From Actinomycetota bacterium (GTDB lineage Bacteria > Actinomycetota > UBA4738 > HRBIN12): a stretch of 64,000 nt of DNA. The notes below the pieces were generated by a model, which was not told the DNA's origin, ran no database searches, and saw only the letters and a list, made by a program, of their open reading frames with translations. Below, in pieces: positions 1-64,000 of this stretch. The position numbers were made by a program, and so were the translations under genes. How positions within the stretch are numbered: the stretch's first letter is position 1; the number at the start of each line of letters is the position of its first letter. Location of the stretch: assembly GCA_034667405.1 (NCBI GenBank), contig JAXDJX010000018.1, positions 213,065 to 277,064 of the forward strand, written 5' to 3'.

Positions 1-1005
1 GGTCCACCGCTCATCAGCGTCAGAGGTGTGAAGAAGCATTTCCCGATCACACGGGGCATCTTGATCCAGCATAAGGTCGGTGCCGTCCATGCGGTCGATG
101 GGGTCGATCTGGACATCTACCCGGGCGAGACACTGGGCTTGGTTGGGGAAACGGGCTGCGGCAAGTCGACGCTCGCCCGCGTGATCATGCGCCTCTACGA
201 CGCCACGGAGGGCAGCATCACCTTCCAAGGGAAGGACATCACGAAGATCCACGGGCGTGAGTTGCGGGACATGCGTGAAGACATGCAGATGATCTTCCAG
301 GACCCCTACGCCTCATTGAATCCGCGCAAGACCATCGGCTCGATCATCGGAGAGCCCTTTCAGCTGCACAAGACCGTTGCCCGGAACAAGGTGAAGGGTG
401 AAGTGCAGGAACTGATGAAGCGGGTCGGACTGAACCCGGAGCACTACAACCGCTACCCCCACGAGTTCTCCGGCGGCCAGCGCCAGCGGATCGGGGTGGC
501 GCGCGCGCTGGCGCTGCGGCCCAAGCTCATCGTGTGCGACGAACCGGTCTCTGCTCTCGATGTCTCGATCCAGGCGCAGATCCTGAACCTGTTGGAGGAC
601 CTGCAGACGGAGTTCAACCTGACCTACCTGTTCATCGCGCACGACCTGTCCGTGGTCAAGCACGTGTCCGACCGGGTTGCCGTCATGTACCTGGGCAAGA
701 TCGTGGAGATGGCCGATAGCGAGAGGCTCTATGAGACCCCGAAGCATCCTTACACCGGGGCGCTCCTGTCGGCGGTCCCCGTCGCCGATCCACGGTCGGC
801 GGCGACGAAGAAGCGGATCATCCTCCAGGGCGATGTGCCCTCGCCGATCAATCCTCCGAGCGGCTGCCGGTTCCACCCGCGCTGTCCGAAGGCGCAGCTC
901 CCGAAGTGTGCGACGGACGAGCCGCAGCTGGAGGAGATGCACCCGGAGCAGTTCGCCGCGTGTCACTTCCCCCTCGAGGACCCTAGTATCGAGGCCTCGA
1001 ACTAG
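1..1005 (+). CDS. Oligopeptide/dipeptide ABC transporter ATP-binding protein (OppF/DppF-like), 5'-partial
   Basis: Walker [13 protein letters not shown] signature FSGGQRQRI, Walker [13 protein letters not shown], and a C-terminal Cys-rich oligopeptide-transporter extension. Upstream text [13 protein letters not shown] matches the typical OppF N-terminus, so the true start is outside the window. Confidence 0.85.
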
Positions 1006-1013
1006 GAGTTCCG

Positions 1014-1241
1014 ATGCTCAACACCATCATCATCGCCATCGACGTGGCCTCGGCCCTGTTCCTGACCGTCACGATCCTGCTCCACTCTGGTCGCGGCGGC
1101 GGACTGTCCGACATGTTCGGCGGCGGCAGCACCCTTTCGGGCGGTACACGGATGGAACGAACCCTGGACAAACTCACTATCGTCTCGGCGTTGGTGTTCG
1201 GGTTCTCGACGTTCTGGTTGGCCTGGAAGTGGACCCCGTAG
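1014..1241 (+). CDS. secG: Preprotein translocase subunit SecG
   Basis: 75 aa with two TM helices, a central GGGLSDMFGGG glycine-rich loop, and a conserved RTLDKLT segment. It is followed directly by tRNA-Leu, as is typical in actinobacteria. Confidence 0.75.
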   Translation: MLNTIIIAIDVASALFLTVTILLHSGRGGGLSDMFGGGSTLSGGTRMERTLDKLTIVSALVFGFSTFWLAWKWTP

Positions 1242-1265
1242 CGAGCGGGTAGACTCGCCGCGCCC

Positions 1266-1352
1266 GTCGGAGTGGCGGAATCTGGCAGACGCGCTAGCTT
1301 GAGGTGCTAGTGGGCTTTACGGCCCGTGGGGGTTCAAATCCCCCCTCCGACA
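1266..1352 (+). tRNA. tRNA-Leu (anticodon GAG), type II with long variable arm
   Basis: Acceptor stem GTCGGAG/CTCCGAC; anticodon stem CTAGC/GCTAG with loop TTGAGGT (anticodon GAG); variable stem GGGC/GCCC; T-arm GGGGG-TTCAAAT-CCCCC; discriminator A then CCA encoded at 1353-1355. Confidence 0.8.
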
Positions 1353-1467
1353 CCAACATCCTGCACCGCTTCTCGCAGTCCGATCGGGAGTGCTGCAGGC
1401 TCAGACCGGCGGCGCGTGACGTCGACCGCTGTGATCCACACAGAAGGCTACGGCGTGTGCTCGCGGT

Positions 1468-2085
1468 CTAGGATCTGCCGCGCAGGCCGGTGGACCGGCC
1501 GTCGCGACCGCCGAGCACGCCCCCTACGAACGCGGCCGGCGCCGTCAGAGCCAGGGCCATGATCGCGTACAGGGGGGCGTCGAACCCGCGCGTGACCCGA
1601 GTAGACAGCCCGTCACAAGATCCGAACAAGAGCATCCCCAGATACCCCATCGCGATCGCGACAACAGCCGCGAGAGATCCGTTGGCAGATCCAAGCTTGC
1701 TTCGGCGACGGGCGAGAGCCCACGCGAGTGCAAGTGGGAGCACGATAAGGATCGCACCCATCAGGAGCGTGACAACGGCGGCCTCCGATGGGATCTCGCC
1801 CATCGTGCAGGTCGAGTACGCCGTCAGCGCGTACATCGCCAGGCAGAGAGCCCCGGTGACGGCGATCGCGACAAGCAGGGGAGCCGTGGATCCGCGATGA
1901 AGGCTCCGGACGATGGGAGGAAGAACACCGGGGGCGAGGATGGCGACGCTCCATAGGTTCACGTACCAGAAGTGAAGCGGATACGAACCCATGTGCGCGC
2001 CGCTCGAGTAGTCGTTCAGATCCCAGTGGCCGACGACAAACCCGTTGACGAATGAGATCGACAGGTACCAGATCGCCAGGAGCAC
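1468..2085 (-). CDS. Hypothetical integral membrane protein (5-6 predicted TM helices)
   Basis: 205-aa ORF that is strongly hydrophobic throughout; I recognise no family motifs. Confidence 0.45.
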   Translation of the reverse strand: MLLAIWYLSISFVNGFVVGHWDLNDYSSGAHMGSYPLHFWYVNLWSVAILAPGVLPPIVRSLHRGSTAPLLVAIAVTGALCLAMYALTAYSTCTMGEIPSEAAVVTLLMGAILIVLPLALAWALARRRSKLGSANGSLAAVVAIAMGYLGMLLFGSCDGLSTRVTRGFDAPLYAIMALALTAPAAFVGGVLGGRDGRSTGLRGRS

Positions 2086-2228
2086 GCACGTGACACCGAC
2101 TCGCTTCAGACCCTGTGCTGGGGCGACCCGGCTTATCCCTCGATCTCATCTGCGCGGGAGGTCACAGCCGCGAGGCCGCTCTGATGTCCGCGGCTGGGCG
2201 TCGTGGTGGGTGTTTGGAAGAACCGCAT

Positions 2229-2489
2229 TCAAGGTTTGGATGCGTCCCACCAGTCGGACAGGTAGATCCGGCGGATCCGGTAGTTGACGATCACGACCGC
2301 GATTACGAGCGCCAGTTCCATCGCCAGCGCGACGCCGGACGAGAGCTGTTCCAGGGGCAGCACGCGGAGCAATCCGAGCAGCACCGCTGCCTCAACGATG
2401 AGGAACACGAGCCACCCCATCGGATTGGCGAGGATCCGTCGGAGACGCGGGGCAGGTGGCGTGGGCCGCTTCTCTGTGGGTGGGGACAT
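2229..2489 (-). CDS. Small hypothetical membrane protein (~87 aa, 2 TM)
   Basis: Internal Met (MSPPTEK...) chosen as start, because the longer 202-aa ORF would overlap the convergent ABC-F gene. It has two hydrophobic helices and ends in a basic YRIRRIY tail. Confidence 0.35.
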   Translation of the reverse strand: MSPPTEKRPTPPAPRLRRILANPMGWLVFLIVEAAVLLGLLRVLPLEQLSSGVALAMELALVIAVVIVNYRIRRIYLSDWWDASKP

Positions 2490-2661
2490 ATCGCCAGCAT
2501 AGGTTGCGTGCCGCTCACCCGTTGCTACACTCGGCGGATGGACTAGCAGACCTCCTCGGCGCGCCGGCTTGCCCGGACGCGTATCCCGCGGCCCGCATCC
2601 CGCCACGGAGGTTCGTTCGTATGTCCGTCCCCTTGTTCCGTCCCTCGAAAGGTCCATCTCT

Positions 2662-4257
2662 ATGAGCACGCTCGACGTGCGCGATCTCTCCGTCGAGGCC
2701 GGCGGCCGCACGGTCGTCCAAGGCCTCACCTTCAGCCTGCGCGAGGGCGACAAGGTGGGCGTGGTCGGGCGTAACGGGGCCGGCAAGACCAGCACGCTCA
2801 AAGTCCTCGCCGGAGAGGAGCCGGCGCTCGCAGGCACGATCGATCATGTGGGGGCGGTCGGCTACCTTCGACAGGATCCCCGTCAGCATCGAGCCGACGA
2901 CGTTCACAGCGGACTGGAACACATCTTGAGCGCACGTGGCCTGGTGGATCTCCAACGGGATCTGGAGAAGGCCAGACTGCAGATCGAAGAGGACCACTCC
3001 GACCGCAACGTCCGGCGGTTCGCCCGGCTCGAAGACGACTACAACCAGCGCGGCGGCTACCAGGCCGAGTCCGAAGCCCGAGCCATCACCCATGGGCTTG
3101 GCCTCGCACAGGATCGGCTGAGCCTTCCCGTAGGCGCGCTCTCCGGAGGTGAACGCCGGCGCTTGGAACTCGCACGGATCCTGTTCGGCGGATCGGATCT
3201 GCTCTTGCTGGACGAGCCGACGAACCACTTGGACGCAGACGCCAAGCATTGGCTCATGAAGTTCCTCGCCGGGTACAAAGGAGCGCTCATGGTCGTCAGC
3301 CACGACCTGGGTCTGCTCGACGCCTCCATCACGCGGATCCTGCACCTCGACCTGGATGGCGTTGTGGAATACCGCGGGACGTACTCGCAGTACCGAGACG
3401 CTCGGGCCAAGGACGAGATCCGGCTCACCGCGCTGGCCGGACGTCAGCAACAGGAGATCCACCGGCTGAAGACGCTCGCCGACTCCATGCGCGGGCAGAC
3501 GGCCAAACGCGCGCGTAAAGCGAAGACCATCGACACGCGCCGGGTGAAGCTCGAAGCGAAGAAGGTGACCGGCCCCGCGCGGGAACGGACCTTCAAGTTC
3601 CGGTTCCCTGAGCCGCCCCATTGCGGGAAGACCATGCTCACGGCGACCGATCTGGCGAAGTCATACGGAGGCCCCCCGGTGTTCGAGGAGGTTGCCTTCT
3701 CCGTGGGCCGCGGCGAGCGGCTCTTGGTGATGGGACTGAACGGCGCCGGGAAGACGAGCCTGCTCCGTATCCTGGCGGGCCAGTCCCAGGCCGACACTGG
3801 TTCGTTCGAACTGGGGTACGGGGCCGAGCTCGGCTACTACGCGCAGGAGCACGAAGGATTGCAGGACGGGGTGGACGTGCTCACCCATATGCGCCAGGCC
3901 TCCGGTGCCGACGACCAAACCTTGCGAGGGCTCCTCGGGATGTTCGGGCTATCCGGCGCCATGGCGTTCCAGGATGCCGGCACGCTGTCGGGAGGGGAGA
4001 AGACGAAGCTGGCCCTCGCGCAGCTGGTGGCGGGCCGCAAGAACCTGCTCCTGCTGGACGAGCCGACGAACAACCTGGATCCGCCGTCGCGCACCGCGAT
4101 CGCCGAGGCGCTTCAGGACTGGCCGGGCGCGATGATCATCGTCAGTCACGATCCAGAGTTCGTCGAAGCGCTTGCTCCCGAACGCGTTTTGATGATGCCG
4201 GAGGGCCAGCTGGACTACTGGGACGACGGCTTGCTGGACCTGGTGGCGCTGGCCTAG
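2662..4257 (+). CDS. ABC-F family ATPase (tandem ABC domains, EttA/Rv2477c-like)
   Basis: Two full ABC cassettes: GRNGAGKTS ... LSGGERRRLELARIL ... LLLLDEPTNHLD, then GLNGAGKTS ... LSGGEKTKLALAQL ... LLLLDEPTNNLD. No TM domain. Start set at the internal Met (MSTLDVRDL) typical of ABC-F proteins; the ORF is open from 2569. Confidence 0.85.
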   Translation: MSTLDVRDLSVEAGGRTVVQGLTFSLREGDKVGVVGRNGAGKTSTLKVLAGEEPALAGTIDHVGAVGYLRQDPRQHRADDVHSGLEHILSARGLVDLQRDLEKARLQIEEDHSDRNVRRFARLEDDYNQRGGYQAESEARAITHGLGLAQDRLSLPVGALSGGERRRLELARILFGGSDLLLLDEPTNHLDADAKHWLMKFLAGYKGALMVVSHDLGLLDASITRILHLDLDGVVEYRGTYSQYRDARAKDEIRLTALAGRQQQEIHRLKTLADSMRGQTAKRARKAKTIDTRRVKLEAKKVTGPARERTFKFRFPEPPHCGKTMLTATDLAKSYGGPPVFEEVAFSVGRGERLLVMGLNGAGKTSLLRILAGQSQADTGSFELGYGAELGYYAQEHEGLQDGVDVLTHMRQASGADDQTLRGLLGMFGLSGAMAFQDAGTLSGGEKTKLALAQLVAGRKNLLLLDEPTNNLDPPSRTAIAEALQDWPGAMIIVSHDPEFVEALAPERVLMMPEGQLDYWDDGLLDLVALA

Positions 4258-4316
4258 TAACTCGCGCCCATGGCCGCCAGGTCGGTATGCTTCGGCGACT
4301 CGAGCGTGGGGGAGCG

Positions 4317-5990
4317 ATGAGCGCGAACGGTTCGGCAGCAGACCTGATCTTCGTCAATGGCGATGTCTACACGGTGGACGGCGTTCGCAGCTGGGCACGG
4401 TCCGTCGCGGTGAAGGATGGTCGCATCGCGGCGGTCGGGACCGAGGACGACGTGATCGACCTTCGCGGCGCGGGAACGGAGGTCGTCGACCTTCACGGTG
4501 GTCTCCTGCTGCCGGGATTCCAGGACGCCCACATCCACCCGGTGGGGGGAGGGTTGGACATGCTCGCATGCGACCTCCACGACCTGCATTCGGTCGACGA
4601 CTATCTGGGTGCCATCCGCGCATACGCGGAGGTGAACCCGGACCGGGAGTGGATCATGGGCGGAGGCTGGTCCATGGATGTCTTCCCGGGCGGCACACCG
4701 ACGAAGGAGCTGCTGGACCGCATCGTCCCCGACCGGATCGTCTACCTGCCGAACCGCGACGGGCACAGTGCCTGGGTGAACTCCCGCGCCCTCGAGGTGG
4801 CGAGGATCACGAAAGACACTCCCGACCCGGGAGACGGCAGGATCGAACGTACGCCCGACGGTGAACCCTCGGGCACGCTGCACGAGGGCGCGGGCGACGC
4901 CGTCGAACAGCTGGCCCCCCACGCGACCGCGCAAGAGCGCTACGACGGGCTGCTCAAGGGACAGGAATATCTGCACTCGTTGGGGATCACCGCGTGGCAG
5001 GACGCGATCATCGGAACATTCGGTTGGGCCGATAACCTCGACACCTATCTGCAGGCGGCCGGCGACGGCTCCCTCACGGCGCGCGTGGTCGGCGCGTTGT
5101 GGTGGGATCGCAATCGCGGTATGGAGCAGGTCGAGGATCTGCTCGCGCAGCGGGAGCGCGGGAAGGCCGGACGGTTCGCCGCCACGAGCGTGAAGATCAT
5201 GCAGGACGGCGTCTGCGAGAACTTCACCGCGGCCGTGCTGGAACCTTACCTCGGCGAAGACGGGAAGCCCTCGCAGAACCGCGGGATCTCGTTCGTCGAG
5301 CCGGAACTGTTGAAGGAAGCGGTCACACGTCTGGATGCCGAAGGCTTCCAGGTGCATTTCCACTCGCTTGCCGAGCGCGCCGTCCGGGAAGCGCTCGATG
5401 CCATCGGAGCGGCCCGGTCGGCCAACGGCATGAACGATCTCCGCCACCACCTGGCGCACATCCAGATCATCCATCCCGACGACATCCCGCGGTTCCGCGA
5501 ATTGGGCGCGGTCGCCAACGCGCAGCCGCTCTGGGCCGCTCACGAGGGCCAGATGGACGACCTCACCATCCCGTTCCTGGGGGAGGTGCGCGCCGGCTGG
5601 CAATACCCGTTCGCAAGTCTGGTGAGAGCCGGCGCGGTGCTCGCGATGGGCAGCGACTGGGGCGTCTCCACACCAGACCCCATCGAGGAGATCCACGTGG
5701 CCGTGAACCGGAAGATGGCGCCGCAATACCTCTACGGGAACGAGAACACGGAGGTCTTCATCCCCGACGAACGACTCGACCTGCCCACGTCCCTCGCGGC
5801 GTTCACGATGGGGTCTGCCTACGTCAATCACCTCGATCGCGAAACGGGTTCGATCGAGCAAGGCAAACTCGCAGATCTCGCGGTGCTGGACAGGAACCTG
5901 TTCGCTCATCCGGTTGAGGAGATCGCCGAGGCACGCGTCATGCAGACCTTCGTGGAAGGGACCCGCGTATTCGCGACGCCGGGCGCTTAG
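4317..5990 (+). CDS. Amidohydrolase family protein (Amidohydro_3 / YtcJ-like metal-dependent hydrolase)
   Basis: N-terminus DLIFVNGDVYTVDG...VAVKDGRIAAVG...LLPGFQDAHIHP matches the YtcJ-like pattern, and the C-terminus has HxH and MGSDW metal-ligand motifs. Start is an internal ATG with upstream GGGGGAG; the longer 3621 ORF overlaps the ABC-F gene. Confidence 0.8.
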   Translation: MSANGSAADLIFVNGDVYTVDGVRSWARSVAVKDGRIAAVGTEDDVIDLRGAGTEVVDLHGGLLLPGFQDAHIHPVGGGLDMLACDLHDLHSVDDYLGAIRAYAEVNPDREWIMGGGWSMDVFPGGTPTKELLDRIVPDRIVYLPNRDGHSAWVNSRALEVARITKDTPDPGDGRIERTPDGEPSGTLHEGAGDAVEQLAPHATAQERYDGLLKGQEYLHSLGITAWQDAIIGTFGWADNLDTYLQAAGDGSLTARVVGALWWDRNRGMEQVEDLLAQRERGKAGRFAATSVKIMQDGVCENFTAAVLEPYLGEDGKPSQNRGISFVEPELLKEAVTRLDAEGFQVHFHSLAERAVREALDAIGAARSANGMNDLRHHLAHIQIIHPDDIPRFRELGAVANAQPLWAAHEGQMDDLTIPFLGEVRAGWQYPFASLVRAGAVLAMGSDWGVSTPDPIEEIHVAVNRKMAPQYLYGNENTEVFIPDERLDLPTSLAAFTMGSAYVNHLDRETGSIEQGKLADLAVLDRNLFAHPVEEIAEARVMQTFVEGTRVFATPGA

Positions 5991-6086
5991 GACCGACCCC
6001 CGGTTGACCGATAGTCAAGGGGACGGTACCGACGCCGTAGCGCCCGATGCTACGGTTGCTGCCACCCGCTGAACGGTCACACGCCC

Positions 6087-7319
6087 GTGAGAACGTTGGC
6101 CGGCGGGTTCATCCAGGAGGGAAGCTACGTGTCCAGTGCCCCGATCGCGCACGAGAAGCTCAGTCCCGCGCTGGGCGATGGCCTCGACGGAAGCAAAACG
6201 CTTCCCGCGGAGGCGTACACCTCCCAAGCCGTCTTCGACTGGGAGGTCGGCCATTTCTTCGAGGATGGCTGGGTGTGCATCGGCCGCACCGACGAACTGA
6301 ACGAACCCGGCGATCAGAAGGCCGTCCGGGTCGGCAAGGAAGGCATCCTCCTGGTGCGCGACGAGGATGGACGTCTCAACGCGTTCTACAACACGTGTCG
6401 TCACCGCGGGCACGAACTCCTCGAGCCCGGTACCAGCCGGCACCTTCGAGCCATCAAGTGCCCGTACCACGCATGGGTGTACGGCTTGGACGGCACACTC
6501 AGCGGCGCCCCGCGCTTCGGTGAGGTAGCCGGCTTCGAGAAGGCGGACTATCCGCTCATCGCGGCCCGGGTTCAAGAGTGGCACGGCTGGGTGTTCGTCA
6601 ACGCCTCGGGTGAAGCGCCCGCGTTCGATCAGTGGGTCGGCAACCTCGACGGTTTGGTCATGCCCTGGGAACCGGAGCGGATGTTCGTCGCCGCCCGGCA
6701 CGAATACATCGTTAAGGCAAACTGGAAGACGATCACCGAGAACTACCACGAGTGCTATCACTGCCCGTCCATCCACCCGGAACTCTGCGTGGTGACCCCA
6801 CCCGATTCGGGCGAGAACTTCGAGCATGACGGGAACTGGGTCGGCGGAAGCATGGAGCTCAAGGATTTCGCCGAGACGATGTCTCTCTCGGGAGCTTCGA
6901 ACGGTGTGCGGGTTCGTGGGCTCAACGACAAGCAGGCGCGGGAGGTCTTTTACTTCGGCCTGTTCCCGAACCTCCTCCTCAGCCTCCACCCCGACTACGT
7001 CATGACGCACCGGTTCGAACCGCTCGGCCCGGGAGAGAGCAAGGTGGAGTGCCAATGGCTCTTCCCGCCCGAGGCGCGCGAGCGGTCTGATTTCAGCCCC
7101 GACTACGCCAGCGAGTTCTGGGATATCACGAACCAGGAAGACTGGTTGGCCTGCGAGTCCGTCTACCGTGGCCTGCAGTCCGGTGGTTCGCGTCAGGGGC
7201 CGTTCTCCTGGAGCGAAGATGAAGTGCATTCATTCATGGCCATGGTGGCCAAGGGCTATCTGGACGGGTATGCCAGCAAACCCCCGAAGATCCACGAACT
7301 GCCCGGCGCCGGCGTCTGA
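6087..7319 (+). CDS. Rieske [2Fe-2S] non-haem iron oxygenase alpha-subunit-like (GbcA/Stc2/CntA-type candidate demethylase/monooxygenase)
   Basis: Rieske CxH...CxxH motifs (CRHRGHEL / CPYHAWVY) plus a catalytic-domain ENYHECYHCPSIHPE mononuclear-iron motif. A possible GTG start at ~6129 has a better RBS. Confidence 0.8.
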   Translation: MRTLAGGFIQEGSYVSSAPIAHEKLSPALGDGLDGSKTLPAEAYTSQAVFDWEVGHFFEDGWVCIGRTDELNEPGDQKAVRVGKEGILLVRDEDGRLNAFYNTCRHRGHELLEPGTSRHLRAIKCPYHAWVYGLDGTLSGAPRFGEVAGFEKADYPLIAARVQEWHGWVFVNASGEAPAFDQWVGNLDGLVMPWEPERMFVAARHEYIVKANWKTITENYHECYHCPSIHPELCVVTPPDSGENFEHDGNWVGGSMELKDFAETMSLSGASNGVRVRGLNDKQAREVFYFGLFPNLLLSLHPDYVMTHRFEPLGPGESKVECQWLFPPEARERSDFSPDYASEFWDITNQEDWLACESVYRGLQSGGSRQGPFSWSEDEVHSFMAMVAKGYLDGYASKPPKIHELPGAGV

Positions 7320-7466
7320 ACGACCCCGGTCTGGATGTCTGACCAGGGGTCGGGAACCTGGCTTGCGTGTTGTCGTGAGTGCTTCCACGATGGGCCCCGC
7401 ACGTATCGGGGGTAGAGGCTGGCCGGCTGAGCGCCGGGGGCCGAGCCCAGACCGGAAAGGAAGCAC

Positions 7467-8624
7467 ATGCCTGAGCCATTCGACATGGGGCTGGTCCAGC
7501 GGGGCGCTCGTAACCGGCGGACCCCGTACTACGAAGCCACCCAGCGCTACGGTCCCAAGGGCTTCACCGTCTACAACCACATGTACTTCCCGATCCGTTT
7601 CTCGACACTCGAGGAGGAGTTCGACACACTCCTGAACGGCGTCACGCTCTGGGATGTCGCCGTGGAACGGTGCCTGGAGATCAGCGGGCCGGACGGGTTC
7701 ACGTTCGCGCAGCTCCTGACCTGTCGTGACCTCTCGAAGTGCGCCGTCGGTCAGGCGAAGTACGTGTTGATCTGTGACAGCGACGGGGGGATCATCAACG
7801 ACCCGGTGCTGACGCGGATGGACGAGAACACCTTCTGGTTCGCACTCGCTTCGTCGGACGCGTTGCTGTTCGCGAGAGGGCTGAAGAACGCGTACCCGAA
7901 CCTCGACGTCAGCATCAAAGAGGCCGACGTGTCCCCACTGCAGGTGCAGGGTCCGAAGTCGAAGGACCTCATGGTGAAGCTCCTCGGCCCCGAGATCTCC
8001 GACCTGAAGTACTACTACTGGACGAACGCGACGATCGCGGGCGCGCCGGTCGTGGTGACGCGCACGGGGTGGACCTCCGAGGTCGGCTACGAGGTCTACC
8101 TCACCGACAAGACCAAGGGGACCGAGGTCTACGAGGCCATCATGGAGGCGGGCCAGGAGTTCGGCATCAAGCCCACCGGGCCATCCGACATCCGCCGCAT
8201 CGAGGGTGCCATCTTCAACCAGGGCGCAGACATGAGCTACAACAACAACGCGTTCGAGCTCGGACTCGATCGTCTGGTTGATTTCAACCTCTCTGATGAG
8301 GCTTCCATCTCGATGGCGGCCTATCGCAAGATCCAGGCTGAAGGCGTGAAGAAGCGGATCAACGGGGTCACCATCGACGGGGATCCGTTCCCAGAGATGA
8401 ACAACGTCAAGTGGCCCGCGTCGATCGACGGAGCGAACGTCGGCAGGGTCACGTCGGCGATCTACTCTCCGCGTCTCAAGGAGAATCTCGGGTACTGCTG
8501 GCTGCCGACGGAGCATTCGGTCGAGGGTCAGAAGGTGACGGTCGACACCGAATGGGGACAGCGCACGGCAACGGTGGTGCCGATGCCGTTCGTCGACCCG
8601 AAGAAGTCCATCCCCGTCTCGTAA
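7467..8624 (+). CDS. GcvT-family aminomethyltransferase-like folate-binding protein (paralogue 1)
   Basis: 385 aa with glycine-cleavage T-protein fold signatures (VWDVAVERCLEISGPD, RRIEGAIFNQG). It lacks the FAD-oxidase domain. Confidence 0.75.
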   Translation: MPEPFDMGLVQRGARNRRTPYYEATQRYGPKGFTVYNHMYFPIRFSTLEEEFDTLLNGVTLWDVAVERCLEISGPDGFTFAQLLTCRDLSKCAVGQAKYVLICDSDGGIINDPVLTRMDENTFWFALASSDALLFARGLKNAYPNLDVSIKEADVSPLQVQGPKSKDLMVKLLGPEISDLKYYYWTNATIAGAPVVVTRTGWTSEVGYEVYLTDKTKGTEVYEAIMEAGQEFGIKPTGPSDIRRIEGAIFNQGADMSYNNNAFELGLDRLVDFNLSDEASISMAAYRKIQAEGVKKRINGVTIDGDPFPEMNNVKWPASIDGANVGRVTSAIYSPRLKENLGYCWLPTEHSVEGQKVTVDTEWGQRTATVVPMPFVDPKKSIPVS

Positions 8625-8778
8625 ACCGCAGTTTTCGAACGCCGTTCAGGGTTCGGATCGGGGCGTGCGAAGTATTCGTCGCACAGCTTTGGTCCGAACC
8701 CTTGCGCGTTCGCCAGTTCGGAGTTGATGCTTGCCGTTGTCCGAGCCGAGGGAGCCCGGACGAACGGAGGAAGATCCG

Positions 8779-9960
8779 ATGGTGAACGAACGGCAGGAGA
8801 TGCTCGAGAAGAGCGCAACGCTGTACTTCGGTCCGTGGTACCGGAAGTCGCCGTTCTTCGAGGCGACCAGACGCGCGGGGTGTACCGCGTACGACATCTA
8901 CAACCACATGTACCTCCCGGGGTACTACGACGACGTCGAGGTCGAGTACTGGGCGTTGAACAACGCCGTCACCGTCTGGGATGTCGGTGTCGAGCGGACG
9001 GTCCAGGTCTCCGGTCCCGATGCCGATCGCCTGATCGACATGATCACCTGCCGTGACCTGACGAAGTGCGCGCTGAAGCAGGGGAAGTACATGTTGGTGA
9101 CCGCTCCGGACGGTTCGATCGTGAACGACCCGGTCCTCCTCCACGTGGCCAAGGACGTCTGGTGGATGCAGCTCGCGGATTCCGATGCGGGCCTGTATGC
9201 GTTGGGCGTCGCGGCCGCAGCTGGGCTCGACGTCGAGGTCAGCCTTCCCGACGTGCACCCGATGCAGGTCCAGGGACCAGACTCCGGTAAGACCTTGGAG
9301 AAGCTCGTGGGCAAGGGCATCTACGACATCAAGTACTACTGGGTCGAAGAGTTCGCGATCAAGGGGATCCCCGTCGTCATCAGCCGAACCGGCTGGACAG
9401 CGATCCCGGGATTCGAGGTCAATCTCCTGGACGGTACGCAGGGCGACGCGCTCTGGGATGCCGTCATGGAGGCCGGCCAGGAGTTCGACATCCGGCCGAT
9501 CGCTCCGTGCGAGGCTCGTCGCATCGAAGGTGGGATCTTCAACTACGGCTCGGACATCAAGCTCGGCGACACACCGTTCCACGTGATGGGCCTGGAGCGC
9601 CTGGTGGAAGGGCAGCCGCAGGACTACATCGGGAAGGCGGCGCTCGAGTCGATCCGCAGGAGCGGCGTAGACCGCAAGCTGGTTGGTATCGAACTCGACG
9701 GGGACGAACTCCGTGCGGAGATGTCGGAGTACTGGTACGCCTTCAAGGACGGGAAGAAGGTCGGCCACATGACCGACGCCGTCTGGTCGCCCGGGCTGAA
9801 GAAGAACATCGGCTACGTCTGGGTTCCCATCGACCTGGCGAACCCGGGCAATGTCCTCGACATCGAGACCGAGGATGGTGGCCACCTGGTCGGGACCACC
9901 ACCACCATCCCGTTCGTGGATCCCAGGAAGGAACGCCCGGCCGCCCCGATGGCGAGCTGA
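8779..9960 (+). CDS. GcvT-family aminomethyltransferase-like folate-binding protein (paralogue 2)
   Basis: About 45% identical to the upstream paralogue along its length (FFEATRRAG, VWDVGVERTVQVSGPD, RRIEGGIFNYG). ATG at 8779 follows a GGAGGAAG RBS; the ORF opens at TTG 8731. Confidence 0.75.
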   Translation: MVNERQEMLEKSATLYFGPWYRKSPFFEATRRAGCTAYDIYNHMYLPGYYDDVEVEYWALNNAVTVWDVGVERTVQVSGPDADRLIDMITCRDLTKCALKQGKYMLVTAPDGSIVNDPVLLHVAKDVWWMQLADSDAGLYALGVAAAAGLDVEVSLPDVHPMQVQGPDSGKTLEKLVGKGIYDIKYYWVEEFAIKGIPVVISRTGWTAIPGFEVNLLDGTQGDALWDAVMEAGQEFDIRPIAPCEARRIEGGIFNYGSDIKLGDTPFHVMGLERLVEGQPQDYIGKAALESIRRSGVDRKLVGIELDGDELRAEMSEYWYAFKDGKKVGHMTDAVWSPGLKKNIGYVWVPIDLANPGNVLDIETEDGGHLVGTTTTIPFVDPRKERPAAPMAS

Positions 9961-10072
9961 TCAGGCGGGAACCCCTCCGGCGTATGCAGGCGCGCGCGAT
10001 ACGCTGGAGGGGTCGAACCGCCGGGTGCATCCGTGTCGAATGGTTCCCGGTTGACTGCCGAAAGGACCACCG

Positions 10073-11182
10073 ATGCGCCGAAGGCTCCTGCTCGTCCCGC
10101 TCGCCCTCCTGATGATGGCGGCCAGTGCGTGCACGCTAACCTATGGCAGCTCTTCGGCCGTCCAGACGGCTCAGATCGAGAACCTTCCTCCACTACCCGC
10201 CTCCGCCCAGCCCGTGGAAGCGGTCGTACGCAGGGTGCTCCCGTCGGTGGTGAGCGTGACGACGGATCTGTTCCAGGCCGATCAGTTCGGCGGTGCGAAC
10301 GAGGGACAAGGCGTGGGAACGGGGTTCGTCGTTCGATCTGACGGCATCATCGTCACGAACTGCCACGTCGTTGAAGGAGCCACGCGCATCACCGTGGCCA
10401 CCTCCGCGGATCATCCCCAGAGGTACACCGCGCGCGTGATCGGCGGGGACTGCGAGCACGATGTGGCGATCCTGAAGATCTCGGCCAATGGCCTGCACAC
10501 CGTCCAACTCGGCAACTCCTCGGGTCTCCAGCTCGGAGAGAGTGTGGTCGCCATCGGATACGCGTTGGCACTCGACGGCGGTCCCACGGTCACCACCGGC
10601 ATCGTCTCGTCACTGCACAGGACCATCAAGGCGCAAGATCCGGGATGCACCACATGCCAGAACGGCCTCCGAACGTACAGCGACATCATCCAGACCGACG
10701 CAGCCATCAACCATGGAAACTCCGGTGGCCCACTCGTCGACATGGCGGGCCGCGTCGTCGGGATGAACAGCGCCGGCGTTGATTCGGCGCAGAGCATCGG
10801 GTTCGCCATCGCCATCGATTCTCTGAAGGAAACCGTCAGCCACGCCGAGACCAACCCGTTGGCGCCTACCGGCTATATGGGCATCGAAACCAGGAGCGTG
10901 ACCGCGGCCATCGCCCTCCAGCTGAACCTCACCGTCAAGAGCGGTGCCTACATCCTGGGCACGACGTCGGGCGGACCAGCCGAGAAGGCGGGGATAAAGC
11001 AAGGGGACGTGATCGTTTCGCTGAACGGCCACCCGATCGCGACATCGGACGAACTGGCACCGATTCTCGATTCCCTGAAGCCGGGAACGACCGTCTCCGT
11101 TCTGGTCGTCGGGAAAGACGGTAGGCGGTCGACGGTCAACGTCACCCTGGGCGAACGACCCCTTCCCACCCAGCTGCCCTGA
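10073..11182 (+). CDS. HtrA/DegP-family trypsin-like serine protease with C-terminal PDZ domain, probable lipoprotein
   Basis: Signal peptide with lipobox-like AASAC; catalytic triad contexts TNCHVV / DVAILKI / GNSGGPL; PDZ region GAYILGTTSGGPAEKAGIKQGDVIVSLNG. Confidence 0.8.
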   Translation: MRRRLLLVPLALLMMAASACTLTYGSSSAVQTAQIENLPPLPASAQPVEAVVRRVLPSVVSVTTDLFQADQFGGANEGQGVGTGFVVRSDGIIVTNCHVVEGATRITVATSADHPQRYTARVIGGDCEHDVAILKISANGLHTVQLGNSSGLQLGESVVAIGYALALDGGPTVTTGIVSSLHRTIKAQDPGCTTCQNGLRTYSDIIQTDAAINHGNSGGPLVDMAGRVVGMNSAGVDSAQSIGFAIAIDSLKETVSHAETNPLAPTGYMGIETRSVTAAIALQLNLTVKSGAYILGTTSGGPAEKAGIKQGDVIVSLNGHPIATSDELAPILDSLKPGTTVSVLVVGKDGRRSTVNVTLGERPLPTQLP

Positions 11183-11325
11183 TCGGCAGGCCAACCTCGT
11201 GACGTCCGGGCCGGCGGAGGCGCCGGCCCCCGAAGGGTGCGTTAGCCTGGTCGCGTGAAGCCCGACCAGTGCACGCTCGCGCCTGCCCTTCCCGTCGTTC
11301 AGCCGCGTGCTCCGGGAGGGGGGGT

Positions 11326-12111
11326 ATGAACCCGCCGTTCCAACCGGGGGAGCGCGTGATGTTCGTCGATCAGCGGGGTCGTACGTACCTGGTCAAGCTT
11401 CAGGCGAAAGGCACGTATCACACGCACAGTGGCACGCTGCCGCACGACGAGATCCTGGGCAAGCCCGAGGGCATCAGGGTGGAGACCTCTGGGGGGATGG
11501 TGCTGACGGCGTTCCGCCCCAGGTTCGCTGATTTCGCATTGAAGATGCCACGCGGAGCCCAGGTGATCTACCCGAAGGACCTAGGCCCGATCCTCATGTA
11601 CGCGGACGTGCATCCCGGAGCGCGGGTGCTTGAGGCCGGGACGGGCTCGGGAGCACTCACCATCGCGCTCCTACGGGCGGTGGGCGGCGAGGGCACGGTC
11701 ACCTCCTACGACCTGCGGGACGAACATCAGGCGCACGCGATCCAGAACATCGAGGCCTTCTTCGGCAAGGTCCCCGCTACCCTCACGCTCCGGACGGGGG
11801 ATGTGCGCGACGTTCCGCCGGAGGAATCCTTCGACCGGTGTCTCCTCGATCTCCCGGAACCGTGGGGCCCGCTTCCGGCCGTCCACAGGGTGCTCGAGCC
11901 GGGGGGTGTCGTGTGCGCCTATCTCCCCACCACAGTGCAGGTCCAGCAGCTGGTTGTCGCGCTGCCGGCTCACGGGTTCCTCCACGTGGAGACGTTCGAA
12001 GTCATGCACCGGGGATGGCACGTAACGGAGCGCAGCGTGCGGCCGGACCACCGGATGGTAGGCCATACGGGGTTCCTCACGATCGCGAGAGCTGTCGGCT
12101 CACCGGCCTAG
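11326..12111 (+). CDS. trmI: tRNA (adenine58-N1)-methyltransferase TrmI
   Basis: Near-collinear similarity to Mtb Rv2118c (MPRGAQVIYPKD, GARVLEAGTGSGALT, HTGFLTIAR), and it sits upstream of arc as in mycobacteria. ATG at 11326 follows a GGGAGGGGGG RBS. Confidence 0.85.
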   Translation: MNPPFQPGERVMFVDQRGRTYLVKLQAKGTYHTHSGTLPHDEILGKPEGIRVETSGGMVLTAFRPRFADFALKMPRGAQVIYPKDLGPILMYADVHPGARVLEAGTGSGALTIALLRAVGGEGTVTSYDLRDEHQAHAIQNIEAFFGKVPATLTLRTGDVRDVPPEESFDRCLLDLPEPWGPLPAVHRVLEPGGVVCAYLPTTVQVQQLVVALPAHGFLHVETFEVMHRGWHVTERSVRPDHRMVGHTGFLTIARAVGSPA

Positions 12112-12275
12112 CCCGGTGAGGGGCAGCTGGGACATCTCGGCGGATACCTTGTTCTAGGCGTAAGCCGAAGGGCCTGTCGTGCCGTATGAGTGGGGAGAGG
12201 ACCATGTTGCCGAGCCTCCCGGTTCGCATCATGGCCGCCCATATACTGAATGCTTCTGACGGGAGATGAGCACCG

Positions 12276-14018
12276 ATGGCTGGTTCTCGCGAACAGATGG
12301 AACAGTTCGAGCACGAGAAGCATGAACTCGTAACGCAGGTGAAGTTCCTCGAAGAGGAGGTCGGCCTCCTGCGCCGTCGTCTGACCAACGCGCCCCGTCA
12401 GGTCACGCTGCTCGAAGAGAAGATCATCGAGACCCGCGAGCAACTCGCGCGAGCCATGGGACAGAACCAGAAACTCGCGGACGCCCTGCGCGCCGAGCGC
12501 GAGAAGATCGAAGGATTGCTCGAAGAGGTCGAGAAGCTCAGCCAGCCCCCGGCTTCGTTCGGTGTCTACCTCAGCACGAACGACGACGGCTCGATGGACA
12601 TCTTCACGGCTGGCCGCAAGATGCGCGTGCTCCCTGCCCCCGACCTGGAGGACGACAAGATCCACCCCGGGGCCCAGGTCATCCTCAACGAATCCTTGAA
12701 CGTCGTCGAGGTCCTGCAACCCGACGGGGCCGGTGAGATCGTCAAGGTTAAGGATCGGCTGGACGAGCGGCGGGTGATGGTGATCGGCCGGGGAGAAGAG
12801 CAGTGGGTCGCTCACATGGCCGGCGATCTGATCGAGCGCGGCGTTCGTGCCGGCGACAACCTCCTGTACGACCCTCGGTCGGGAGTCGCGCTGGAACTCT
12901 TGCCGAAGGAGCAGGTGGAGGAACTGGTTCTCGAGGAGATCCCCGACGTCAGTTACGAAGACATCGGCGGCCTGGAGGGCCAGATCGAATCCATCCGCGA
13001 CGCGGTGGAGCTGCCGTTCCTCTACTCGGAGCTGTTCCACGAGCACGAATTGGAGCCACCGAAGGGTGTGCTGCTCTACGGGCCTCCAGGGTGCGGCAAG
13101 ACGCTCATCGCCAAGGCTGTTGCAGCGTCACTGGCGGAGAAGGTTGCGGAGCGCACGGGCCGCAAAGACGCGCGCTCGTACTTCCTCAATGTGAAAGGCC
13201 CCGAACTTCTGAACAAGTACGTCGGGGAAACCGAGCGCCAGATCCGCGAGATCTTCCAACGCGCGAAGGAGCGGAGCGAGGAAGGACTTCCCGTCATCGT
13301 CTTCTTCGACGAGATGGACTCGATCTTCCGCACGCGAGGCACGGGGATCAGCTCGGACGTCGAATCCACGATCGTCCCGCAGTTGCTGTCTGAACTTGAC
13401 GGCGTAGAGACGCTGAAGAACGTCATCGTCATCGGCGCCTCCAACCGCGAGGACCTCATCGACCCCGCGATCCTGCGTCCCGGCCGCTTGGACGTGAAGA
13501 TCAAGATCGAGCGCCCGAACGCACCACAGGCGAAAGACATCATGGCGAAGTACCTCCACCCGGTCGTCCCCATCCATCCCGACGAGGTCGGCCGCTACGG
13601 TGGGGACGCGCAGCAGGCCTGTTTCCGGATGATCGACAAGACCGTCGAGCAGATGTACGAACTCAACGACATCAACCGGTTCCTCGAGGTCACGTACGCA
13701 AGCGGGGACAAGGAGATCCTTTACTTCAAGGACTTCAACTCTGGCGCGATGATCGAGAACATCGTTCGCCGTGCCAAGAAGGACGCCATCAAGCGGTTCT
13801 TGTCCAAGGGAGAGAAGGGCATCAAGACCGAGGACCTGCTGACCGCCATCCGGGACGAGTTCAAGGAGAACGAAGACCTCCCCAACACCACCAACCCGGA
13901 TGACTGGGCCCGCATCTCGGGCAAGAAAGGCGAGCGGATCGTCTACGTCCGAACGCTCCTTGGCAGTGAAGGCGACGGGCGTCAGGTCGACCGCGTGAGT
14001 CCTGGGCAGTACCTGTAA
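12276..14018 (+). CDS. arc: Proteasome-associated AAA ATPase ARC/Mpa
   Basis: N-terminal coiled coil, an OB region, the AAA motifs GPPGCGKT and VVFFDEMDS, and the C-terminal GQYL proteasome-docking tail. Confidence 0.95.
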
Positions 14019-14027
14019 GGTGGCCCG

Positions 14028-15518
14028 GTGGCCATCCCGAAGGTCTTCGGTACCGAGACGGAATACGGCATCGCGGCGGCCGGTGCGCCGGACTTCAATC
14101 CGGTCCTGTCGTCCTCGATCCTCATCTCGTCCTACGCGGGGTCGCTCCGGCGGATCCGCTGGGATTACGAGGACGAGTCCCCGCTTCGTGATGCCCGCGG
14201 CTTCGAACCCGTTCCTGCGAACAAGGGAACCGACGAGGATCTCGGTCTCGCGAACGTCATCCTTCCCAACGGGGCCCGCTACTACGTAGATCACGCGCAC
14301 CCCGAGTACTCGACGCCCGAGTGCCTCTCGCCTCGCCAACTGGTCATCCACGACAAGGCCGGCGAACGGATCCTGGAACGCTCCCTGGACGAGGTCATCC
14401 GCCAGATGCCCACAACGACTCCTGCCTTGTCGATCTACAAGAACAACTCCGACGGCAAGGGCAACTCCTACGGCACCCATGAGAACTATCTGATGGATCG
14501 GGCCACGCCCTTCGGCGACATCGTTCGGGACCTCACACCGTTCTTCGTGTCACGGATCATCTTCACCGGGGCGGGCAAGCTCGGCGCCGAGGCGCAGTAC
14601 GACGAGCGCGGTCGTGCCATCTACCAACTCACGCAGCGGGCGGACTTCTTCGAAACGGAGGTGGGTCTCGAGACCACCCTGAAGCGCCCGATCATCAACA
14701 CCAGGGATGAACCGCACGCCGATCCCGAACGGTACCGCCGACTCCACGTCATCGTCGGCGACGCCAACATGTGCGAGGTGGCGCAGTTCCTGAAGATAGG
14801 AACGACGGCGATCGTGCTCAAGATGATCGAGGACCGTGCCCTTCCCGACCTTTCCCTCCAGGGGCCAGTGGCGTCTCTGCACGCAGTCTCGCGCGACCTG
14901 ACATGCCGCGACGTCGAGATCGCCTTGGTCGACGGACGCAAGCTCACCGCCCTGCAACTTCAATGGGAGTACTTGGAACACGCGAAGAAGTACGTGGAGC
15001 GAGAGGACGACACCCCCGAGAACGCCGAGGTGATGGAACGATGGGAGTCGACCCTCACTGCCTTGGAGAGCGAACCGCTGTCACTCCACCGCGAACTCGA
15101 CTGGGTAGCCAAGTATCGGATGCTGACGGCCTACAAGGAACGAGACAACCTTGAGTGGAAGGACGCCAAGCTGCACGCTATCGACCTGCAGTATCACGAC
15201 GTGCGGCGTGACAAGGGCTTGTATTACCGCCTGGTGGCGGCGGGCAAGGTGGAGCGATTGGTGAGCGACGCCGATATCGAGACTGCCGTCATGGAGCCCC
15301 CGCACGATACGCGCGCCTACTTCCGAGGCCGATGCATCTCCCGTTATCCCGACGCGATCTCCGCGGCCTCGTGGGACTCCTTGATCCTGGATACGGGTCA
15401 AGATGCCTTGCAGCGCATCCCGATGCGCGAACCCCTCCGAGGGACCAAGGAGCATGTCGAGGCGCTGCTCGACGCGTGCGAGACCGCAGCAGAACTCGTC
15501 ACCGAGCTACGGGCCTAA
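14028..15518 (+). CDS. dop: Pup deamidase/depupylase Dop
   Basis: Dop/PafA superfamily start (FGTETEYGI), the Dop-specific internal loop insertion, and its position between arc and pup. Confidence 0.9.
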   Translation: MAIPKVFGTETEYGIAAAGAPDFNPVLSSSILISSYAGSLRRIRWDYEDESPLRDARGFEPVPANKGTDEDLGLANVILPNGARYYVDHAHPEYSTPECLSPRQLVIHDKAGERILERSLDEVIRQMPTTTPALSIYKNNSDGKGNSYGTHENYLMDRATPFGDIVRDLTPFFVSRIIFTGAGKLGAEAQYDERGRAIYQLTQRADFFETEVGLETTLKRPIINTRDEPHADPERYRRLHVIVGDANMCEVAQFLKIGTTAIVLKMIEDRALPDLSLQGPVASLHAVSRDLTCRDVEIALVDGRKLTALQLQWEYLEHAKKYVEREDDTPENAEVMERWESTLTALESEPLSLHRELDWVAKYRMLTAYKERDNLEWKDAKLHAIDLQYHDVRRDKGLYYRLVAAGKVERLVSDADIETAVMEPPHDTRAYFRGRCISRYPDAISAASWDSLILDTGQDALQRIPMREPLRGTKEHVEALLDACETAAELVTELRA

Positions 15519-15545
15519 CTGGTTTGACAGATCCCTCGGCTAGGA

Positions 15546-15776
15546 TTGGTGGAGCGGAAAGGAGCACCGGTGCCTGAACAGGAACAGAAACGGATCCAGA
15601 AGAAGGGCGGCGGGGGCGGCGACACTGACGCCGCCGACGCCGGTCAGGTCAGCGGATCCACGAAGGCCGCCGAGCTGAAAGAGGAGATGGACGACATCCT
15701 CGAGGAGATCGACTCCGTCCTTGAGGAGAACGCCGAGGAGTTCGTCAAGTCCTACGTCCAGAAGGGCGGGGAGTGA
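15546..15776 (+). CDS. pup: Prokaryotic ubiquitin-like protein Pup (GGE C-terminus)
   Basis: 76 aa, acidic and disordered, with a C-terminal helix ...EEFVKSYVQKGGE ending Gly-Gly-Glu, immediately upstream of prcB. Confidence 0.9.
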   Translation: MVERKGAPVPEQEQKRIQKKGGGGGDTDAADAGQVSGSTKAAELKEEMDDILEEIDSVLEENAEEFVKSYVQKGGE

Positions 15777-16579
15777 GCGAGCGCCTCCTGCCCCTCACCG
15801 GTTCGGCGTTCGGCGCCAACCCCTCGTTCATGGATCTCATCCGCAAGGTGGCCCCTGAGGCGCTTCCCGCCGCGCTCGTGGCCCCCTCCGGTGCACCCGG
15901 CCTCACAGACGTGCGTCACGGCACCACGGTCCTCGGCCTCAAGTACGCCGACGGGGTGATCATGGCCGGCGACCGCAGGGCGACGGCCGGTTACTCCATC
16001 GCCGACGCCAAGATGCGCAAGGTCTTCGCGGCAGACGACTTCAGTGCCATCGCCATCGCGGGCGCTGCCGGCATGGCCCTGGACATGGTCAAACTCTTCC
16101 AGCTCGAACTGGAGCATTACGAGAAGCTCACCGGCGATCGGTTGTCCCTTGAGGGGAAGGCGAACCGCCTGGCGCAGATGATCCGTGGCAACTTCCCGCT
16201 GGCGATGCAAGGCCTGGTCGTGGTGCCGCTGTTCGGAGGGTTCGATCTTCGTCGCGGCGAGGGAAGGATCTTCTACTACGACGCAACGGGCGGCCGGTGG
16301 GAGGAGGACGATTTCCAGACGAACGGAAGCGGGGGACAGCCCGCAAAGAACTCACTGAAGAAGCGGTGGAAGCCGGGGTTGGGTCGTGAAGAGGCCATAC
16401 GCGTCTCTGTTGAAGCCTTGATGGATGCGGCGGAGGACGATGTCGCCACCGGCGGCCCGGATGTTGCACGCAAGATCTACCCGATCGTGTTGGCCGTGAC
16501 CGCCACCGGTGCGGACGATGTGCCGCAGGACGAGGTTGCCGCCGCGGTCACGAGCGTCCTGGAGGAGCGAGCTCGATGA
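15773..16579 (+). CDS. prcB: 20S proteasome beta subunit PrcB (with propeptide)
   Basis: The propeptide is followed by the HGTTVLGLKY catalytic Thr-1 context. A GTG start overlaps the pup stop (GTGA). Confidence 0.95.
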   Translation: MSERLLPLTGSAFGANPSFMDLIRKVAPEALPAALVAPSGAPGLTDVRHGTTVLGLKYADGVIMAGDRRATAGYSIADAKMRKVFAADDFSAIAIAGAAGMALDMVKLFQLELEHYEKLTGDRLSLEGKANRLAQMIRGNFPLAMQGLVVVPLFGGFDLRRGEGRIFYYDATGGRWEEDDFQTNGSGGQPAKNSLKKRWKPGLGREEAIRVSVEALMDAAEDDVATGGPDVARKIYPIVLAVTATGADDVPQDEVAAAVTSVLEERAR

Positions 16580-17256
16580 GCTTCATGCCCTACGTCTCGC
16601 CCGACCAGATGATGAAGGACCGTTCGGAATATGCGCACAAGGGGATCGCGCGAGGGCGTTCGGTCATCGGGGTGGAGTACAAGGACGGACTGCTGTTCAT
16701 CGCGGAGAACCCGTCCGCGACCCTCCATAAGATCAGCGAGGTCTACGACCACATCGCGTTCGCCGGGGTGGGCAAGTACAGCGAATTCGAGGATCTGCGG
16801 ATCGCCGGGATCCGGCTCGCGGACATGCGCGGGTACTCCTACGGCCGCGAGGACGTCAAAGCCCGCGATCTGGCGAACGCGTACAGCCAAGCGCTCTCGA
16901 CGATCTTCACCCAGCAGATGAAGCCCTACGAGGTGGAGATCCTCGTGGGAGAGGTCGACGGCGAGGCAGCCGGGACCACGCTCTACCACGTCATGTTCGA
17001 CGGAAGCATCAATGACGAACACGGCACGGTGGCCATCGGCGGACACGCCGAGGAGCTGAACGAAGCCCTCAAGAGCCGCTACGAGGCCGGCTGGGACCTG
17101 GCAACGGCGGTGAAGACCGCGGCTGAGGTCATCGGCGGACCTGAGGCCACCATCGCCCCGGATCAACTCGAAGCCGGGATCCTGGACCGAACGAAGACCC
17201 ACCGGCGCAAGTTCCGCCGTCTCGACGACACCGAGATCGCCGGGATCCTCGGCTGA
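16576..17256 (+). CDS. prcA: 20S proteasome alpha subunit PrcA
   Basis: The whole 226-aa protein reads as a PrcA homologue (e.g. YSFATDAR / GVEYKDGLLF segments). Its ATG overlaps the prcB stop (ATGA). Confidence 0.95.
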   Translation: MSFMPYVSPDQMMKDRSEYAHKGIARGRSVIGVEYKDGLLFIAENPSATLHKISEVYDHIAFAGVGKYSEFEDLRIAGIRLADMRGYSYGREDVKARDLANAYSQALSTIFTQQMKPYEVEILVGEVDGEAAGTTLYHVMFDGSINDEHGTVAIGGHAEELNEALKSRYEAGWDLATAVKTAAEVIGGPEATIAPDQLEAGILDRTKTHRRKFRRLDDTEIAGILG

Positions 17257-17303
17257 CGCCGCCTGGTCCCAGCCTGAACGCAGAAGCGCCCTAGACTCCT
17301 TGC

Positions 17304-18662
17304 ATGGACCGTCGGATCTTCGGCCTCGAGAACGAGTACGGCGTGACGTGTACCTTCCGCGGCCAGCGGCGCCTGAGTCCCGACGAGGTGGCCCGCTATC
17401 TCTTCCGCCGAGTGGTGCATTGGGGCCGTTCGTCCAACGTGTTCTTGGAGAACGGAGCGAGGCTCTACCTGGACGTGGGATCGCATCCCGAATACGCCAC
17501 CCCCGAGTGCGACGATGTGAAGGAACTGGTTGCCCACGACAAGGCGGGGGAGCGGATCCTCGAGGGGCTGCTCGCCGCCGCGGAGATCAGGCTGCACGAG
17601 GAGGGCATCAGCGGGCAGGTCTACCTCTTCAAGAACAACACGGACTCGGCCGGTAACTCCTACGGTTGCCATGAGAATTATCTGGTTGGGCGGCACGGGG
17701 AGTTCGCACGGATGGCCGATGTCCTGATCCCTTACTTCGTGACGCGGCAGATCTGGTGCGGTGCAGGCAAAGTCCTACACGGGCCGCGAGGGGCACAGTT
17801 CTGCATCAGCCAGAGGGCGGAGCACATCTGGGAGGGCGTGTCCAGCGCGACCACCCGTAGCCGGCCGATCATCAACACTCGCGATGAACCACACGCGGAC
17901 GCCGAGCGCTACCGCCGTCTCCATGTAATCGTTGGGGATTCCAACATGAGCGAATGGACCACGTTCATGAAGGTGGGGATCACGGACCTGGTGCTCCGGA
18001 TGCTGGAAGGCAACACGGTGATGCGCGACATGTCCCTCGAGAACCCGATCCGTGCCATCCGCGAGATCAGCCACGACCCCACCTGTGTACGGAAGGTGAA
18101 GCTGGCCAACGGCCGGGAAGTAACCGCGCTCGACATGCAGTACGAGTACCACGAGAAGACGGCCCGATTCCTGGAGCGGAGGGGAACCGATGAGGTCTCG
18201 AAGCTCCTGGTGACCGAATGGGGAGAGGCACTTGACGCTTTGAAGGTTGGTGAGCCCGAACGCTTGGCACGCCGGGTGGACTGGGTCACGAAGCGCCTCA
18301 TGATCGAGCGATACATGGCCAAGCACGACCTCCCGCTGTCCTCACCGAAGGTTGCGCTCCTTGATCTGGCCTATCACGACGTGAACCGCGCCAGGGGTCT
18401 CTACTACCTGCTCGAGCGAGGCGGCAAGGTCGACAGGATCTGTGAAGACGCGGCGATCAACCTCGCGATGCGCGAACCACCGCAGTCCACGCGCGCCAAG
18501 CTCCGCGGAGACTTCATCCGTCAGGCGAAGGCGAAGCGTCGCGACTACACGGTGGACTGGGTCCACCTGAAGCTCAACGACCAAGCCCAGCGAACGGTTC
18601 TCTGCAAGGATCCATTCAAAAGCGTCGACGAACGGGTGGACCAACTCATCGCCCACATGTAG
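17304..18662 (+). CDS. pafA: Pup--protein ligase PafA
   Basis: Near-collinear with Mtb PafA ([31 protein letters not shown], ...[23 protein letters not shown]). Confidence 0.95.
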
Positions 18663-18665
18663 CGG

Positions 18666-19784
18666 TTAGGGCGTATCGGAACGCCACCGTCGGTTCGAGT
18701 CGGCCAGGCGGCCGGCCAGGACACCGGCGGACCCGGCCGCGAGCCAGAATGCCGGGTCTTCCTCAATCGATCGACCCATCGAACGCACCTCCACGGCGCG
18801 GTCGTGGAGTTCCTCGAGCGCGGGCCGGCCGTCGACGTCGACCAGCTGGTGCGTCTCTTCGAGCTTCGCAGCGCGCAGGGCGCTCCAGACCGCCGCGCGC
18901 TGTTCGGCATCCGCCAGGGACGGAACGGGAACGTTCACGTCGACCTTGCAGACATCACGCAGGATCGTGAGGGAGTGATGCGACAGCCCTCGATGACGGT
19001 CACGCCGGTCGGCGAAGCTGATGCGGAGCGCGGGCACCGGCTTGCCACCCAGGGTATGTGCCGCGTTCAGGGTGTTGCCGCTTCCGAGCGCGCTCACGCC
19101 CCACGTTGTGTCGGTGCCGAGGTTCCCGGGGCCATCGGCGACCACGACGACCTCGGCCTCCAGGATCTCTACGGCAGCGAGCATGCCCGTCCACACCGTG
19201 ACCGCTTCGAGTTCCCCGCCGAACACCTGACCACAGCTGATCCACCCGTCGAGCAGTCCGACATCGCGAAGCCGGGGCACCAGCCGCGAGAATCCTCCGG
19301 CAAGTGCGGCACCGTCGGTCATGACGTAGACGACCCTGCACCCTCCGCCGGCTCGTTTCGCGCCCGCTGCGATCGCCGCTACCATGGAATGCAGGGGCGC
19401 GCACACGACGGGGGTCTGCAGCAGTCCTTTCGAGCTCTCGAGGAGATCGCGATGTGTTTCCTCGACGGAGGACACCGGCACCTGGTGGGGCAGATAGCGT
19501 CCCTTCATGATGTGTCCCGGCGCGAGGACGTCGGTCGGATCACGTCCCTCCACGGCGACGACGAAGTGGACGCCACCCGTGCCCAGGCCAAGTTCGATGG
19601 CGGTGGTGTTGAGGATCACCGTGTCGCCTGCCCGAACATCGCCAACCAACGCCGGGTAGGCGAGCGCCGGTTCCACGCGGTCGTCCAAGGCCACGTCAAG
19701 TTCCACGGCTCCGGGGCGGACGGTTCCCACCCTCGTCACGACGCCGCGGCGAAGACGGATCATGGATGTTCCCGGAGGCCGCAC
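18666..19784 (-). CDS. Conserved hypothetical protein (unknown function), convergent to pafA
   Basis: 372-aa ORF with Gly-rich segments (GLGTGGVHFVV, ADGPGNLGTDTTWGVSALGSGNTL). I could assign no family with confidence. Coding-like composition; a Met at 19763 is an alternative start. Confidence 0.5.
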   Translation of the reverse strand: MRPPGTSMIRLRRGVVTRVGTVRPGAVELDVALDDRVEPALAYPALVGDVRAGDTVILNTTAIELGLGTGGVHFVVAVEGRDPTDVLAPGHIMKGRYLPHQVPVSSVEETHRDLLESSKGLLQTPVVCAPLHSMVAAIAAGAKRAGGGCRVVYVMTDGAALAGGFSRLVPRLRDVGLLDGWISCGQVFGGELEAVTVWTGMLAAVEILEAEVVVVADGPGNLGTDTTWGVSALGSGNTLNAAHTLGGKPVPALRISFADRRDRHRGLSHHSLTILRDVCKVDVNVPVPSLADAEQRAAVWSALRAAKLEETHQLVDVDGRPALEELHDRAVEVRSMGRSIEEDPAFWLAAGSAGVLAGRLADSNRRWRSDTP

Positions 19785-19809
19785 ATAGCCCCGCTATGAT
19801 GCCGCAACG

Positions 19810-20772
19810 ATGGCGGGGCAGGACGGGATGGAGCCGCTCGAACGGCTGCTGAATCTGGTTGGCCTGCTGCTTGACACCGAGCACCCGCTCACGTTCGAAC
19901 AGATCAGCGACACCCTGGACGCCTATCGGGCCCAGAACACCGACACCGCCAAGCGGATGTTCGAACGCGACAAGGACATCCTGCGCGAGTACGGCGTGCC
20001 GCTGGAACTCCGCGATCTGGACGCCTGGGGTGGGGAACAGGGCTATCTCATCCCGAAAGAGCTCTACTACCTCCCGGAGATCGCGTTCACGCCGGAGGAG
20101 CTCGGGTCCCTGCTGGTGGCTGCACAGGGCGGCGGGGGAGAGACCCCAGTGGAACAGGCGGCGCAGAAGCTCCTCTACGGCGCCGACGGGGGGGCGCTCG
20201 CGGGACTCTCGGGCGGTCCGCTCGCCGCGGGCAGCGATGCGCGCGGGGCCTTGTTGCTGGACACCGCCCGGGCGGCGCAAGACCGTCGACGGGTGCGGTT
20301 CGGGTATCGGACCTCCCAGGGCAAGACGTCCGAGCGCGACGTCGATGCGTTAGCCGTAGTGTTCGGTCGGGGACATTGGTACCTGGTGGGCCACGACCGC
20401 GAGCGGGACGACACCCGCGCGTTCCGCCTGTCGCGATTCCTCGGGGACCTCGTCGACGCCGGGGAAGGGGTCGGTCCGCCGCCCGGCTTCTCGGCAGCCG
20501 ACCATGTGGAGCGCGGACCCTGGGTTCCCGGCGGTGAGGAGCTCGCGGCCGTGGCGTTCGCCCCCGACATCGCGTGGGCTGCGGCGAATTCGCTCCGAGG
20601 CGCGTTTACTCGTGGCCCAAGGGACGACGGCTGGGTCGTCGTCGAGATCCCGATGTCCGACGAGCACGAGATGGCGGGGTGGATCCTCGGCTTCGGCGCC
20701 GACGCCGAGGTCCTGGAACCGAACGAACTCCGCGCGAACGTGGTGGCACGGCTCGAGGCCGTTCGTGGCTGA
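19810..20772 (+). CDS. pafB: Proteasome accessory factor PafB (HTH-WYL regulator)
   Basis: N-terminal HTH (LERLLNLVGLLLDTEHPLTFEQIS), a WYL-like core (HWYLVGHD), and its position after pafA. Confidence 0.85.
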   Translation: MAGQDGMEPLERLLNLVGLLLDTEHPLTFEQISDTLDAYRAQNTDTAKRMFERDKDILREYGVPLELRDLDAWGGEQGYLIPKELYYLPEIAFTPEELGSLLVAAQGGGGETPVEQAAQKLLYGADGGALAGLSGGPLAAGSDARGALLLDTARAAQDRRRVRFGYRTSQGKTSERDVDALAVVFGRGHWYLVGHDRERDDTRAFRLSRFLGDLVDAGEGVGPPPGFSAADHVERGPWVPGGEELAAVAFAPDIAWAAANSLRGAFTRGPRDDGWVVVEIPMSDEHEMAGWILGFGADAEVLEPNELRANVVARLEAVRG

Positions 20773-21745
20773 GAAGCGGGCGCGCACCCGCACCGTGCCG
20801 AAGACCTCCGAGCGACTCGGACGGATGCTGGTCGTCGTTCCCTACCTGGTGCAGCACCAAGGGGCGCAGCTGACGGAGGTGGCTCGGCTGTTCGATGTCC
20901 CCGTCGATCAGTTGCGCCGGGACCTGAACCTGCTCTTTATGTCCGGATTGCCCCCTTATGGGCCCGGCGATCTCATCGATGTGGACGTGGACGAGGACGG
21001 CGGCATCTGGATCACCATGGCCGACCATTTCGCTCGGCCCCTCCGCCTCACACGAGCCGAAGCGCTCGCGCTCTACCTTCGGGGGACCGAGCTGCTCTCG
21101 GCGCCGGGGCTTTCCGGGGCGCCTGCGCTTGCCTCCGCCTTGAAGAAGCTCCGCGACACGCTCGGCCCGGACACGCTCGGCGATCCGGCCGCGATCCAAG
21201 GGTCGGCGGCGGGGATCCCTCCCCAGCACCTGGAGGCCCTCCGGCGTGCTGCGGCCGAGCACCAGCAGCTTCGGATCGACTACTTCGCCGCCTCGACGCA
21301 TGCGTGGTCGACCCGAACCATCGACCCAGAGGAGGTCTTCTCCAGCATGGGCAACTGGTACGTGGCCGCATGGGACGTCGATCAGGACTCGGAGCGACTG
21401 TTCCGCGCCGACAGGGTCCGGGCGGCCTCACCTACGGGGACGAGATTCCTGCCACGCGGGTTGGAAGGAGCGGGGCGGAAGCTCTACACACCCAGCGGCG
21501 GCGAGCAGACCGTTCGGCTGCGGTTGGCGCCCGGGGCGCGGTGGATCGCCGAGTACTACGCGACGACCGACCATGTTGAGCTGGATGACGGTTCGCTCGA
21601 AGCCAGCCTGCCGGCCAAACAGCTGGATTGGGTGGCGAACCTCCTCCTGCGGGTGGGGTCGCACGCGGAGGTCCTGGACCCTCCCCAGCTGATCGACCTG
21701 GTGAAAGAGCAGGCTCGGAGAGCCCTGCAGAACTACGGTCGGTAA
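20765..21745 (+). CDS. pafC: Proteasome accessory factor PafC (HTH-WYL regulator)
   Basis: A GTG start overlaps the pafB stop (GTGGCTGA). It has an HTH (LGRMLVVVPYLVQHQGAQLTEVARLF) and a WYL-like core (NWYVAAWD). The ORF is open from 20504 in the same frame. Confidence 0.85.
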   Translation: MAEKRARTRTVPKTSERLGRMLVVVPYLVQHQGAQLTEVARLFDVPVDQLRRDLNLLFMSGLPPYGPGDLIDVDVDEDGGIWITMADHFARPLRLTRAEALALYLRGTELLSAPGLSGAPALASALKKLRDTLGPDTLGDPAAIQGSAAGIPPQHLEALRRAAAEHQQLRIDYFAASTHAWSTRTIDPEEVFSSMGNWYVAAWDVDQDSERLFRADRVRAASPTGTRFLPRGLEGAGRKLYTPSGGEQTVRLRLAPGARWIAEYYATTDHVELDDGSLEASLPAKQLDWVANLLLRVGSHAEVLDPPQLIDLVKEQARRALQNYGR

Positions 21746-21822
21746 CCAGCCCGAATGGGGTAGCCCCGACCGGGGGACAGGGGCTCAAGCCTGACGCCTG
21801 GGCCGCCGATAGCTCCCTTGAG

Positions 21823-22206
21823 ATGACAACTATCCGCACAACGTGCCCCCGATGTGGCGAAGTGGACATGGGTCCCGAAGCCATCCTTCTCTCGGTCAAG
21901 CAGAACGGCCGGGAAGGCAGCTACCGCTTCACGTGCCCCACGTGCATGGACGACGTCGAGAAGCGGGCCGATCGTAAGATCGTCGCGCTCCTGGTCTCGG
22001 CAGGCGTCGACCTCGATCCCGGTCAGGACGCGCTGGAGGGTATCGGGCCGGGCTTCGCCGAATCGCTCTTCGACCACGAAGAGGCCGAAGGCAGCCGCAT
22101 GACGGGTCCCTCGTTCAGCATCGACGACGTGATCGAATTCCACTTCATGCTCGAGGACGACGCGTACATCCGCGAATTCCTCGCAGGAAGCAGCGAAGGC
22201 GCCTGA
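21823..22206 (+). CDS. Hypothetical zinc-ribbon protein
   Basis: CPRC...(22 aa)...CPTC four-Cys ribbon at the N-terminus and an acidic C-terminus, 127 aa. Confidence 0.45.
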   Translation: MTTIRTTCPRCGEVDMGPEAILLSVKQNGREGSYRFTCPTCMDDVEKRADRKIVALLVSAGVDLDPGQDALEGIGPGFAESLFDHEEAEGSRMTGPSFSIDDVIEFHFMLEDDAYIREFLAGSSEGA

Positions 22207-22233
22207 TCAGCTCGCTGCGCTAGCATTGCCCGC

Positions 22234-22455
22234 ATGTCCACCTGGGTCACGGTTTGGTTCGTCATCGGGCTGATCTCCGCATCGGCCGTCGTGATCTGCC
22301 TCGTTGGGCTCGTCAAACACCTGCTGGTCCTGAACCGAACCCTGAAGGTGTTCCAGGAGGAAGTCGCGCCCGTGGCAGCCGAGATCGCGGCCGGCAGCTC
22401 GCGGGCCTCCTCCAACGTCTCGAACCTCACACCTCCGGGCACCCCGGGCCGATAG
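22234..22455 (+). CDS. Small hypothetical membrane protein (1 TM)
   Basis: 73 aa with an N-terminal hydrophobic helix (WVTVWFVIGLISASAVVICLVGLV). Confidence 0.3.
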   Translation: MSTWVTVWFVIGLISASAVVICLVGLVKHLLVLNRTLKVFQEEVAPVAAEIAAGSSRASSNVSNLTPPGTPGR

Positions 22456-22498
22456 GCGGGCAGTAGGATAGGCCCCGGCCTCCGCGGCCACTCCCGAC

Positions 22499-22888
22499 AT
22501 GTTCAATATCGGAACCCCAGAGATGGTGCTCATCGCGTTCATCGCCCTCGTTGTCGTGGGGCCGCAACGCTTGCCGAGCCTATTCCGGCAGATCGGGCGG
22601 GGGTTGGCGCAGTTCCGGCAGATCCAGGACGACGTTAAGGACATGGTGAAGCTGGACCAGTACATCGACCTGAAGGACCCTGAGGGCGACTTCATCAAGC
22701 CCCAGGCACCGAAGCCGACGCCCCACACCAGCCGCGCCTCCCCGGCCGACGATCTGCCGGACCTTAGCGGGGGTGCCGACCAGGTTTCGCCCAACGGTTC
22801 CGAGGAGCCCGATCACGGCGGCGACGCCGTGGGCTACACGCCGACCCCCGAGTTCGATGACGACGAACCGCCGCTGAGCGCGCCATGA
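22499..22888 (+). CDS. tatA: Sec-independent translocase TatA/TatB-family protein
   Basis: TM helix plus amphipathic helix with the GPQRLP hinge motif, a long acidic tail, and a position immediately upstream of tatC. Confidence 0.75.
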   Translation: MFNIGTPEMVLIAFIALVVVGPQRLPSLFRQIGRGLAQFRQIQDDVKDMVKLDQYIDLKDPEGDFIKPQAPKPTPHTSRASPADDLPDLSGGADQVSPNGSEEPDHGGDAVGYTPTPEFDDDEPPLSAP

Positions 22889-23670
22889 CGGTGATCCCGA
22901 GGTTCCGTCGGAAGGAGCCATCCGCGCCGACGGGAACGATGACGGTGATGGAGCACCTCGAAGAGCTCCGCCATCGGATCGTCGTCTCGGCTTTGGCGAT
23001 CCTGGCGGGTGCGGTGGGCGGCTGGTTCCTCTACAACCGTGTGATCACGTTCATGCAGCGGCCGTACTGCGACTACGTGAAATCCGTCCCTCCGGGGCAG
23101 CGGCCCATCGGCGGAGGCTGCAAGCTGATATTCAGCGGGATGCTGGACGGGATGCTGGTCAAGGTCCAGCTCGTGTTCTACCTGGGATGCGTGCTGGCGC
23201 TCCCCATCCTCCTCTATCAACTCTGGGGGTTCATCGTTCCCGGGCTGAAGGAACGCGAACGGAAGATGGTCGTCCCATTCATCACGAGTTCCCTGCTCCT
23301 CTTCGCCGCCGGCGTGGCGGTCGCGATCATCACCCTCCCGAAGGCTCTGGAGTTCCTCCTGGGGTTCAACAATCCGAGCGTCGCGTCGCCCCTCATCTCG
23401 GTGACCCAGTACGTCACTTTCTACGTCCTTGTGGCGATCGCGTTCGGGGTGTCGTTCCTATTCCCCGTGGTGCTCGTCTTCCTGCAGATCGTGGGTGTCC
23501 TGCATAGTGCACAGCTCCGCTCGACCCGGCGTTACTCGGTCCTGGGGATCGCGATCTTCGCGGCAGTGATCACACCGAGCTCGGATCCCTACACGATGCT
23601 CGCTCTCATGATCCCGATGGTGCTGTTCTACGAGGCGGCTATCATCGTCGGTCGCGCTATGAAGAAATAG
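22885..23670 (+). CDS. tatC: Sec-independent translocase TatC
   Basis: EHLEELRHRI signature near the N-terminus and six predicted TMs; its start overlaps the tatA stop. Confidence 0.9.
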   Translation: MTVIPRFRRKEPSAPTGTMTVMEHLEELRHRIVVSALAILAGAVGGWFLYNRVITFMQRPYCDYVKSVPPGQRPIGGGCKLIFSGMLDGMLVKVQLVFYLGCVLALPILLYQLWGFIVPGLKERERKMVVPFITSSLLLFAAGVAVAIITLPKALEFLLGFNNPSVASPLISVTQYVTFYVLVAIAFGVSFLFPVVLVFLQIVGVLHSAQLRSTRRYSVLGIAIFAAVITPSSDPYTMLALMIPMVLFYEAAIIVGRAMKK

Positions 23671-23677
23671 GAGCCAG

Positions 23678-24460
23678 ATGGCCATCAAGGGTAAGAAGTC
23701 CAAGTCGAAGCCGAAGGGGCCGGTCCGGGCTCCACGCCGCGAAGTGGTTGCCCTCCCGACGCCGTTCCTGCAGCGGCGTCCCGTGCAGCTGGTCTTGGCC
23801 GGCATCCTTGGCCTCTTGATCTTCTGGTTCGGGGTGTGGATCACGAACGGCTTGCGCGCAGAGGACAAGAAGAAGGCGGCCGACCATGCGCAGGCCGTGA
23901 AGACCGCGCAGGCGGCCAAACAGAAACTCGCCGTGCAGTCGTGGAAAGGCACCGTCGATGCGGCTGTCGGTGACATCGGTGCCGCCCCGACGGGATCCGG
24001 CGATCCCACGATCTTCACCGATCTGACGGCGGCGGCGGCCTCCCTCGAGAAGGGCGTCGCTCCATCCGGTCTGACCAAGACCCTTGCCGAAGCCCCGGTG
24101 AACGCCAAGAAGGCGGCGAAGAAGCTCAACGCGGTGGACATCCCCACGAAGATCGTTCAGGGGAAGGGGTTCGACGTGGTGACGACCAACAGCCTCATCG
24201 GCTCCAAGTCGCAGATGTTGGTCGGGTTGGATCTCTACGGGCAGTCAGCCGCACTGTTGCAACTCGCCGCTGATGCCTCCGGCACCACGCAGAAAGCCCT
24301 CGCGGCCGAAGCAGCGAAACTCCAAACGTCGGCGGCTGCCGAATTCAACGACGGGTGGCGCCAGCTTCAGGAGGCCCTGGCATCGGTCGGGATCTTCCCG
24401 CCGCCACCGAGCGGCGTCCCCGGCCCCACGGGCGGCCTCGGCGGATTCACCGGGTCCTAG
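23678..24460 (+). CDS. Hypothetical membrane-anchored protein (Lys-rich N-terminus, single TM, Ala/Lys-rich extracytoplasmic domain)
   Basis: 260 aa starting MAIKGKKSKSKPKG..., with one TM (LVLAGILGLLIFWFGVWI) and a low-complexity A/K/Q-rich body. Confidence 0.45.
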   Translation: MAIKGKKSKSKPKGPVRAPRREVVALPTPFLQRRPVQLVLAGILGLLIFWFGVWITNGLRAEDKKKAADHAQAVKTAQAAKQKLAVQSWKGTVDAAVGDIGAAPTGSGDPTIFTDLTAAAASLEKGVAPSGLTKTLAEAPVNAKKAAKKLNAVDIPTKIVQGKGFDVVTTNSLIGSKSQMLVGLDLYGQSAALLQLAADASGTTQKALAAEAAKLQTSAAAEFNDGWRQLQEALASVGIFPPPPSGVPGPTGGLGGFTGS

Positions 24461-24467
24461 GCCGCAT

Positions 24468-25382
24468 GTGGTGCGCATGCCGGACGTAGTCGTCGTCACC
24501 AATCCCACCGCCGGGCACGGCCGATCGGGTTCCTTGGTCGGCAAGGTTGCGGAGATGCTTCGCGAAGCCCGGATCGAACATGAGATGCGGATATCAACCT
24601 CGGCCGAAGAACTCGGCCGTCTGGCCCGTGAAGCGGGGGAGCGGGGCGCGCGGATCGTCGCCGTGCTCGGAGGTGACGGCAGCGTGCACCTGGTGGCGAA
24701 CGCCCTCCTGGGCACGGGAGCGGCGCTCGCCGTCCTGCCCGGAGGCACAGGGGATGATTTCGCCACGAGCGTCGCGACGAAGAAGTTGCCGGACGCCGTG
24801 CGACTCTTGATCGAGCCGAAGATCGTTCCCATCGATGTGGTCAGGCTCTCGTGCGGGACGGAGATCCTGCACTACGTCAACATCGCAGGCTCGGGGTTCG
24901 ACTCGGATGTGAACGAGACCGCGAACGGCATGACCCTGCGCCTCGGCACCACGGGGACCTACCTGGCGGCCGTGATGCGAACCCTTCCCAAGTTCCGACC
25001 GGCGCGGTTCTCTATCGAAGTGGACGACGAACATCTCGAACTGGACGCGATGCTCGTGGTTGTGGGGAACGCTCCTGCGTACGGCGGAGGGATGCGCGTG
25101 CTGCCCGCCGCACTCGTGAACGACGGGCTCCTGGACATCTGTGTGGTCACAGCCCTGAGCACGCCCCGCTTCCTGAAGGCCTTCCCCCGTGTATTCAGAG
25201 GAACCCACACCAGCCACCCCAACGTGATGATGCTCCAGGGAACGACCGTCAGGGTCGAGGCGGACAGGCGCGTCCAGGTTTACGCTGATGGTGAACGGAT
25301 CGGTCCATTGCCGGCCGTTCACGAACTTATCCCAGCGGCCCTGCCCGTGGTCGTGGGCCCGACAGCGAAGGCGGTGCGATGA
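24468..25382 (+). CDS. Diacylglycerol-kinase catalytic-domain (DAGK_cat, YegS/BmrU-like) lipid kinase
   Basis: VVVTNPTAGHG near the N-terminus and the GGDGS nucleotide motif (VLGGDGSVH). Start could be GTG 24468 or ATG 24477. Confidence 0.75.
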   Translation: MVRMPDVVVVTNPTAGHGRSGSLVGKVAEMLREARIEHEMRISTSAEELGRLAREAGERGARIVAVLGGDGSVHLVANALLGTGAALAVLPGGTGDDFATSVATKKLPDAVRLLIEPKIVPIDVVRLSCGTEILHYVNIAGSGFDSDVNETANGMTLRLGTTGTYLAAVMRTLPKFRPARFSIEVDDEHLELDAMLVVVGNAPAYGGGMRVLPAALVNDGLLDICVVTALSTPRFLKAFPRVFRGTHTSHPNVMMLQGTTVRVEADRRVQVYADGERIGPLPAVHELIPAALPVVVGPTAKAVR

Positions 25383-26116
25383 ACGGTGTGCTCTTGATAC
25401 ACGCGTTCCCATTGGATGCGCGGATGTGGGAAGAACAGTTGGAACGATTCGGACAACCTCTCACCGTCGTGGCCCCCGATCTACCCGGGTTCGGAGGATC
25501 CCCGCTGGAGGGGGACACCATGACGATGGGTGCCGCCGCCGACCGATGTCTGCAAGCGATCGATGCCGCGGGGATCGAGCAAGCGGTGGTGTGCGGACTC
25601 TCGATGGGTGGATACGTCGCCTTCGAACTGTGGCGGCGGGCACCTGAGCGGTTCGCCGGCCTGGTCCTCGCGAACACGAAGGCGGGAGCAGACACCCCCG
25701 AAGGCGCGGAGGGGAGGCGGAAGCTCGCCGCCCGTCTCACCGAGGAGGGCAGCTGGTTCATGGTGGAGGATCCGCCGCCGCTGCTGACGCCAGCAGCACC
25801 CGAGGAGCTGTGGGCGCGGGTGGCGAGTCTCATCGCGGAACAACCGGCATCGGCTATCGCTGCCGCTGCCCTGGGCATGGCCGAACGGCCCGACTCCACC
25901 GGCGATCTCGGGGGCATCACGGTTCCGACGCTCGTCATCACCTCCGACGCCGACACGCTCATCCCGCCGGACGTCACGGCTCCCATGGCGGAGCAGATCC
26001 CGGGCGCGGAGCTCGCCGTCATACCGCGAGCCGGCCACCTCTCCAACCTCGAGGCCGAAGGGGCGTTCGACGATCTGCTGGCGACACATCTGCGGCGGTG
26101 CCGGCTCCTGGCCTGA
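25379..26116 (+). CDS. Alpha/beta-fold hydrolase
   Basis: GxSxG nucleophile elbow GLSMGG, plus catalytic Asp/His contexts in the C-terminus (DTLIP, GHLSNLE). Confidence 0.75.
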   Translation: MNGVLLIHAFPLDARMWEEQLERFGQPLTVVAPDLPGFGGSPLEGDTMTMGAAADRCLQAIDAAGIEQAVVCGLSMGGYVAFELWRRAPERFAGLVLANTKAGADTPEGAEGRRKLAARLTEEGSWFMVEDPPPLLTPAAPEELWARVASLIAEQPASAIAAAALGMAERPDSTGDLGGITVPTLVITSDADTLIPPDVTAPMAEQIPGAELAVIPRAGHLSNLEAEGAFDDLLATHLRRCRLLA

Positions 26117-26151
26117 ACAGCCCGTCCCAGCCCCGCCCGTAGACTGGCCGG

Positions 26152-28809
26152 ATGACCACCCCGAAGGCGTTCGCCGAGCGCTTCCCATTCCCGCTGGACG
26201 GATTCCAGCTGGAATCGATCGACGCTATCGACGCCGGGCATTCCGTTTTGGTGGCCGCGCCAACCGGCAGTGGGAAAACTGTCATCGCCGAATACGCCAT
26301 CGAGCGCTCGATGGACCTCGGTGGAAAGACGTTCTACACGACGCCGCTCAAGGCACTCAGCAATCAGAAGTTCGGCGACCTGGTGGCCAAACACGGTGCG
26401 GATCGGGTTGGACTCCTGACCGGCGACAACACCATCAACTCGGAGGCGCCGGTGGTCGTCATGACCACGGAGGTCCTCCGCAACATGCTCTATGAACGCA
26501 GCGACACCCTTCACGGGCTCATGAGCGTGGTGATGGACGAGGTCCACTACCTCCAAGATCCCTATCGGGGCGCCGTCTGGGAGGAGGTGTTGATCCATCT
26601 TCCGCTGAGCGTGGGGATGGTCTGTCTCTCGGCCACCATCAGCAACGCCGAGGAATTCGGCGAATGGATCGGAACGCTCCGCGGGGAAACCCGCGTGGTC
26701 ATCGAGGAGCGTCGCCCGGTCCCGCTCGAGCACCACTACTTGGTCGGTCGTCGGCTGCATCCGATGCACATCGAACAGGACGGCGTCCTCCTGCCCAATC
26801 CCTACGTCGTCAGCCTCGACCAGGACGAGTTGAAGTCCAAGACGTACTACCGGCGCGGAAGCGGAACCGCTCAGCACCATCATTCTTCACGACCCAGGGA
26901 AGGTCATCGTCGCGTCTATGTGCCGAGACGCGAGGAGGTGGTCGAAGTCCTCGCCGAAGCCGGGATGTTGCCCGCGATCTATTTCGTCTTCAGCCGGGCT
27001 GGTTGTGACCGGAGCGTGAAGTGGCTCCGCGAGTCCGGTGTCCGGCTGACCACGAACGGAGAGGCGGAGCGGATCCGGGACATCGCCGAGGCGCGAGCGG
27101 CCTGGATGGAAGAAGACGATCTGGTCACGCTGGGGTTCTACGACTTCCTCGACGGCCTGACCGCAGGGGTCGCCGCGCATCATGCCGGGATGCTCCCCAT
27201 CTTCAAGGAGACCGTGGAGGAACTCTTCGAAGGCGGCTTGGTGAAGGTTCTCTTCGCGACCGAGACGCTGAGCCTCGGGATCAACATGCCGGCGAAGACG
27301 GTGGTGATCGAGGACCTCTGGAAGTTCCAGGGCGAGCGCCACGAGATCTTGACGCCCGGGGAATACACGCAGCTCACCGGGCGCGCAGGACGCCGAGGCA
27401 TCGACGAACTGGGCCACGCCGTCGTGGTCTACCAGCGCCAGGTCGCCTTCGAGCGGGTCGCCGGACTGGCCGCCACCCGGACGTACGACCTCAGCTCTTC
27501 GTTCCGGCCCTCCTACAACATGGCGGTGAACCTGGTTCGCAACTACACGCCGGAGCAGGCGCACCGACTCCTCAACAGTTCGTTCGGTCAGTTCCTCGCG
27601 GACAGGGGAGTAGTCGCCCTCGAACGCTCTCGGGTCAGGGACCGGGAGGCACTTGAGGGCTACAAGCAGAACATGGCATGCCATCTCGGCGACTTCGACG
27701 AGTACTGGGCCCTGGTGGAGGGCGCGCGAACGCTCCGCGAGGAGGAACGGCGAGGACAGGAGAAGGAACGTGTCGAGGCCGTGCGCGACGCCGTCCGTGG
27801 GCTACGGCCCGGTGACGTGATCCAATTGGGCCGGGTGCGCAAGCGGTCGGGGCCGGCGGTCGTCATCTCTTCGCGCGACGGGAAGCCGACCGTGCTCACG
27901 CAGGACCGCTCCTTCTTCCGTCTGGGTGCAAAGGACCTCGACGATCCACCGCAGGTGCTCGCGCGTATCCAGCTCCCTCGGAGCGGAAGCTCACGGAGCG
28001 CCCGCTTCCGCCGCGATGTGGCAGCTCAGCTGGTCACGCTGCGGCTCAAGCCGAAAGGCGAGCGCGCACCGGCGGGCGATCCCGCTGTCGAACGCAAGGC
28101 CGCCGCGATGGAGCGTAAGGCGGCAGAGCACCCCTGCGCGGCATGTCCGGAGCGCGCGAAACATGTGCGATGGGCCGAACGAGCCTCGACGCTCTCCCGC
28201 CAGCTCGATGGCATCGATCGACGGATCCGCCACCGCACGGAGACCCTCGCCCGTCAGTTCGACCGGGTCCTGGCCGTCCTGGAAGCCCTGGACTGTGTTC
28301 GGGATTGGCAACTCACCGACAAGGGGCGGCGGCTGACCCGGATCTACGGCGAGGGTGATCTCCTGGTGGGAGAGCTGCTGGATGCCCACATCCTGGACGG
28401 CCTCGAACCGCCGGAGGTCGCCGCCCTGCTCTCCACCGTGGTGTATGAAGCCCGTGAGCGGGTTCCGCTGCCGGGAGATCTTCCGACCCCCCTCACCGCC
28501 GAGCGCTACGACCAACTCCAGCGTCTGTGGCGAACCATCCGACGAACCGAGGATCAGCATCAAGTCCAGCTCTGCCGTGAGCTGGAGGCTGGATTCGCGA
28601 CACCGATCTTCCACTGGGCAGAAGGCAAGCCACTCGAGGACATCCTCGGGGAAACGGAGATGGCACCCGGGGACTTCGTTCGCAACTGTAAGCAGCTGCT
28701 GGACGTCCTGCGTCAGGTGGCGGACGTGGCGCCGCCGCAGATCGCCGACGTGGTGCTCCTCGCACGCGACGCCGTCCTTCGTGGCGTTGTCGCCTATACC
28801 GGCGTTTAG
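26152..28809 (+). CDS. helY: Ski2-like DEAD/DEAH-box ATP-dependent RNA helicase HelY
   Basis: Helicase motif I APTGSGKT, motif II DEVH, motif VI QLTGRAGRRG, and a long C-terminal DSHCT-like region. It follows tatC as helY (Rv2092c) does in Mtb. Confidence 0.9.
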   Translation: MTTPKAFAERFPFPLDGFQLESIDAIDAGHSVLVAAPTGSGKTVIAEYAIERSMDLGGKTFYTTPLKALSNQKFGDLVAKHGADRVGLLTGDNTINSEAPVVVMTTEVLRNMLYERSDTLHGLMSVVMDEVHYLQDPYRGAVWEEVLIHLPLSVGMVCLSATISNAEEFGEWIGTLRGETRVVIEERRPVPLEHHYLVGRRLHPMHIEQDGVLLPNPYVVSLDQDELKSKTYYRRGSGTAQHHHSSRPREGHRRVYVPRREEVVEVLAEAGMLPAIYFVFSRAGCDRSVKWLRESGVRLTTNGEAERIRDIAEARAAWMEEDDLVTLGFYDFLDGLTAGVAAHHAGMLPIFKETVEELFEGGLVKVLFATETLSLGINMPAKTVVIEDLWKFQGERHEILTPGEYTQLTGRAGRRGIDELGHAVVVYQRQVAFERVAGLAATRTYDLSSSFRPSYNMAVNLVRNYTPEQAHRLLNSSFGQFLADRGVVALERSRVRDREALEGYKQNMACHLGDFDEYWALVEGARTLREEERRGQEKERVEAVRDAVRGLRPGDVIQLGRVRKRSGPAVVISSRDGKPTVLTQDRSFFRLGAKDLDDPPQVLARIQLPRSGSSRSARFRRDVAAQLVTLRLKPKGERAPAGDPAVERKAAAMERKAAEHPCAACPERAKHVRWAERASTLSRQLDGIDRRIRHRTETLARQFDRVLAVLEALDCVRDWQLTDKGRRLTRIYGEGDLLVGELLDAHILDGLEPPEVAALLSTVVYEARERVPLPGDLPTPLTAERYDQLQRLWRTIRRTEDQHQVQLCRELEAGFATPIFHWAEGKPLEDILGETEMAPGDFVRNCKQLLDVLRQVADVAPPQIADVVLLARDAVLRGVVAYTGV

Positions 28810-28821
28810 GATGCGGGGCCG

Positions 28822-29751
28822 ATGACGAGTCCTTTCGGCACCCTCCATGTGCTGGCCGACGCGCTCGCGGGCGACGGAGCGGTGCGAGCCAAGCTTCCCG
28901 ACCTGGAGCGTGCGCTCGCTGCCAGAGACCTGGACTATCGACTCACGGTGTCCACCACCCCCGCGCAACTCCGCGAGGGCGCCGCGCGCGCCCTGGGGGA
29001 GGGCGCCCGCTACGTGGTGGCCGTCGGCAGTGACGCGAGCGTGCACCACGTCATCAACGGCATGTTCGCGGATGGAGAACCGCTGATCGAGGATCCGGTG
29101 ATCGGGGTCCTTGGAGCCGGAGCCAGATGCGACATCATGCGGACCATGGGCATCCCCGATGACTTCGAGATGGCAGTGGACCGCTTGGCGGGAGACAGCA
29201 CCTATCCGTTCGACGTCATGAAGATCACCTATACCGACGAGGTCGGAGGCCGCGGCACACTGTATGGACATAACCTCGTGGAAGCGGGGCTCGGGGGCAG
29301 GGCCGCCAAGGCGGCCGCGCGCTTTCCTCGATGGCTGGGCAACGCCGGCCAGTTCCTGGGGTTCTGGAGCGCGTGGCTGCGCTCACGCCCGTCCCTGGTG
29401 AAGGTGGATGCCGATAGGAAAGCGTTCGAAGGCAGGGCCTTCAATGTGGTCGTGGCCAACGCCCAGTACACGGGAGGCGGGGTCCGGCTCTCGCCCCGAT
29501 CGTTCCCCGGAGACGGCGTCCTGGACGCCCTGATCTTCAAAGGCCCTCGTTCCGACGCGTACACGATGCTCCCGCGCATCTACCAACACGGCGGTCACAT
29601 CCCCGACCCGAACATCCAGGAGTTCCGCGCGAAGATCCGTGTCGCCGTGGATGCGCCGACCCCCTGGCCGGTAGTCGTCGACCAGATCGTGATCGGGACC
29701 ACACCCGTGACGATCCAGATCGTGCCCCAACGGATCCTGATGAAGCTATGA
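28822..29751 (+). CDS. DAGK_cat-family lipid kinase homologue (degenerate Gly-rich motif)
   Basis: Overall DAGK_cat/YegS architecture, but the nucleotide-motif position reads VAVGSDASVH rather than GGDG[ST]. Confidence 0.55.
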   Translation: MTSPFGTLHVLADALAGDGAVRAKLPDLERALAARDLDYRLTVSTTPAQLREGAARALGEGARYVVAVGSDASVHHVINGMFADGEPLIEDPVIGVLGAGARCDIMRTMGIPDDFEMAVDRLAGDSTYPFDVMKITYTDEVGGRGTLYGHNLVEAGLGGRAAKAAARFPRWLGNAGQFLGFWSAWLRSRPSLVKVDADRKAFEGRAFNVVVANAQYTGGGVRLSPRSFPGDGVLDALIFKGPRSDAYTMLPRIYQHGGHIPDPNIQEFRAKIRVAVDAPTPWPVVVDQIVIGTTPVTIQIVPQRILMKL

Positions 29752-30839
29752 CCACGAAGCCGGGGCGGCTGCGGAAGGTTGCCGAGGTCGCCGGGTCGAT
29801 GGGCCTCGACGCGATCGTCGTGGCGCCTTCGCCCGACCTCGTCTATCTCACCGGCTATGACCCTATGCCCCTGGAGCGGCCATCCCTGCTCGTCATCCGC
29901 CCGGGCACGGATGCGGTCCTCCTTGTTCCCGAGTTGGAGCGGCGGCTCGCCTCCGACTCCATCGGTGATGCGATCGAACTCCAGGGTTGGACGGACGCGC
30001 ACGATCCCTACGCCGTTGCCGCCCGGCTACTCCCGTCCCAGGGGAGTATCGGATTGAGCGATCGCATCTGGGGGGTTCACGTTCTCGCATTGCAAGCAGC
30101 TGTTCCGCACGCGCGCTTCACGTCGGCCGCACCGGTCCTGGGGGGACTACGAGCACGCAAGGACGCAGACGAACTCGCCGCCCTTCGCCGGGCGGCTCGC
30201 GGCGCCGACGAGGCCTTCCGGGAGATCTGCACACGCCGGTTCCTGGGCCGCCGCGAAGAGGAGGTGGCCGCGGACCTCGCCGACCTTCTGGTTCGGAACG
30301 GGCACAACCGGGCGGACTTCACCATCGTCGGCAGCGGTCCGAATTCGGCGTCACCTCACCACGAACCGTCCGGCCGAACGATCCTGCCCCGCGACGTCGT
30401 GGTGATGGACTTCGGTGGCGAACTCGGCGGCTACTTCTCCGACACGACCCGCACGGTCGTGGTCGGGGAACCACCGAAGGAGTTCGAGCATGTGTACCGG
30501 ATCGTGCAGGAGGCGCAGGAAGCGGCCGTCCTCGCGGCAGAACCCGGTGTCGCCGCACAGGACATAGACCGAGCCGCCCGTTCGATCATCGACGTTGCCG
30601 GCTACGGCGAGCGCTTCTTCCATCGAACCGGTCACGGGATCGGGCTGGAGGTCCACGAGCCTCCCTACATCATCGAAGGCAACGGGACGGTGCTGGCCCC
30701 GGGGATGACGTTCTCCGTGGAGCCGGGCATCTACCTCGAAGGTCGGTTCGGGGTTCGGATCGAAGACATCGTTGTCATCACCGCGGACGGAGCGGAACGG
30801 CTGAACCGATCGACGCGCGAGTTCCGAGTGGTGGACTGA
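29748..30839 (+). CDS. M24-family Xaa-Pro dipeptidase / aminopeptidase (PepE/PepQ-like)
   Basis: Creatinase-type N domain followed by the HRTGHGIGLEVHEPP metal-ligand motif. Its position relative to helY parallels Mtb pepE. Confidence 0.85.
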   Translation: MTTKPGRLRKVAEVAGSMGLDAIVVAPSPDLVYLTGYDPMPLERPSLLVIRPGTDAVLLVPELERRLASDSIGDAIELQGWTDAHDPYAVAARLLPSQGSIGLSDRIWGVHVLALQAAVPHARFTSAAPVLGGLRARKDADELAALRRAARGADEAFREICTRRFLGRREEEVAADLADLLVRNGHNRADFTIVGSGPNSASPHHEPSGRTILPRDVVVMDFGGELGGYFSDTTRTVVVGEPPKEFEHVYRIVQEAQEAAVLAAEPGVAAQDIDRAARSIIDVAGYGERFFHRTGHGIGLEVHEPPYIIEGNGTVLAPGMTFSVEPGIYLEGRFGVRIEDIVVITADGAERLNRSTREFRVVD

Positions 30840-30854
30840 CCAGCAGGACGGGAG

Positions 30855-32246
<1,392 letters not shown>

Positions 32247-32301
32247 GAGCTGACCAGGATACCCCTGCCATCGCGAACGACCCGACGGGTCATCCGCCGT
32301 G

Positions 32302-32748
32302 CTACCTGGTCGAGAGCGGCCTTCCTTCGAACGGCGTGGAGAGCACGACCGTGGTTTCCGTGGCGACCCCGCCCTTCTCCCGCAGTCGGCGGATCAGGTC
32401 CTCAAGGTCTGTGGTGGTTCGTGTCCGCACCTTGAGGACGTAGTTCGCCTTACCGGCCACGCTGTAGCAATCCTCTACCTCGGGGAATTCCGCCACTCGG
32501 TCGGGGAGATCGTCGGGCTGCTGCGGATCGAGCGGGATGGCCTCGATGAGTGCGGTGACGTAGAGCCCGATCGACGCGGCCTCGACCACCGCACGGTAGC
32601 CCCGGATCACACCCGACGCTTCGAGCTTGCGAACCCGGTCGTGCACGGCGCTCGCGCTCATCCCGACCCGCGACGCTACATCGGCGTAGGTCGCCCGGGC
32701 ATCTTCTTGGAGCGCCCTCACGATCTCGAGGTCCTTGCCGTCCAACAC
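32302..32748 (-). CDS. Lrp/AsnC-family transcriptional regulator
   Basis: HTH (IVRALQEDARATYADVASRVGMSASAVHDRVRKLE) followed by an RAM/AsnC_C domain. GTG at 32748 is chosen as start; the ORF is open to 32970 and the start is uncertain. Confidence 0.7.
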   Translation of the reverse strand: MLDGKDLEIVRALQEDARATYADVASRVGMSASAVHDRVRKLEASGVIRGYRAVVEAASIGLYVTALIEAIPLDPQQPDDLPDRVAEFPEVEDCYSVAGKANYVLKVRTRTTTDLEDLIRRLREKGGVATETTVVLSTPFEGRPLSTR

Positions 32749-32842
32749 ACGCTCATCATACGGGGCGGGGGATAGCGGAACCCCCGTCCGGCCGATTGCG
32801 ATCGCATCTCGCGCCGATGTAGAACAGCTGTTCACAAGGTCC

Positions 32843-32882
32843 GTCCCTCCTTCCGGTCCGGTTGTCATCCGTCGGGAGGGAC
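32843..32882 (+). promoter_or_regulatory. RBS-sequestering hairpin in the 5' leader of the RT-like gene
   Basis: GTCCCTCC (32843-32850) is the exact reverse complement of GGAGGGAC (32875-32882), which contains the GGGAGGG Shine-Dalgarno 3 nt before ATG 32884. The loop is 24 nt. Confidence 0.4.
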
Positions 32883-32883
32883 C

Positions 32884-33606
32884 ATGACTGGGGAACACCA
32901 TCCGCCGCTGGGGCGGTCCATCCGAACCGTCTCTCAGCCCAAGCCCGGCGGGGGTGAACGCCGCCTGCACGTCCTCGGACCGAGGGAAGCCGCAGCCTAC
33001 GCGCAGGCAGTGAGCCGCGTTGCTCCGGCGATCGAGCGTCGGCTCGGTCCCGAAGTGTTCGCGAACCGAGGCCCGGGTGCGAGGTCCCTCGAACCGTGGC
33101 GAAGGGCGCGATCTCGATGGAGACGGGCGGCAGCCGATCTCCTGCGATCCGGACCGGTCGCCACGATGGACGTGGTTCGGTGCTACGACCTGATCGCGCC
33201 GGAGATGGTGGGCGCGGCGCTGGAGGCGTCAGGCGCTTCCCACGCCGACGGTGAAGAGATCGTGCGCCTCCTACGTCTCTTCAGGGACGCGGGTGTCGAA
33301 GGGATCCCGGTCGGCCCGGACCCCTCGGCCGTCCTCGCGAACGCCGTACTTGCGGCCGTCGACGAAACCCTCCGCCGGCGAAGGTTCCGATTCGTGCGAT
33401 GGGTCGATGACCTGGTGATCTCGGCGCAGGGTTCCCGGGATCTCGGTGCCGGCGAACTGGCCGTGGAAAGCGCCCTGGCACGGATCGGGCTGACCTCGAA
33501 CGCGGCGAAGCACCATCGCTTCCAAGACCCGGAGATGGCCTGCGCATTCGTCCTCCGCGGTGGCGGGGGAGCGGCCTCAGGCCTTGAGATACTCGGCGGG
33601 CCGTGA
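32884..33606 (+). CDS. Minimal reverse-transcriptase-domain protein (fingers/palm only, 240 aa)
   Basis: Ordered RT motifs: motif 1 SQPKPGGGERRLHVLGP (aa 18-33); motif 2 FANRGPGARS...MDVVRCYDLIAPEMV (aa 59-108); motif 3/4 GIPVGPDPSAVLANAVLAAVDE (aa 139-161); motif 5 FVRWVDDLVIS (aa 170-180, catalytic DD); motif 6 ARIGLTSNAAKHHRF (aa 199-213). No in-frame alternative start exists upstream because of a stop at 32773. The stop overlaps the next gene's GTG (GTGA). Confidence 0.65.
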   Translation: MTGEHHPPLGRSIRTVSQPKPGGGERRLHVLGPREAAAYAQAVSRVAPAIERRLGPEVFANRGPGARSLEPWRRARSRWRRAAADLLRSGPVATMDVVRCYDLIAPEMVGAALEASGASHADGEEIVRLLRLFRDAGVEGIPVGPDPSAVLANAVLAAVDETLRRRRFRFVRWVDDLVISAQGSRDLGAGELAVESALARIGLTSNAAKHHRFQDPEMACAFVLRGGGGAASGLEILGGP

Positions 33607-35117
33607 GGACCCTTTACCGCGCAGCGCGCATCCATACGCTGAGCCATCCACCGACGGGGGAGTGGCTCATGGTCGATGGCCGTCATGTGACGCGAGTCGG
33701 TTCCGGCGAACCCCCGGCCGCGGACCGCACCGTCGATCTCCCCGGTGCCACGATCATCCCGGGGTTCATCGATAGCCACGTCCACCTAACGGCGACCGGG
33801 ATGGCCCTGGACAGCGAGGCCGTCACCCGGGTCCGATCGGCGGCCGACCTCCTCGCGCTCACCCGCACCCTCGCCGCCGACACCCGCGGGGACGCCTTGG
33901 TGCTCCAGGGGTACGACGAATCGCGCTGGAACGATCCGCGCGTGCCGACACTGGAAGAGCTCGATGCGGTGCTGGACATCCCGCTCGTGATCCGCCGTGC
34001 GGACGGGCACGTCGCGTTGGCCAATACCGCCGCGATCGAGCGATCTGGGATCGCGGACGCGCCGGGTTGTGAACGAACGACCGGTGGCGGATTCACCGGC
34101 CGCATCACGCAGGCGGCCGATCAACGGCTGTGGGCATGGGCGACGTCGTCCATGACCGACCACACGGTCCAGGACCACCAACTCCGAGCGGCTGCCCTCG
34201 CCGCCTCCCGGGGAGTCACGACCGTCCACGAGATGGCCATGCCGCATTGGTACGGCCCGCGAGATGTCGAGGTATTCCTCGGTCACCGCGGGCAACTTCC
34301 CGTGGACACCGTGCTCATCGTGGCGAGCACCGACGTAGCCCACTCGATCGAACTCGGGCTCGGTGCCATCGGGGGAGATCTTCCGACCGACGGCTCGATC
34401 GGCGCCCGCACCGCCGCCCTGAGCCTTCCGTACGCCGACGGCTCGGGGGAGGGGACGACCTACGTCCCCGATGAGACCCTGGAGACGTTCTTCGCCGATG
34501 GACATACCGCGGGCCTGCAGGTGGGGGTGCACGCTATCGGCGATCGAGCGATCGAGCAGGTCCTGGGCACCTGGGAGAGGGTCTACCGAGGACTCGACTC
34601 CCGGGAGCGACGCCACTTCCGCGCACGACGGCACCGCATCGAGCATTTCGAGATGCCGTCGCACGCACAGATCGAGCGGGCCGCCATGCTTGGCCTCGCC
34701 ATCAGCGCGCAGCCCACGTTCGACAGCGTGTGGGGCGGCCCGGGAGGCCTGTACGAGACCGGCCTCGGTCGAGCGCGGGCGGCAACGATGAACCCGTTCA
34801 AGACGTTCCTGGAACGGGGACTGGAACTCGGGGTGGGGTCGGATTCGCCGATCACTCCGCTCGATCCCATGCTCACCATCTCCGCGCTCGAGCGCCACCA
34901 CGATCCGGCCGAGCGACTCACCCGGTCACAAGCCATCGGGATCCATACGATCGGCAGCGCACGCCTGGCCCATCAGGAAGAGAAGAAAGGCGCGCTCGGT
35001 CGGGGCATGCACGCCGATCTCGCCGCCTATCCGCAGGATCCGTTCCTCGCCGACGAGGTCGAAGCGATGCGGCCGGTGCTCGTGGTCTCGTTGGGTCGGG
35101 AGGTCTTCGCCGGATAG
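33603..35117 (+). CDS. Amidohydrolase family protein (Amidohydro_3 / YtcJ-like), translationally coupled to the RT-like gene
   Basis: RIHTLSHPPTGEWLMVDGRHVTRVGSG...IIPGFIDSHVHL N-terminus, plus HxH, HEMAMPHWY, VGVHAIGD and VGSDSP metal-site contexts. It is a paralogue of the 4317 gene. Confidence 0.8.
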   Translation: MRTLYRAARIHTLSHPPTGEWLMVDGRHVTRVGSGEPPAADRTVDLPGATIIPGFIDSHVHLTATGMALDSEAVTRVRSAADLLALTRTLAADTRGDALVLQGYDESRWNDPRVPTLEELDAVLDIPLVIRRADGHVALANTAAIERSGIADAPGCERTTGGGFTGRITQAADQRLWAWATSSMTDHTVQDHQLRAAALAASRGVTTVHEMAMPHWYGPRDVEVFLGHRGQLPVDTVLIVASTDVAHSIELGLGAIGGDLPTDGSIGARTAALSLPYADGSGEGTTYVPDETLETFFADGHTAGLQVGVHAIGDRAIEQVLGTWERVYRGLDSRERRHFRARRHRIEHFEMPSHAQIERAAMLGLAISAQPTFDSVWGGPGGLYETGLGRARAATMNPFKTFLERGLELGVGSDSPITPLDPMLTISALERHHDPAERLTRSQAIGIHTIGSARLAHQEEKKGALGRGMHADLAAYPQDPFLADEVEAMRPVLVVSLGREVFAG

Positions 35118-35171
35118 GAGTTGTCACTGTTTTCCGGGGCTCGGGGTTGACCCTCCCGGCGGAGCGGTCGT

Positions 35172-35202
35172 AGCCTTCGGCTCGCGTCCTCGCTTCGGCG
35201 AG
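35172..35202 (+). terminator. Two adjacent UUCG-tetraloop hairpins downstream of the amidohydrolase (candidate intrinsic terminator or stability element)
   Basis: AGCC-TTCG-GGCT (35172-35182) and CTCGC-TTCG-GCGAG (35189-35202). There is no U-tract, which is common in high-GC actinobacteria. Confidence 0.3.
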
Positions 35203-35368
35203 AACGCACGGGACCCGAACGGCTGAGTAGAGAACGCGGCACCCCGGTGTCGCGGCCCCAAAGGTCGTTCGGGTCCTCTCTCTGGCCGCCGTGCGAGTCA
35301 TCCTCGGGCCCTCCTTCCACCCGCCTTCGCGGAATGTCTGGGTGTTCATCGGTGTTGACCTGCCCTGG

Positions 35369-35396
35369 TTGCATCTGCAGGCCGTGGCAGTACAAT
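35369..35396 (+). promoter_or_regulatory. SigA-type promoter for the DUF4193 gene
   Basis: TTGCAT, a 16-nt spacer, then TACAAT, about 50 nt upstream of ATG 35449. Confidence 0.5.
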
Positions 35397-35448
35397 CCGC
35401 GCGACCCGGAGCCTGTAGCGGGTCCGAAGTTCGACACCGAAGGACGAT

Positions 35449-35817
35449 ATGACCGATACAGAAGATGTCGTAGAGGACGAAGAAGTCGTCGACGACGAGG
35501 AAGAGATCGAAGATCTGGAGCCTACGGCCGACGATCTGGTCGAGGCCACGACGCCTCCCGATCCCGCCGCCGCCGAAGTCGAATCCATCCAGGACCTCCT
35601 GGTCAAACAGGAGGCTCGTTCCGAGCAGGCTGAAGCCCCCGACGAGGAGGATGAAACCCTCACGCCCTCCTCGGCGAAGGGTGAACGATTGGAGCCGGTC
35701 GACACGAAGGTCGTCCCTATCCAGTCCACCGAGTTCGTATGCAAGAGGTGCTACCTGGTGAAGCACCGGAGCCAGCTGGCGGACAAGAAGAAGATGCTCT
35801 GCCGCGATTGCGCCTGA
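35449..35817 (+). CDS. DUF4193-family protein (acidic N-terminus, C-terminal CxxC...CxxC ribbon)
   Basis: Highly acidic N-terminal half and a C-terminal FVCKRCYLVKHRSQLADKKKMLCRDCA that matches the actinobacterial DUF4193 pattern. Confidence 0.7.
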   Translation: MTDTEDVVEDEEVVDDEEEIEDLEPTADDLVEATTPPDPAAAEVESIQDLLVKQEARSEQAEAPDEEDETLTPSSAKGERLEPVDTKVVPIQSTEFVCKRCYLVKHRSQLADKKKMLCRDCA

Positions 35818-38039
35818 CCCGCTCGGGCCGCTCGACGCTGCTTCCGTTCCAGCTCATCATCGCCGCCCTGGGTGGCACGCTCTTCTCGTTCGCGTTCCCT
35901 CCCGTTGCACTCTGGCCGCTGGCGTTCGTCGCCGTGATCCCCTTGATGTGGGTGCTCCGCGAGGCTCGTCCGCTCCGGGGAGCCGCACTCGGCTTCGTCT
36001 ACGGGGCTGTGGGGTACGGCGTCACGCTCTCCTGGATCCATCGGTTCGGGACCGGTGCGTGGGTAGCGCTCACGGTGCTCTGCGCCCTGTCCACCGCGAC
36101 GGTCGGGCTGCTCTCGCCGCTCGTACTTCGCGCGGGGAGGCCGGTGCTGTCGGCCATCGGTTTCGCCGCGACGTGGACCGTTGTCGACTTCACCAGAGGT
36201 GCCTGGCCCTTCGGCGGATTCACCTGGGGGGCGCTCGGTGTCTCGCAAGTCGACAACCGGGCGACCGTTCGGTTGGCATCGGTCACCGGCGTCTGGGGAG
36301 TGACATTCGTCGTGGTCCTCGCCAACGGGCTGCTGCTCGCGTCCCTGACCGAACGCGGAGCGGGGTGGCGGCGCGGCGCTCGTCTCGGCTCGGCTGCTGC
36401 GGTTGCGCTTGTGCCGGTCCTGGTGCCGTTTTCCATGGCCACCGGCCCATCGGTCGACATCGCGGTCATCCAGACCGACGTGCGCGCCGCGGTAGGGGCG
36501 GGGGGCATCGCGGCCAGGGATGCGGCGGCGCAGCGAACGCTACGCGGTCGGCCGCCGGATCTCGTGGTGTGGGGTGAAGGTGCCGTCGACCCGGCCGCCC
36601 TCGCGGATCCTCACGTTGTGGGCGGCATCCGCGCTGCCATCGGTGAGGTGGGCGCCCCGACCGTGATCGGCGCGGTGATCGATGACCCGGACGGCTCGGA
36701 GCATACGAGCGCGCTGGCGTTTTCCGGGGACGGGCGGCTGGTGGACCGCTACGACAAGGTGCACCTGGTGCCCTACGGCGAGTACGTCCCCTTCCGGAAC
36801 GAACTGACCTGGGTACAGGCGCTGGAGCAGGTGCCGATCGACCGGACGCCGGGGGAGCGGGTCGGGACGCTATCGGTCCCCGGGCTCCCGACCTTCGGGA
36901 CACCGATCTGCTTCGAGAACAGCTTTCCCGGGATCCCGCGCGCCATGGTGGTGGCGGGCGCGGAGTTCATCGTCGTGCCGGTCAACAATGCGTCGTACGG
37001 CTTCAGCGCGGCCGGGGCGCAACATCTTCAGATGAGCCGCCTGCGTGCGGTCGAGGACGGCCGGTGGGTGGTGAACGCGGCGGTGTCGGGACCGAGCGCG
37101 TTCGTCGATCCGAGCGGCCGCGTGGTCGCAGAGGCCGGACTGTTCCGCACCGCTATCCTCAGAGCCACCATCCGGTCCTCGAGCGAACGCACGTGGTACG
37201 TCCGGCTGGGGGACTGGTTCCCCTGGTTCGCTCTGGCCTTGATGGGAGCGGTCACGCTGACGCCTCGCCGGCGACGAGGTGCACGCGGTCCCGTCACACC
37301 GCTCCCGGCCCACCCGCGAGTCTTGGTGATCCTTCCCACTTTCGGGGAAGCAGAGACCATCGGCACGGTCATCGGCCGTCTCCGATCACTGCCCGAGGCC
37401 CCCGATGTCATGGTGGTCGACGATTCCTCCCCGGACGGGACGGCAGACATCGCACGGGTCGCCGGTGAGCAGGATCCGGCGGTCACGGTGATGGTGCGTC
37501 CCACCAGAGCGGGCCTGGCGAGCGCCTACCTCGAAGGGTTCCAGCACGCCTTAGCCGAGGGCTACGACCTCATCGTGGAGATGGATGCCGATCTCTCCCA
37601 CGCTCCGGAGGAATTGCCGCTCCTACTCGCAGGGGCCGCGCAGCACGACCTCACGGTGGGCAGCCGCTATGTACCCGGCGGCTCGGTCACCAACTGGAGC
37701 AGCGCACGCGTCGGCCTCTCCCGTGGGGGAAACATCTACGTCCGATGGATGCTCGGGATCCCGCTCAAGGACGCCACGAGTGGCTACCGGGTGTATCGGC
37801 GAGAACTTCTGACGCGCTTGGTGGAGCAGCCGTTCGCCTCCAATGGGTACGGGTTCCAGATCGAACTCGTCATGCGTGCGTGGCGGATGGGCTACGACGT
37901 CGGCGAGGTTCCCATCACGTTCAGCGAACGCGTCTACGGGGAATCGAAGATCTCCCAGCGGATCGTGGCCGAGGCATTCTGGCTCGTGACCCGCTGGGGC
38001 GTCGGCTCCCGTGTTGGCCGCCGGCTTCCTGGCGACTAA
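35808..38039 (+). CDS. ppm1: Bifunctional apolipoprotein N-acyltransferase (Lnt, CN-hydrolase domain) / polyprenol-phosphate mannose synthase (Ppm1, GT2 domain)
   Basis: N-terminal multi-TM segment and a CN-hydrolase domain with catalytic-Cys context TPICFENSFPG. The C-terminal GT2 dolichol-P-mannose synthase domain has VLVILPTFGEAETIG ... VMVVDDSSPDGT. The two-domain fusion matches Mtb Rv2051c. TTG start at 35808 is assumed; the ORF opens at 35739 and overlaps the DUF4193 gene. Confidence 0.8.
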   Translation: MRLTRSGRSTLLPFQLIIAALGGTLFSFAFPPVALWPLAFVAVIPLMWVLREARPLRGAALGFVYGAVGYGVTLSWIHRFGTGAWVALTVLCALSTATVGLLSPLVLRAGRPVLSAIGFAATWTVVDFTRGAWPFGGFTWGALGVSQVDNRATVRLASVTGVWGVTFVVVLANGLLLASLTERGAGWRRGARLGSAAAVALVPVLVPFSMATGPSVDIAVIQTDVRAAVGAGGIAARDAAAQRTLRGRPPDLVVWGEGAVDPAALADPHVVGGIRAAIGEVGAPTVIGAVIDDPDGSEHTSALAFSGDGRLVDRYDKVHLVPYGEYVPFRNELTWVQALEQVPIDRTPGERVGTLSVPGLPTFGTPICFENSFPGIPRAMVVAGAEFIVVPVNNASYGFSAAGAQHLQMSRLRAVEDGRWVVNAAVSGPSAFVDPSGRVVAEAGLFRTAILRATIRSSSERTWYVRLGDWFPWFALALMGAVTLTPRRRRGARGPVTPLPAHPRVLVILPTFGEAETIGTVIGRLRSLPEAPDVMVVDDSSPDGTADIARVAGEQDPAVTVMVRPTRAGLASAYLEGFQHALAEGYDLIVEMDADLSHAPEELPLLLAGAAQHDLTVGSRYVPGGSVTNWSSARVGLSRGGNIYVRWMLGIPLKDATSGYRVYRRELLTRLVEQPFASNGYGFQIELVMRAWRMGYDVGEVPITFSERVYGESKISQRIVAEAFWLVTRWGVGSRVGRRLPGD

Positions 38040-38130
38040 TCCCCATAATGGTGATTATGGAACGTTAAGCCGAAAGTGAGGGGCACCGTTGTTCCCCCTG
38101 GGCCTGCCCCGTCCCCCCCTGTTCCGCGTC

Positions 38131-39612
38131 CTACCAGCGCAGTTTGAGCTGTCTGGCGGCGCGAGCCTCGTCCAAGCGGCGCACCGGGGTCGTCACCGGG
38201 GCTCGGCGAAGTACATCGGGATCTGCTCGTGCCTCTTCCGCGGCTTGATGGAGCGCGCCGGCGTAGCCCTCCAGGGTCGCCTTCGTTTCCGTCTCGGTGG
38301 GCTCGACCATCATGGCTTCCTCCACCACCAGCGGGAAATAGACGGTGGAGGGGTGGTAGCCGAGATCGATGAGCCGCTTGGCCACGTCCATGGCTCTGAC
38401 GCCCGTCCTGTCCTTGAGCGGCTTGGCCGTCGCGACGAATTCGTGCATCGGCCGGCCGGGGAACGCCGTGGGGAAGTCATCGCGCACCAGGGCCGCCAAG
38501 TAGTTGGCGTTCAACGAAGCGAGTTCGCTCACCGACTTCAACCCGTCGGCTCCATGGGCGAAGACGTAGGCGTAGGCCCGGACCAGGACACCGATGTTTC
38601 CGTTGTACCCGTGCAGCTTGCCGATGGAGCGGGGACGATCCCGGTCCCACCCGAACCCGGTGTCGGTCCGTGCCACCACGGGCGTGGGAAGGTACGGCTC
38701 CAAGCGTTCCACGACACCGACCGGACCCGCGCCCGGCCCTCCCCCGCCGTGAGGTGTGGCGAACGTCTTGTGGGTGTTTATGTGCACGATGTCGAAGCCC
38801 ATGTCGCCCGGCCGGCAATGTCCCATGATCGCGTTGAGGTTGGCGCCGTCGTAATAGACGAGGCCACCGACCCCGTGCACGAGTTCGGTGATGCGTTCGA
38901 TCTCCTCCTCGAACAAGCCCAGGGTGTTGGGATTGGTGAGCATCAACCCGGCTACCTGATCGTCCACGAGCTTCGCCAGCGCCTCCACGTCGACCAGGCC
39001 GCGAGCGTCCGACGGCACCCCCACCACATCGAACCCCGCCAGCCGAACGCTCGCCGGGTTCGTCCCGTGCGCGGAATCCGGGATGAGGACCTTGGTTCGG
39101 CCGCCTCCGTGATCGGCGTGATAGGCACGCATCATCAGCAGCCCGGTCATTTCGCCGCAGGCACCCGCCGGAGGCTGCAGCGTCGCACGCGCCATGCCGG
39201 TGAGCGCACAGAGCGCTCGTTCCAGACGCCACAACACCTCGAGAGTCCCCTGCACGGTGCCATCTGGTTGCAGTGGATGGGTGCGCCGGAAGCCAGGCAA
39301 GGCTGCGATCTCCTCGGCGACCTTCGGGTTGTACTTCATCGTGCAGGACCCAAGCGGGTAGAAGCCGGTGTCCAGTCCGTAATTCCGCTGCGACAGGCCC
39401 GTGTAGTGGCGGACGAGGTCGATCTCGGATACCTCGGGCAGCCGGGGGGAACCGGCGCGGGTGAAGGCCGTCGGCACGGGTGCGCTCGGCACCTCCAAGC
39501 GTGCGAAGCTCGACGCGCGCCTGCCCGGCACCGACCGCGACATGATGGTGCCGGTGCTTGCCTCCGCGCCCTGCGTGCGGATGGGTGCGCCGGTTACGGG
39601 GCCCCCGGTCAT
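38131..39612 (-). CDS. gcvPB: Glycine dehydrogenase (decarboxylating) subunit 2 (P-protein C-terminal half)
   Basis: PLP-lysine context HINTHKTFATPHGGGGPG and the LGSCTMKYNP segment. The ATG overlaps the gcvPA stop (ATGA). Confidence 0.9.
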   Translation of the reverse strand: MTGGPVTGAPIRTQGAEASTGTIMSRSVPGRRASSFARLEVPSAPVPTAFTRAGSPRLPEVSEIDLVRHYTGLSQRNYGLDTGFYPLGSCTMKYNPKVAEEIAALPGFRRTHPLQPDGTVQGTLEVLWRLERALCALTGMARATLQPPAGACGEMTGLLMMRAYHADHGGGRTKVLIPDSAHGTNPASVRLAGFDVVGVPSDARGLVDVEALAKLVDDQVAGLMLTNPNTLGLFEEEIERITELVHGVGGLVYYDGANLNAIMGHCRPGDMGFDIVHINTHKTFATPHGGGGPGAGPVGVVERLEPYLPTPVVARTDTGFGWDRDRPRSIGKLHGYNGNIGVLVRAYAYVFAHGADGLKSVSELASLNANYLAALVRDDFPTAFPGRPMHEFVATAKPLKDRTGVRAMDVAKRLIDLGYHPSTVYFPLVVEEAMMVEPTETETKATLEGYAGALHQAAEEARADPDVLRRAPVTTPVRRLDEARAARQLKLRW

Positions 39613-40922
39613 GGCCCCACCAATGCGTCCTGCATGGCAGCCGCGAACGCGTCGATCTCCGAGCGCGTCCGACGTTCTGTCACCGCCACGAGCAACACCT
39701 CCTCATCCGACAGCGCCATCGGAACGCCCGCCAGGAAGCCGCGCTCGACCAAGGCGTCGATGACTCCTCTCGGGTCCCGGGGCAGCCGGAGCGCGAACTC
39801 CTTGAAGAACGGCTTGTCGGGCAGGGCAAGTGTCACCCCAGGGATCGAGGTGAGCTGCGCCGCTGCGTAGGCCGCCCGCGAGGAGCACTGGTGTCCCAGC
39901 TCCTGCAAGCCGGAAGGTCCGAGCCACCCCAGATAGATGGTGGCGGCGATGGCCATGAGGGTTTGGTTCGTGCAGATGTTCGAGTTCGCCTTCTCGCGGC
40001 GGATGTGCTGTTCACGGGCTTGGAGCGTCAGGACGTAACCGGGCGTCCCTTCTACGTCGACCGTCTCCCCCACGATCCGTCCGGGCATCCGTCGGACATC
40101 GTCCATGCGCGCGGCGATGAGACCGAGGTACGGGCCGCCGTAGTTGAGGAAGTTGCCCAGCGGCTGCCCTTCGGCGACCGCGATGTCGGCACCCAACTCC
40201 CCCGGCGGTGCAAGGACGCCCAGAGACATGGGGTCGAAGACCTGGATGGCACGGGCGCCGCCATCGTGTGCGGCACCGAAGTGCTCCCTCACTGGTTCCA
40301 GGACGCCGTAGACGTTCGGGTGCGCGACGACGACACACGCTACGTCGGGGGTGACATCGGGATGAGAGCCGGCGTACACCTCCAGCCGGAACCCCTCTCC
40401 CCTGCCGTAGGATCGCAGCGTATCGACCATGCGTGGATCCACGCCGTCGGATACCAGGACCCGGGTTCGGCCCGCACCGACCGCCATGTGCACCGCTTCG
40501 ACGAGGGCGGTCGCTCCGTCGTAGAGCGAAGCATTGGAAACCTCAAGACCGGTGAGTTCGCAGATCAGCGACTGGAATTCGAACAGGACCTGAAGGATGC
40601 CCTGAGAGAGCTCGGGCTGATACGGCGTATAGGAGGTATAGAACTCTGAGCGTCCGGCCAGCGCCCAAACCAGCGACGGGATGTAGTGGTCGTAGGCGCC
40701 TCCCCCGGCGAAGCAGATCAGTTCGTCCAAATCGCGGTTCTTCACGGAGTGTGCGCGGAGGTCGGCGACGATCTCCATCTCGGAGATCCCGTCAGCGATG
40801 TCCAGCGGCTTTTGAAGACGCACATCGACGGGGATCTGATCGAAGAGCTCGTCCAGCGATGTCGCCCCGATAGCCGAGAGCATCTCGACGATCTCGTCTT
40901 CGGTGTGGGGGGCGAAGTTCAC
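39609..40922 (-). CDS. gcvPA: Glycine dehydrogenase (decarboxylating) subunit 1 (P-protein N-terminal half)
   Basis: FLGGGAYDHYIPS, YTPYQPELSQG and GLEVSNASLYDGATA signatures. Confidence 0.9.
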   Translation of the reverse strand: MNFAPHTEDEIVEMLSAIGATSLDELFDQIPVDVRLQKPLDIADGISEMEIVADLRAHSVKNRDLDELICFAGGGAYDHYIPSLVWALAGRSEFYTSYTPYQPELSQGILQVLFEFQSLICELTGLEVSNASLYDGATALVEAVHMAVGAGRTRVLVSDGVDPRMVDTLRSYGRGEGFRLEVYAGSHPDVTPDVACVVVAHPNVYGVLEPVREHFGAAHDGGARAIQVFDPMSLGVLAPPGELGADIAVAEGQPLGNFLNYGGPYLGLIAARMDDVRRMPGRIVGETVDVEGTPGYVLTLQAREQHIRREKANSNICTNQTLMAIAATIYLGWLGPSGLQELGHQCSSRAAYAAAQLTSIPGVTLALPDKPFFKEFALRLPRDPRGVIDALVERGFLAGVPMALSDEEVLLVAVTERRTRSEIDAFAAAMQDALVGP

Positions 40923-40961
40923 GTCCGTCAGTCTACGAGCGGTCTCCGTGATGACCCTTGG

Positions 40962-41330
40962 TCAACCCGACGCATCCTCGAGCCCGTACTTGGTCACCAA
41001 GGACAGATAGTCCCGCTGATAGAAGACCTTGCATCTGACCTCGGGGTAGCGCTCCCGCAGCAGGCGCACCTTGCGATTCTTCTTCGTGACCAGTTTCTGG
41101 TTCAGGGTGGTGATCTCTATGAAGAGGTCGAAGTCGGGGAGATAGAAGTCCGGGGTGAACCGACGCGTGACCACACCCTCTTGATCCCATTCGATATCGA
41201 ACGACGTGGGTTCGTACGTCCACCGGATGCCGTAGAAATCCAGAAGCTGGGCGAACTGCCGCTCGGATGCGTGGGCGAAGCCGGTGGAGTCGCTCTGGAG
41301 CGGTTCGAACGCTGCCTGGTTCGGACTCAC
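40962..41330 (-). CDS. Hypothetical protein (~123 aa) translationally coupled to the upstream MerR-family gene
   Basis: GTG start follows a GGAGG RBS and overlaps the MerR gene stop (GTGA). No recognised domain. The longer 242-aa ORF has a low-complexity Arg/Pro-rich N-terminus that looks non-coding. Confidence 0.45.
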   Translation of the reverse strand: MSPNQAAFEPLQSDSTGFAHASERQFAQLLDFYGIRWTYEPTSFDIEWDQEGVVTRRFTPDFYLPDFDLFIEITTLNQKLVTKKNRKVRLLRERYPEVRCKVFYQRDYLSLVTKYGLEDASG

Positions 41331-41761
41331 GAGCCTCCGACAGCGGTTGCACCCCGGCGTTTGGCCACGCGTCCCTCGAGGTCTGTCCACACGCCGTCCA
41401 GAGCGATGGCGAACACCCCTTGGCCCTTGTTCAGCAGGTCGATGACGGCTTCGGGCGAATGTGCCTCGTAGATGCCCTCCCCGTCGGACATGAGCGTGAC
41501 GCCGTGTGGGCGCCGCTTCATGGTCTGCAGGTACGCGACGGCTTTGCGGACGCGCTGGAGCGATACGCCGGTGTCCAGCAGGCTCTTGATGACCCGGAGA
41601 GTGACCAGATCCTGGAACGAGTACAGGCGCTGGGATCCGGAGCCTCGCGCATCCTTCACCGATGGCGTAACCAGGTCGGTCCGGGCCCAATAGTCCAACT
41701 GGCGATAGGTGATGCCGACGATCTTGCAGACGTCGGGAACCCGGTAGCCCTCTTCGGTCAT
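41327..41761 (-). CDS. MerR-family transcriptional regulator
   Basis: N-terminal HTH (YRVPDVCKIVGITYRQLDYWARTDLV), 144 aa. Its position upstream of gcvP parallels Mtb Rv1830. Confidence 0.75.
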   Translation of the reverse strand: MTEEGYRVPDVCKIVGITYRQLDYWARTDLVTPSVKDARGSGSQRLYSFQDLVTLRVIKSLLDTGVSLQRVRKAVAYLQTMKRRPHGVTLMSDGEGIYEAHSPEAVIDLLNKGQGVFAIALDGVWTDLEGRVAKRRGATAVGGS

Positions 41762-42004
41762 AACAACCCCGTAATCACGTCGATGTGTTTCGGCAGCGTA
41801 GGGGCTGCGTCCGTGCGTGTCAACGGCGGGACGCAGAGTTGGACTTCCGTGGCCTCAAGTTTGGGGGGGTCGCGTGCCGACATATGACTAGCTAGGAAGA
41901 ACTAGGTTTCCCGACAAGGGCAAACCGGCGGGAACGCCGGGACGCAAAGCTCCGGGTCCCACCGCCCGCGGGGCGAGGACGGCCGAGTCACCGAAGGAGT
42001 ACCG

Positions 42005-42472
42005 ATGCGACGACTACGTATATCGATCGTGGGGATGAGCGTGATCCTCGCCACGACCTCCCTGCTGGGTGCCGCAACTCCCGCCGCGCTCGCGAATACC
42101 CGGCAGCAGGATGTCAGTCGGCATCAGGTCCTCAAGGCGACGAACGGCTCGCGCGTGAACCATCACCGGGGACGGTTGAGTATCAACGCTCGGATGTCCG
42201 CACTCGCAGAGCACCACAGCGAAGAGATGGCCAACCGCGGTTCCCTCTTCCACACCTCGAACGTCGGGAAGTATCTGCACGGGGTGTCGTGGCACGCCTG
42301 GGGGGAGAACGTCGGCTACACGCAGAAAGGGGCCGTGAGCGAGCTGCAGAAGGCGTTCATGCGCAGCCCCGTGCACCGGGAGAACATCTTGAACGGCACC
42401 TTCAAGCACGTGGCGATCGGGACCGCCACACGAGGCGGCACCCTGTGGGTCACGGTGTTCTTCTACGGATAA
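42005..42472 (+). CDS. Secreted CAP/SCP/PR-1-like domain protein
   Basis: Signal peptide followed by CAP-domain signatures (HSEEMANRGSLFH, GENVGY, HRENILNGTFKHVAIG). Confidence 0.7.
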   Translation: MRRLRISIVGMSVILATTSLLGAATPAALANTRQQDVSRHQVLKATNGSRVNHHRGRLSINARMSALAEHHSEEMANRGSLFHTSNVGKYLHGVSWHAWGENVGYTQKGAVSELQKAFMRSPVHRENILNGTFKHVAIGTATRGGTLWVTVFFYG

Positions 42473-42551
42473 CCGACAGGGTCCAGCGGAGACATGCGGG
42501 CGGACGAGCGACCGAGGGGGACGCTCGCCCGCCCTTCCGCTGTCTGTGCCC

Positions 42552-43025
42552 CTAACCGGCGAAGTCTTCCGGGCTGACGTTATCCAGGAACTCGCGGAAC
42601 TTCTCGACCTCTTCGTCCTCGTCCCCCGGGATCAGGATCGATGCCTCCTCCAGCACGCTTTCATCGGCGAAGATCGGGATCGCCATCCGCACGGCGAGTG
42701 CGATGGCGTCGGAGGGGCGCGAGGAGATCTCATAACTGTCGCCGTTGCGTTGCAATTGGATCGAGGCGAAGAACGTGCTGTCGCGGAGTTCCGTCACCAC
42801 GATCCGATGGACGTTCACCTGGAGGTCTTCGAGGATGTTCTGCATGAGATCGTGGGTCATCGGCCGAGGGGTGACCACACCCTGGAGACTCAACGCGATC
42901 GCAGCCGCTTCCGCTGCCCCGATCCAGATAGGGAGGTAACGCTCACCGCCGCGTTCGCGCAGGAGGACGATCGGTTGGTTCGTCGGTAGTTCTACCCGAA
43001 CGCCGGTGATCTCCATCTCGATCAT
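42552..43025 (-). CDS. Bifunctional nuclease-family protein (DUF151; Rv1829-like)
   Basis: The core MEITGVRVELPTNQPIVLLRE...YLPIWIG...MTHDLM matches the DUF151/BFN pattern. An internal Met start is chosen; the longer ORF has an Arg/Pro-rich low-complexity N-terminus. Confidence 0.65.
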   Translation of the reverse strand: MIEMEITGVRVELPTNQPIVLLRERGGERYLPIWIGAAEAAAIALSLQGVVTPRPMTHDLMQNILEDLQVNVHRIVVTELRDSTFFASIQLQRNGDSYEISSRPSDAIALAVRMAIPIFADESVLEEASILIPGDEDEEVEKFREFLDNVSPEDFAG

Positions 43026-43063
43026 CTCCAGCCAGGGTAGCCGCGCCCCCGCAGGTGGGCAAC

Positions 43064-43636
43064 CTAGATGCGGATGTGCGACCCATCCAACAGGGTCGGG
43101 TCGCTCTTGAGTTGCTCCATGTCGTCGACGGCGAGGATGTCCGGCAGATTCCGGAACCGGTCTCGGAAGTCCATCCCGTAACCGATGACGAATCGGTCGG
43201 GACAGTCGAATCCCACGTAGCGAGGTTCCAAGGGCGCGATCCGTCGAACGGATCGGTCGAGCAACGTGCACACCTGCACGGAGGCGGCTCCCCGACCCTT
43301 GAGGACCGATAAGAGGTACGACACGGTCAACCCGGTGTCGACGATGTCCTCGACCAGGATCACGTCGCGGCCCATCAGGTCGACGTCGATGTCCAAGAGA
43401 ACACGCACCCTTCCGAGCGATGCCTCCGAGGTGCCGTAGCGGGTGATCGCAAGGAAGTGGGTCTGGAGGGGAAGGTCGACCGCCCGGACGAGGTCGGCGA
43501 GGAACATCGCACCGCCCCGCAGGACCGTGACGAACACGGGCTCCCGCCCCACGTAGTCCCCGGTGATCGTGCGGCCGAGTTCCTGCACTCGGCGACGGAT
43601 GTCCTCGCGCCCGAAGAGCACGCTCGCGATCTCCAT
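43064..43636 (-). CDS. hpt: Hypoxanthine phosphoribosyltransferase
   Basis: PRPP-binding motif VILVEDIVDTGLT and flexible-loop context FLAITRYG, 190 aa. Confidence 0.85.
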   Translation of the reverse strand: MEIASVLFGREDIRRRVQELGRTITGDYVGREPVFVTVLRGGAMFLADLVRAVDLPLQTHFLAITRYGTSEASLGRVRVLLDIDVDLMGRDVILVEDIVDTGLTVSYLLSVLKGRGAASVQVCTLLDRSVRRIAPLEPRYVGFDCPDRFVIGYGMDFRDRFRNLPDILAVDDMEQLKSDPTLLDGSHIRI

Positions 43637-43691
43637 CGGCGCGAGCGTAGCAGCCCCGGCCGACGCCCCGCGGATCCGACGGCGAGTGTGG

Positions 43692-44444
43692 TCAGGCCGT
43701 CATGCCGGAGCGGATGTTGGTTCGAAGGAGCGCTTGCTTGAACTTCCGTGACGTCACGGTGAGCTCCGCGAGTGTGTCCGACGCAGCCCGTCTGGCATCG
43801 GGGTTCTTCTGTCGCATCATCGGCGCGACGATCTGTTCGAAGAAGGAGGCCTCCCGCTCTTCGAAGTGCTTGTACATCGTGAGGTGACGGGGCTCGATGC
43901 CGTAGCGGAAGAAGTCCTTGACGATGGACAGCACGATGTAATCGTCGCCGTCGTAGTACCGAGCTCCCTCCGGACCGTGCGAACACACGATCCCGAACGA
44001 CTCCAATTCCTTGATCCGATCGCGGTCCACTCCCGTGGCGGCCGCCATCTCCTCCAGGGACATCTGAAGGCCCGTCGGGGCATCCGCGATCTCCTCCGAG
44101 GCTGCGGCCTTCGTCGCTGCGGCGGCCTCTGCCCGTCCCGCGGCTGCCACTCCCCCGTCGTCATCGGCTGCGGCGGCTTCGTCCTCCGCCGCCTGCTGGA
44201 GAAGGCGTTCCTTGATGACCTTCAGGGGTAGGTATTCATCGCGCTGCATCCGCAGGATCGATCTCAGCATGTCGACGTCCTGCCCGTAGAACTTGCGATA
44301 CCCCGACGGTGTGCGCTCGGGTTCGATGAGCCCTTCGGCTTCGAGGAACCTGATCTTGGAGATCGTGATGTCGGGGAACTCGGTCTTCACGGAGACCAGA
44401 ACCTCGCCGATCGATTGATAGTTCCGCGTGCCCGCCATCATCAC
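43692..44444 (-). CDS. MerR-family transcriptional regulator (Rv1828-like)
   Basis: N-terminal HTH (YQSIGEVLVSVKTEFPDITISKIRFLEAEGLI). The C-terminal half is similar to the Rv1828 family and the gene sits adjacent to an FHA-domain gene, as in Mtb. Confidence 0.75.
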   Translation of the reverse strand: MMMAGTRNYQSIGEVLVSVKTEFPDITISKIRFLEAEGLIEPERTPSGYRKFYGQDVDMLRSILRMQRDEYLPLKVIKERLLQQAAEDEAAAADDDGGVAAAGRAEAAAATKAAASEEIADAPTGLQMSLEEMAAATGVDRDRIKELESFGIVCSHGPEGARYYDGDDYIVLSIVKDFFRYGIEPRHLTMYKHFEEREASFFEQIVAPMMRQKNPDARRAASDTLAELTVTSRKFKQALLRTNIRSGMTA

Positions 44445-44899
44445 TCCCCTGCCGAGAAGAACACGAGTTTGAAGAGTCCGACTTGGATCTCGTCGTGATC
44501 GGCGAGCGCCGTTTCGTCGGCTTGTTCTGCGTTGACGTACGTTCCGTTCAGGCTGCCGGCATCTTTCACGAACCAGGCTCCCGAACGTCGCTCGACGAAC
44601 GCGTGCTTGCGCGACACGGTCACGTCGTCGAGGAAGACTTCGCTCCCGGGATCGCGCCCGATCGCCGTCGAGTCTGCATCCAGGAGGAACGTCGAGCCCG
44701 CATTCGGTCCACGCTTCACTAGAAGGAGCGCTTGACCGGGCTCGAGTTCATCGTTGGGGAAGGGGAACTCATCCTGGAGCTCATCGTCGGTTTCGACCGG
44801 GTTCAGCGTGAGCGTAGGGTCACCCTTCAGCGCACGGCCGCAGCGCATGCAGAACAGCGCGTCGGCCGGGTTGGACTGTCCACAATGGGTGCACTGCAT
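44441..44899 (-). CDS. FHA-domain protein with N-terminal zinc ribbon (in the GarA position)
   Basis: N-terminal CxxC...CxxC (MQCTHCGQ...CMRCG) followed by an FHA domain (GRDPGSEVFLDDVTVSRKHAFV...NGTYVN). Confidence 0.75.
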   Translation of the reverse strand: MQCTHCGQSNPADALFCMRCGRALKGDPTLTLNPVETDDELQDEFPFPNDELEPGQALLLVKRGPNAGSTFLLDADSTAIGRDPGSEVFLDDVTVSRKHAFVERRSGAWFVKDAGSLNGTYVNAEQADETALADHDEIQVGLFKLVFFSAGE

Positions 44900-45067
44900 C
44901 GTCGAGACTCCCTAGATGCGGCTCTCTAGCCGACGGTACTGGTTGTTCGGTGACCGTCACCCTCGAGGGTCAAGTGACCCTATCGTGGCCGGTGAGAAGG
45001 GTCAACCGAGCCGCGAAGCGAGTCTCGACCCTGGGTCGGCATAAGGCTCAACCTTGACTATGAGGGG

Positions 45068-45451
45068 TTACGAACCCTCGACTAACGCCTGATATGCGGC
45101 CGCATCCATCAGTCCGTCGAACTCGCCTGGGTCACTAGGATCAACGACGACGAGCCATCCGTCCCCATAGGGCTGTTGATTCACCAGCTCGGGTGAGTCG
45201 TCGACTAACGGATTCCGCTCGGCGATGGTGCCGGAGATCGGGCTGTACACGTCGGAGACCGACTTCGTCGACTCGACCTCACCGAACGGCTGATTGGCCT
45301 GGACGACGACCCCGTTTTCCGGAAGGTCCACGTAGACCACGTCGCCCAGGGCGTCTTGCGCGAAATCAGTCACGCCGATCCGGACTCGGCCATCCTCCAG
45401 TCGCGCCCACTCGTGCTCCTTCGTGTAGCGAACGTCGTCGGGGAATCTCAC
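45068..45451 (-). CDS. gcvH: Glycine cleavage system H protein
   Basis: Lipoyl-lysine motif EVESTKSVSDVYSPISG and the YTKEHEWARLEDG N-terminus. GTG start follows a GAGGAGGG RBS; the ORF opens at 45520. Confidence 0.85.
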   Translation of the reverse strand: MRFPDDVRYTKEHEWARLEDGRVRIGVTDFAQDALGDVVYVDLPENGVVVQANQPFGEVESTKSVSDVYSPISGTIAERNPLVDDSPELVNQQPYGDGWLVVVDPSDPGEFDGLMDAAAYQALVEGS

Positions 45452-45535
45452 GTCACCCTCCTCGTCGGTGGAACGGAACGATAGCGGCTCCCGTTGGTGC
45501 GTGGGCCCCCGCCTCGGCAAGTGTCGCCCGTCGGG

Positions 45536-46135
45536 TCACGCCGGGGTGGACAACACGCGTCGGATGTCGAACGCATAGGCGCCGGCGGCGACGTAGTACT
45601 CGACGATCCCGACCCAGAACAACGTCCAGCCGCCGACCAAAAGCGCCGAAGAGAACGGGTAGCCCAGGTGGCCCCAGGAGATCCACGGGATGGCAGCCAT
45701 CAGACAGAACGTGGCCGTCTTCCCGATGAAGCGAACATCCAGGCGCACCCGACGGGCCGACAGCAGCGCGGCCCCCGCGATCAACACGCAGAGGTCGCGA
45801 GCAAGGATCAACAGGGCCGCCCATAACGGGAACGCGCCCCTGATCACTAGGGCGGCGAGCCCAGCGGCGATCGCGAGCCGGTCCGCGAGAGGGTCGAGGA
45901 CCTTTCCGAGCTCCGAGACCTGCCCGGTACGCCGAGCAACGATGCCGTCAACCCAGTCCGTCGCCACGACGAAGGAGAAGAGCACGATCCCCCCGAGCGT
46001 TGTTGGGCGGTGCACGATCAGGTAGACGAAGAGCGGGATCAGGATGATCCGCACCAACGAGATGACGTTCGGAACGGTGAGGATCGCCGACGAGGCGTCG
46101 GAGGGGCGGGATCCGGTGTGGGCTGTCCCTTTCAT
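45536..46135 (-). CDS. pgsA: CDP-alcohol phosphatidyltransferase (PgsA-like)
   Basis: CDP-OH transferase motif DWVDGIVARRTGQVSELGKVLDPLADR, with about 5 TM helices. Confidence 0.8.
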   Translation of the reverse strand: MKGTAHTGSRPSDASSAILTVPNVISLVRIILIPLFVYLIVHRPTTLGGIVLFSFVVATDWVDGIVARRTGQVSELGKVLDPLADRLAIAAGLAALVIRGAFPLWAALLILARDLCVLIAGAALLSARRVRLDVRFIGKTATFCLMAAIPWISWGHLGYPFSSALLVGGWTLFWVGIVEYYVAAGAYAFDIRRVLSTPA

Positions 46136-46138
46136 CGG

Positions 46139-46213
46139 TCGGGCCGGCCGGATTCGAACCGGCGACCTTCTGACCCCCAGTCAGACGCGCTAACCAAGCT
46201 GCGCCACGGCCCG
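46139..46213 (-). tRNA. tRNA-Pro (anticodon GGG)
   Basis: On the minus strand: acceptor CGGGCCG/CGGCCCG; D-arm with GG; anticodon stem TCTGA/TCAGA with loop CTGGGGG (anticodon GGG); T-arm GCCGG-TTCGAAT-CCGGC; discriminator A. CCA is not encoded. Confidence 0.8.
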
Positions 46214-46309
46214 TCGCGCGCACCCTAACAGTCGCCGGGAACCAGCGGCGAGAACGTCTGGCCGAAACGGGCGTTGCGGAGGCCGCGAGCTTCGTGCTTA
46301 GGTGCAACG

Positions 46310-47563
46310 ATGTCGAGGATCCGGGGTATCAGGGCACTGTGCCTGGCGGGTGTTCTCGTGGCCGGCACCGCGTCGCTCGCGTTCGCGGCACCCGGCGACC
46401 TCGACCCGACGTTCAACGGCAACGGGACGATCGTCGGCGCCGACCCGCTCGGATCGCACGGCAACGACCTGCTCATCCAGCCGGATGGGAAGGTCCTGGT
46501 GGTCGGATCTGTGTTCGAGCGAACGTCCTACTTCTCGGTGCGCCGGTTCACGCCGGATGGAGAGCCGGACATGAGTTTCAGCACCGATGGGGAAGTCTCG
46601 ACCAGGTTTGGCGCCATCGATGCTGCCGACGCCGCCGCGGCGGCCGTTGCGCTGACACCGGGAGGAAAGATCGTCGTGGTCGGGTCGGCGTTCGATGGCG
46701 AGGACGGGGCGCTCGCCCTCTACCGAGCGAATGGCGAACTCGATCGAACCTTCCGGGACAACGGACGTCTGGAGTTCAACTCCAGACGTCCGGACGCTGC
46801 CATCGATGTTGCCGTCCAGGTGGACGGCCGGATCCTGGTGGTTGCCGTCGAGGGCAAGAAGCATGTGCTCTACCGGCTGACGCCTCGCGGCTACAACGAT
46901 GGATCCCTCGATGTCGACGGCCGGCTGACCTTCACGGCGTTCAAACCGACCTGCGTCGATCTGCAAGCCGATGGCAAGATCGTGCTCGGGGGGTGGGTGT
47001 CCAGGGCCGACGGGAGCAGAGGGTTCGCCCTCGAGCGTCGGTACGAGGGCGGAGCTATCGATCGCTCGTTCGGCTCGAACGGCCGGGTCGTGACACCCAT
47101 CCGAGACACCGCCTCCGTATCGGCACTCTCCATCATGGAGGACGGCAGGATCGTCGCCGTGGGAGAGGCCGATTCGTTCAGTGGAACAACGCGAGGAGGA
47201 ACGGGTGTGGCGCGGTATCTCTCCGACGGGACCGCGGACCCCTCGTTCGGGAACGGCACGGGATCGATGAGCACGACGAAGGTCTTCGCTGAATCGCTGG
47301 ACACGCTCCCGGATGGCTCCACCGCGATCGGCGGGTTCGTGCAGGATGGACAGCATCACCGGTGGGCTGTCGCCCGGCTCCTGCCGGACGGCGCGTTGGA
47401 TCCATCGTTCGGCGAAGGGGGGGTCAAGGTCCGCGTCATCGCCGGCAGCAACTCGGCGATCAACGGCCTCGCGTTCCAAGCTGACGGGCGGATCATTGCC
47501 GCGGGCACGGTGGTTCTGTCCGGGCGCTACCAGTTCGCGGTCGCGCGCCACCTCGCCACCTAG
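46310..47563 (+). CDS. Secreted repeat protein (delta-60-type beta-propeller-like repeats)
   Basis: Signal peptide (MSRIRGIRALCLAGVLVAGTASLAFA), then about 7 repeats built on D-P-[ST]-F-G/N-x-[ND]-G (DLDPTFNGNG, DRSFGSNG, DPSFGNGTG, DPSFGEGG...). Confidence 0.65.
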   Translation: MSRIRGIRALCLAGVLVAGTASLAFAAPGDLDPTFNGNGTIVGADPLGSHGNDLLIQPDGKVLVVGSVFERTSYFSVRRFTPDGEPDMSFSTDGEVSTRFGAIDAADAAAAAVALTPGGKIVVVGSAFDGEDGALALYRANGELDRTFRDNGRLEFNSRRPDAAIDVAVQVDGRILVVAVEGKKHVLYRLTPRGYNDGSLDVDGRLTFTAFKPTCVDLQADGKIVLGGWVSRADGSRGFALERRYEGGAIDRSFGSNGRVVTPIRDTASVSALSIMEDGRIVAVGEADSFSGTTRGGTGVARYLSDGTADPSFGNGTGSMSTTKVFAESLDTLPDGSTAIGGFVQDGQHHRWAVARLLPDGALDPSFGEGGVKVRVIAGSNSAINGLAFQADGRIIAAGTVVLSGRYQFAVARHLAT

Positions 47564-48876
47564 CGGCCCTTGTCGCTCCCTCTGGTTCGCGGCCGGTAGG
47601 AGAACCTGATGGGCACACCTTCGAATCCGAACTCGCGGCGGAACCGGTTCTCCATGTAGCGCCTATACCCCGGGCCCGGCTCCTTCGCTCCCCCGAACAC
47701 GACGAACGAAGGTGGCGCCGATCCGATCTGCGTGGCGTAGTGGAGACTTCCCGCCGCTCGCGGCGTCGGCCGCTCCGCCTGCGCCTCATGCATGACGTCG
47801 TTCACCCTGGATGTGGGGATCCGAAGCCTCCACCTATGGTGCAGCTCCATCAGGATAGGCGGCAGGCGGTGCACACCCTGCGATGTCTTCGCCGAGGTGC
47901 GGATGGCTTCGGCCTTGGCGAACAACGACACCTCCTCCTGCATGATCTTGAAGGTGCGGTCCTTGTCTTCCACCAGGTCCCACTTGTTCGCGACGACGAG
48001 CAACGCCCTGCCCGCATTTATCGCGAGGTTCGCGATCTTCTTGTCCTCCCCGGTGAACCCTTCGGTTGCGTCGAGCACGAGCACGGCCGCGTGCGCGCGC
48101 TCGATGGCCTCGGTTGCCCGAAGGACGCTGTAATACTCGACGCCGCGCACCTTGGTTCCCCGCCGCATCCCCGCCGTATCCACGAATCGGACGGTGCCGA
48201 GTCCCGGCCATTCGACCAGCGCGTCCACGGCATCGCGGGTCGTTCCCGCCTCCTCGAAGACCACCGAGCGATCCTGACCGATAAGTCCGTTGAACAGGGA
48301 TGACTTCCCCACGTTGGGACGGCCGACCAGAGCGAAGCGTGGTTCGGGTTCCACCGCCTCGGTCGAACGAGGAGCATCTGGTAGCAACGCGACGATACGG
48401 TCCAGCAGATCCCCGGCGCCGAGCCCGTGCAGCGCGCTGACCGCGAACGGCTCCCCCAAGCCGAGCCGGATGAATGCAGTGACCTCGGGTTCCTCCTTCT
48501 CGGCATCGACCTTGTTCGCGACGACCAGCACCGGCACGTCGACGCGTCGCAGCCGCCTGGCGAGATCATCGTCGTCCTGCGTGATCCCCGAGCGCGCGTC
48601 GACGACCAGCACGATGAGGTCTGCTTCTGCCGCGGCTCGCGAGGCCTGGTCGGCAACCTTCGACTCGATCCCGCGGGCGTCGTGCGCATACCCGCCGGTG
48701 TCGATGAGGGTGAATCGGCGGCCGTTCCACACGGCGTCGAGTTCGATCCGGTCTCGGGTTACCCCGGCCATGGGGTGGGCGATGGCCTCGCGGCGACCGA
48801 AGAGACGGTTGACCAAGGTCGACTTCCCGACGTTCTGTCGACCGATAACGGCGATGCGGGGGGCCGGGGCGCTCAA
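47560..48876 (-). CDS. der: Ribosome-biogenesis GTPase Der (EngA)
   Basis: Two tandem GTPase domains (GRQNVGKST...DTGG and GRPNVGKSS...DTAG) and a C-terminal KH-like domain. Confidence 0.9.
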   Translation of the reverse strand: MSAPAPRIAVIGRQNVGKSTLVNRLFGRREAIAHPMAGVTRDRIELDAVWNGRRFTLIDTGGYAHDARGIESKVADQASRAAAEADLIVLVVDARSGITQDDDDLARRLRRVDVPVLVVANKVDAEKEEPEVTAFIRLGLGEPFAVSALHGLGAGDLLDRIVALLPDAPRSTEAVEPEPRFALVGRPNVGKSSLFNGLIGQDRSVVFEEAGTTRDAVDALVEWPGLGTVRFVDTAGMRRGTKVRGVEYYSVLRATEAIERAHAAVLVLDATEGFTGEDKKIANLAINAGRALLVVANKWDLVEDKDRTFKIMQEEVSLFAKAEAIRTSAKTSQGVHRLPPILMELHHRWRLRIPTSRVNDVMHEAQAERPTPRAAGSLHYATQIGSAPPSFVVFGGAKEPGPGYRRYMENRFRREFGFEGVPIRFSYRPRTRGSDKGR

Positions 48877-49535
48877 GCCATCAGTCCCGGGGCATGGATC
48901 CGAACAAGATCGAGCGCAGCCTGGAGGGTTTGGCGAGCATCCAGCGACGCGGTGTCGAGGATGGTTGAGCCGGGCGGTGCCTCCAACGGGTTCACGCCGG
49001 CGTCTTTCGCATCGCGAGAGCGCAGAGAAGCCTCAACCTCAGCCTGAGTTGAGGGTCGTTCCTCGGCACGGCGCGCCACGCGAGATGGTGCGTCCGCAGT
49101 CAGGTAGAGCTTGAGCGGCGCGTCCGGGAACACGACCGAACCGATATCTCGACCGTCCATCACGGCCCCGTGGAGGTCTCCCAACGCGCGTTGCGCTGCG
49201 CGCATGATCGTTCGAACCTCCGGGTGACGCGCGACGTTCGAGACCTCCGCTTCAACCTCGGGTGTCTGAAGGTCGCGGCTCGGAGGGAGGCCCTGGATCA
49301 GGAGTTCGGGAGGGATCGCGTCAGACAGGGAGAAGTGGATCTCACGCAGCAGGCCCACCAGGGACGGTGCATCGTCGGTCGCCGTCGCGGTTCGCAGTGC
49401 CTCGAGGGTCAGGTGGCGATACATGAGACCGGTGTTCACGTAGGGAAGCCGAAGGGCGACGGCGAGCGCCTTGCCCAGGGTCGACTTGCCGCTCCCCGCA
49501 GCGCCGTCGATCGTGATCACCGCCGGATCGCTCAC
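48873..49535 (-). CDS. cmk: Cytidylate kinase
   Basis: P-loop ITIDGAAGSGKST, 220 aa. Its start overlaps the aroA stop and its stop overlaps the der start (4-nt overlaps). Confidence 0.9.
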   Translation of the reverse strand: MSDPAVITIDGAAGSGKSTLGKALAVALRLPYVNTGLMYRHLTLEALRTATATDDAPSLVGLLREIHFSLSDAIPPELLIQGLPPSRDLQTPEVEAEVSNVARHPEVRTIMRAAQRALGDLHGAVMDGRDIGSVVFPDAPLKLYLTADAPSRVARRAEERPSTQAEVEASLRSRDAKDAGVNPLEAPPGSTILDTASLDARQTLQAALDLVRIHAPGLMA

Positions 49536-50902
49536 GTCGCCACCCGGATGTGCGCGCCGAGCGCTGCGAGCGTTCCGGCGAATCCCGGGAAGGACACGTC
49601 TGCCGCCTCGGCTCCATCGATCTCGCAGGGACCATCGGCGCCCAGCGCGGCGACCACCAACGCCATCGCCATCCGGTGGTCACCGCCTGCCCGAGCCCAT
49701 CCGCCGCGAACACCGCCCCCCGCCACCACCAGGTCCTCGCCCTCTGCGGCGGCGCGTGCGCCGAGGCCGGTGAGACCGTCGGCAACGCCTGCCAATCGGT
49801 CCGACTCCTTGACCCGGAGTTCGCTGACCCCCAAGAACCAGGAATCCTGCGAAGCGTGGGCAGCCATCGCTGCGAGCACAGGGATCTCGTCGATGATCAA
49901 CGGGATCTCGTCCTCTGCAACCGTCACCGCATCGATACCCCCGGCGCCTGCCACCCAGAGATCGCCAACGGGCTCGCCTACCGAGGTGTCGTGGATGTGT
50001 ACTTCGGTACGAACGCCCATCCGCGCCATCACATCTAGGAAATGCAACCTGCTGGGGTTGAGGCCAACCCCTCGGATGGTGATCTCCGAACCCGTGAGCG
50101 CGGCCGCCGCCACGATGAACGCCGCGGACGACGGGTCCCCGGGAACGCGACCCTCGAACCCCTCGTGCTGGAAGGGTTCGAGGCGGACCGCGGTGCCTTC
50201 GGTCGAAATCGGAGCGCCGAGCGCCAACAGTGCCCGCTCCGTGTGATCGCGCGTCTGAACCGTTTCCTCAACGGTGGTTACGCCTTCGGCCCCAAGACCC
50301 GCGAGCAGCACGGCGCTCTTGACCTGCGCCGAGGGGACGGGGCTGCGATAGATGATCCCCCGGAGGCCTCCCCCCTCCACGGTCACAGGTGCGCGCCCAT
50401 CCGTGGTGCTGACTCGGGCGCCCATCGTGCGGAGGGGTTCAGCCACGCGTTCCATCGGCCGGGTGGAGAGACTGTCATCGCCGGCGAGCACCACCGTCAG
50501 GGGCAGACCCGCGGCGAGTCCCGCGAGGAGACGCATGCTCGTCCCGGAGTTCCCACAGTCGAGGTCTCTCTCCGGGGATCGGAGGCCATCACGACCCTCA
50601 CCCTGCACCTCAAGCGCCGAGCGGGGACCCTCGATGAGACCGGTGTTCCACGTGGAACCGCCCGCCTCGTGAGCAGGTCCACCGTTCTCGCTCCAAGCCT
50701 CAAGTCCAGGTCGAGCAGCTGGCGCCAGAGCCGCCAAGCAGGCCGCCGTTGAGCGCACATCGAGACTCTGCGGCACGTCGTGGATCCGGCACGCGCCGCT
50801 CGCCGTCGAGGAAAGGATGAGCCATCGATGGGCGATCGACTTGTCCCCCGGTACCGCTACCTCACCGGACAGGGACGATCCTGGTGTCACCTGTAGCCGC
50901 AT
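49532..50902 (-). CDS. aroA: 3-phosphoshikimate 1-carboxyvinyltransferase (EPSP synthase)
   Basis: VPGDKSIAHRWLIL N-terminal signature, plus LDCGNSGTSMRLLAG and RVKESDRL motifs. Confidence 0.85.
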   Translation of the reverse strand: MRLQVTPGSSLSGEVAVPGDKSIAHRWLILSSTASGACRIHDVPQSLDVRSTAACLAALAPAARPGLEAWSENGGPAHEAGGSTWNTGLIEGPRSALEVQGEGRDGLRSPERDLDCGNSGTSMRLLAGLAAGLPLTVVLAGDDSLSTRPMERVAEPLRTMGARVSTTDGRAPVTVEGGGLRGIIYRSPVPSAQVKSAVLLAGLGAEGVTTVEETVQTRDHTERALLALGAPISTEGTAVRLEPFQHEGFEGRVPGDPSSAAFIVAAAALTGSEITIRGVGLNPSRLHFLDVMARMGVRTEVHIHDTSVGEPVGDLWVAGAGGIDAVTVAEDEIPLIIDEIPVLAAMAAHASQDSWFLGVSELRVKESDRLAGVADGLTGLGARAAAEGEDLVVAGGGVRGGWARAGGDHRMAMALVVAALGADGPCEIDGAEAADVSFPGFAGTLAALGAHIRVAT

Positions 50903-50911
50903 AGGTCCCCC

Positions 50912-52018
50912 TCAGGCCAGCCGGATCGGGTCGAACGCCGCGCCCCGAAGGATCTCGGCGGCCGCGTCGGCGTCGGCTGCGGCGACCGTGAGGTGTACGG
51001 TCCCGCGGCCTCCTTCGAGCGAGTGCACGATCTGCAGATCCTCGATGTTGACGCCGCCCACCCCCAATGCCGCCGTCAGGCTCGCCAGCGCACCCGGGCG
51101 GTCCGGCACTGGTACCTGGAGCACGCCGACGCCCGCACGGACGTTGGGCTTCGCCGCCAGCTTCAAACGAGCCGCCTTGGCGAACTCGAAGGTCTGTTGG
51201 ATCGCCGCAGTGTCTCCACTGGCGATGTCCTCACGAAGCGTGGAGAGGCGGCGTATGTAGAGATCCAGGGCGGCCGTGATCTGGCCGGCGTTGGAACGGA
51301 GGATCTCGCTCCACAACCCTGGATCGCTCGAGGCCAGGCGCGTCAGATCCCGGAACCCGCCGGCCGCAAGGAGGAGCATGCCGGGCTCATCGGACTCCTC
51401 GGTGGCAGCGAGCGCCATGAGGGCCGTCGAGGCCACCTGCGGCAGGTGGCTGGTGAACGCGACCAGATGATCGTGGCGCTCCGGCGTCATCCGAACGGCC
51501 CGCGCCCCGATCCGTTCGATCCAGGTGGTGAGGCGATCGACCTGCGATGACTCGCTGGCGGCCGTAGGGGTCAGAACCCAGACGATGTCATCCACGAGGG
51601 AAGGGGCGGCGTGCTCGGGCCCGGAACGCTCGGACCCTCCCATCGGGTGACCCGGAACGAACCGCGCGGCCGCCTTGGACGGCAACACCACCGACGCGAC
51701 CGGCCCTTTGATGCTGGCCGTGTCCGTCACCACAGCGTTCGGGGCGCCTACGAGGGCGCGAACAGCGAGATCCGCGACAGCTGCGATCGGCGTGCAGATC
51801 ACCACGATATCGGCAGCTTCCACCGCGAGGTCCAGCGAGGCGGCAGGGTCGAATCCAGCCCGTTCCCCCGCCCTGGCCGCGACACCGGCGTCGGCGTCCC
51901 AGCCCGTCACCGAGCACCCGACACGGGCTGCCGCCATGGCGATCGATGCGCCGATGAGTCCGGTGCCGAGCACCGCGACGCGCTCAGGTATCGAGGTCAT
52001 CGCGAAGCGACTCCGCAC
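50912..52018 (-). CDS. tyrA: Prephenate dehydrogenase (TyrA) with C-terminal ACT domain
   Basis: Rossmann fold VAVLGTGLIGASIAMAA, a PDH core (HPMGGSE), and a C-terminal ACT domain. The true start may be the internal Met (MTSIPER...). Confidence 0.8.
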   Translation of the reverse strand: MRSRFAMTSIPERVAVLGTGLIGASIAMAAARVGCSVTGWDADAGVAARAGERAGFDPAASLDLAVEAADIVVICTPIAAVADLAVRALVGAPNAVVTDTASIKGPVASVVLPSKAAARFVPGHPMGGSERSGPEHAAPSLVDDIVWVLTPTAASESSQVDRLTTWIERIGARAVRMTPERHDHLVAFTSHLPQVASTALMALAATEESDEPGMLLLAAGGFRDLTRLASSDPGLWSEILRSNAGQITAALDLYIRRLSTLREDIASGDTAAIQQTFEFAKAARLKLAAKPNVRAGVGVLQVPVPDRPGALASLTAALGVGGVNIEDLQIVHSLEGGRGTVHLTVAAADADAAAEILRGAAFDPIRLA

Positions 52019-52346
52019 CGTCGAGGTAGACGTGCGAGACCTGATCTAGCCTCTGCTCGCTGTGGAAGTGCACCAAGATCCGGACCACCGACGCCATGGA
52101 ACCTCGCACCGGGATCTCGCGCGCGCACAGCAGCGGCACCTGCGCCAGCCCCATGGAGCGGGCCGCCTCTGCGGGGAACGCCGCCGCGAGGTCCTCCGTT
52201 GCGGTGAAGAGGATGCTGATGAGGTCGTCGGTTGCGATCTCGTTGCGCGTCAGAACGGTCTGCAGGAGACGCTCCGTTGCAGCGCTGATGGCCTGCCGCG
52301 TATCTTCGGCCACGACGATGGCGCCTCGCGCCGCGCGAACCCGCAT
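51984..52346 (-). CDS. aroH: Chorismate mutase, AroH class
   Basis: AroH-type signature RGAIVVAEDT near the N-terminus (ORF offset), in a 120-aa YjgF-like-fold protein. Confidence 0.7.
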   Translation of the reverse strand: MRVRAARGAIVVAEDTRQAISAATERLLQTVLTRNEIATDDLISILFTATEDLAAAFPAEAARSMGLAQVPLLCAREIPVRGSMASVVRILVHFHSEQRLDQVSHVYLDGAESLRDDLDT

Positions 52347-52418
52347 CTGCGTTCCTCCGGGAAGCCGGGAGACGGTCCCCCGGGTCTGGCAACAGGCTAC
52401 AGGACGGCCTTGGTCGCC

Positions 52419-53147
52419 TCAGAGGCCCGCGACGAGGTACAGACCCACCAGATCGTCGTGTGAGAGTTCGCGGAGTTCGCCTGGGGCCAGGTCGCCCAGG
52501 AGCACCGGCCCTACCCGCAGGCGTACCAGCCGAACGACAGGGAGACCCACCGCTGCGAGCAAGCGGCGCACCTCCCGTTTGCGTCCTTCGGTCATCACCA
52601 GACGAAGGGCGACGCGATCTCCCGTCCGGCCGACCTCTCGGATCCCCGCGGCGCGGGCGGGCCCATCCTCCAGGTCCACCCCGTTGCGGATCCTTGCCAG
52701 CTGCTTGTCCGTGGCCGGCCCTTCCACCTCCGCGAGGTACTCCTTTTCGACGCCGAAGCTCGGGTGGGTGAGCCGGTTCGCGAGGTCACCGTCGTTGGTA
52801 AGAAGCAGGAGTCCCTCGGTATCGCGATCCAGGCGGCCGACCGGGAACACCCGGGGTCCCTCCTTCGGCAGGAACGTGGTGATGTCGGTCCTGCCCTGCG
52901 GATCGTCCATGGTGGTGATGACCCCCGCGGGCTTGTGCAGGGCGTAATACCTCACGTTCGGGTCGAGGTTCACGCCGTGACCGTCGACCTTGACCTCTTG
53001 CTTTCCCGGGGTCACACGGCTCCCCAAGATGGCAACCGTTCCGTCGATGGTGACCCTCCCGGCGGCGATGAGCTCTTCACATGCCCTGCGGGACCCGAAT
53101 CCGGCGCGCGCAAGGGTCCGCTGGAGGCGCTCCTGCCCCTCATCCAT
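52419..53147 (-). CDS. rluB: 23S rRNA pseudouridine synthase (RluB/RsuA family) with N-terminal S4 domain
   Basis: S4 domain (RLQRTLARAGFGSRRACEELI...), catalytic GRLDRDTEGLLLLTNDG, and YYALHKPAGV. Internal Met start; the longer ORF N-terminus is low complexity. Confidence 0.85.
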   Translation of the reverse strand: MDEGQERLQRTLARAGFGSRRACEELIAAGRVTIDGTVAILGSRVTPGKQEVKVDGHGVNLDPNVRYYALHKPAGVITTMDDPQGRTDITTFLPKEGPRVFPVGRLDRDTEGLLLLTNDGDLANRLTHPSFGVEKEYLAEVEGPATDKQLARIRNGVDLEDGPARAAGIREVGRTGDRVALRLVMTEGRKREVRRLLAAVGLPVVRLVRLRVGPVLLGDLAPGELRELSHDDLVGLYLVAGL

Positions 53148-53148
53148 G

Positions 53149-53826
53149 TCAGGCCGGCCGGTCGTCCTCAAGGATCCCGGCGTCTGGTGCGTCCTGCTCG
53201 TCCAACGAGACCACCATCTCCTCTTCCTCCGGTCGCTCGTCGGAGTCTCCTGCAGCAAGATCGGTGTCGACGACCGTGTCCGCCAGATCGCCGCCCATCT
53301 CCTCGGCGTCGGGCCCGAGGAGCGGAGCGAGGGAAGGCAATGACGCGAGGGAAGGCAGGCCGAGCCGCTCCAGGAAGCCGGGCGTCGTGCCGTAGAGCAC
53401 GGGCCGCCCAGGCGTCTCCTCGCGACCGGACTCTTCGATAAGCCCGCGGTCCTGCAGGGCCCGCAAGACTCCGTCCGAGTTGACACCCCGGATCCCGCCC
53501 ACCTGATGCCGGGTGACCGGCTGCTTGTACGCGACGATGCTGAGCGTCTCCAGTGCCGCCTTCGTCAGACGGGCTTGGCGCGACGAGAGGACGAAGCGTT
53601 CGACCATGGCGGCCACATCCGGATGGGTGAACAGTCGCCAGCCGCCGGCAACGTTGCGCAGGACCAGTCCCGAGCCGCGATCCTCGAGTTCCTTGGCCAG
53701 GGCGTCGCACGCGTTCTCCACGTCGCGCCGGTCGGCCTCGAGCGTCTGTGCCAGCACGGAGGCACTCAACGGTTCATCCGACACGAAGAAGAGCGACTCG
53801 AGCGCTCTGCTGTCCACCGCCGTCAT
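53149..53826 (-). CDS. scpB: Segregation and condensation protein B
   Basis: Winged-helix ScpB signatures (LESLFFVSDEPLS, IVAYKQPVTRHQV..IRGV) and an acidic C-terminal tail. Confidence 0.85.
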   Translation of the reverse strand: MTAVDSRALESLFFVSDEPLSASVLAQTLEADRRDVENACDALAKELEDRGSGLVLRNVAGGWRLFTHPDVAAMVERFVLSSRQARLTKAALETLSIVAYKQPVTRHQVGGIRGVNSDGVLRALQDRGLIEESGREETPGRPVLYGTTPGFLERLGLPSLASLPSLAPLLGPDAEEMGGDLADTVVDTDLAAGDSDERPEEEEMVVSLDEQDAPDAGILEDDRPA

Positions 53827-53827
53827 C

Positions 53828-54574
53828 TCAACCCATCCACTCGATCTCGATCTCGCCGAACGTCTGACCCTGCTGCAACTCCACCTTGCCCTCACGGTAC
53901 AGCTCGAGGAGGGCCAGGAAACGCACCACCACGTGGATCCGTTCCTCGCAATCGGCGACGATCTCCCGGAAGGTGGCCGCGCGTCCGAAGTCCGCAATCC
54001 TGGCCTCCAGCGTGCTCATGGCATCTGCGACGGTGAATCGGATCGGCGTGACGTGAGAGAGGTCCAAGGTGGGAGGCGGCCGCAAGACCTGGGCGGCGAT
54101 CACGGCCAGCGCGTCCGCCGTGACCTTGTCCAACGGGTCGGGGTACAGATGGGAGAACTCCGGACCCGGACCGACGTCGCGCGTGAAGTATCCAGCCTCA
54201 TCCTCCAGCCGCCGCGCGATCTCGACCGCGACCTTCCGGAAGGCCGATAGCTCGAGCGAGCGCGCATACACCAGGTCGGGCGAACCGCCGAGCATGTCGT
54301 CCTCGTCGGGTTCGACGTGTCGGGGGGTGAGTCGAGCGACCTTGAGCTCCAGCAGCACCGCGCAGATCGCCAGGAACCACGTGGCCTCCTCGAGGTTCCA
54401 CTGCTCGGTGTCCTTCGCGTAGGCGAGGTACCCGTCCGTGACGCTCGAGACACGGATGTCGCAGACATCCACCTTCTGCTCCAAGATGAGATCGGCCAGA
54501 AGTCGGAACGGGCCCGTGAACACCGGGAGGTCGACGGTGAATCCGGGGTCATGAGCGGCCGGTTGCACGCTCAT
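53828..54574 (-). CDS. scpA: Segregation and condensation protein A
   Basis: ScpA signatures (FTGPFRLLADLILEQKVDVCDI, ATWFLAICAVLLELK). Internal Met start overlaps the trpS stop. Confidence 0.85.
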   Translation of the reverse strand: MSVQPAAHDPGFTVDLPVFTGPFRLLADLILEQKVDVCDIRVSSVTDGYLAYAKDTEQWNLEEATWFLAICAVLLELKVARLTPRHVEPDEDDMLGGSPDLVYARSLELSAFRKVAVEIARRLEDEAGYFTRDVGPGPEFSHLYPDPLDKVTADALAVIAAQVLRPPPTLDLSHVTPIRFTVADAMSTLEARIADFGRAATFREIVADCEERIHVVVRFLALLELYREGKVELQQGQTFGEIEIEWMG

Positions 54575-55596
54575 CCGAACCGCATCGCTGCTCGAACGGC
54601 GGCCAGGGTCTGTTGCGCGACCGGCCGGGCTTTCGCCACACCGGCCGCGAACACTTCCCGGACCAGGTCGGGCTGCTGCTCGAGCTCGTGGCGGCGCTCG
54701 CGGTACTCGGCGAACGTCTCGATCAGGTGATCGGCAAGGATCGTCTTGCAGTCGACGCAGCCCAGTTCGCCGGATCGGCATCCCGCGGCGATGTCGCCGA
54801 CCGCCTCGGGTGAGAACCGCGTGTGCAAAGCGAACACCGGACAGATCTCGGGACGGCCCGGGTCTCCTCGGCGGGCCTTCTGCGGATCGGTGAGGAATGA
54901 CTTCACACGCGTGCGGATGACGTCGGGCTCGTCCCGAACCCCGATGAAGTTGTCCAACGACTTCGACATCTTCCGCCCGTCCGAGCCGGGGATGTTCGGC
55001 GTCTCCGAAAGGAGTGGCTGGGGTTCGAGGAGCACGTCGCCGTACAGCGTGTTGAATCGCCTGACGATCTCGCGGGTGAGTTCCAGGTGGGCCACCTGAT
55101 CCTGCCCGACCGGCACCAGCTCACCTCTCACGATCGTGATGTCGACGGCCTGAAGGACCGGGTACCCGAGGAGGCCGAAGTTCGCGCTCTGGCGTTCGTC
55201 CATGTCCCGGAGTCGTTCCTTGTAACTGGGGACGCGTTCAAGCCACCCGAGCGGCGTCGTCATCCCGAAGAGCAAGGCCATCTCGGCCACCTCCGGCACA
55301 TCGGATTGGCGGTAGATCGTGACCCGCTCGGGATCAAGGCCTGCGGCCAACCAATCCAGCACCAGTCCATCCGTCCACGCCATGAGTTCATCGGTCCGGT
55401 CGTAGTGGGTGGTGAGCATGTGCCAGTCCGCGATGAAGTAGAAGCAGTCGTAGCCCTCGTCCTGGAGCCGGAGCATGTTTTCGACGTTCCCCGCCCAGTG
55501 CCCAAGGTGTAAGGGTCCCGTCGGACGGTAGCCGGTGAGCACCCGGCCGGTACGGGCAGGAGATCCGAGGTCGGGGGTCACTGCGGTGGGTTGCAC
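54571..55596 (-). CDS. trpS: Tryptophan--tRNA ligase
   Basis: Class I HIGH-region variant (TGPLHLGHW) and the KMSKS loop. Confidence 0.9.
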   Translation of the reverse strand: MQPTAVTPDLGSPARTGRVLTGYRPTGPLHLGHWAGNVENMLRLQDEGYDCFYFIADWHMLTTHYDRTDELMAWTDGLVLDWLAAGLDPERVTIYRQSDVPEVAEMALLFGMTTPLGWLERVPSYKERLRDMDERQSANFGLLGYPVLQAVDITIVRGELVPVGQDQVAHLELTREIVRRFNTLYGDVLLEPQPLLSETPNIPGSDGRKMSKSLDNFIGVRDEPDVIRTRVKSFLTDPQKARRGDPGRPEICPVFALHTRFSPEAVGDIAAGCRSGELGCVDCKTILADHLIETFAEYRERRHELEQQPDLVREVFAAGVAKARPVAQQTLAAVRAAMRFG

Positions 55597-55633
55597 GATG
55601 TTGGGGATGATATCGCGGCCCCTGCCGCTGGCC

Positions 55634-56302
55634 TCACAAGCCGGGGAAGAGGGTGGGCCCCGCGATCCAACGGCACAGGGTGAGGGTGATCTTCCAGACG
55701 GTATTGCCCAGGAAGAGCCCGAACACCAGGAAGAACGCCAAGGCGAAGAGCGGAAGGTACGCGTCGAGGTCCCGATAGAGCTCCTTCGGCCTCCCGTGTA
55801 GCAGGAGCCCCACCATCCTGGCGCCGTCCAGCCCGGGGATCGGCAAGAGATGGACGATGGCGAGGGATAGGTTCGAGATGAGGAGTGCCAGCAGGAGTCG
55901 GCCTAGGTTCCCCTCCGGGGCCGCGGCTCGGAGCCACAACCCCGGTAAGAGCGCGAACGCGATGTTCGCGGCCGGTCCGGCGCACGACACCAACACCACG
56001 TCGCGCGGCCCGTGCTTCAGGTACCTGGTCTCGATCGGCGCAGGTTTCGCGTAGGCGAAGGGCGGGACATAGGGTGCAGACATCGCGATGAGGAACACGA
56101 TGAGCCCCGGGACGAACCCGCTTCCGAACGGGTCGAACCACGATCTCGGATCGAACGAGAGACGCCCCCAGAGTCGCGGAGTGGGGTCCCCGAGCAACAC
56201 AGCCATCCGAGCTCTGGCGATCTCGCGAACCGTGAGCCCGATGAACAATCCCAACGCGACGAAGAACGCGAACACGAGACCGAACGGTTGTAACCCCGAC
56301 AC
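55634..56302 (-). CDS. Site-2 protease (M50) family homologue with degenerate HExxH
   Basis: Polytopic membrane protein with the conserved S2P LPIPGLDG third-ligand motif. The position of the HExxH zinc-binding helix reads TVREIARARMA, with both His replaced by Arg. Confidence 0.55.
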   Translation of the reverse strand: MSGLQPFGLVFAFFVALGLFIGLTVREIARARMAVLLGDPTPRLWGRLSFDPRSWFDPFGSGFVPGLIVFLIAMSAPYVPPFAYAKPAPIETRYLKHGPRDVVLVSCAGPAANIAFALLPGLWLRAAAPEGNLGRLLLALLISNLSLAIVHLLPIPGLDGARMVGLLLHGRPKELYRDLDAYLPLFALAFFLVFGLFLGNTVWKITLTLCRWIAGPTLFPGL

Positions 56303-56531
56303 CCTCCACCTCCTCCGGCGAGGAGAACCTTATCGGAACCTGCACTTGCACCACAGACGCATGCGGAGTAGGCGTCGCCCTGCGAACCTCTCCCCTACCT
56401 ACAGCATGGCGTAGGCAGATGGGGCGCCTTCATGGTGGATACCGTTGAGGTTGAGGGTCATCGCTCGCCGGAGCCGTCGGGCGACGTATCAACACACTGA
56501 TCCTCGACACGACCCCGAGGGTCGACGAGCC

Positions 56532-57719
56532 CTAGTTCATGCCCAAGAGGGATGCGAACCCTTCACCGACCAGTCCCGGAGTCTCCACCCCAAGCAGCTC
56601 GGCGATGGTGCACCCCAGGTCCCCGAACGTCGCCCGCGTACCCAGGTCATGAGGGCCACCGGAGAGGCCTGCCACCAGGAGCGGGGTCCGCTCGCGGCTG
56701 TGGTCGGTGGGAGCTGTCGTGGGGTCACACCCGTGGTCGCCCGTGATGAACAGGACCCCGCCGTCGAGACCTTCCACCACCTCCGGTAACCGCCGATCGA
56801 ACGCCTCGACGGCGGCCGCGTATCCCACCGCGTCGTTACGGTGGCCATACTTCGAGTCGAAATCCACCAGGTTCGTGAAGATGAACGCGGGTCCGGGGCG
56901 CCGGAGATAGTCGAGGGTGAGATCGATGCCGTGGTCGTTCGAGTCGGAATATCTGGCCTCGGTGATCCCCTGCCCGCTGAAGATGTCCTGGATCTTCCCA
57001 ACGGCGTAGACGGACACGTCCTTGTCGGCAAGATGGTCCAACACGGTGGGGCCGGGAGGGGGAACCGAGAAGTCCCGACGGCCGGGCGAGCGCTCGAACG
57101 CACCGGGGGTCCCAACGAACGGGCGAGCGATGACGCGCCCGACCTGATGTGGTCCGCGGAGGATGCGCCGCGCGGTGCGACACCACGCGTACAGCGTCGC
57201 CAGCGGGACGACCGCCTCATGGCAGGCGACCTGGAACACGGAGTCACCGCTCGTGTAGACGATCGGACGGCCGGTCGCCAGGTGCTCGTCGCCGAGTTCG
57301 ACCAGGATCTCTGTACCCGACGCGGGTCTATTGCCGAGGATCTGACGACCGATCGCGTCTTCGAACGCATCGACGATCTCGGGCGGGAACCCGTCCGGGT
57401 AGAGCGGAAAGGCCTGATCCAAGCGGATGCCCATCATCTCCCAGTGGCCCGTCGTGGTGTCCTTGCCCGCAGAGACCTCCGTGGCCCGACCGAACGCCGA
57501 CCCCGACGCCGCCGTGCCGGGCGCCACTCCTTCTATGGTGGTGATCGATCCGAGCCCCAAGGCCTCCACGTTCGGGATCCGAAGGCCCCCAACCGCAGCG
57601 GCGACGTTCCCCAGCGTGTTAGACCCGAAGTCCCCGTATCGGTCGGCGTCGGGCGCGTCGCCAACTCCCCAGGAATCGCAGACGATCAAGCAGACGCGGG
57701 AGGTGCGGGGGTCACTCAT
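56532..57719 (-). CDS. deoB: Phosphopentomutase
   Basis: N-terminal metal-site context VCLIVCDSWGVGDAPDA and the alkaline-phosphatase-superfamily C-terminus (ITGDHGCDPT). Confidence 0.85.
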   Translation of the reverse strand: MSDPRTSRVCLIVCDSWGVGDAPDADRYGDFGSNTLGNVAAAVGGLRIPNVEALGLGSITTIEGVAPGTAASGSAFGRATEVSAGKDTTTGHWEMMGIRLDQAFPLYPDGFPPEIVDAFEDAIGRQILGNRPASGTEILVELGDEHLATGRPIVYTSGDSVFQVACHEAVVPLATLYAWCRTARRILRGPHQVGRVIARPFVGTPGAFERSPGRRDFSVPPPGPTVLDHLADKDVSVYAVGKIQDIFSGQGITEARYSDSNDHGIDLTLDYLRRPGPAFIFTNLVDFDSKYGHRNDAVGYAAAVEAFDRRLPEVVEGLDGGVLFITGDHGCDPTTAPTDHSRERTPLLVAGLSGGPHDLGTRATFGDLGCTIAELLGVETPGLVGEGFASLLGMN

Positions 57720-57753
57720 CGCGACGATGCACCGTCCACGCTATGCTCCTCCC

Positions 57754-58686
57754 CTATCCGCGTCGAGCCCGCGGATGTGACGTGTAGTACACCTCGCGGA
57801 GATGATCCTTCGTGACAAGCGTATAGACCTGCGTCGTAGCGACGCTCGCGTGTCCCAGCAGTTCTTGCACCACTCGTACGTCCGCACCACCCTCGAGCAG
57901 ATGTGTCGCGAACGAATGCCGAAGTGTATGGGGTGTCACGCGCTTGTCCATCCCGGCGGACACGGCGGCTGCCGCGACGATCCGCCCGACCGATTGTCGC
58001 GCCAGCCGTGTGCCGAAACGGAGGTTCAGCAGGAGCGCCCCTCGACTGCGGGAAGACGCCAAGGCGGGCCGCGCACGGGTCAGGTAGGCAGACACCGCCT
58101 CTTTGCCGAAGCGTCCGAGCGGCACCTCCCGCTCCTTCCCGCCTTTACCCATCACCCTGACCGCGCCGACCTCGAGATCGACATCGTCCACATCGAGTCC
58201 CACGAGTTCGCTGACGCGTACACCCGCGCCATACAGCAGCTCCAAGATCGCCCGGTCGCGCAGCCCGTCGGACGTCCCCGGCGCCGGAGCCCCCAGGAGG
58301 GCGGCCATGTCATCGATGGAGAGCGGCCGCGGCAATCCTCGGGGTACCCGGGGCTGGACCACACCGCGCGCGGGATTGTCCGAGGTGGCACCCTCCCGGA
58401 GCATGAACCGATGGAACGAACGAACCGCCGACAGCCGGCGGGCGACACTGGCTGATCGGTAGGGCGCTTCCTCTTCTCCGTGCGTGGATGCGGAGACGGA
58501 TGCGAGGAACGATCGCAGGACCTTCTCATCGATCGCCTCGGGGTCCTCGAGGGAACGCTTGCTGAGGAACGTGAGGTAGGTCCGCAGATCCCGGCGGTAC
58601 GCATCGACCGTGTTGGTCGACAGTCCGCGTTCGACGGCCAGGTGATCCAGGAACCGCTGGACCAATGTGGCGACGGTTTCCGTCAT
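57754..58686 (-). CDS. xerD: Tyrosine recombinase XerD
   Basis: Core-binding N domain and catalytic R...HxxR...Y contexts (HTLRHSFATHLLEGGADVRVVQELLGHASVATTQVYT). Confidence 0.9.
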   Translation of the reverse strand: MTETVATLVQRFLDHLAVERGLSTNTVDAYRRDLRTYLTFLSKRSLEDPEAIDEKVLRSFLASVSASTHGEEEAPYRSASVARRLSAVRSFHRFMLREGATSDNPARGVVQPRVPRGLPRPLSIDDMAALLGAPAPGTSDGLRDRAILELLYGAGVRVSELVGLDVDDVDLEVGAVRVMGKGGKEREVPLGRFGKEAVSAYLTRARPALASSRSRGALLLNLRFGTRLARQSVGRIVAAAAVSAGMDKRVTPHTLRHSFATHLLEGGADVRVVQELLGHASVATTQVYTLVTKDHLREVYYTSHPRARRG

Positions 58687-59805
58687 CTACCCGAGGCCGG
58701 CCTCGACGAGCGTTACAGACGTGAGCCCGTGCGCCTCGGCCACGCCTTGGTTCGTGAGCTGGCCTTCGAATGTGTTCACACCGAGCGCGAGGCTCGGATC
58801 CGACGCGACGGCAGTGGCCACGCCCTGGTCCGCAAGGGAGAGGACGTACGGCGTTGTGACATTCGTCAGGGCGTAGGTCGAGGTGCGAGGGACGGCGCCC
58901 GGCATGTTGCCGACGCAGTAGTGGACCACGTCATCCACGATGTAGGTGGGCGACGAATGGGTCGTCACGTGGGAGGTTTCGAAGCACCCTCCCTGGTCGA
59001 TCGAGATGTCGACCAGAACGGCGCCGGGCTGCATGTGGCGCACCATGTCGGAGGTAACCAGACGCGGCGCCTTCGCCCCGGGGATGAGGACGGCTCCCAC
59101 CACGACGTCGGCGGCGAGCACGAGCCGTTCCACGGCCAGACGAGACGATGCAACCGTCTGGATCCGCCCGCGCCACAGTTGATCGACCCAGCGGAGGCGT
59201 TCGACATCTCGGTCGACGACGGCGACCTCGGCCTCCATCCCGGCGGCGATCCAGGCGGCGTTCGCCCCGGCCATCCCACCGCCCAGGACGACGACCTTCG
59301 CAGGTGCCACCCCCGGCGCTCCGCCCATCAACACCCCACGCCCGCCCTTCGGACGTTCCAAGCAGTTCGCGCCGACATGGGGCGCCATCCGCCCCGCGAT
59401 CTCGGACATGGGAGCGAGGAGGGGCAGACGCCCATCAGCGGATCGAACCGTCTCGTAGGCAAGGCCCGTCACCTGGCGCTCCAAAAGGAAGCGGGTCAAC
59501 CCGGCGTCGGCAGCCAAGTGGAGATAGGTGAACAAGATCTGGCCGGTTCGGAAGCGTGGATATTCCTCAGGTTGCGGTTCCTTCACCTTGACGATCATGT
59601 CGGCCTCGGCGAACACCTCGTCGGCACCGGGAAGGATCTGCGCACCCGCGGCGATATAGTCATCGTCGGCGATGGACGAACCCACACCCGCGCCGGTCTC
59701 GACGACCACCGCGTGACCCGCATGGATGAACTCGCGTACCCCTTCGGGTGTCGCCGCAACCCGGTACTCGTTGTCTTTGACTTCCTTCGGGATCCCGAGC
59801 TTCAC
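58687..59805 (-). CDS. ald: Alanine dehydrogenase
   Basis: Near-collinear with Mtb Ald ([53 protein letters not shown]). Confidence 0.9.
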
Positions 59806-59832
59806 GGCCCCTCCTGCGTCTCGAGCCGCAGC

Positions 59833-60354
59833 CTAGCCGCTGGCCGAAGGTCTGGCGCGTCCCTCGGCCAGGAGCAGCGCCATGGCCGTCTTCACGTCCC
59901 TGACCTTCCCGTTCTTCGCGGCGGCGATGAGTTCGCCGAGCGGCTTGAGGACGACCTCGATGCCTTCCTCCGGCTCACCCTCGGGAGCCGCCCCGGTCTC
60001 GCACCAGAACAGGTGGACGTACTCATCCGTGGATCCGGCGCTCGCGTAGTAGCCGGCGAGGAACTCGATCGTCGTGTGCCGGTACCCGGTCTCCTCATAC
60101 AACTCGCGGGCCGCGCACGTCAGGGCGTCCTCATCGGCAACGTCGAGCAATCCGGCCGGGATCTCGGTCAGGAACTGCCGCACGGGTGGACGGAGCTGGC
60201 GAACCAACACGACGTCGCCCGAAGGGGTGATCGGGAGGACGGCGGCCGCTCCCGGATGGTGAATGACTTCGTAGGGCGGATGACCGGGCCACTCCTCGAC
60301 GTCGACGGAGAGGACACGCCCACGGAACGCCGGCTCTGTTCCGCTCGGTTCCAT
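59833..60354 (-). CDS. NUDIX hydrolase (ADP-ribose pyrophosphatase-like)
   Basis: Nudix box GLLDVADEDALTCAARELYEETGY, 173 aa, sited between xerD and pyrG as Rv1700 is in Mtb. Confidence 0.8.
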   Translation of the reverse strand: MEPSGTEPAFRGRVLSVDVEEWPGHPPYEVIHHPGAAAVLPITPSGDVVLVRQLRPPVRQFLTEIPAGLLDVADEDALTCAARELYEETGYRHTTIEFLAGYYASAGSTDEYVHLFWCETGAAPEGEPEEGIEVVLKPLGELIAAAKNGKVRDVKTAMALLLAEGRARPSASG

Positions 60355-62052
<1,698 letters not shown>

Positions 62053-62817
62053 TCAGCCCCCGGTTTCCTCGGCGCGCTCGGCCCGGAGCTGGCCCGCTCG
62101 ATCGAACCAGCGAAGTGGCGGTACCGCATCGATCACCCGAGACAGAGAGACGGTATCGGCGACGATGTTCAAGGCCACCACCGCTATGGCCTCGAAGGGG
62201 ATCCACGACTCCGGACTTCGAACGTAGAGGGCGACCCCCGCCGTGAATCCAAGAAGGTTCGCACCGGCGTCTCCCAACATGGCTCGCTCCCGGAGGTCGG
62301 GTGCCAGGGCGACGAGGGCGCCGACCGTGACCCCGATCGCGAACGGACCCGCGTGGGGCATCCACACCACGCCGGTGGCCGCGATGACCAGGAACCACTT
62401 GGTTGCCCGCCCGGGCCGAACATCCAGCCCGTTCCACAGGTTCGCCGACCCCGCGATGAGCAGGACCCCGCAGAGTCGGATCAGCGACCCTGGCCGAGCA
62501 CCTGCAGCGACCGTGACAAGCGATGCCCCCGTGATGACCAGGAGCTTCACGGCGCCGGTGGTCACCTGCCCGTGCACGAACGCCGCGAGATGGCCTCGCA
62601 GACCCCGGGGACCCGTGGGCGTCACATCGTCGACCAGCCCGGCCACCGCGACCATCAGCGCTGCCCCCGAGGCCATCGCGCCCGCAGCGTTGATCCAGCC
62701 CTTCAGTGCCGCCGCCACCACCGACACCAGCCCGCCGATCACCAGGATGAGACCGAGAACCGCCGGGACCGACACCCCGCGGTGGTTGCGGACGCTCAGT
62801 CGACCGAGAGCCCTCAC
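62053..62817 (-). CDS. Integral membrane protein, possibly glycosyl-1-phosphate/polyprenyl-phosphate transferase-like
   Basis: About 8 predicted TM helices with Asp-rich loops (LVDDVTP, NLWNGLDV). GTG start overlaps the upstream GT2 stop (GTGA). The family assignment is weak. Confidence 0.4.
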   Translation of the reverse strand: MRALGRLSVRNHRGVSVPAVLGLILVIGGLVSVVAAALKGWINAAGAMASGAALMVAVAGLVDDVTPTGPRGLRGHLAAFVHGQVTTGAVKLLVITGASLVTVAAGARPGSLIRLCGVLLIAGSANLWNGLDVRPGRATKWFLVIAATGVVWMPHAGPFAIGVTVGALVALAPDLRERAMLGDAGANLLGFTAGVALYVRSPESWIPFEAIAVVALNIVADTVSLSRVIDAVPPLRWFDRAGQLRAERAEETGG

Positions 62818-63497
62818 CGGAGACGAACCGCCCGCATCCCGAGCGCGCGTGCGATGTGCAGTCCTTCTCGCCCGCGATGGACGAACCCGCGCACTCCCCT
62901 GCCCGTGGCCCGATGCGTCAGGCCTTCGACCGGAACCTCTGCGATACGCAAGCCGGCGCGAGCCGCGTCGATCGTCATCGCCGTTTCCATCCCGAACCCA
63001 CCTGCCAGAGGCCGAACAGCGGCCAGGCACGCAGAGGTCAGCGCGCGTTGACCGGACAACGGCTCGCCCGCTCGGTACCCGGCCAGCGCCTTGATCCCCG
63101 CTGCCGAGAACCGCTTCACCGTGCCAAGACCTCCGCCGTCCTGGGGCGGGAAGACCGCCACCGTCATATCCGCTCGACCTTCCACCACCGATGCGAGCAG
63201 CTGGGAAAGGCCGGAAGCCGACTCGCCGAGGTCCCCATCCGCGAAGAGCCACACCCCTTGGTGCGGAGGGAGTCGATGCAGGGCCCCCTCCATGGCGGCA
63301 CCCTTCCCCGCGTGCCCGGGTATCCGGAGGACCGTCGCCCCGGCCTGTAGCGCCAGCGATCCTGTTCCATCGCTTGAACCGTCATCGACCACGACCACCT
63401 GATCGACGATCCTGCGGAGCGCACGAACGGTCGCAGCGATGGAGGGAGCTTCGTCCCGGGCCGGAACGAGGGCGACGATCCGCGCGCGCGAGCTCAC
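62814..63497 (-). CDS. Family-2 glycosyltransferase
   Basis: GT2 signature VALVPARDEAPSIAATV...VVVVDDGSSDGT, 227 aa. Confidence 0.75.
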   Translation of the reverse strand: MSSRARIVALVPARDEAPSIAATVRALRRIVDQVVVVDDGSSDGTGSLALQAGATVLRIPGHAGKGAAMEGALHRLPPHQGVWLFADGDLGESASGLSQLLASVVEGRADMTVAVFPPQDGGGLGTVKRFSAAGIKALAGYRAGEPLSGQRALTSACLAAVRPLAGGFGMETAMTIDAARAGLRIAEVPVEGLTHRATGRGVRGFVHRGREGLHIARALGMRAVRLR

Positions 63498-64000
63498 GTC
63501 AACGGTGGCATGACCAGCCGCCCGGAACCCACACCGTAATCGCCGCCCACGCGCTGGTCGATCGCGCGTTGGAGGCCGACTGCCAGAGCCGTCCCGCCGA
63601 TGGAACCCTCGAGGTCGTCGACCGTGACTCGCGGACCGGGCCCGGCCCCGTCCTGCCGGACGGTAGCGACGAAGCCGTTGGGCGAAGGTCGCGCCTCACC
63701 CGCGGCGACGACCACACCCTGGGCCGAGAGTGCCTGCACCAACGGCACCATGAAGGTGGCAGGAGGCGTCGCCTGGCCCTCCGCCGGCCCTCCGACCACG
63801 ACCACCGCAGTCGGGATACGTAGGTCCTCAGCCACTTTCAGTTCACCGCTATCGATGAATCCTTCAGAGAGCAGGTTCGCCAAGATGACGTCTTGCTGAC
63901 CAGGATGCAGACCGAGCGCCGGTCCGTGCGCCAGCCGGTCGGCGAGCGTCTGAGCGACCAGTCCGGGGAGGTTCGAGGGGTCCGTCTGCGCCGGGGCGCC
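63494..64000 (-). CDS. Hypothetical protein, 5'-partial (continues beyond window end)
   Basis: The reading frame is open to the end of the window and the stop overlaps the GT2 start. The Gly/Val-rich sequence has no assignable domain. Confidence 0.35.
   Translation of the reverse strand, partial: GAPAQTDPSNLPGLVAQTLADRLAHGPALGLHPGQQDVILANLLSEGFIDSGELKVAEDLRIPTAVVVVGGPAEGQATPPATFMVPLVQALSAQGVVVAAGEARPSPNGFVATVRQDGAGPGPRVTVDDLEGSIGGTALAVGLQRAIDQRVGGDYGVGSGRLVMPPLT

Follow-up and report, generated by a model that had tools for sequence, protein, structure and literature searches.

The window analysed here, a stretch of 64,000 nucleotides from an uncultured soil actinobacterium, carries four co-directional genes on the + strand, with a tRNA-Leu (1266-1355) and an ABC-F gene ending at 4257 on one side and TrmI (11269-12111) on the other, as the preliminary description had claimed:

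4317..5990, + strand: Amidohydro_3 (YtcJ/COG1574-type) metal hydrolase, 557 aa (Pfam PF07969, E=1e-95)
6129..7319, + strand: Rieske oxygenase, alpha subunit only (Rieske and Ring_hydroxyl_A, Pfam), 396 aa
7467..8624, + strand: GcvT1 (GCV_T and GCV_T_C, Pfam), 385 aa, without FAD domain
8779..9960, + strand: GcvT2 (GCV_T and GCV_T_C), 393 aa, paralogue of GcvT1

The Rieske gene starts at the GTG at 6129, behind a GGAGG site, and not at 6087, and its product is identical to the database protein P0001; GcvT2 starts at the ATG at 8779 and not at 8731. Since the spacers between the four genes measure 138, 147 and 154 bp, "closely spaced" is true only moderately. The assignment to variable DNA had to be dropped, as synteny extends over all of it in relatives, whose contigs derive from metagenomes of soil, rhizosphere and sediment. 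Dozens of contigs of soil Actinomycetota share the order ABC-F, amidohydrolase, GcvT1, GcvT2, HtrA, TrmI, Arc, with GcvT2 directly after GcvT1 in 47 of 57 loci, and the only variable items are the Rieske gene (12/63 GcvT1-anchored loci) and a MetV-MetF pair directly 3' of GcvT2 (7/33 loci). The adjacency of MetF is equally compatible with a 5,10-methylene-THF and a 5-methyl-THF product. One locus, L008, carries the complete set from the amidohydrolase to MetF. The Rieske gene lies directly 5' of GcvT1 in all nine Rieske-anchored close loci, and Rieske, GcvT1 and GcvT2 are re-assembled without the amidohydrolase in another neighbourhood (ileS ... divIVA; L087-type). No remnants of the Rieske gene were detected in the Rieske-negative loci, which form the majority, and the deepest branches of the GcvT1+GcvT2 tree are among the Rieske-positive loci. 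The oxygenase is an optional partner of the GcvT pair, probably ancestral and lost repeatedly. As most loci hold the pair without it, the pair would have an autonomous function, and the link to the Rieske gene is positional and regulatory only.

Pfam confirmed the lack of an FAD/DAO domain in both GcvT proteins. The two paralogues are 44% identical to each other, and for both of them DmdA is the top family, well above GcvT, Tdm and LigM (332 bits for GcvT1 and 313 bits for GcvT2, cut-off 410). Among solved structures, P. ubique DmdA comes closest (3tfh; E=2e-72 for GcvT1 and E=1e-64 for GcvT2), at 33-35% identity. GcvT1 keeps the DmdA-type motifs WDVAVER, NDP and RTGW..GYEVY, and both paralogues share DmdA-specific motif states, unlike GcvT, Tdm and DMGO; in GcvT2, however, the YEVY of DmdA and GcvT1 is replaced by FEVN, and the Tyr that is listed among the DmdA folate-site residues is missing. 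A neighbour-joining tree recovered GcvT1 and GcvT2 as sister paralogues and the pair as sister to DmdA, each in 100/100 bootstraps. Model scores, motifs and tree thus uphold the earlier alignment of the paralogues with DmdA rather than with glycine-cleavage T proteins, and by sequence they are sister paralogues, jointly sister to Pelagibacter DmdA and outside true GcvT. With GcvT1 about 80% identical across many soil contigs, they appear as an ancient, highly conserved DmdA-sister enzyme pair.

The Rieske protein contains the catalytic motif ENYHECYHCPSIHP and the CxH/CxxH ligands noticed in the preliminary description, all invariant across homologues. Its segment N-Y206-H-E208-C209-Y-H211-C212-PSI-H216 aligns with Y203-x-E205-C206-x-H208-C209-xxx-H213 of CntA, and the Group V hallmarks are present, namely the bridging Glu, the Cys-x-x-Cys pair and the 2-His motif, with the E-C-x-H-C signature. 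Of the 150 closest 50%-cluster representatives, nearly all with a locatable motif show the pattern N[YF]xEC.HC. CntA, Stc2 and 3n0q are the best solved matches in both sequence and fold, and the AF2 model (pLDDT 88) gave Stc2 (TM about 0.8), 3n0q and CntA as top folds. These matches and the model identify it as a predicted Group V (quaternary-ammonium type) non-haem-iron oxygenase and not a ring-hydroxylating dioxygenase. The Va/Vb signal is mixed: the protein has the clade Va Tyr of CntA and choline monooxygenase where GbcA and Stc2 have Asn, yet its overall fold is slightly nearer Stc2 and its best NCBIfam match is the GbcA equivalog (184 bits, cut-off 670). The proposed GbcA/Stc2/CntA style therefore stands for the group, on the solved matches and the E-C-x-H-C signature, whereas the label "N-demethylase" is not established, because this Tyr (C-N-cleaving/hydroxylating) replaces the Asn. 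Distant homologues (47-58% identity) adjoin BetI-type TetR regulators, PotD-like ABC transporters, aldehyde dehydrogenases and DAO-GcvT (DMGDH-like) fusions, the last seen alongside Rieske homologues in Nanopelagicales loci; these neighbourhoods are amine or betaine catabolic contexts. At the locus itself there is no linked transporter, substrate-binding protein or reductase to point to the substrate. The earlier remark that no reductase or ferredoxin lies nearby holds for the entire 64 kb window (Pfam scans and a check of small Cys-rich ORFs).

The following candidate regulatory features accompany the genes:

6005..6017, no strand: Op1 palindrome TGACCGATAGTCA 5' of the Rieske gene, candidate operator or activator site
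6051..6056, + strand: -10-like hexamer TACGGT, putative Rieske promoter, 33 nt 3' of Op1
6069..6081, no strand: degenerate Op2 copy CTGAACGGTCACA at the Rieske gene, right half gone
7340..7352, no strand: Op1 palindrome TGACCAGGGGTCG upstream of GcvT1
7363..7391, + strand: GcvT1 promoter-like element, -35 TTGCGT (7363-7368), 17 nt, -10 CACGAT (7386-7391)
8636..8712, + strand: long stable hairpin in the GcvT1-GcvT2 spacer (RNA fold)
8702..8735, + strand: GcvT2 promoter-like element, -35 TTGCGC (8702-8707), -10 region TGATGCT from 8725
9972..10012, + strand: GC-rich hairpin of about 16-17 bp 3' of GcvT2 (fold of 9961-10072, z=-2.4)

We scored Op1 as TGACC-N3-GGTCA with at most one mismatch within 260 nt upstream of a gene. 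It was found upstream of the Rieske gene in 15/23 loci and upstream of GcvT1 in 81/91 loci, whether the Rieske gene is present or not, against a background rate of 0.047 per kb. Seven other genes (amidohydrolase, GcvT2, MetVF, HtrA, TrmI, ABC-F and TtuA) gave no such hit. Op1 and the -10 stand 32-34 nt apart in 16 of the 21 distinct regions at Rieske and in 51 of the 75 at GcvT1. In relatives the Rieske -10 hexamer reads TAGCAT, TACCAT or TAGACT, with its position kept, and the conserved layout upstream of GcvT1 is Op1, TTGCG/C, 17-18 nt, [CT]ACGAT. Of 21 distinct sequences preceding the Rieske gene, 10 carry the second palindrome, Op2 (TGAAC-N4-GTTCA in relatives), 3' of the -10; among 57 distinct GcvT1-GcvT2 spacers, 45-48 have TTGCGC and, about 17 nt further on, the palindrome TGAAY-SATS-MTTCA. 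In the window, the GcvT2 promoter-like element overlaps a half-degenerate Op2, of which only the middle and the greater part of the right half remain. Rieske and GcvT1 thus appear to be driven from separate promoters, with a copy of Op1 in front of each. Because conserved promoter-like elements stand before Rieske, GcvT1 and usually GcvT2, the genes are not predicted to form a single transcription unit, and the four-gene operon proposed earlier falls away. The spacer hairpin starts with a degenerate Op2-like CGAACGCCGTTCA (8636-8648); the fold of 8625-8770 reaches -72.5 kcal/mol (z=-4.3, 0/200 shuffles equally stable), and sequence conservation of this hairpin was not found in relatives. The hairpin after GcvT2, which has no T-tract, is probably the transcript end.

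The amidohydrolase, whose nearest solved relatives are the uncharacterised Pyrococcus hydrolases 3icj and 3igh, lies directly 5' of GcvT1 in 42/63 loci. Since it lacks Op1 in the 51 loci checked, is missing from the L087-type trio and is retained where Rieske is absent, its membership of the module is not demonstrated, contrary to the first proposal, and it is probably a conserved syntenic neighbour outside the regulon. The Rieske-GcvT linkage, by comparison, was strengthened: common putative operators and independent re-association elsewhere in a genome tie the three genes together. We regard Rieske-GcvT1-GcvT2, with evenly balanced confidence, as a functional unit and a co-regulated three-gene set. 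What the comparisons show is the placement of the families, the linkage of the genes and the predicted cis-elements that they share.

The trio probably demethylates a betaine- or sulfonium-like compound, and the original notion of a C1/demethylation module was broadly right, with the family naming now made more precise. The methyl transfer, what it yields, the class of substrate and the sequence of steps are our inferences. By analogy with DmdA, GcvT1 and GcvT2 would each demethylate an "onium" donor, either quaternary ammonium or sulfonium (for instance a betaine or a DMSP/S-methylmethionine-like molecule), and charge tetrahydrofolate with the methyl group to give 5-methyl-THF, which the downstream MetV-MetF methylene-THF reductase of some relatives would link to the C1 pool. 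The Rieske protein, a homotrimer-type oxygenase acting on cationic N-methylated substrates, may either convert a precursor into the substrate of the pair (by choline-monooxygenase or CntA-like chemistry) or oxidatively remove methyl groups that are not directly transferable; the ferredoxin or reductase that supplies its electrons would have to be encoded elsewhere. One transcription factor would act on TGACC-N3-GGTCA at the Rieske and GcvT1 promoters, and a second on TGAAC-N4-GTTCA at those of Rieske and GcvT2. We consider this whole model, a co-regulated Rieske and DmdA-sister pair demethylating an onium-type compound, to have about an even chance of being right.

Alternatively, though this is unlikely, the paralogues could be C1-capture enzymes of the GcvT/Tdm/DMGO kind, joining THF to the formaldehyde or iminium from N-methyl demethylation by the Rieske protein or another oxidase to make 5,10-methylene-THF, which MetVF would then reduce for methionine synthesis. 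The GcvT fold, the Tdm C-terminal domain as second-best family (188 and 168 bits), the conserved Asp equivalent to T. maritima D96, the DAO-GcvT fusions beside Nanopelagicales Rieske homologues, the compatible MetVF adjacency and co-regulation with an oxygenase expected to release formaldehyde would all accommodate such a role. However, about two thirds of loci carry the pair without an adjacent oxygenase, the pair groups with DmdA in every bootstrap, and its motif states are DmdA-like and not methylene-forming (WDVxxER vs FDVSHMG, ND vs DD, GW vs GYTGE).

We think it quite improbable that, in a soil actinobacterium, one or both paralogues are DmdA orthologues and true DMSP demethylases, with the Rieske protein acting on a related osmolyte, even though DmdA is both their top family and their nearest solved relative and both retain the Trp reported as key to the specific interaction with DMSP. 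Their scores below the curated cut-off and their low identity to DmdA speak against orthology, dmdB, dmdC and dmdD were not found nearby, and DMSP is probably scarce in the soil, rhizosphere and sediment from which the relatives come. Marine Acidimicrobiales MAGs do carry a DmdA annotation, but a functional dmdA was not known in any Actinobacteria as of 2018.

Op1 also occurs outside the locus:

40952..40964, no strand (sequence read on the - strand): perfect Op1 palindrome TGACCAAGGGTCA upstream of gcvPA

About 0.07 perfect matches are expected by chance in the window (calculated from base composition). This copy is separated by 16 nt from a TAGACT -10 and by about 30 nt from the GTG with which gcvPA starts (40922), is kept in the closest relatives L175 and L176 (GcvPA 86% identical), and would suit the very doubtful idea that Op1 marks a glycine-cleavage regulon, with GcvT1 as the lineage's divergent T protein and GcvT2 as a spare paralogue. 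GcvT1 is as conserved as Arc (78-86%) and present in nearly every related contig, a methylene-THF product would suit the MetF adjacency, and neither the window nor L174-L177 has a canonical gcvT beside gcvH or gcvP. An unlinked gcvT is, however, normal in Actinobacteria such as M. tuberculosis, and Op1 at gcvPA is gone in L174 and L177 (GcvPA 73-74% identical). GcvT1 moreover scores far below the GcvT cut-offs (136 vs 236 and 168 vs 300 bits), shares only 25-28% identity with GcvT of B. subtilis and T. maritima, and has lost the T-protein motif states FDVSHMG and DD/YTGE.

Least probable of all is an accidental adjacency, in which the Rieske gene was merely inserted beside conserved genes of unrelated function: it would fit the hairpin-bearing spacers, the remnant-free absence of Rieske from most loci and the housekeeping flanks, whose fixed order means that co-occurrence inside the lineage is not independent evidence, but the operator held in common at identical spacing and not found at neighbouring genes, the likewise common Op2, the trio reconstituted at a different locus and the thematically coherent chemistry of both families argue against it.

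ORF calls and Pfam domains bore out the four + strand genes that had been described at 4317-9960 of the window, namely an amidohydrolase gene followed by a trio made up of a Rieske oxygenase and two tandem DmdA-like paralogues, GcvT1 and GcvT2 (hereafter the pair).

Genes of the locus under study
4317-5990, + strand, Amidohydro_3 hydrolase, 557 aa
6129-7319, + strand, Rieske / Ring_hydroxyl_A protein, 396 aa
7467-8624, + strand, GcvT1 (GCV_T and GCV_T_C, without a flavin domain), 385 aa
8779-9960, + strand, GcvT2 (GCV_T and GCV_T_C, without a flavin domain), 393 aa

Since only GCV_T and GCV_T_C are found in the pair, the lack of an FAD/flavin domain noted earlier holds. The last gene is also present as described, with a different start: positions 6087 (Rieske) and 8731 (GcvT2) in the ORF list, the latter implied by the preliminary description, are in-frame codons 5' of the real starts, which come after GGAGG sites and agree with the lengths of the homologues. 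The four genes are flanked by tRNA-Leu and by genes for an ABC-F ATPase, HtrA, TrmI and the Pup-proteasome. The G+C content of the window is 62-67%, and its Rieske protein and GcvPA are identical to proteins of a 344 kb NCBI contig labelled 'MAG: Actinomycetota bacterium'.

The best curated model for both paralogues was that of DmdA (NF009133), with 332 bits for GcvT1 and 313 bits for GcvT2 (295 bits for the GcvT2 orthologue of the related locus L087), all below the cut-off of 410, followed by the Tdm C-terminal domain (188 and 168 bits). Scores for GcvT1 and GcvT2 against the GcvT models NF001567 (168 and 138 bits, cut-off 300) and TIGR00528 (136 and 100 bits, cut-off 235.85) and against the LigM/DesA models (51-66 bits for both, cut-offs 580 and 800) did not reach the respective thresholds either. 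The best solved relative of both is P. ubique DmdA (3TFH; E=2e-72 for GcvT1 and 1e-64 for GcvT2), and the two proteins are 44% identical to each other, 33-35% identical to DmdA and 25-29% identical to GcvT. Pairwise alignments revealed the motif states WDV[AG]xER, NDP and R[ST]GW in common between the pair and DmdA, the counterparts in GcvT and Tdm being FDVSHMG or MDLSALR, DD and RTGYTGE; YEVY is kept in GcvT1 and is FEVN in GcvT2, with Asn at the position of DmdA Tyr206. We calculated a neighbour-joining tree (100 bootstraps) from orthologues of eight loci and four solved sequences, in which P. ubique alone represents DmdA. GcvT1 and GcvT2 formed monophyletic sister clades that were jointly sister to DmdA, each grouping being recovered in 100/100 replicates, and Tdm and the B. 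subtilis and T. maritima GcvT proteins fell outside. On the basis of model scores, motif states and tree placement we class the pair as DmdA-like, not demonstrable DmdA, and by curated criteria not as T proteins, in line with the grouping that had been anticipated. Relatives of GcvT1 and GcvT2 are currently labelled 'glycine cleavage T protein', a label that the curated models do not support. The AF2 model of GcvT1 had a pLDDT of 64, too low for use.

For the Rieske protein, the closest solved proteins by sequence are CntA (carnitine monooxygenase), Stc2 (stachydrine demethylase) and Ruegeria 3n0q; identity to every solved Group V member is about 26-27%, and aromatic ring dioxygenases score far below these three. 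The AlphaFold model (pLDDT 88) gave the same ranking by fold, with TM values of 0.79-0.82 for Stc2 and 3n0q, 0.69-0.73 for CntA (0.79 on target length) and at most 0.70 for ring dioxygenases. The Pfam Rieske domain matched with E=7e-20, and the [2Fe-2S] ligands C90-R-H92 and C111-P-Y-H114 are invariant in two homologue alignments. The signature of Group V is a bridging Glu with a Cys-x-x-Cys pair around the first iron His (CntA E205-C206-x-H208-C209 ... H213) (PMC10952381, PMC7948474). The motif N-Y-H-E-C-Y-H-C-P-S-I-H of the window protein contains the bridging Glu, the Cys-x-x-Cys pair and two iron-binding His residues, and E208-C209-Y-H211-C212-PSI-H216 aligns column for column with CntA, Stc2 and 3n0q. 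These hallmarks, together with the sequence matches and fold ranking, support the proposed grouping with GbcA/Stc2/CntA and not with ring dioxygenases. Besides the CxH/CxxH ligands and the Group V motif, the protein shares with CntA, choline monooxygenase, Stc2, GbcA and BmoA an alpha-only make-up and a length of about 400 aa. In contrast to CntA, GbcA and Stc2, it has no CntB-, GbcB- or Stc3/4-type reductase partner in the window: a search for Fer2, FAD_binding_6 and NAD_binding_1 found no reductase or ferredoxin across the 64 kb, which extends the earlier statement that none lies nearby to the whole window, and none was among the recurrent neighbours of Rieske homologues in 84 related loci.

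Within Group V, clade Va (CntA, choline monooxygenase, OxyBAC) has Tyr/Phe at CntA position 203, where it makes a pi-cation contact with the substrate, and hydroxylates beside or near the N+; clade Vb (GbcA, BmoA, Stc2) comprises demethylases with Asn at this position. Y206 of the window protein aligns with CntA Y203 and is thus in the Va state, whereas Stc2 and 3n0q have Asn; Tyr also occurs in nearly all of the 150 nearest 50%-cluster representatives where the motif could be found. Despite this Va residue, the fold and the C-terminal half are marginally nearer to Stc2 (Vb) than to CntA. The best NCBIfam model, GbcA (NF058607 equivalog), gave 184 bits against a cut-off of 670, and the source annotation 'glycine betaine catabolism A' is therefore without support at the equivalog level. 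As the Va and Vb signals are mixed, we file the protein as a Group V oxygenase at the level of the group, and it may act as an N-demethylase. With the diagnostic residue of the C-N-cleaving clade in a demethylase-like fold, the protein lends itself well to testing the proposed Va/Vb rule.

The locus was compared with relatives' loci (L001-L177). In a Rieske-anchored search of GTDB genomes, the trio was found in close relatives only (L001-L009, Rieske identity of at least 65%), always in the frame ABC-F, amidohydrolase, trio, HtrA, (TtuA), TrmI, Arc. Among 80 GcvT1-anchored metagenome loci, the 5' neighbour of GcvT1 was covered in 63 and was the amidohydrolase in 42, the Rieske gene in 12, a SAM methyltransferase in 1 and another gene in 8; the 3' neighbour was GcvT2 in 47 of 57 covered loci, and GcvT2 was followed by HtrA in 25 and by MetV (PF12225)-MetF (MTHFR), or MetVF, in 7 of 33. 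MetVF lies directly 3' of GcvT2 in L092 (10576-11873), L008, L151, L154, L158, L159, L164, L168 and L171 and after GcvT1 in L169 (order Rieske, GcvT1, MetV, MetF), and L008 holds the complete set of amidohydrolase, Rieske, GcvT1, GcvT2, MetV and MetF. One 3.13 Mb chromosome (L085) has the full frame without the Rieske gene and a 55% Rieske homologue elsewhere in the genome (L016). In L087-L090 the trio is re-formed between ileS and the divIVA/sepF region without an amidohydrolase, at identities of 65% (Rieske), 81% (GcvT1) and 64% (GcvT2). In these four loci and in L109, L128 and L145 (e.g., L087:7868-15318), Rieske and GcvT1 are separated by a gene for a UbiE/CpaM-like SAM methyltransferase, and GcvT1 and GcvT2 by genes for an NpdG/F420_oxidored-like reductase, a 164-aa domainless protein and an alpha/beta hydrolase.

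In a tree of GcvT1 and GcvT2, the deepest branches are among the Rieske-positive loci, and these loci are scattered between Rieske-negative ones. The Rieske gene was therefore more probably ancestral and lost cleanly on repeated occasions; no Rieske pseudogene remnants were found in the Rieske-less loci. The preliminary description had placed the genes in variable DNA, but the frame proved to be conserved, with only the Rieske and MetVF genes varying. The pair is very common in soil, rhizosphere and sediment metagenomes, with at least 8,000 candidates, nearly all significant, the best 120 of which are 75-92% identical, most of them about 80%. A 902-aa 'fusion' ORF in L102 and L103 has an N-terminal part without a domain and is probably an ORF-calling artefact. 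The amidohydrolase of L005 (8163-9827) and the amidohydrolase and GcvT1/GcvT2 of L091 (6372-10456) are split over several frames, either as pseudogenes or through long-read assembly errors.

Rieske homologues at 47-58% identity, from Streptomyces, Paenarthrobacter, Gordonia, Mycolicibacterium, Kribbella and Nanopelagicales MAGs, have no DmdA-like genes alongside. Their neighbours include BetI-type TetR regulators, PotD-like ABC transporters, class III aminotransferases, amine oxidases, aldehyde dehydrogenases and acyl-CoA enzymes, and some adjoin DAO-GcvT fusions, or Opp-type transporters and peptidases. In four Nanopelagicales MAGs (L018, L019, L025, L029), a Rieske homologue of about 54% identity is followed by a PotABCD-like ABC transporter and by an 816-aa DAO-GCV_T-GCV_T_C fusion resembling dimethylglycine/sarcosine dehydrogenase, an arrangement that is an independent Rieske-to-THF association. 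Nine other loci (L071, L073, L077-L080, L082-L084) hold two paralogous Rieske genes with about 35% mutual identity near a DAO oxidoreductase, TetR, an Opp-type ABC transporter and S15/S58/S9 peptidases, which suggests catabolism of N-methylated or proline-rich peptides.

Two candidate operators, the palindromes TGACC-N3-GGTCA (Op1) and TGAAC-N4-GTTCA (Op2), were found at the following positions of the locus.

Candidate operators at the locus
6005-6017, Op1, upstream of Rieske
6069-6081, Op2, degenerate, upstream of Rieske
7340-7352, Op1, upstream of GcvT1
8636-8648, Op2, degenerate, between GcvT1 and GcvT2

The conserved order that an alignment of the DNA 5' of GcvT1 brought out is Op1, a -35-like TTGCG/C, 17-18 nt, a -10-like [CT]ACGAT, a variable leader and GGAGG. 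Allowing at most one mismatch within 260 nt upstream of a gene, we counted Op1 before GcvT1 in 81 of 91 loci, before Rieske in 15 of 23 and before Arc in 4 of 38; within the same distance it was absent at the amidohydrolase (51 loci), GcvT2 (73), MetV/MetF (10), HtrA (23), TrmI (42), ABC-F (37) and TtuA (20). Unrelated actinobacterial loci gave a background of 0.047 Op1 matches per kb. Loci of the distant Rieske homologues did not exceed this background, so that the adjacent TetR/BetI regulators give no clue to the factor that binds Op1. In both putative promoters, 32-34 nt separate Op1 from the -10-like hexamer (16 of 21 distinct regions for Rieske, 51 of 75 for GcvT1). Of 57 distinct GcvT1-GcvT2 spacers, 45-48 have Op2 over the -10 region of a TTGCGC promoter, whereas it is missing from seven spacers shorter than 60 nt; of 21 Rieske upstream regions, 10 have it just 3' of the -10. 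Spacers and Rieske 5' regions with Op2 come from L001-L173, among them L104, L098, L005 and L146. Its 112 matches in 1.16 Mb (close-relative and GcvT1-anchored loci plus the window) include 81 before GcvT2 and 11 before Rieske. The GAAC-N4-GTTC core of Op2 is that of the actinobacterial LexA/SOS box, and LexA or another factor may bind it.

In the window, the GcvT1-GcvT2 spacer holds a very stable long hairpin (8636-8712, + strand, z=-4.3), the sequence of which is unique to this contig among the fetched loci, most relatives having the TTGCGC promoter and Op2 there. Conserved promoter-like elements with operators lie before Rieske, GcvT1 and, in most cases, GcvT2, and stable hairpins lie 3' of GcvT1 and GcvT2. 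The elements suggest that each gene probably has its own promoter and that the four genes do not form one operon, with some read-through possible, and the distribution of Op1 and Op2 suggests that the three genes are regulated together and the amidohydrolase is not. A generic sigma-70 and terminator scan gave nothing above shuffle expectation, and the lineage-specific promoter layout is visible only through comparative alignment. No riboswitch or leader RNA in the spacers reached the Rfam gathering threshold (at E<=1, the sole match in 4200-10200 was antisense and at chance level), and at the blastn level the spacer DNA of the window is not conserved in relatives.

The preliminary description had counted the amidohydrolase as part of the module. 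This membership is unsupported: the gene has no upstream Op1, is missing from the trio of L087 and stays where Rieske is absent. At one distant locus (L015), a Rieske homologue adjoins an amidohydrolase of 55% identity, so that the two may still be linked. Four relatives (L001:9413-9841, also L002, L003 and L006) have a 142-aa ORF without a Pfam match between amidohydrolase and Rieske, which overlaps the end of the amidohydrolase, is without an equivalent in the window and, in DNA of such high GC, may be a spurious call. A second Amidohydro_3 paralogue of the window (33588-35117, + strand) is 24% identical to the first and adjoins an Lnt/glycosyltransferase fusion gene (35685-38039), an arrangement that is kept in L174-L177.

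A Group V Rieske protein is thus positionally and regulatorily linked to two DmdA-sister THF-fold proteins, and an MTHFR module is attached in some relatives. By analogy with DmdA, the pair would pass the methyl groups of an onium donor on to THF; this is suggested by its DmdA-type motifs, its sister position to DmdA and the adjacency of MetVF. LigM/DesA of Sphingobium sp. SYK-6, working with MetF-LigH, performs THF-dependent O-demethylation of aryl methyl ethers that supplies the C1 pool, the product of this GcvT-fold methyltransferase being 5-methyl-THF. The genetic linkage of LigM to a methylene-THF reductase gene, MetF, resembles the MetVF adjacency in L008, L092, L151 and others, whereas there is no MetVF in this window, and LigM/DesA, at about 450-470 aa, is longer than the pair and only remotely similar to it. 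The Rieske protein may act on a related cationic N-methyl compound, either upstream, where it would make the substrate of the pair, or downstream, where it would remove methyl groups that are not directly transferable, with electrons probably coming from a generic reductase or ferredoxin. Most relatives have the pair but no Rieske gene, which makes the pair the core and the oxygenase an accessory. Candidate donors include a quaternary-ammonium osmolyte (glycine betaine, proline betaine or a choline-derived betaine), S-methylmethionine, a sulfonium compound of soil and plants, and trimethylsulfonium. The last of these is the substrate of trimethylsulfonium-THF methyltransferase (EC 2.1.1.19), which is not known to have an assigned gene; our search of the literature on this enzyme found nothing relevant. 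The GbcA-like annotation, the betaine-type neighbourhoods of distant homologues and the operator at gcvPA tilt the balance slightly towards a glycine betaine or choline-type substrate; sulfonium donors are possible. We tentatively suggest, with low confidence, that in abundant soil Actinomycetota the pair may constitute a previously unrecognised cobalamin- and homocysteine-independent route by which methyl groups pass directly from onium compounds to THF, and for which a co-regulated Group V Rieske protein would supply or finish the substrate.

Of the other readings, the one that holds up best, although we consider it unlikely, is that GcvT1 and GcvT2 are C1-capture enzymes that form methylene-THF. 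Tdm (TMAO demethylase), DMGO, DMGDH and SoxA, the GcvT domains of which trap C1 units in this form, have the THF-binding GcvT fold and the association with N-methyl oxidation in common with the pair; however, their GcvT domains are fused to an oxidase or Zn/Fe domain, whereas the proteins of the pair stand alone, and motif states of the Tdm/DMGO type are unlike those of the pair. It is rather improbable that the pair are true DMSP demethylases. DmdA likewise consists of GCV_T and GCV_T_C without a flavin domain, at about 370-390 aa, and its Trp reported as key for the DMSP-specific interaction (W171, alignment numbering) and folate-site Glu and Tyr (PMC7487153), which we mapped onto 3tfh W197, E204 and Y206, are all kept in GcvT1. 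In GcvT2 the Trp and Glu are kept and the Tyr is Asn. DmdA differs in being a single gene of marine Proteobacteria, whereas the window has two tandem paralogues from a soil Actinomycetota lineage. Their linkage with a Rieske oxygenase, and in some loci with MetVF, is not described for dmdA in searchable papers. A divergent T protein is a still less probable reading of GcvT1 in view of its model scores, motifs and tree position, although the glycine-cleavage genes of the window bear on this reading.

Glycine-cleavage features of the window
38131-40922, gcvPA/PB
40952-40964, - strand, perfect Op1
45068-45535, gcvH

No canonical gcvT was found beside these genes in the 64 kb. The Op1 copy (reading TGACCAAGGGTCA) overlaps the stop codon of the preceding small ORF; a TAGACT -10 follows after 16 nt and the GTG start of gcvPA after about 30 nt. 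This copy hints that the regulon may reach glycine cleavage in this sub-lineage, which would fit a betaine-to-glycine pathway or a T-protein role for GcvT1. It is kept within diverged surroundings in the closest relatives, L175 and L176 (GcvPA 86% identical), and missing in L174 and L177 (73-74%), and is thus not a general feature of the regulon. Finally, an accidental adjacency of Rieske and GcvT genes would fit the many relatives with the pair alone, yet it is the least probable reading, given the operators that these genes have in common.

Both enzyme kinds are known, and their combination, the tandem DmdA-sister pair and the regulon appear undescribed: in the full-text literature we found no description of a Rieske-DmdA-like/GcvT linkage or of this DmdA-sister clade. 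Known glycine betaine demethylation routes, aerobic and anaerobic, are GbcAB, BHMT and MtgBCD, and if glycine betaine were the donor, the pair would represent a fourth. Should the pair prove to be onium-to-folate methyltransferases, their genes would mark a sink for betaines or sulfonium compounds that is widespread on land, as well as a new methyl entry to the C1 pool of uncultured Actinomycetota. A 2018 study stated that no Actinobacteria were known with a functional dmdA. The common operators provide a concrete regulon handle for finding the substrate sensor, transporter and missing reductase.

A one-mismatch Op1-like sequence (TGACCCCCAGTCA) at 46171-46183, upstream of pgsA-like and gcvH genes, lies inside a tRNA-Pro gene (46137-46213, - strand) and is probably a chance match. 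A c-di-GMP-I riboswitch (41909-41995, + strand; 59 bits, gathering score 35) is located directly upstream of a CAP/SCP-domain gene (ORF 41906-42472), which adjoins MerR genes and gcvPA in the relatives L174-L177.
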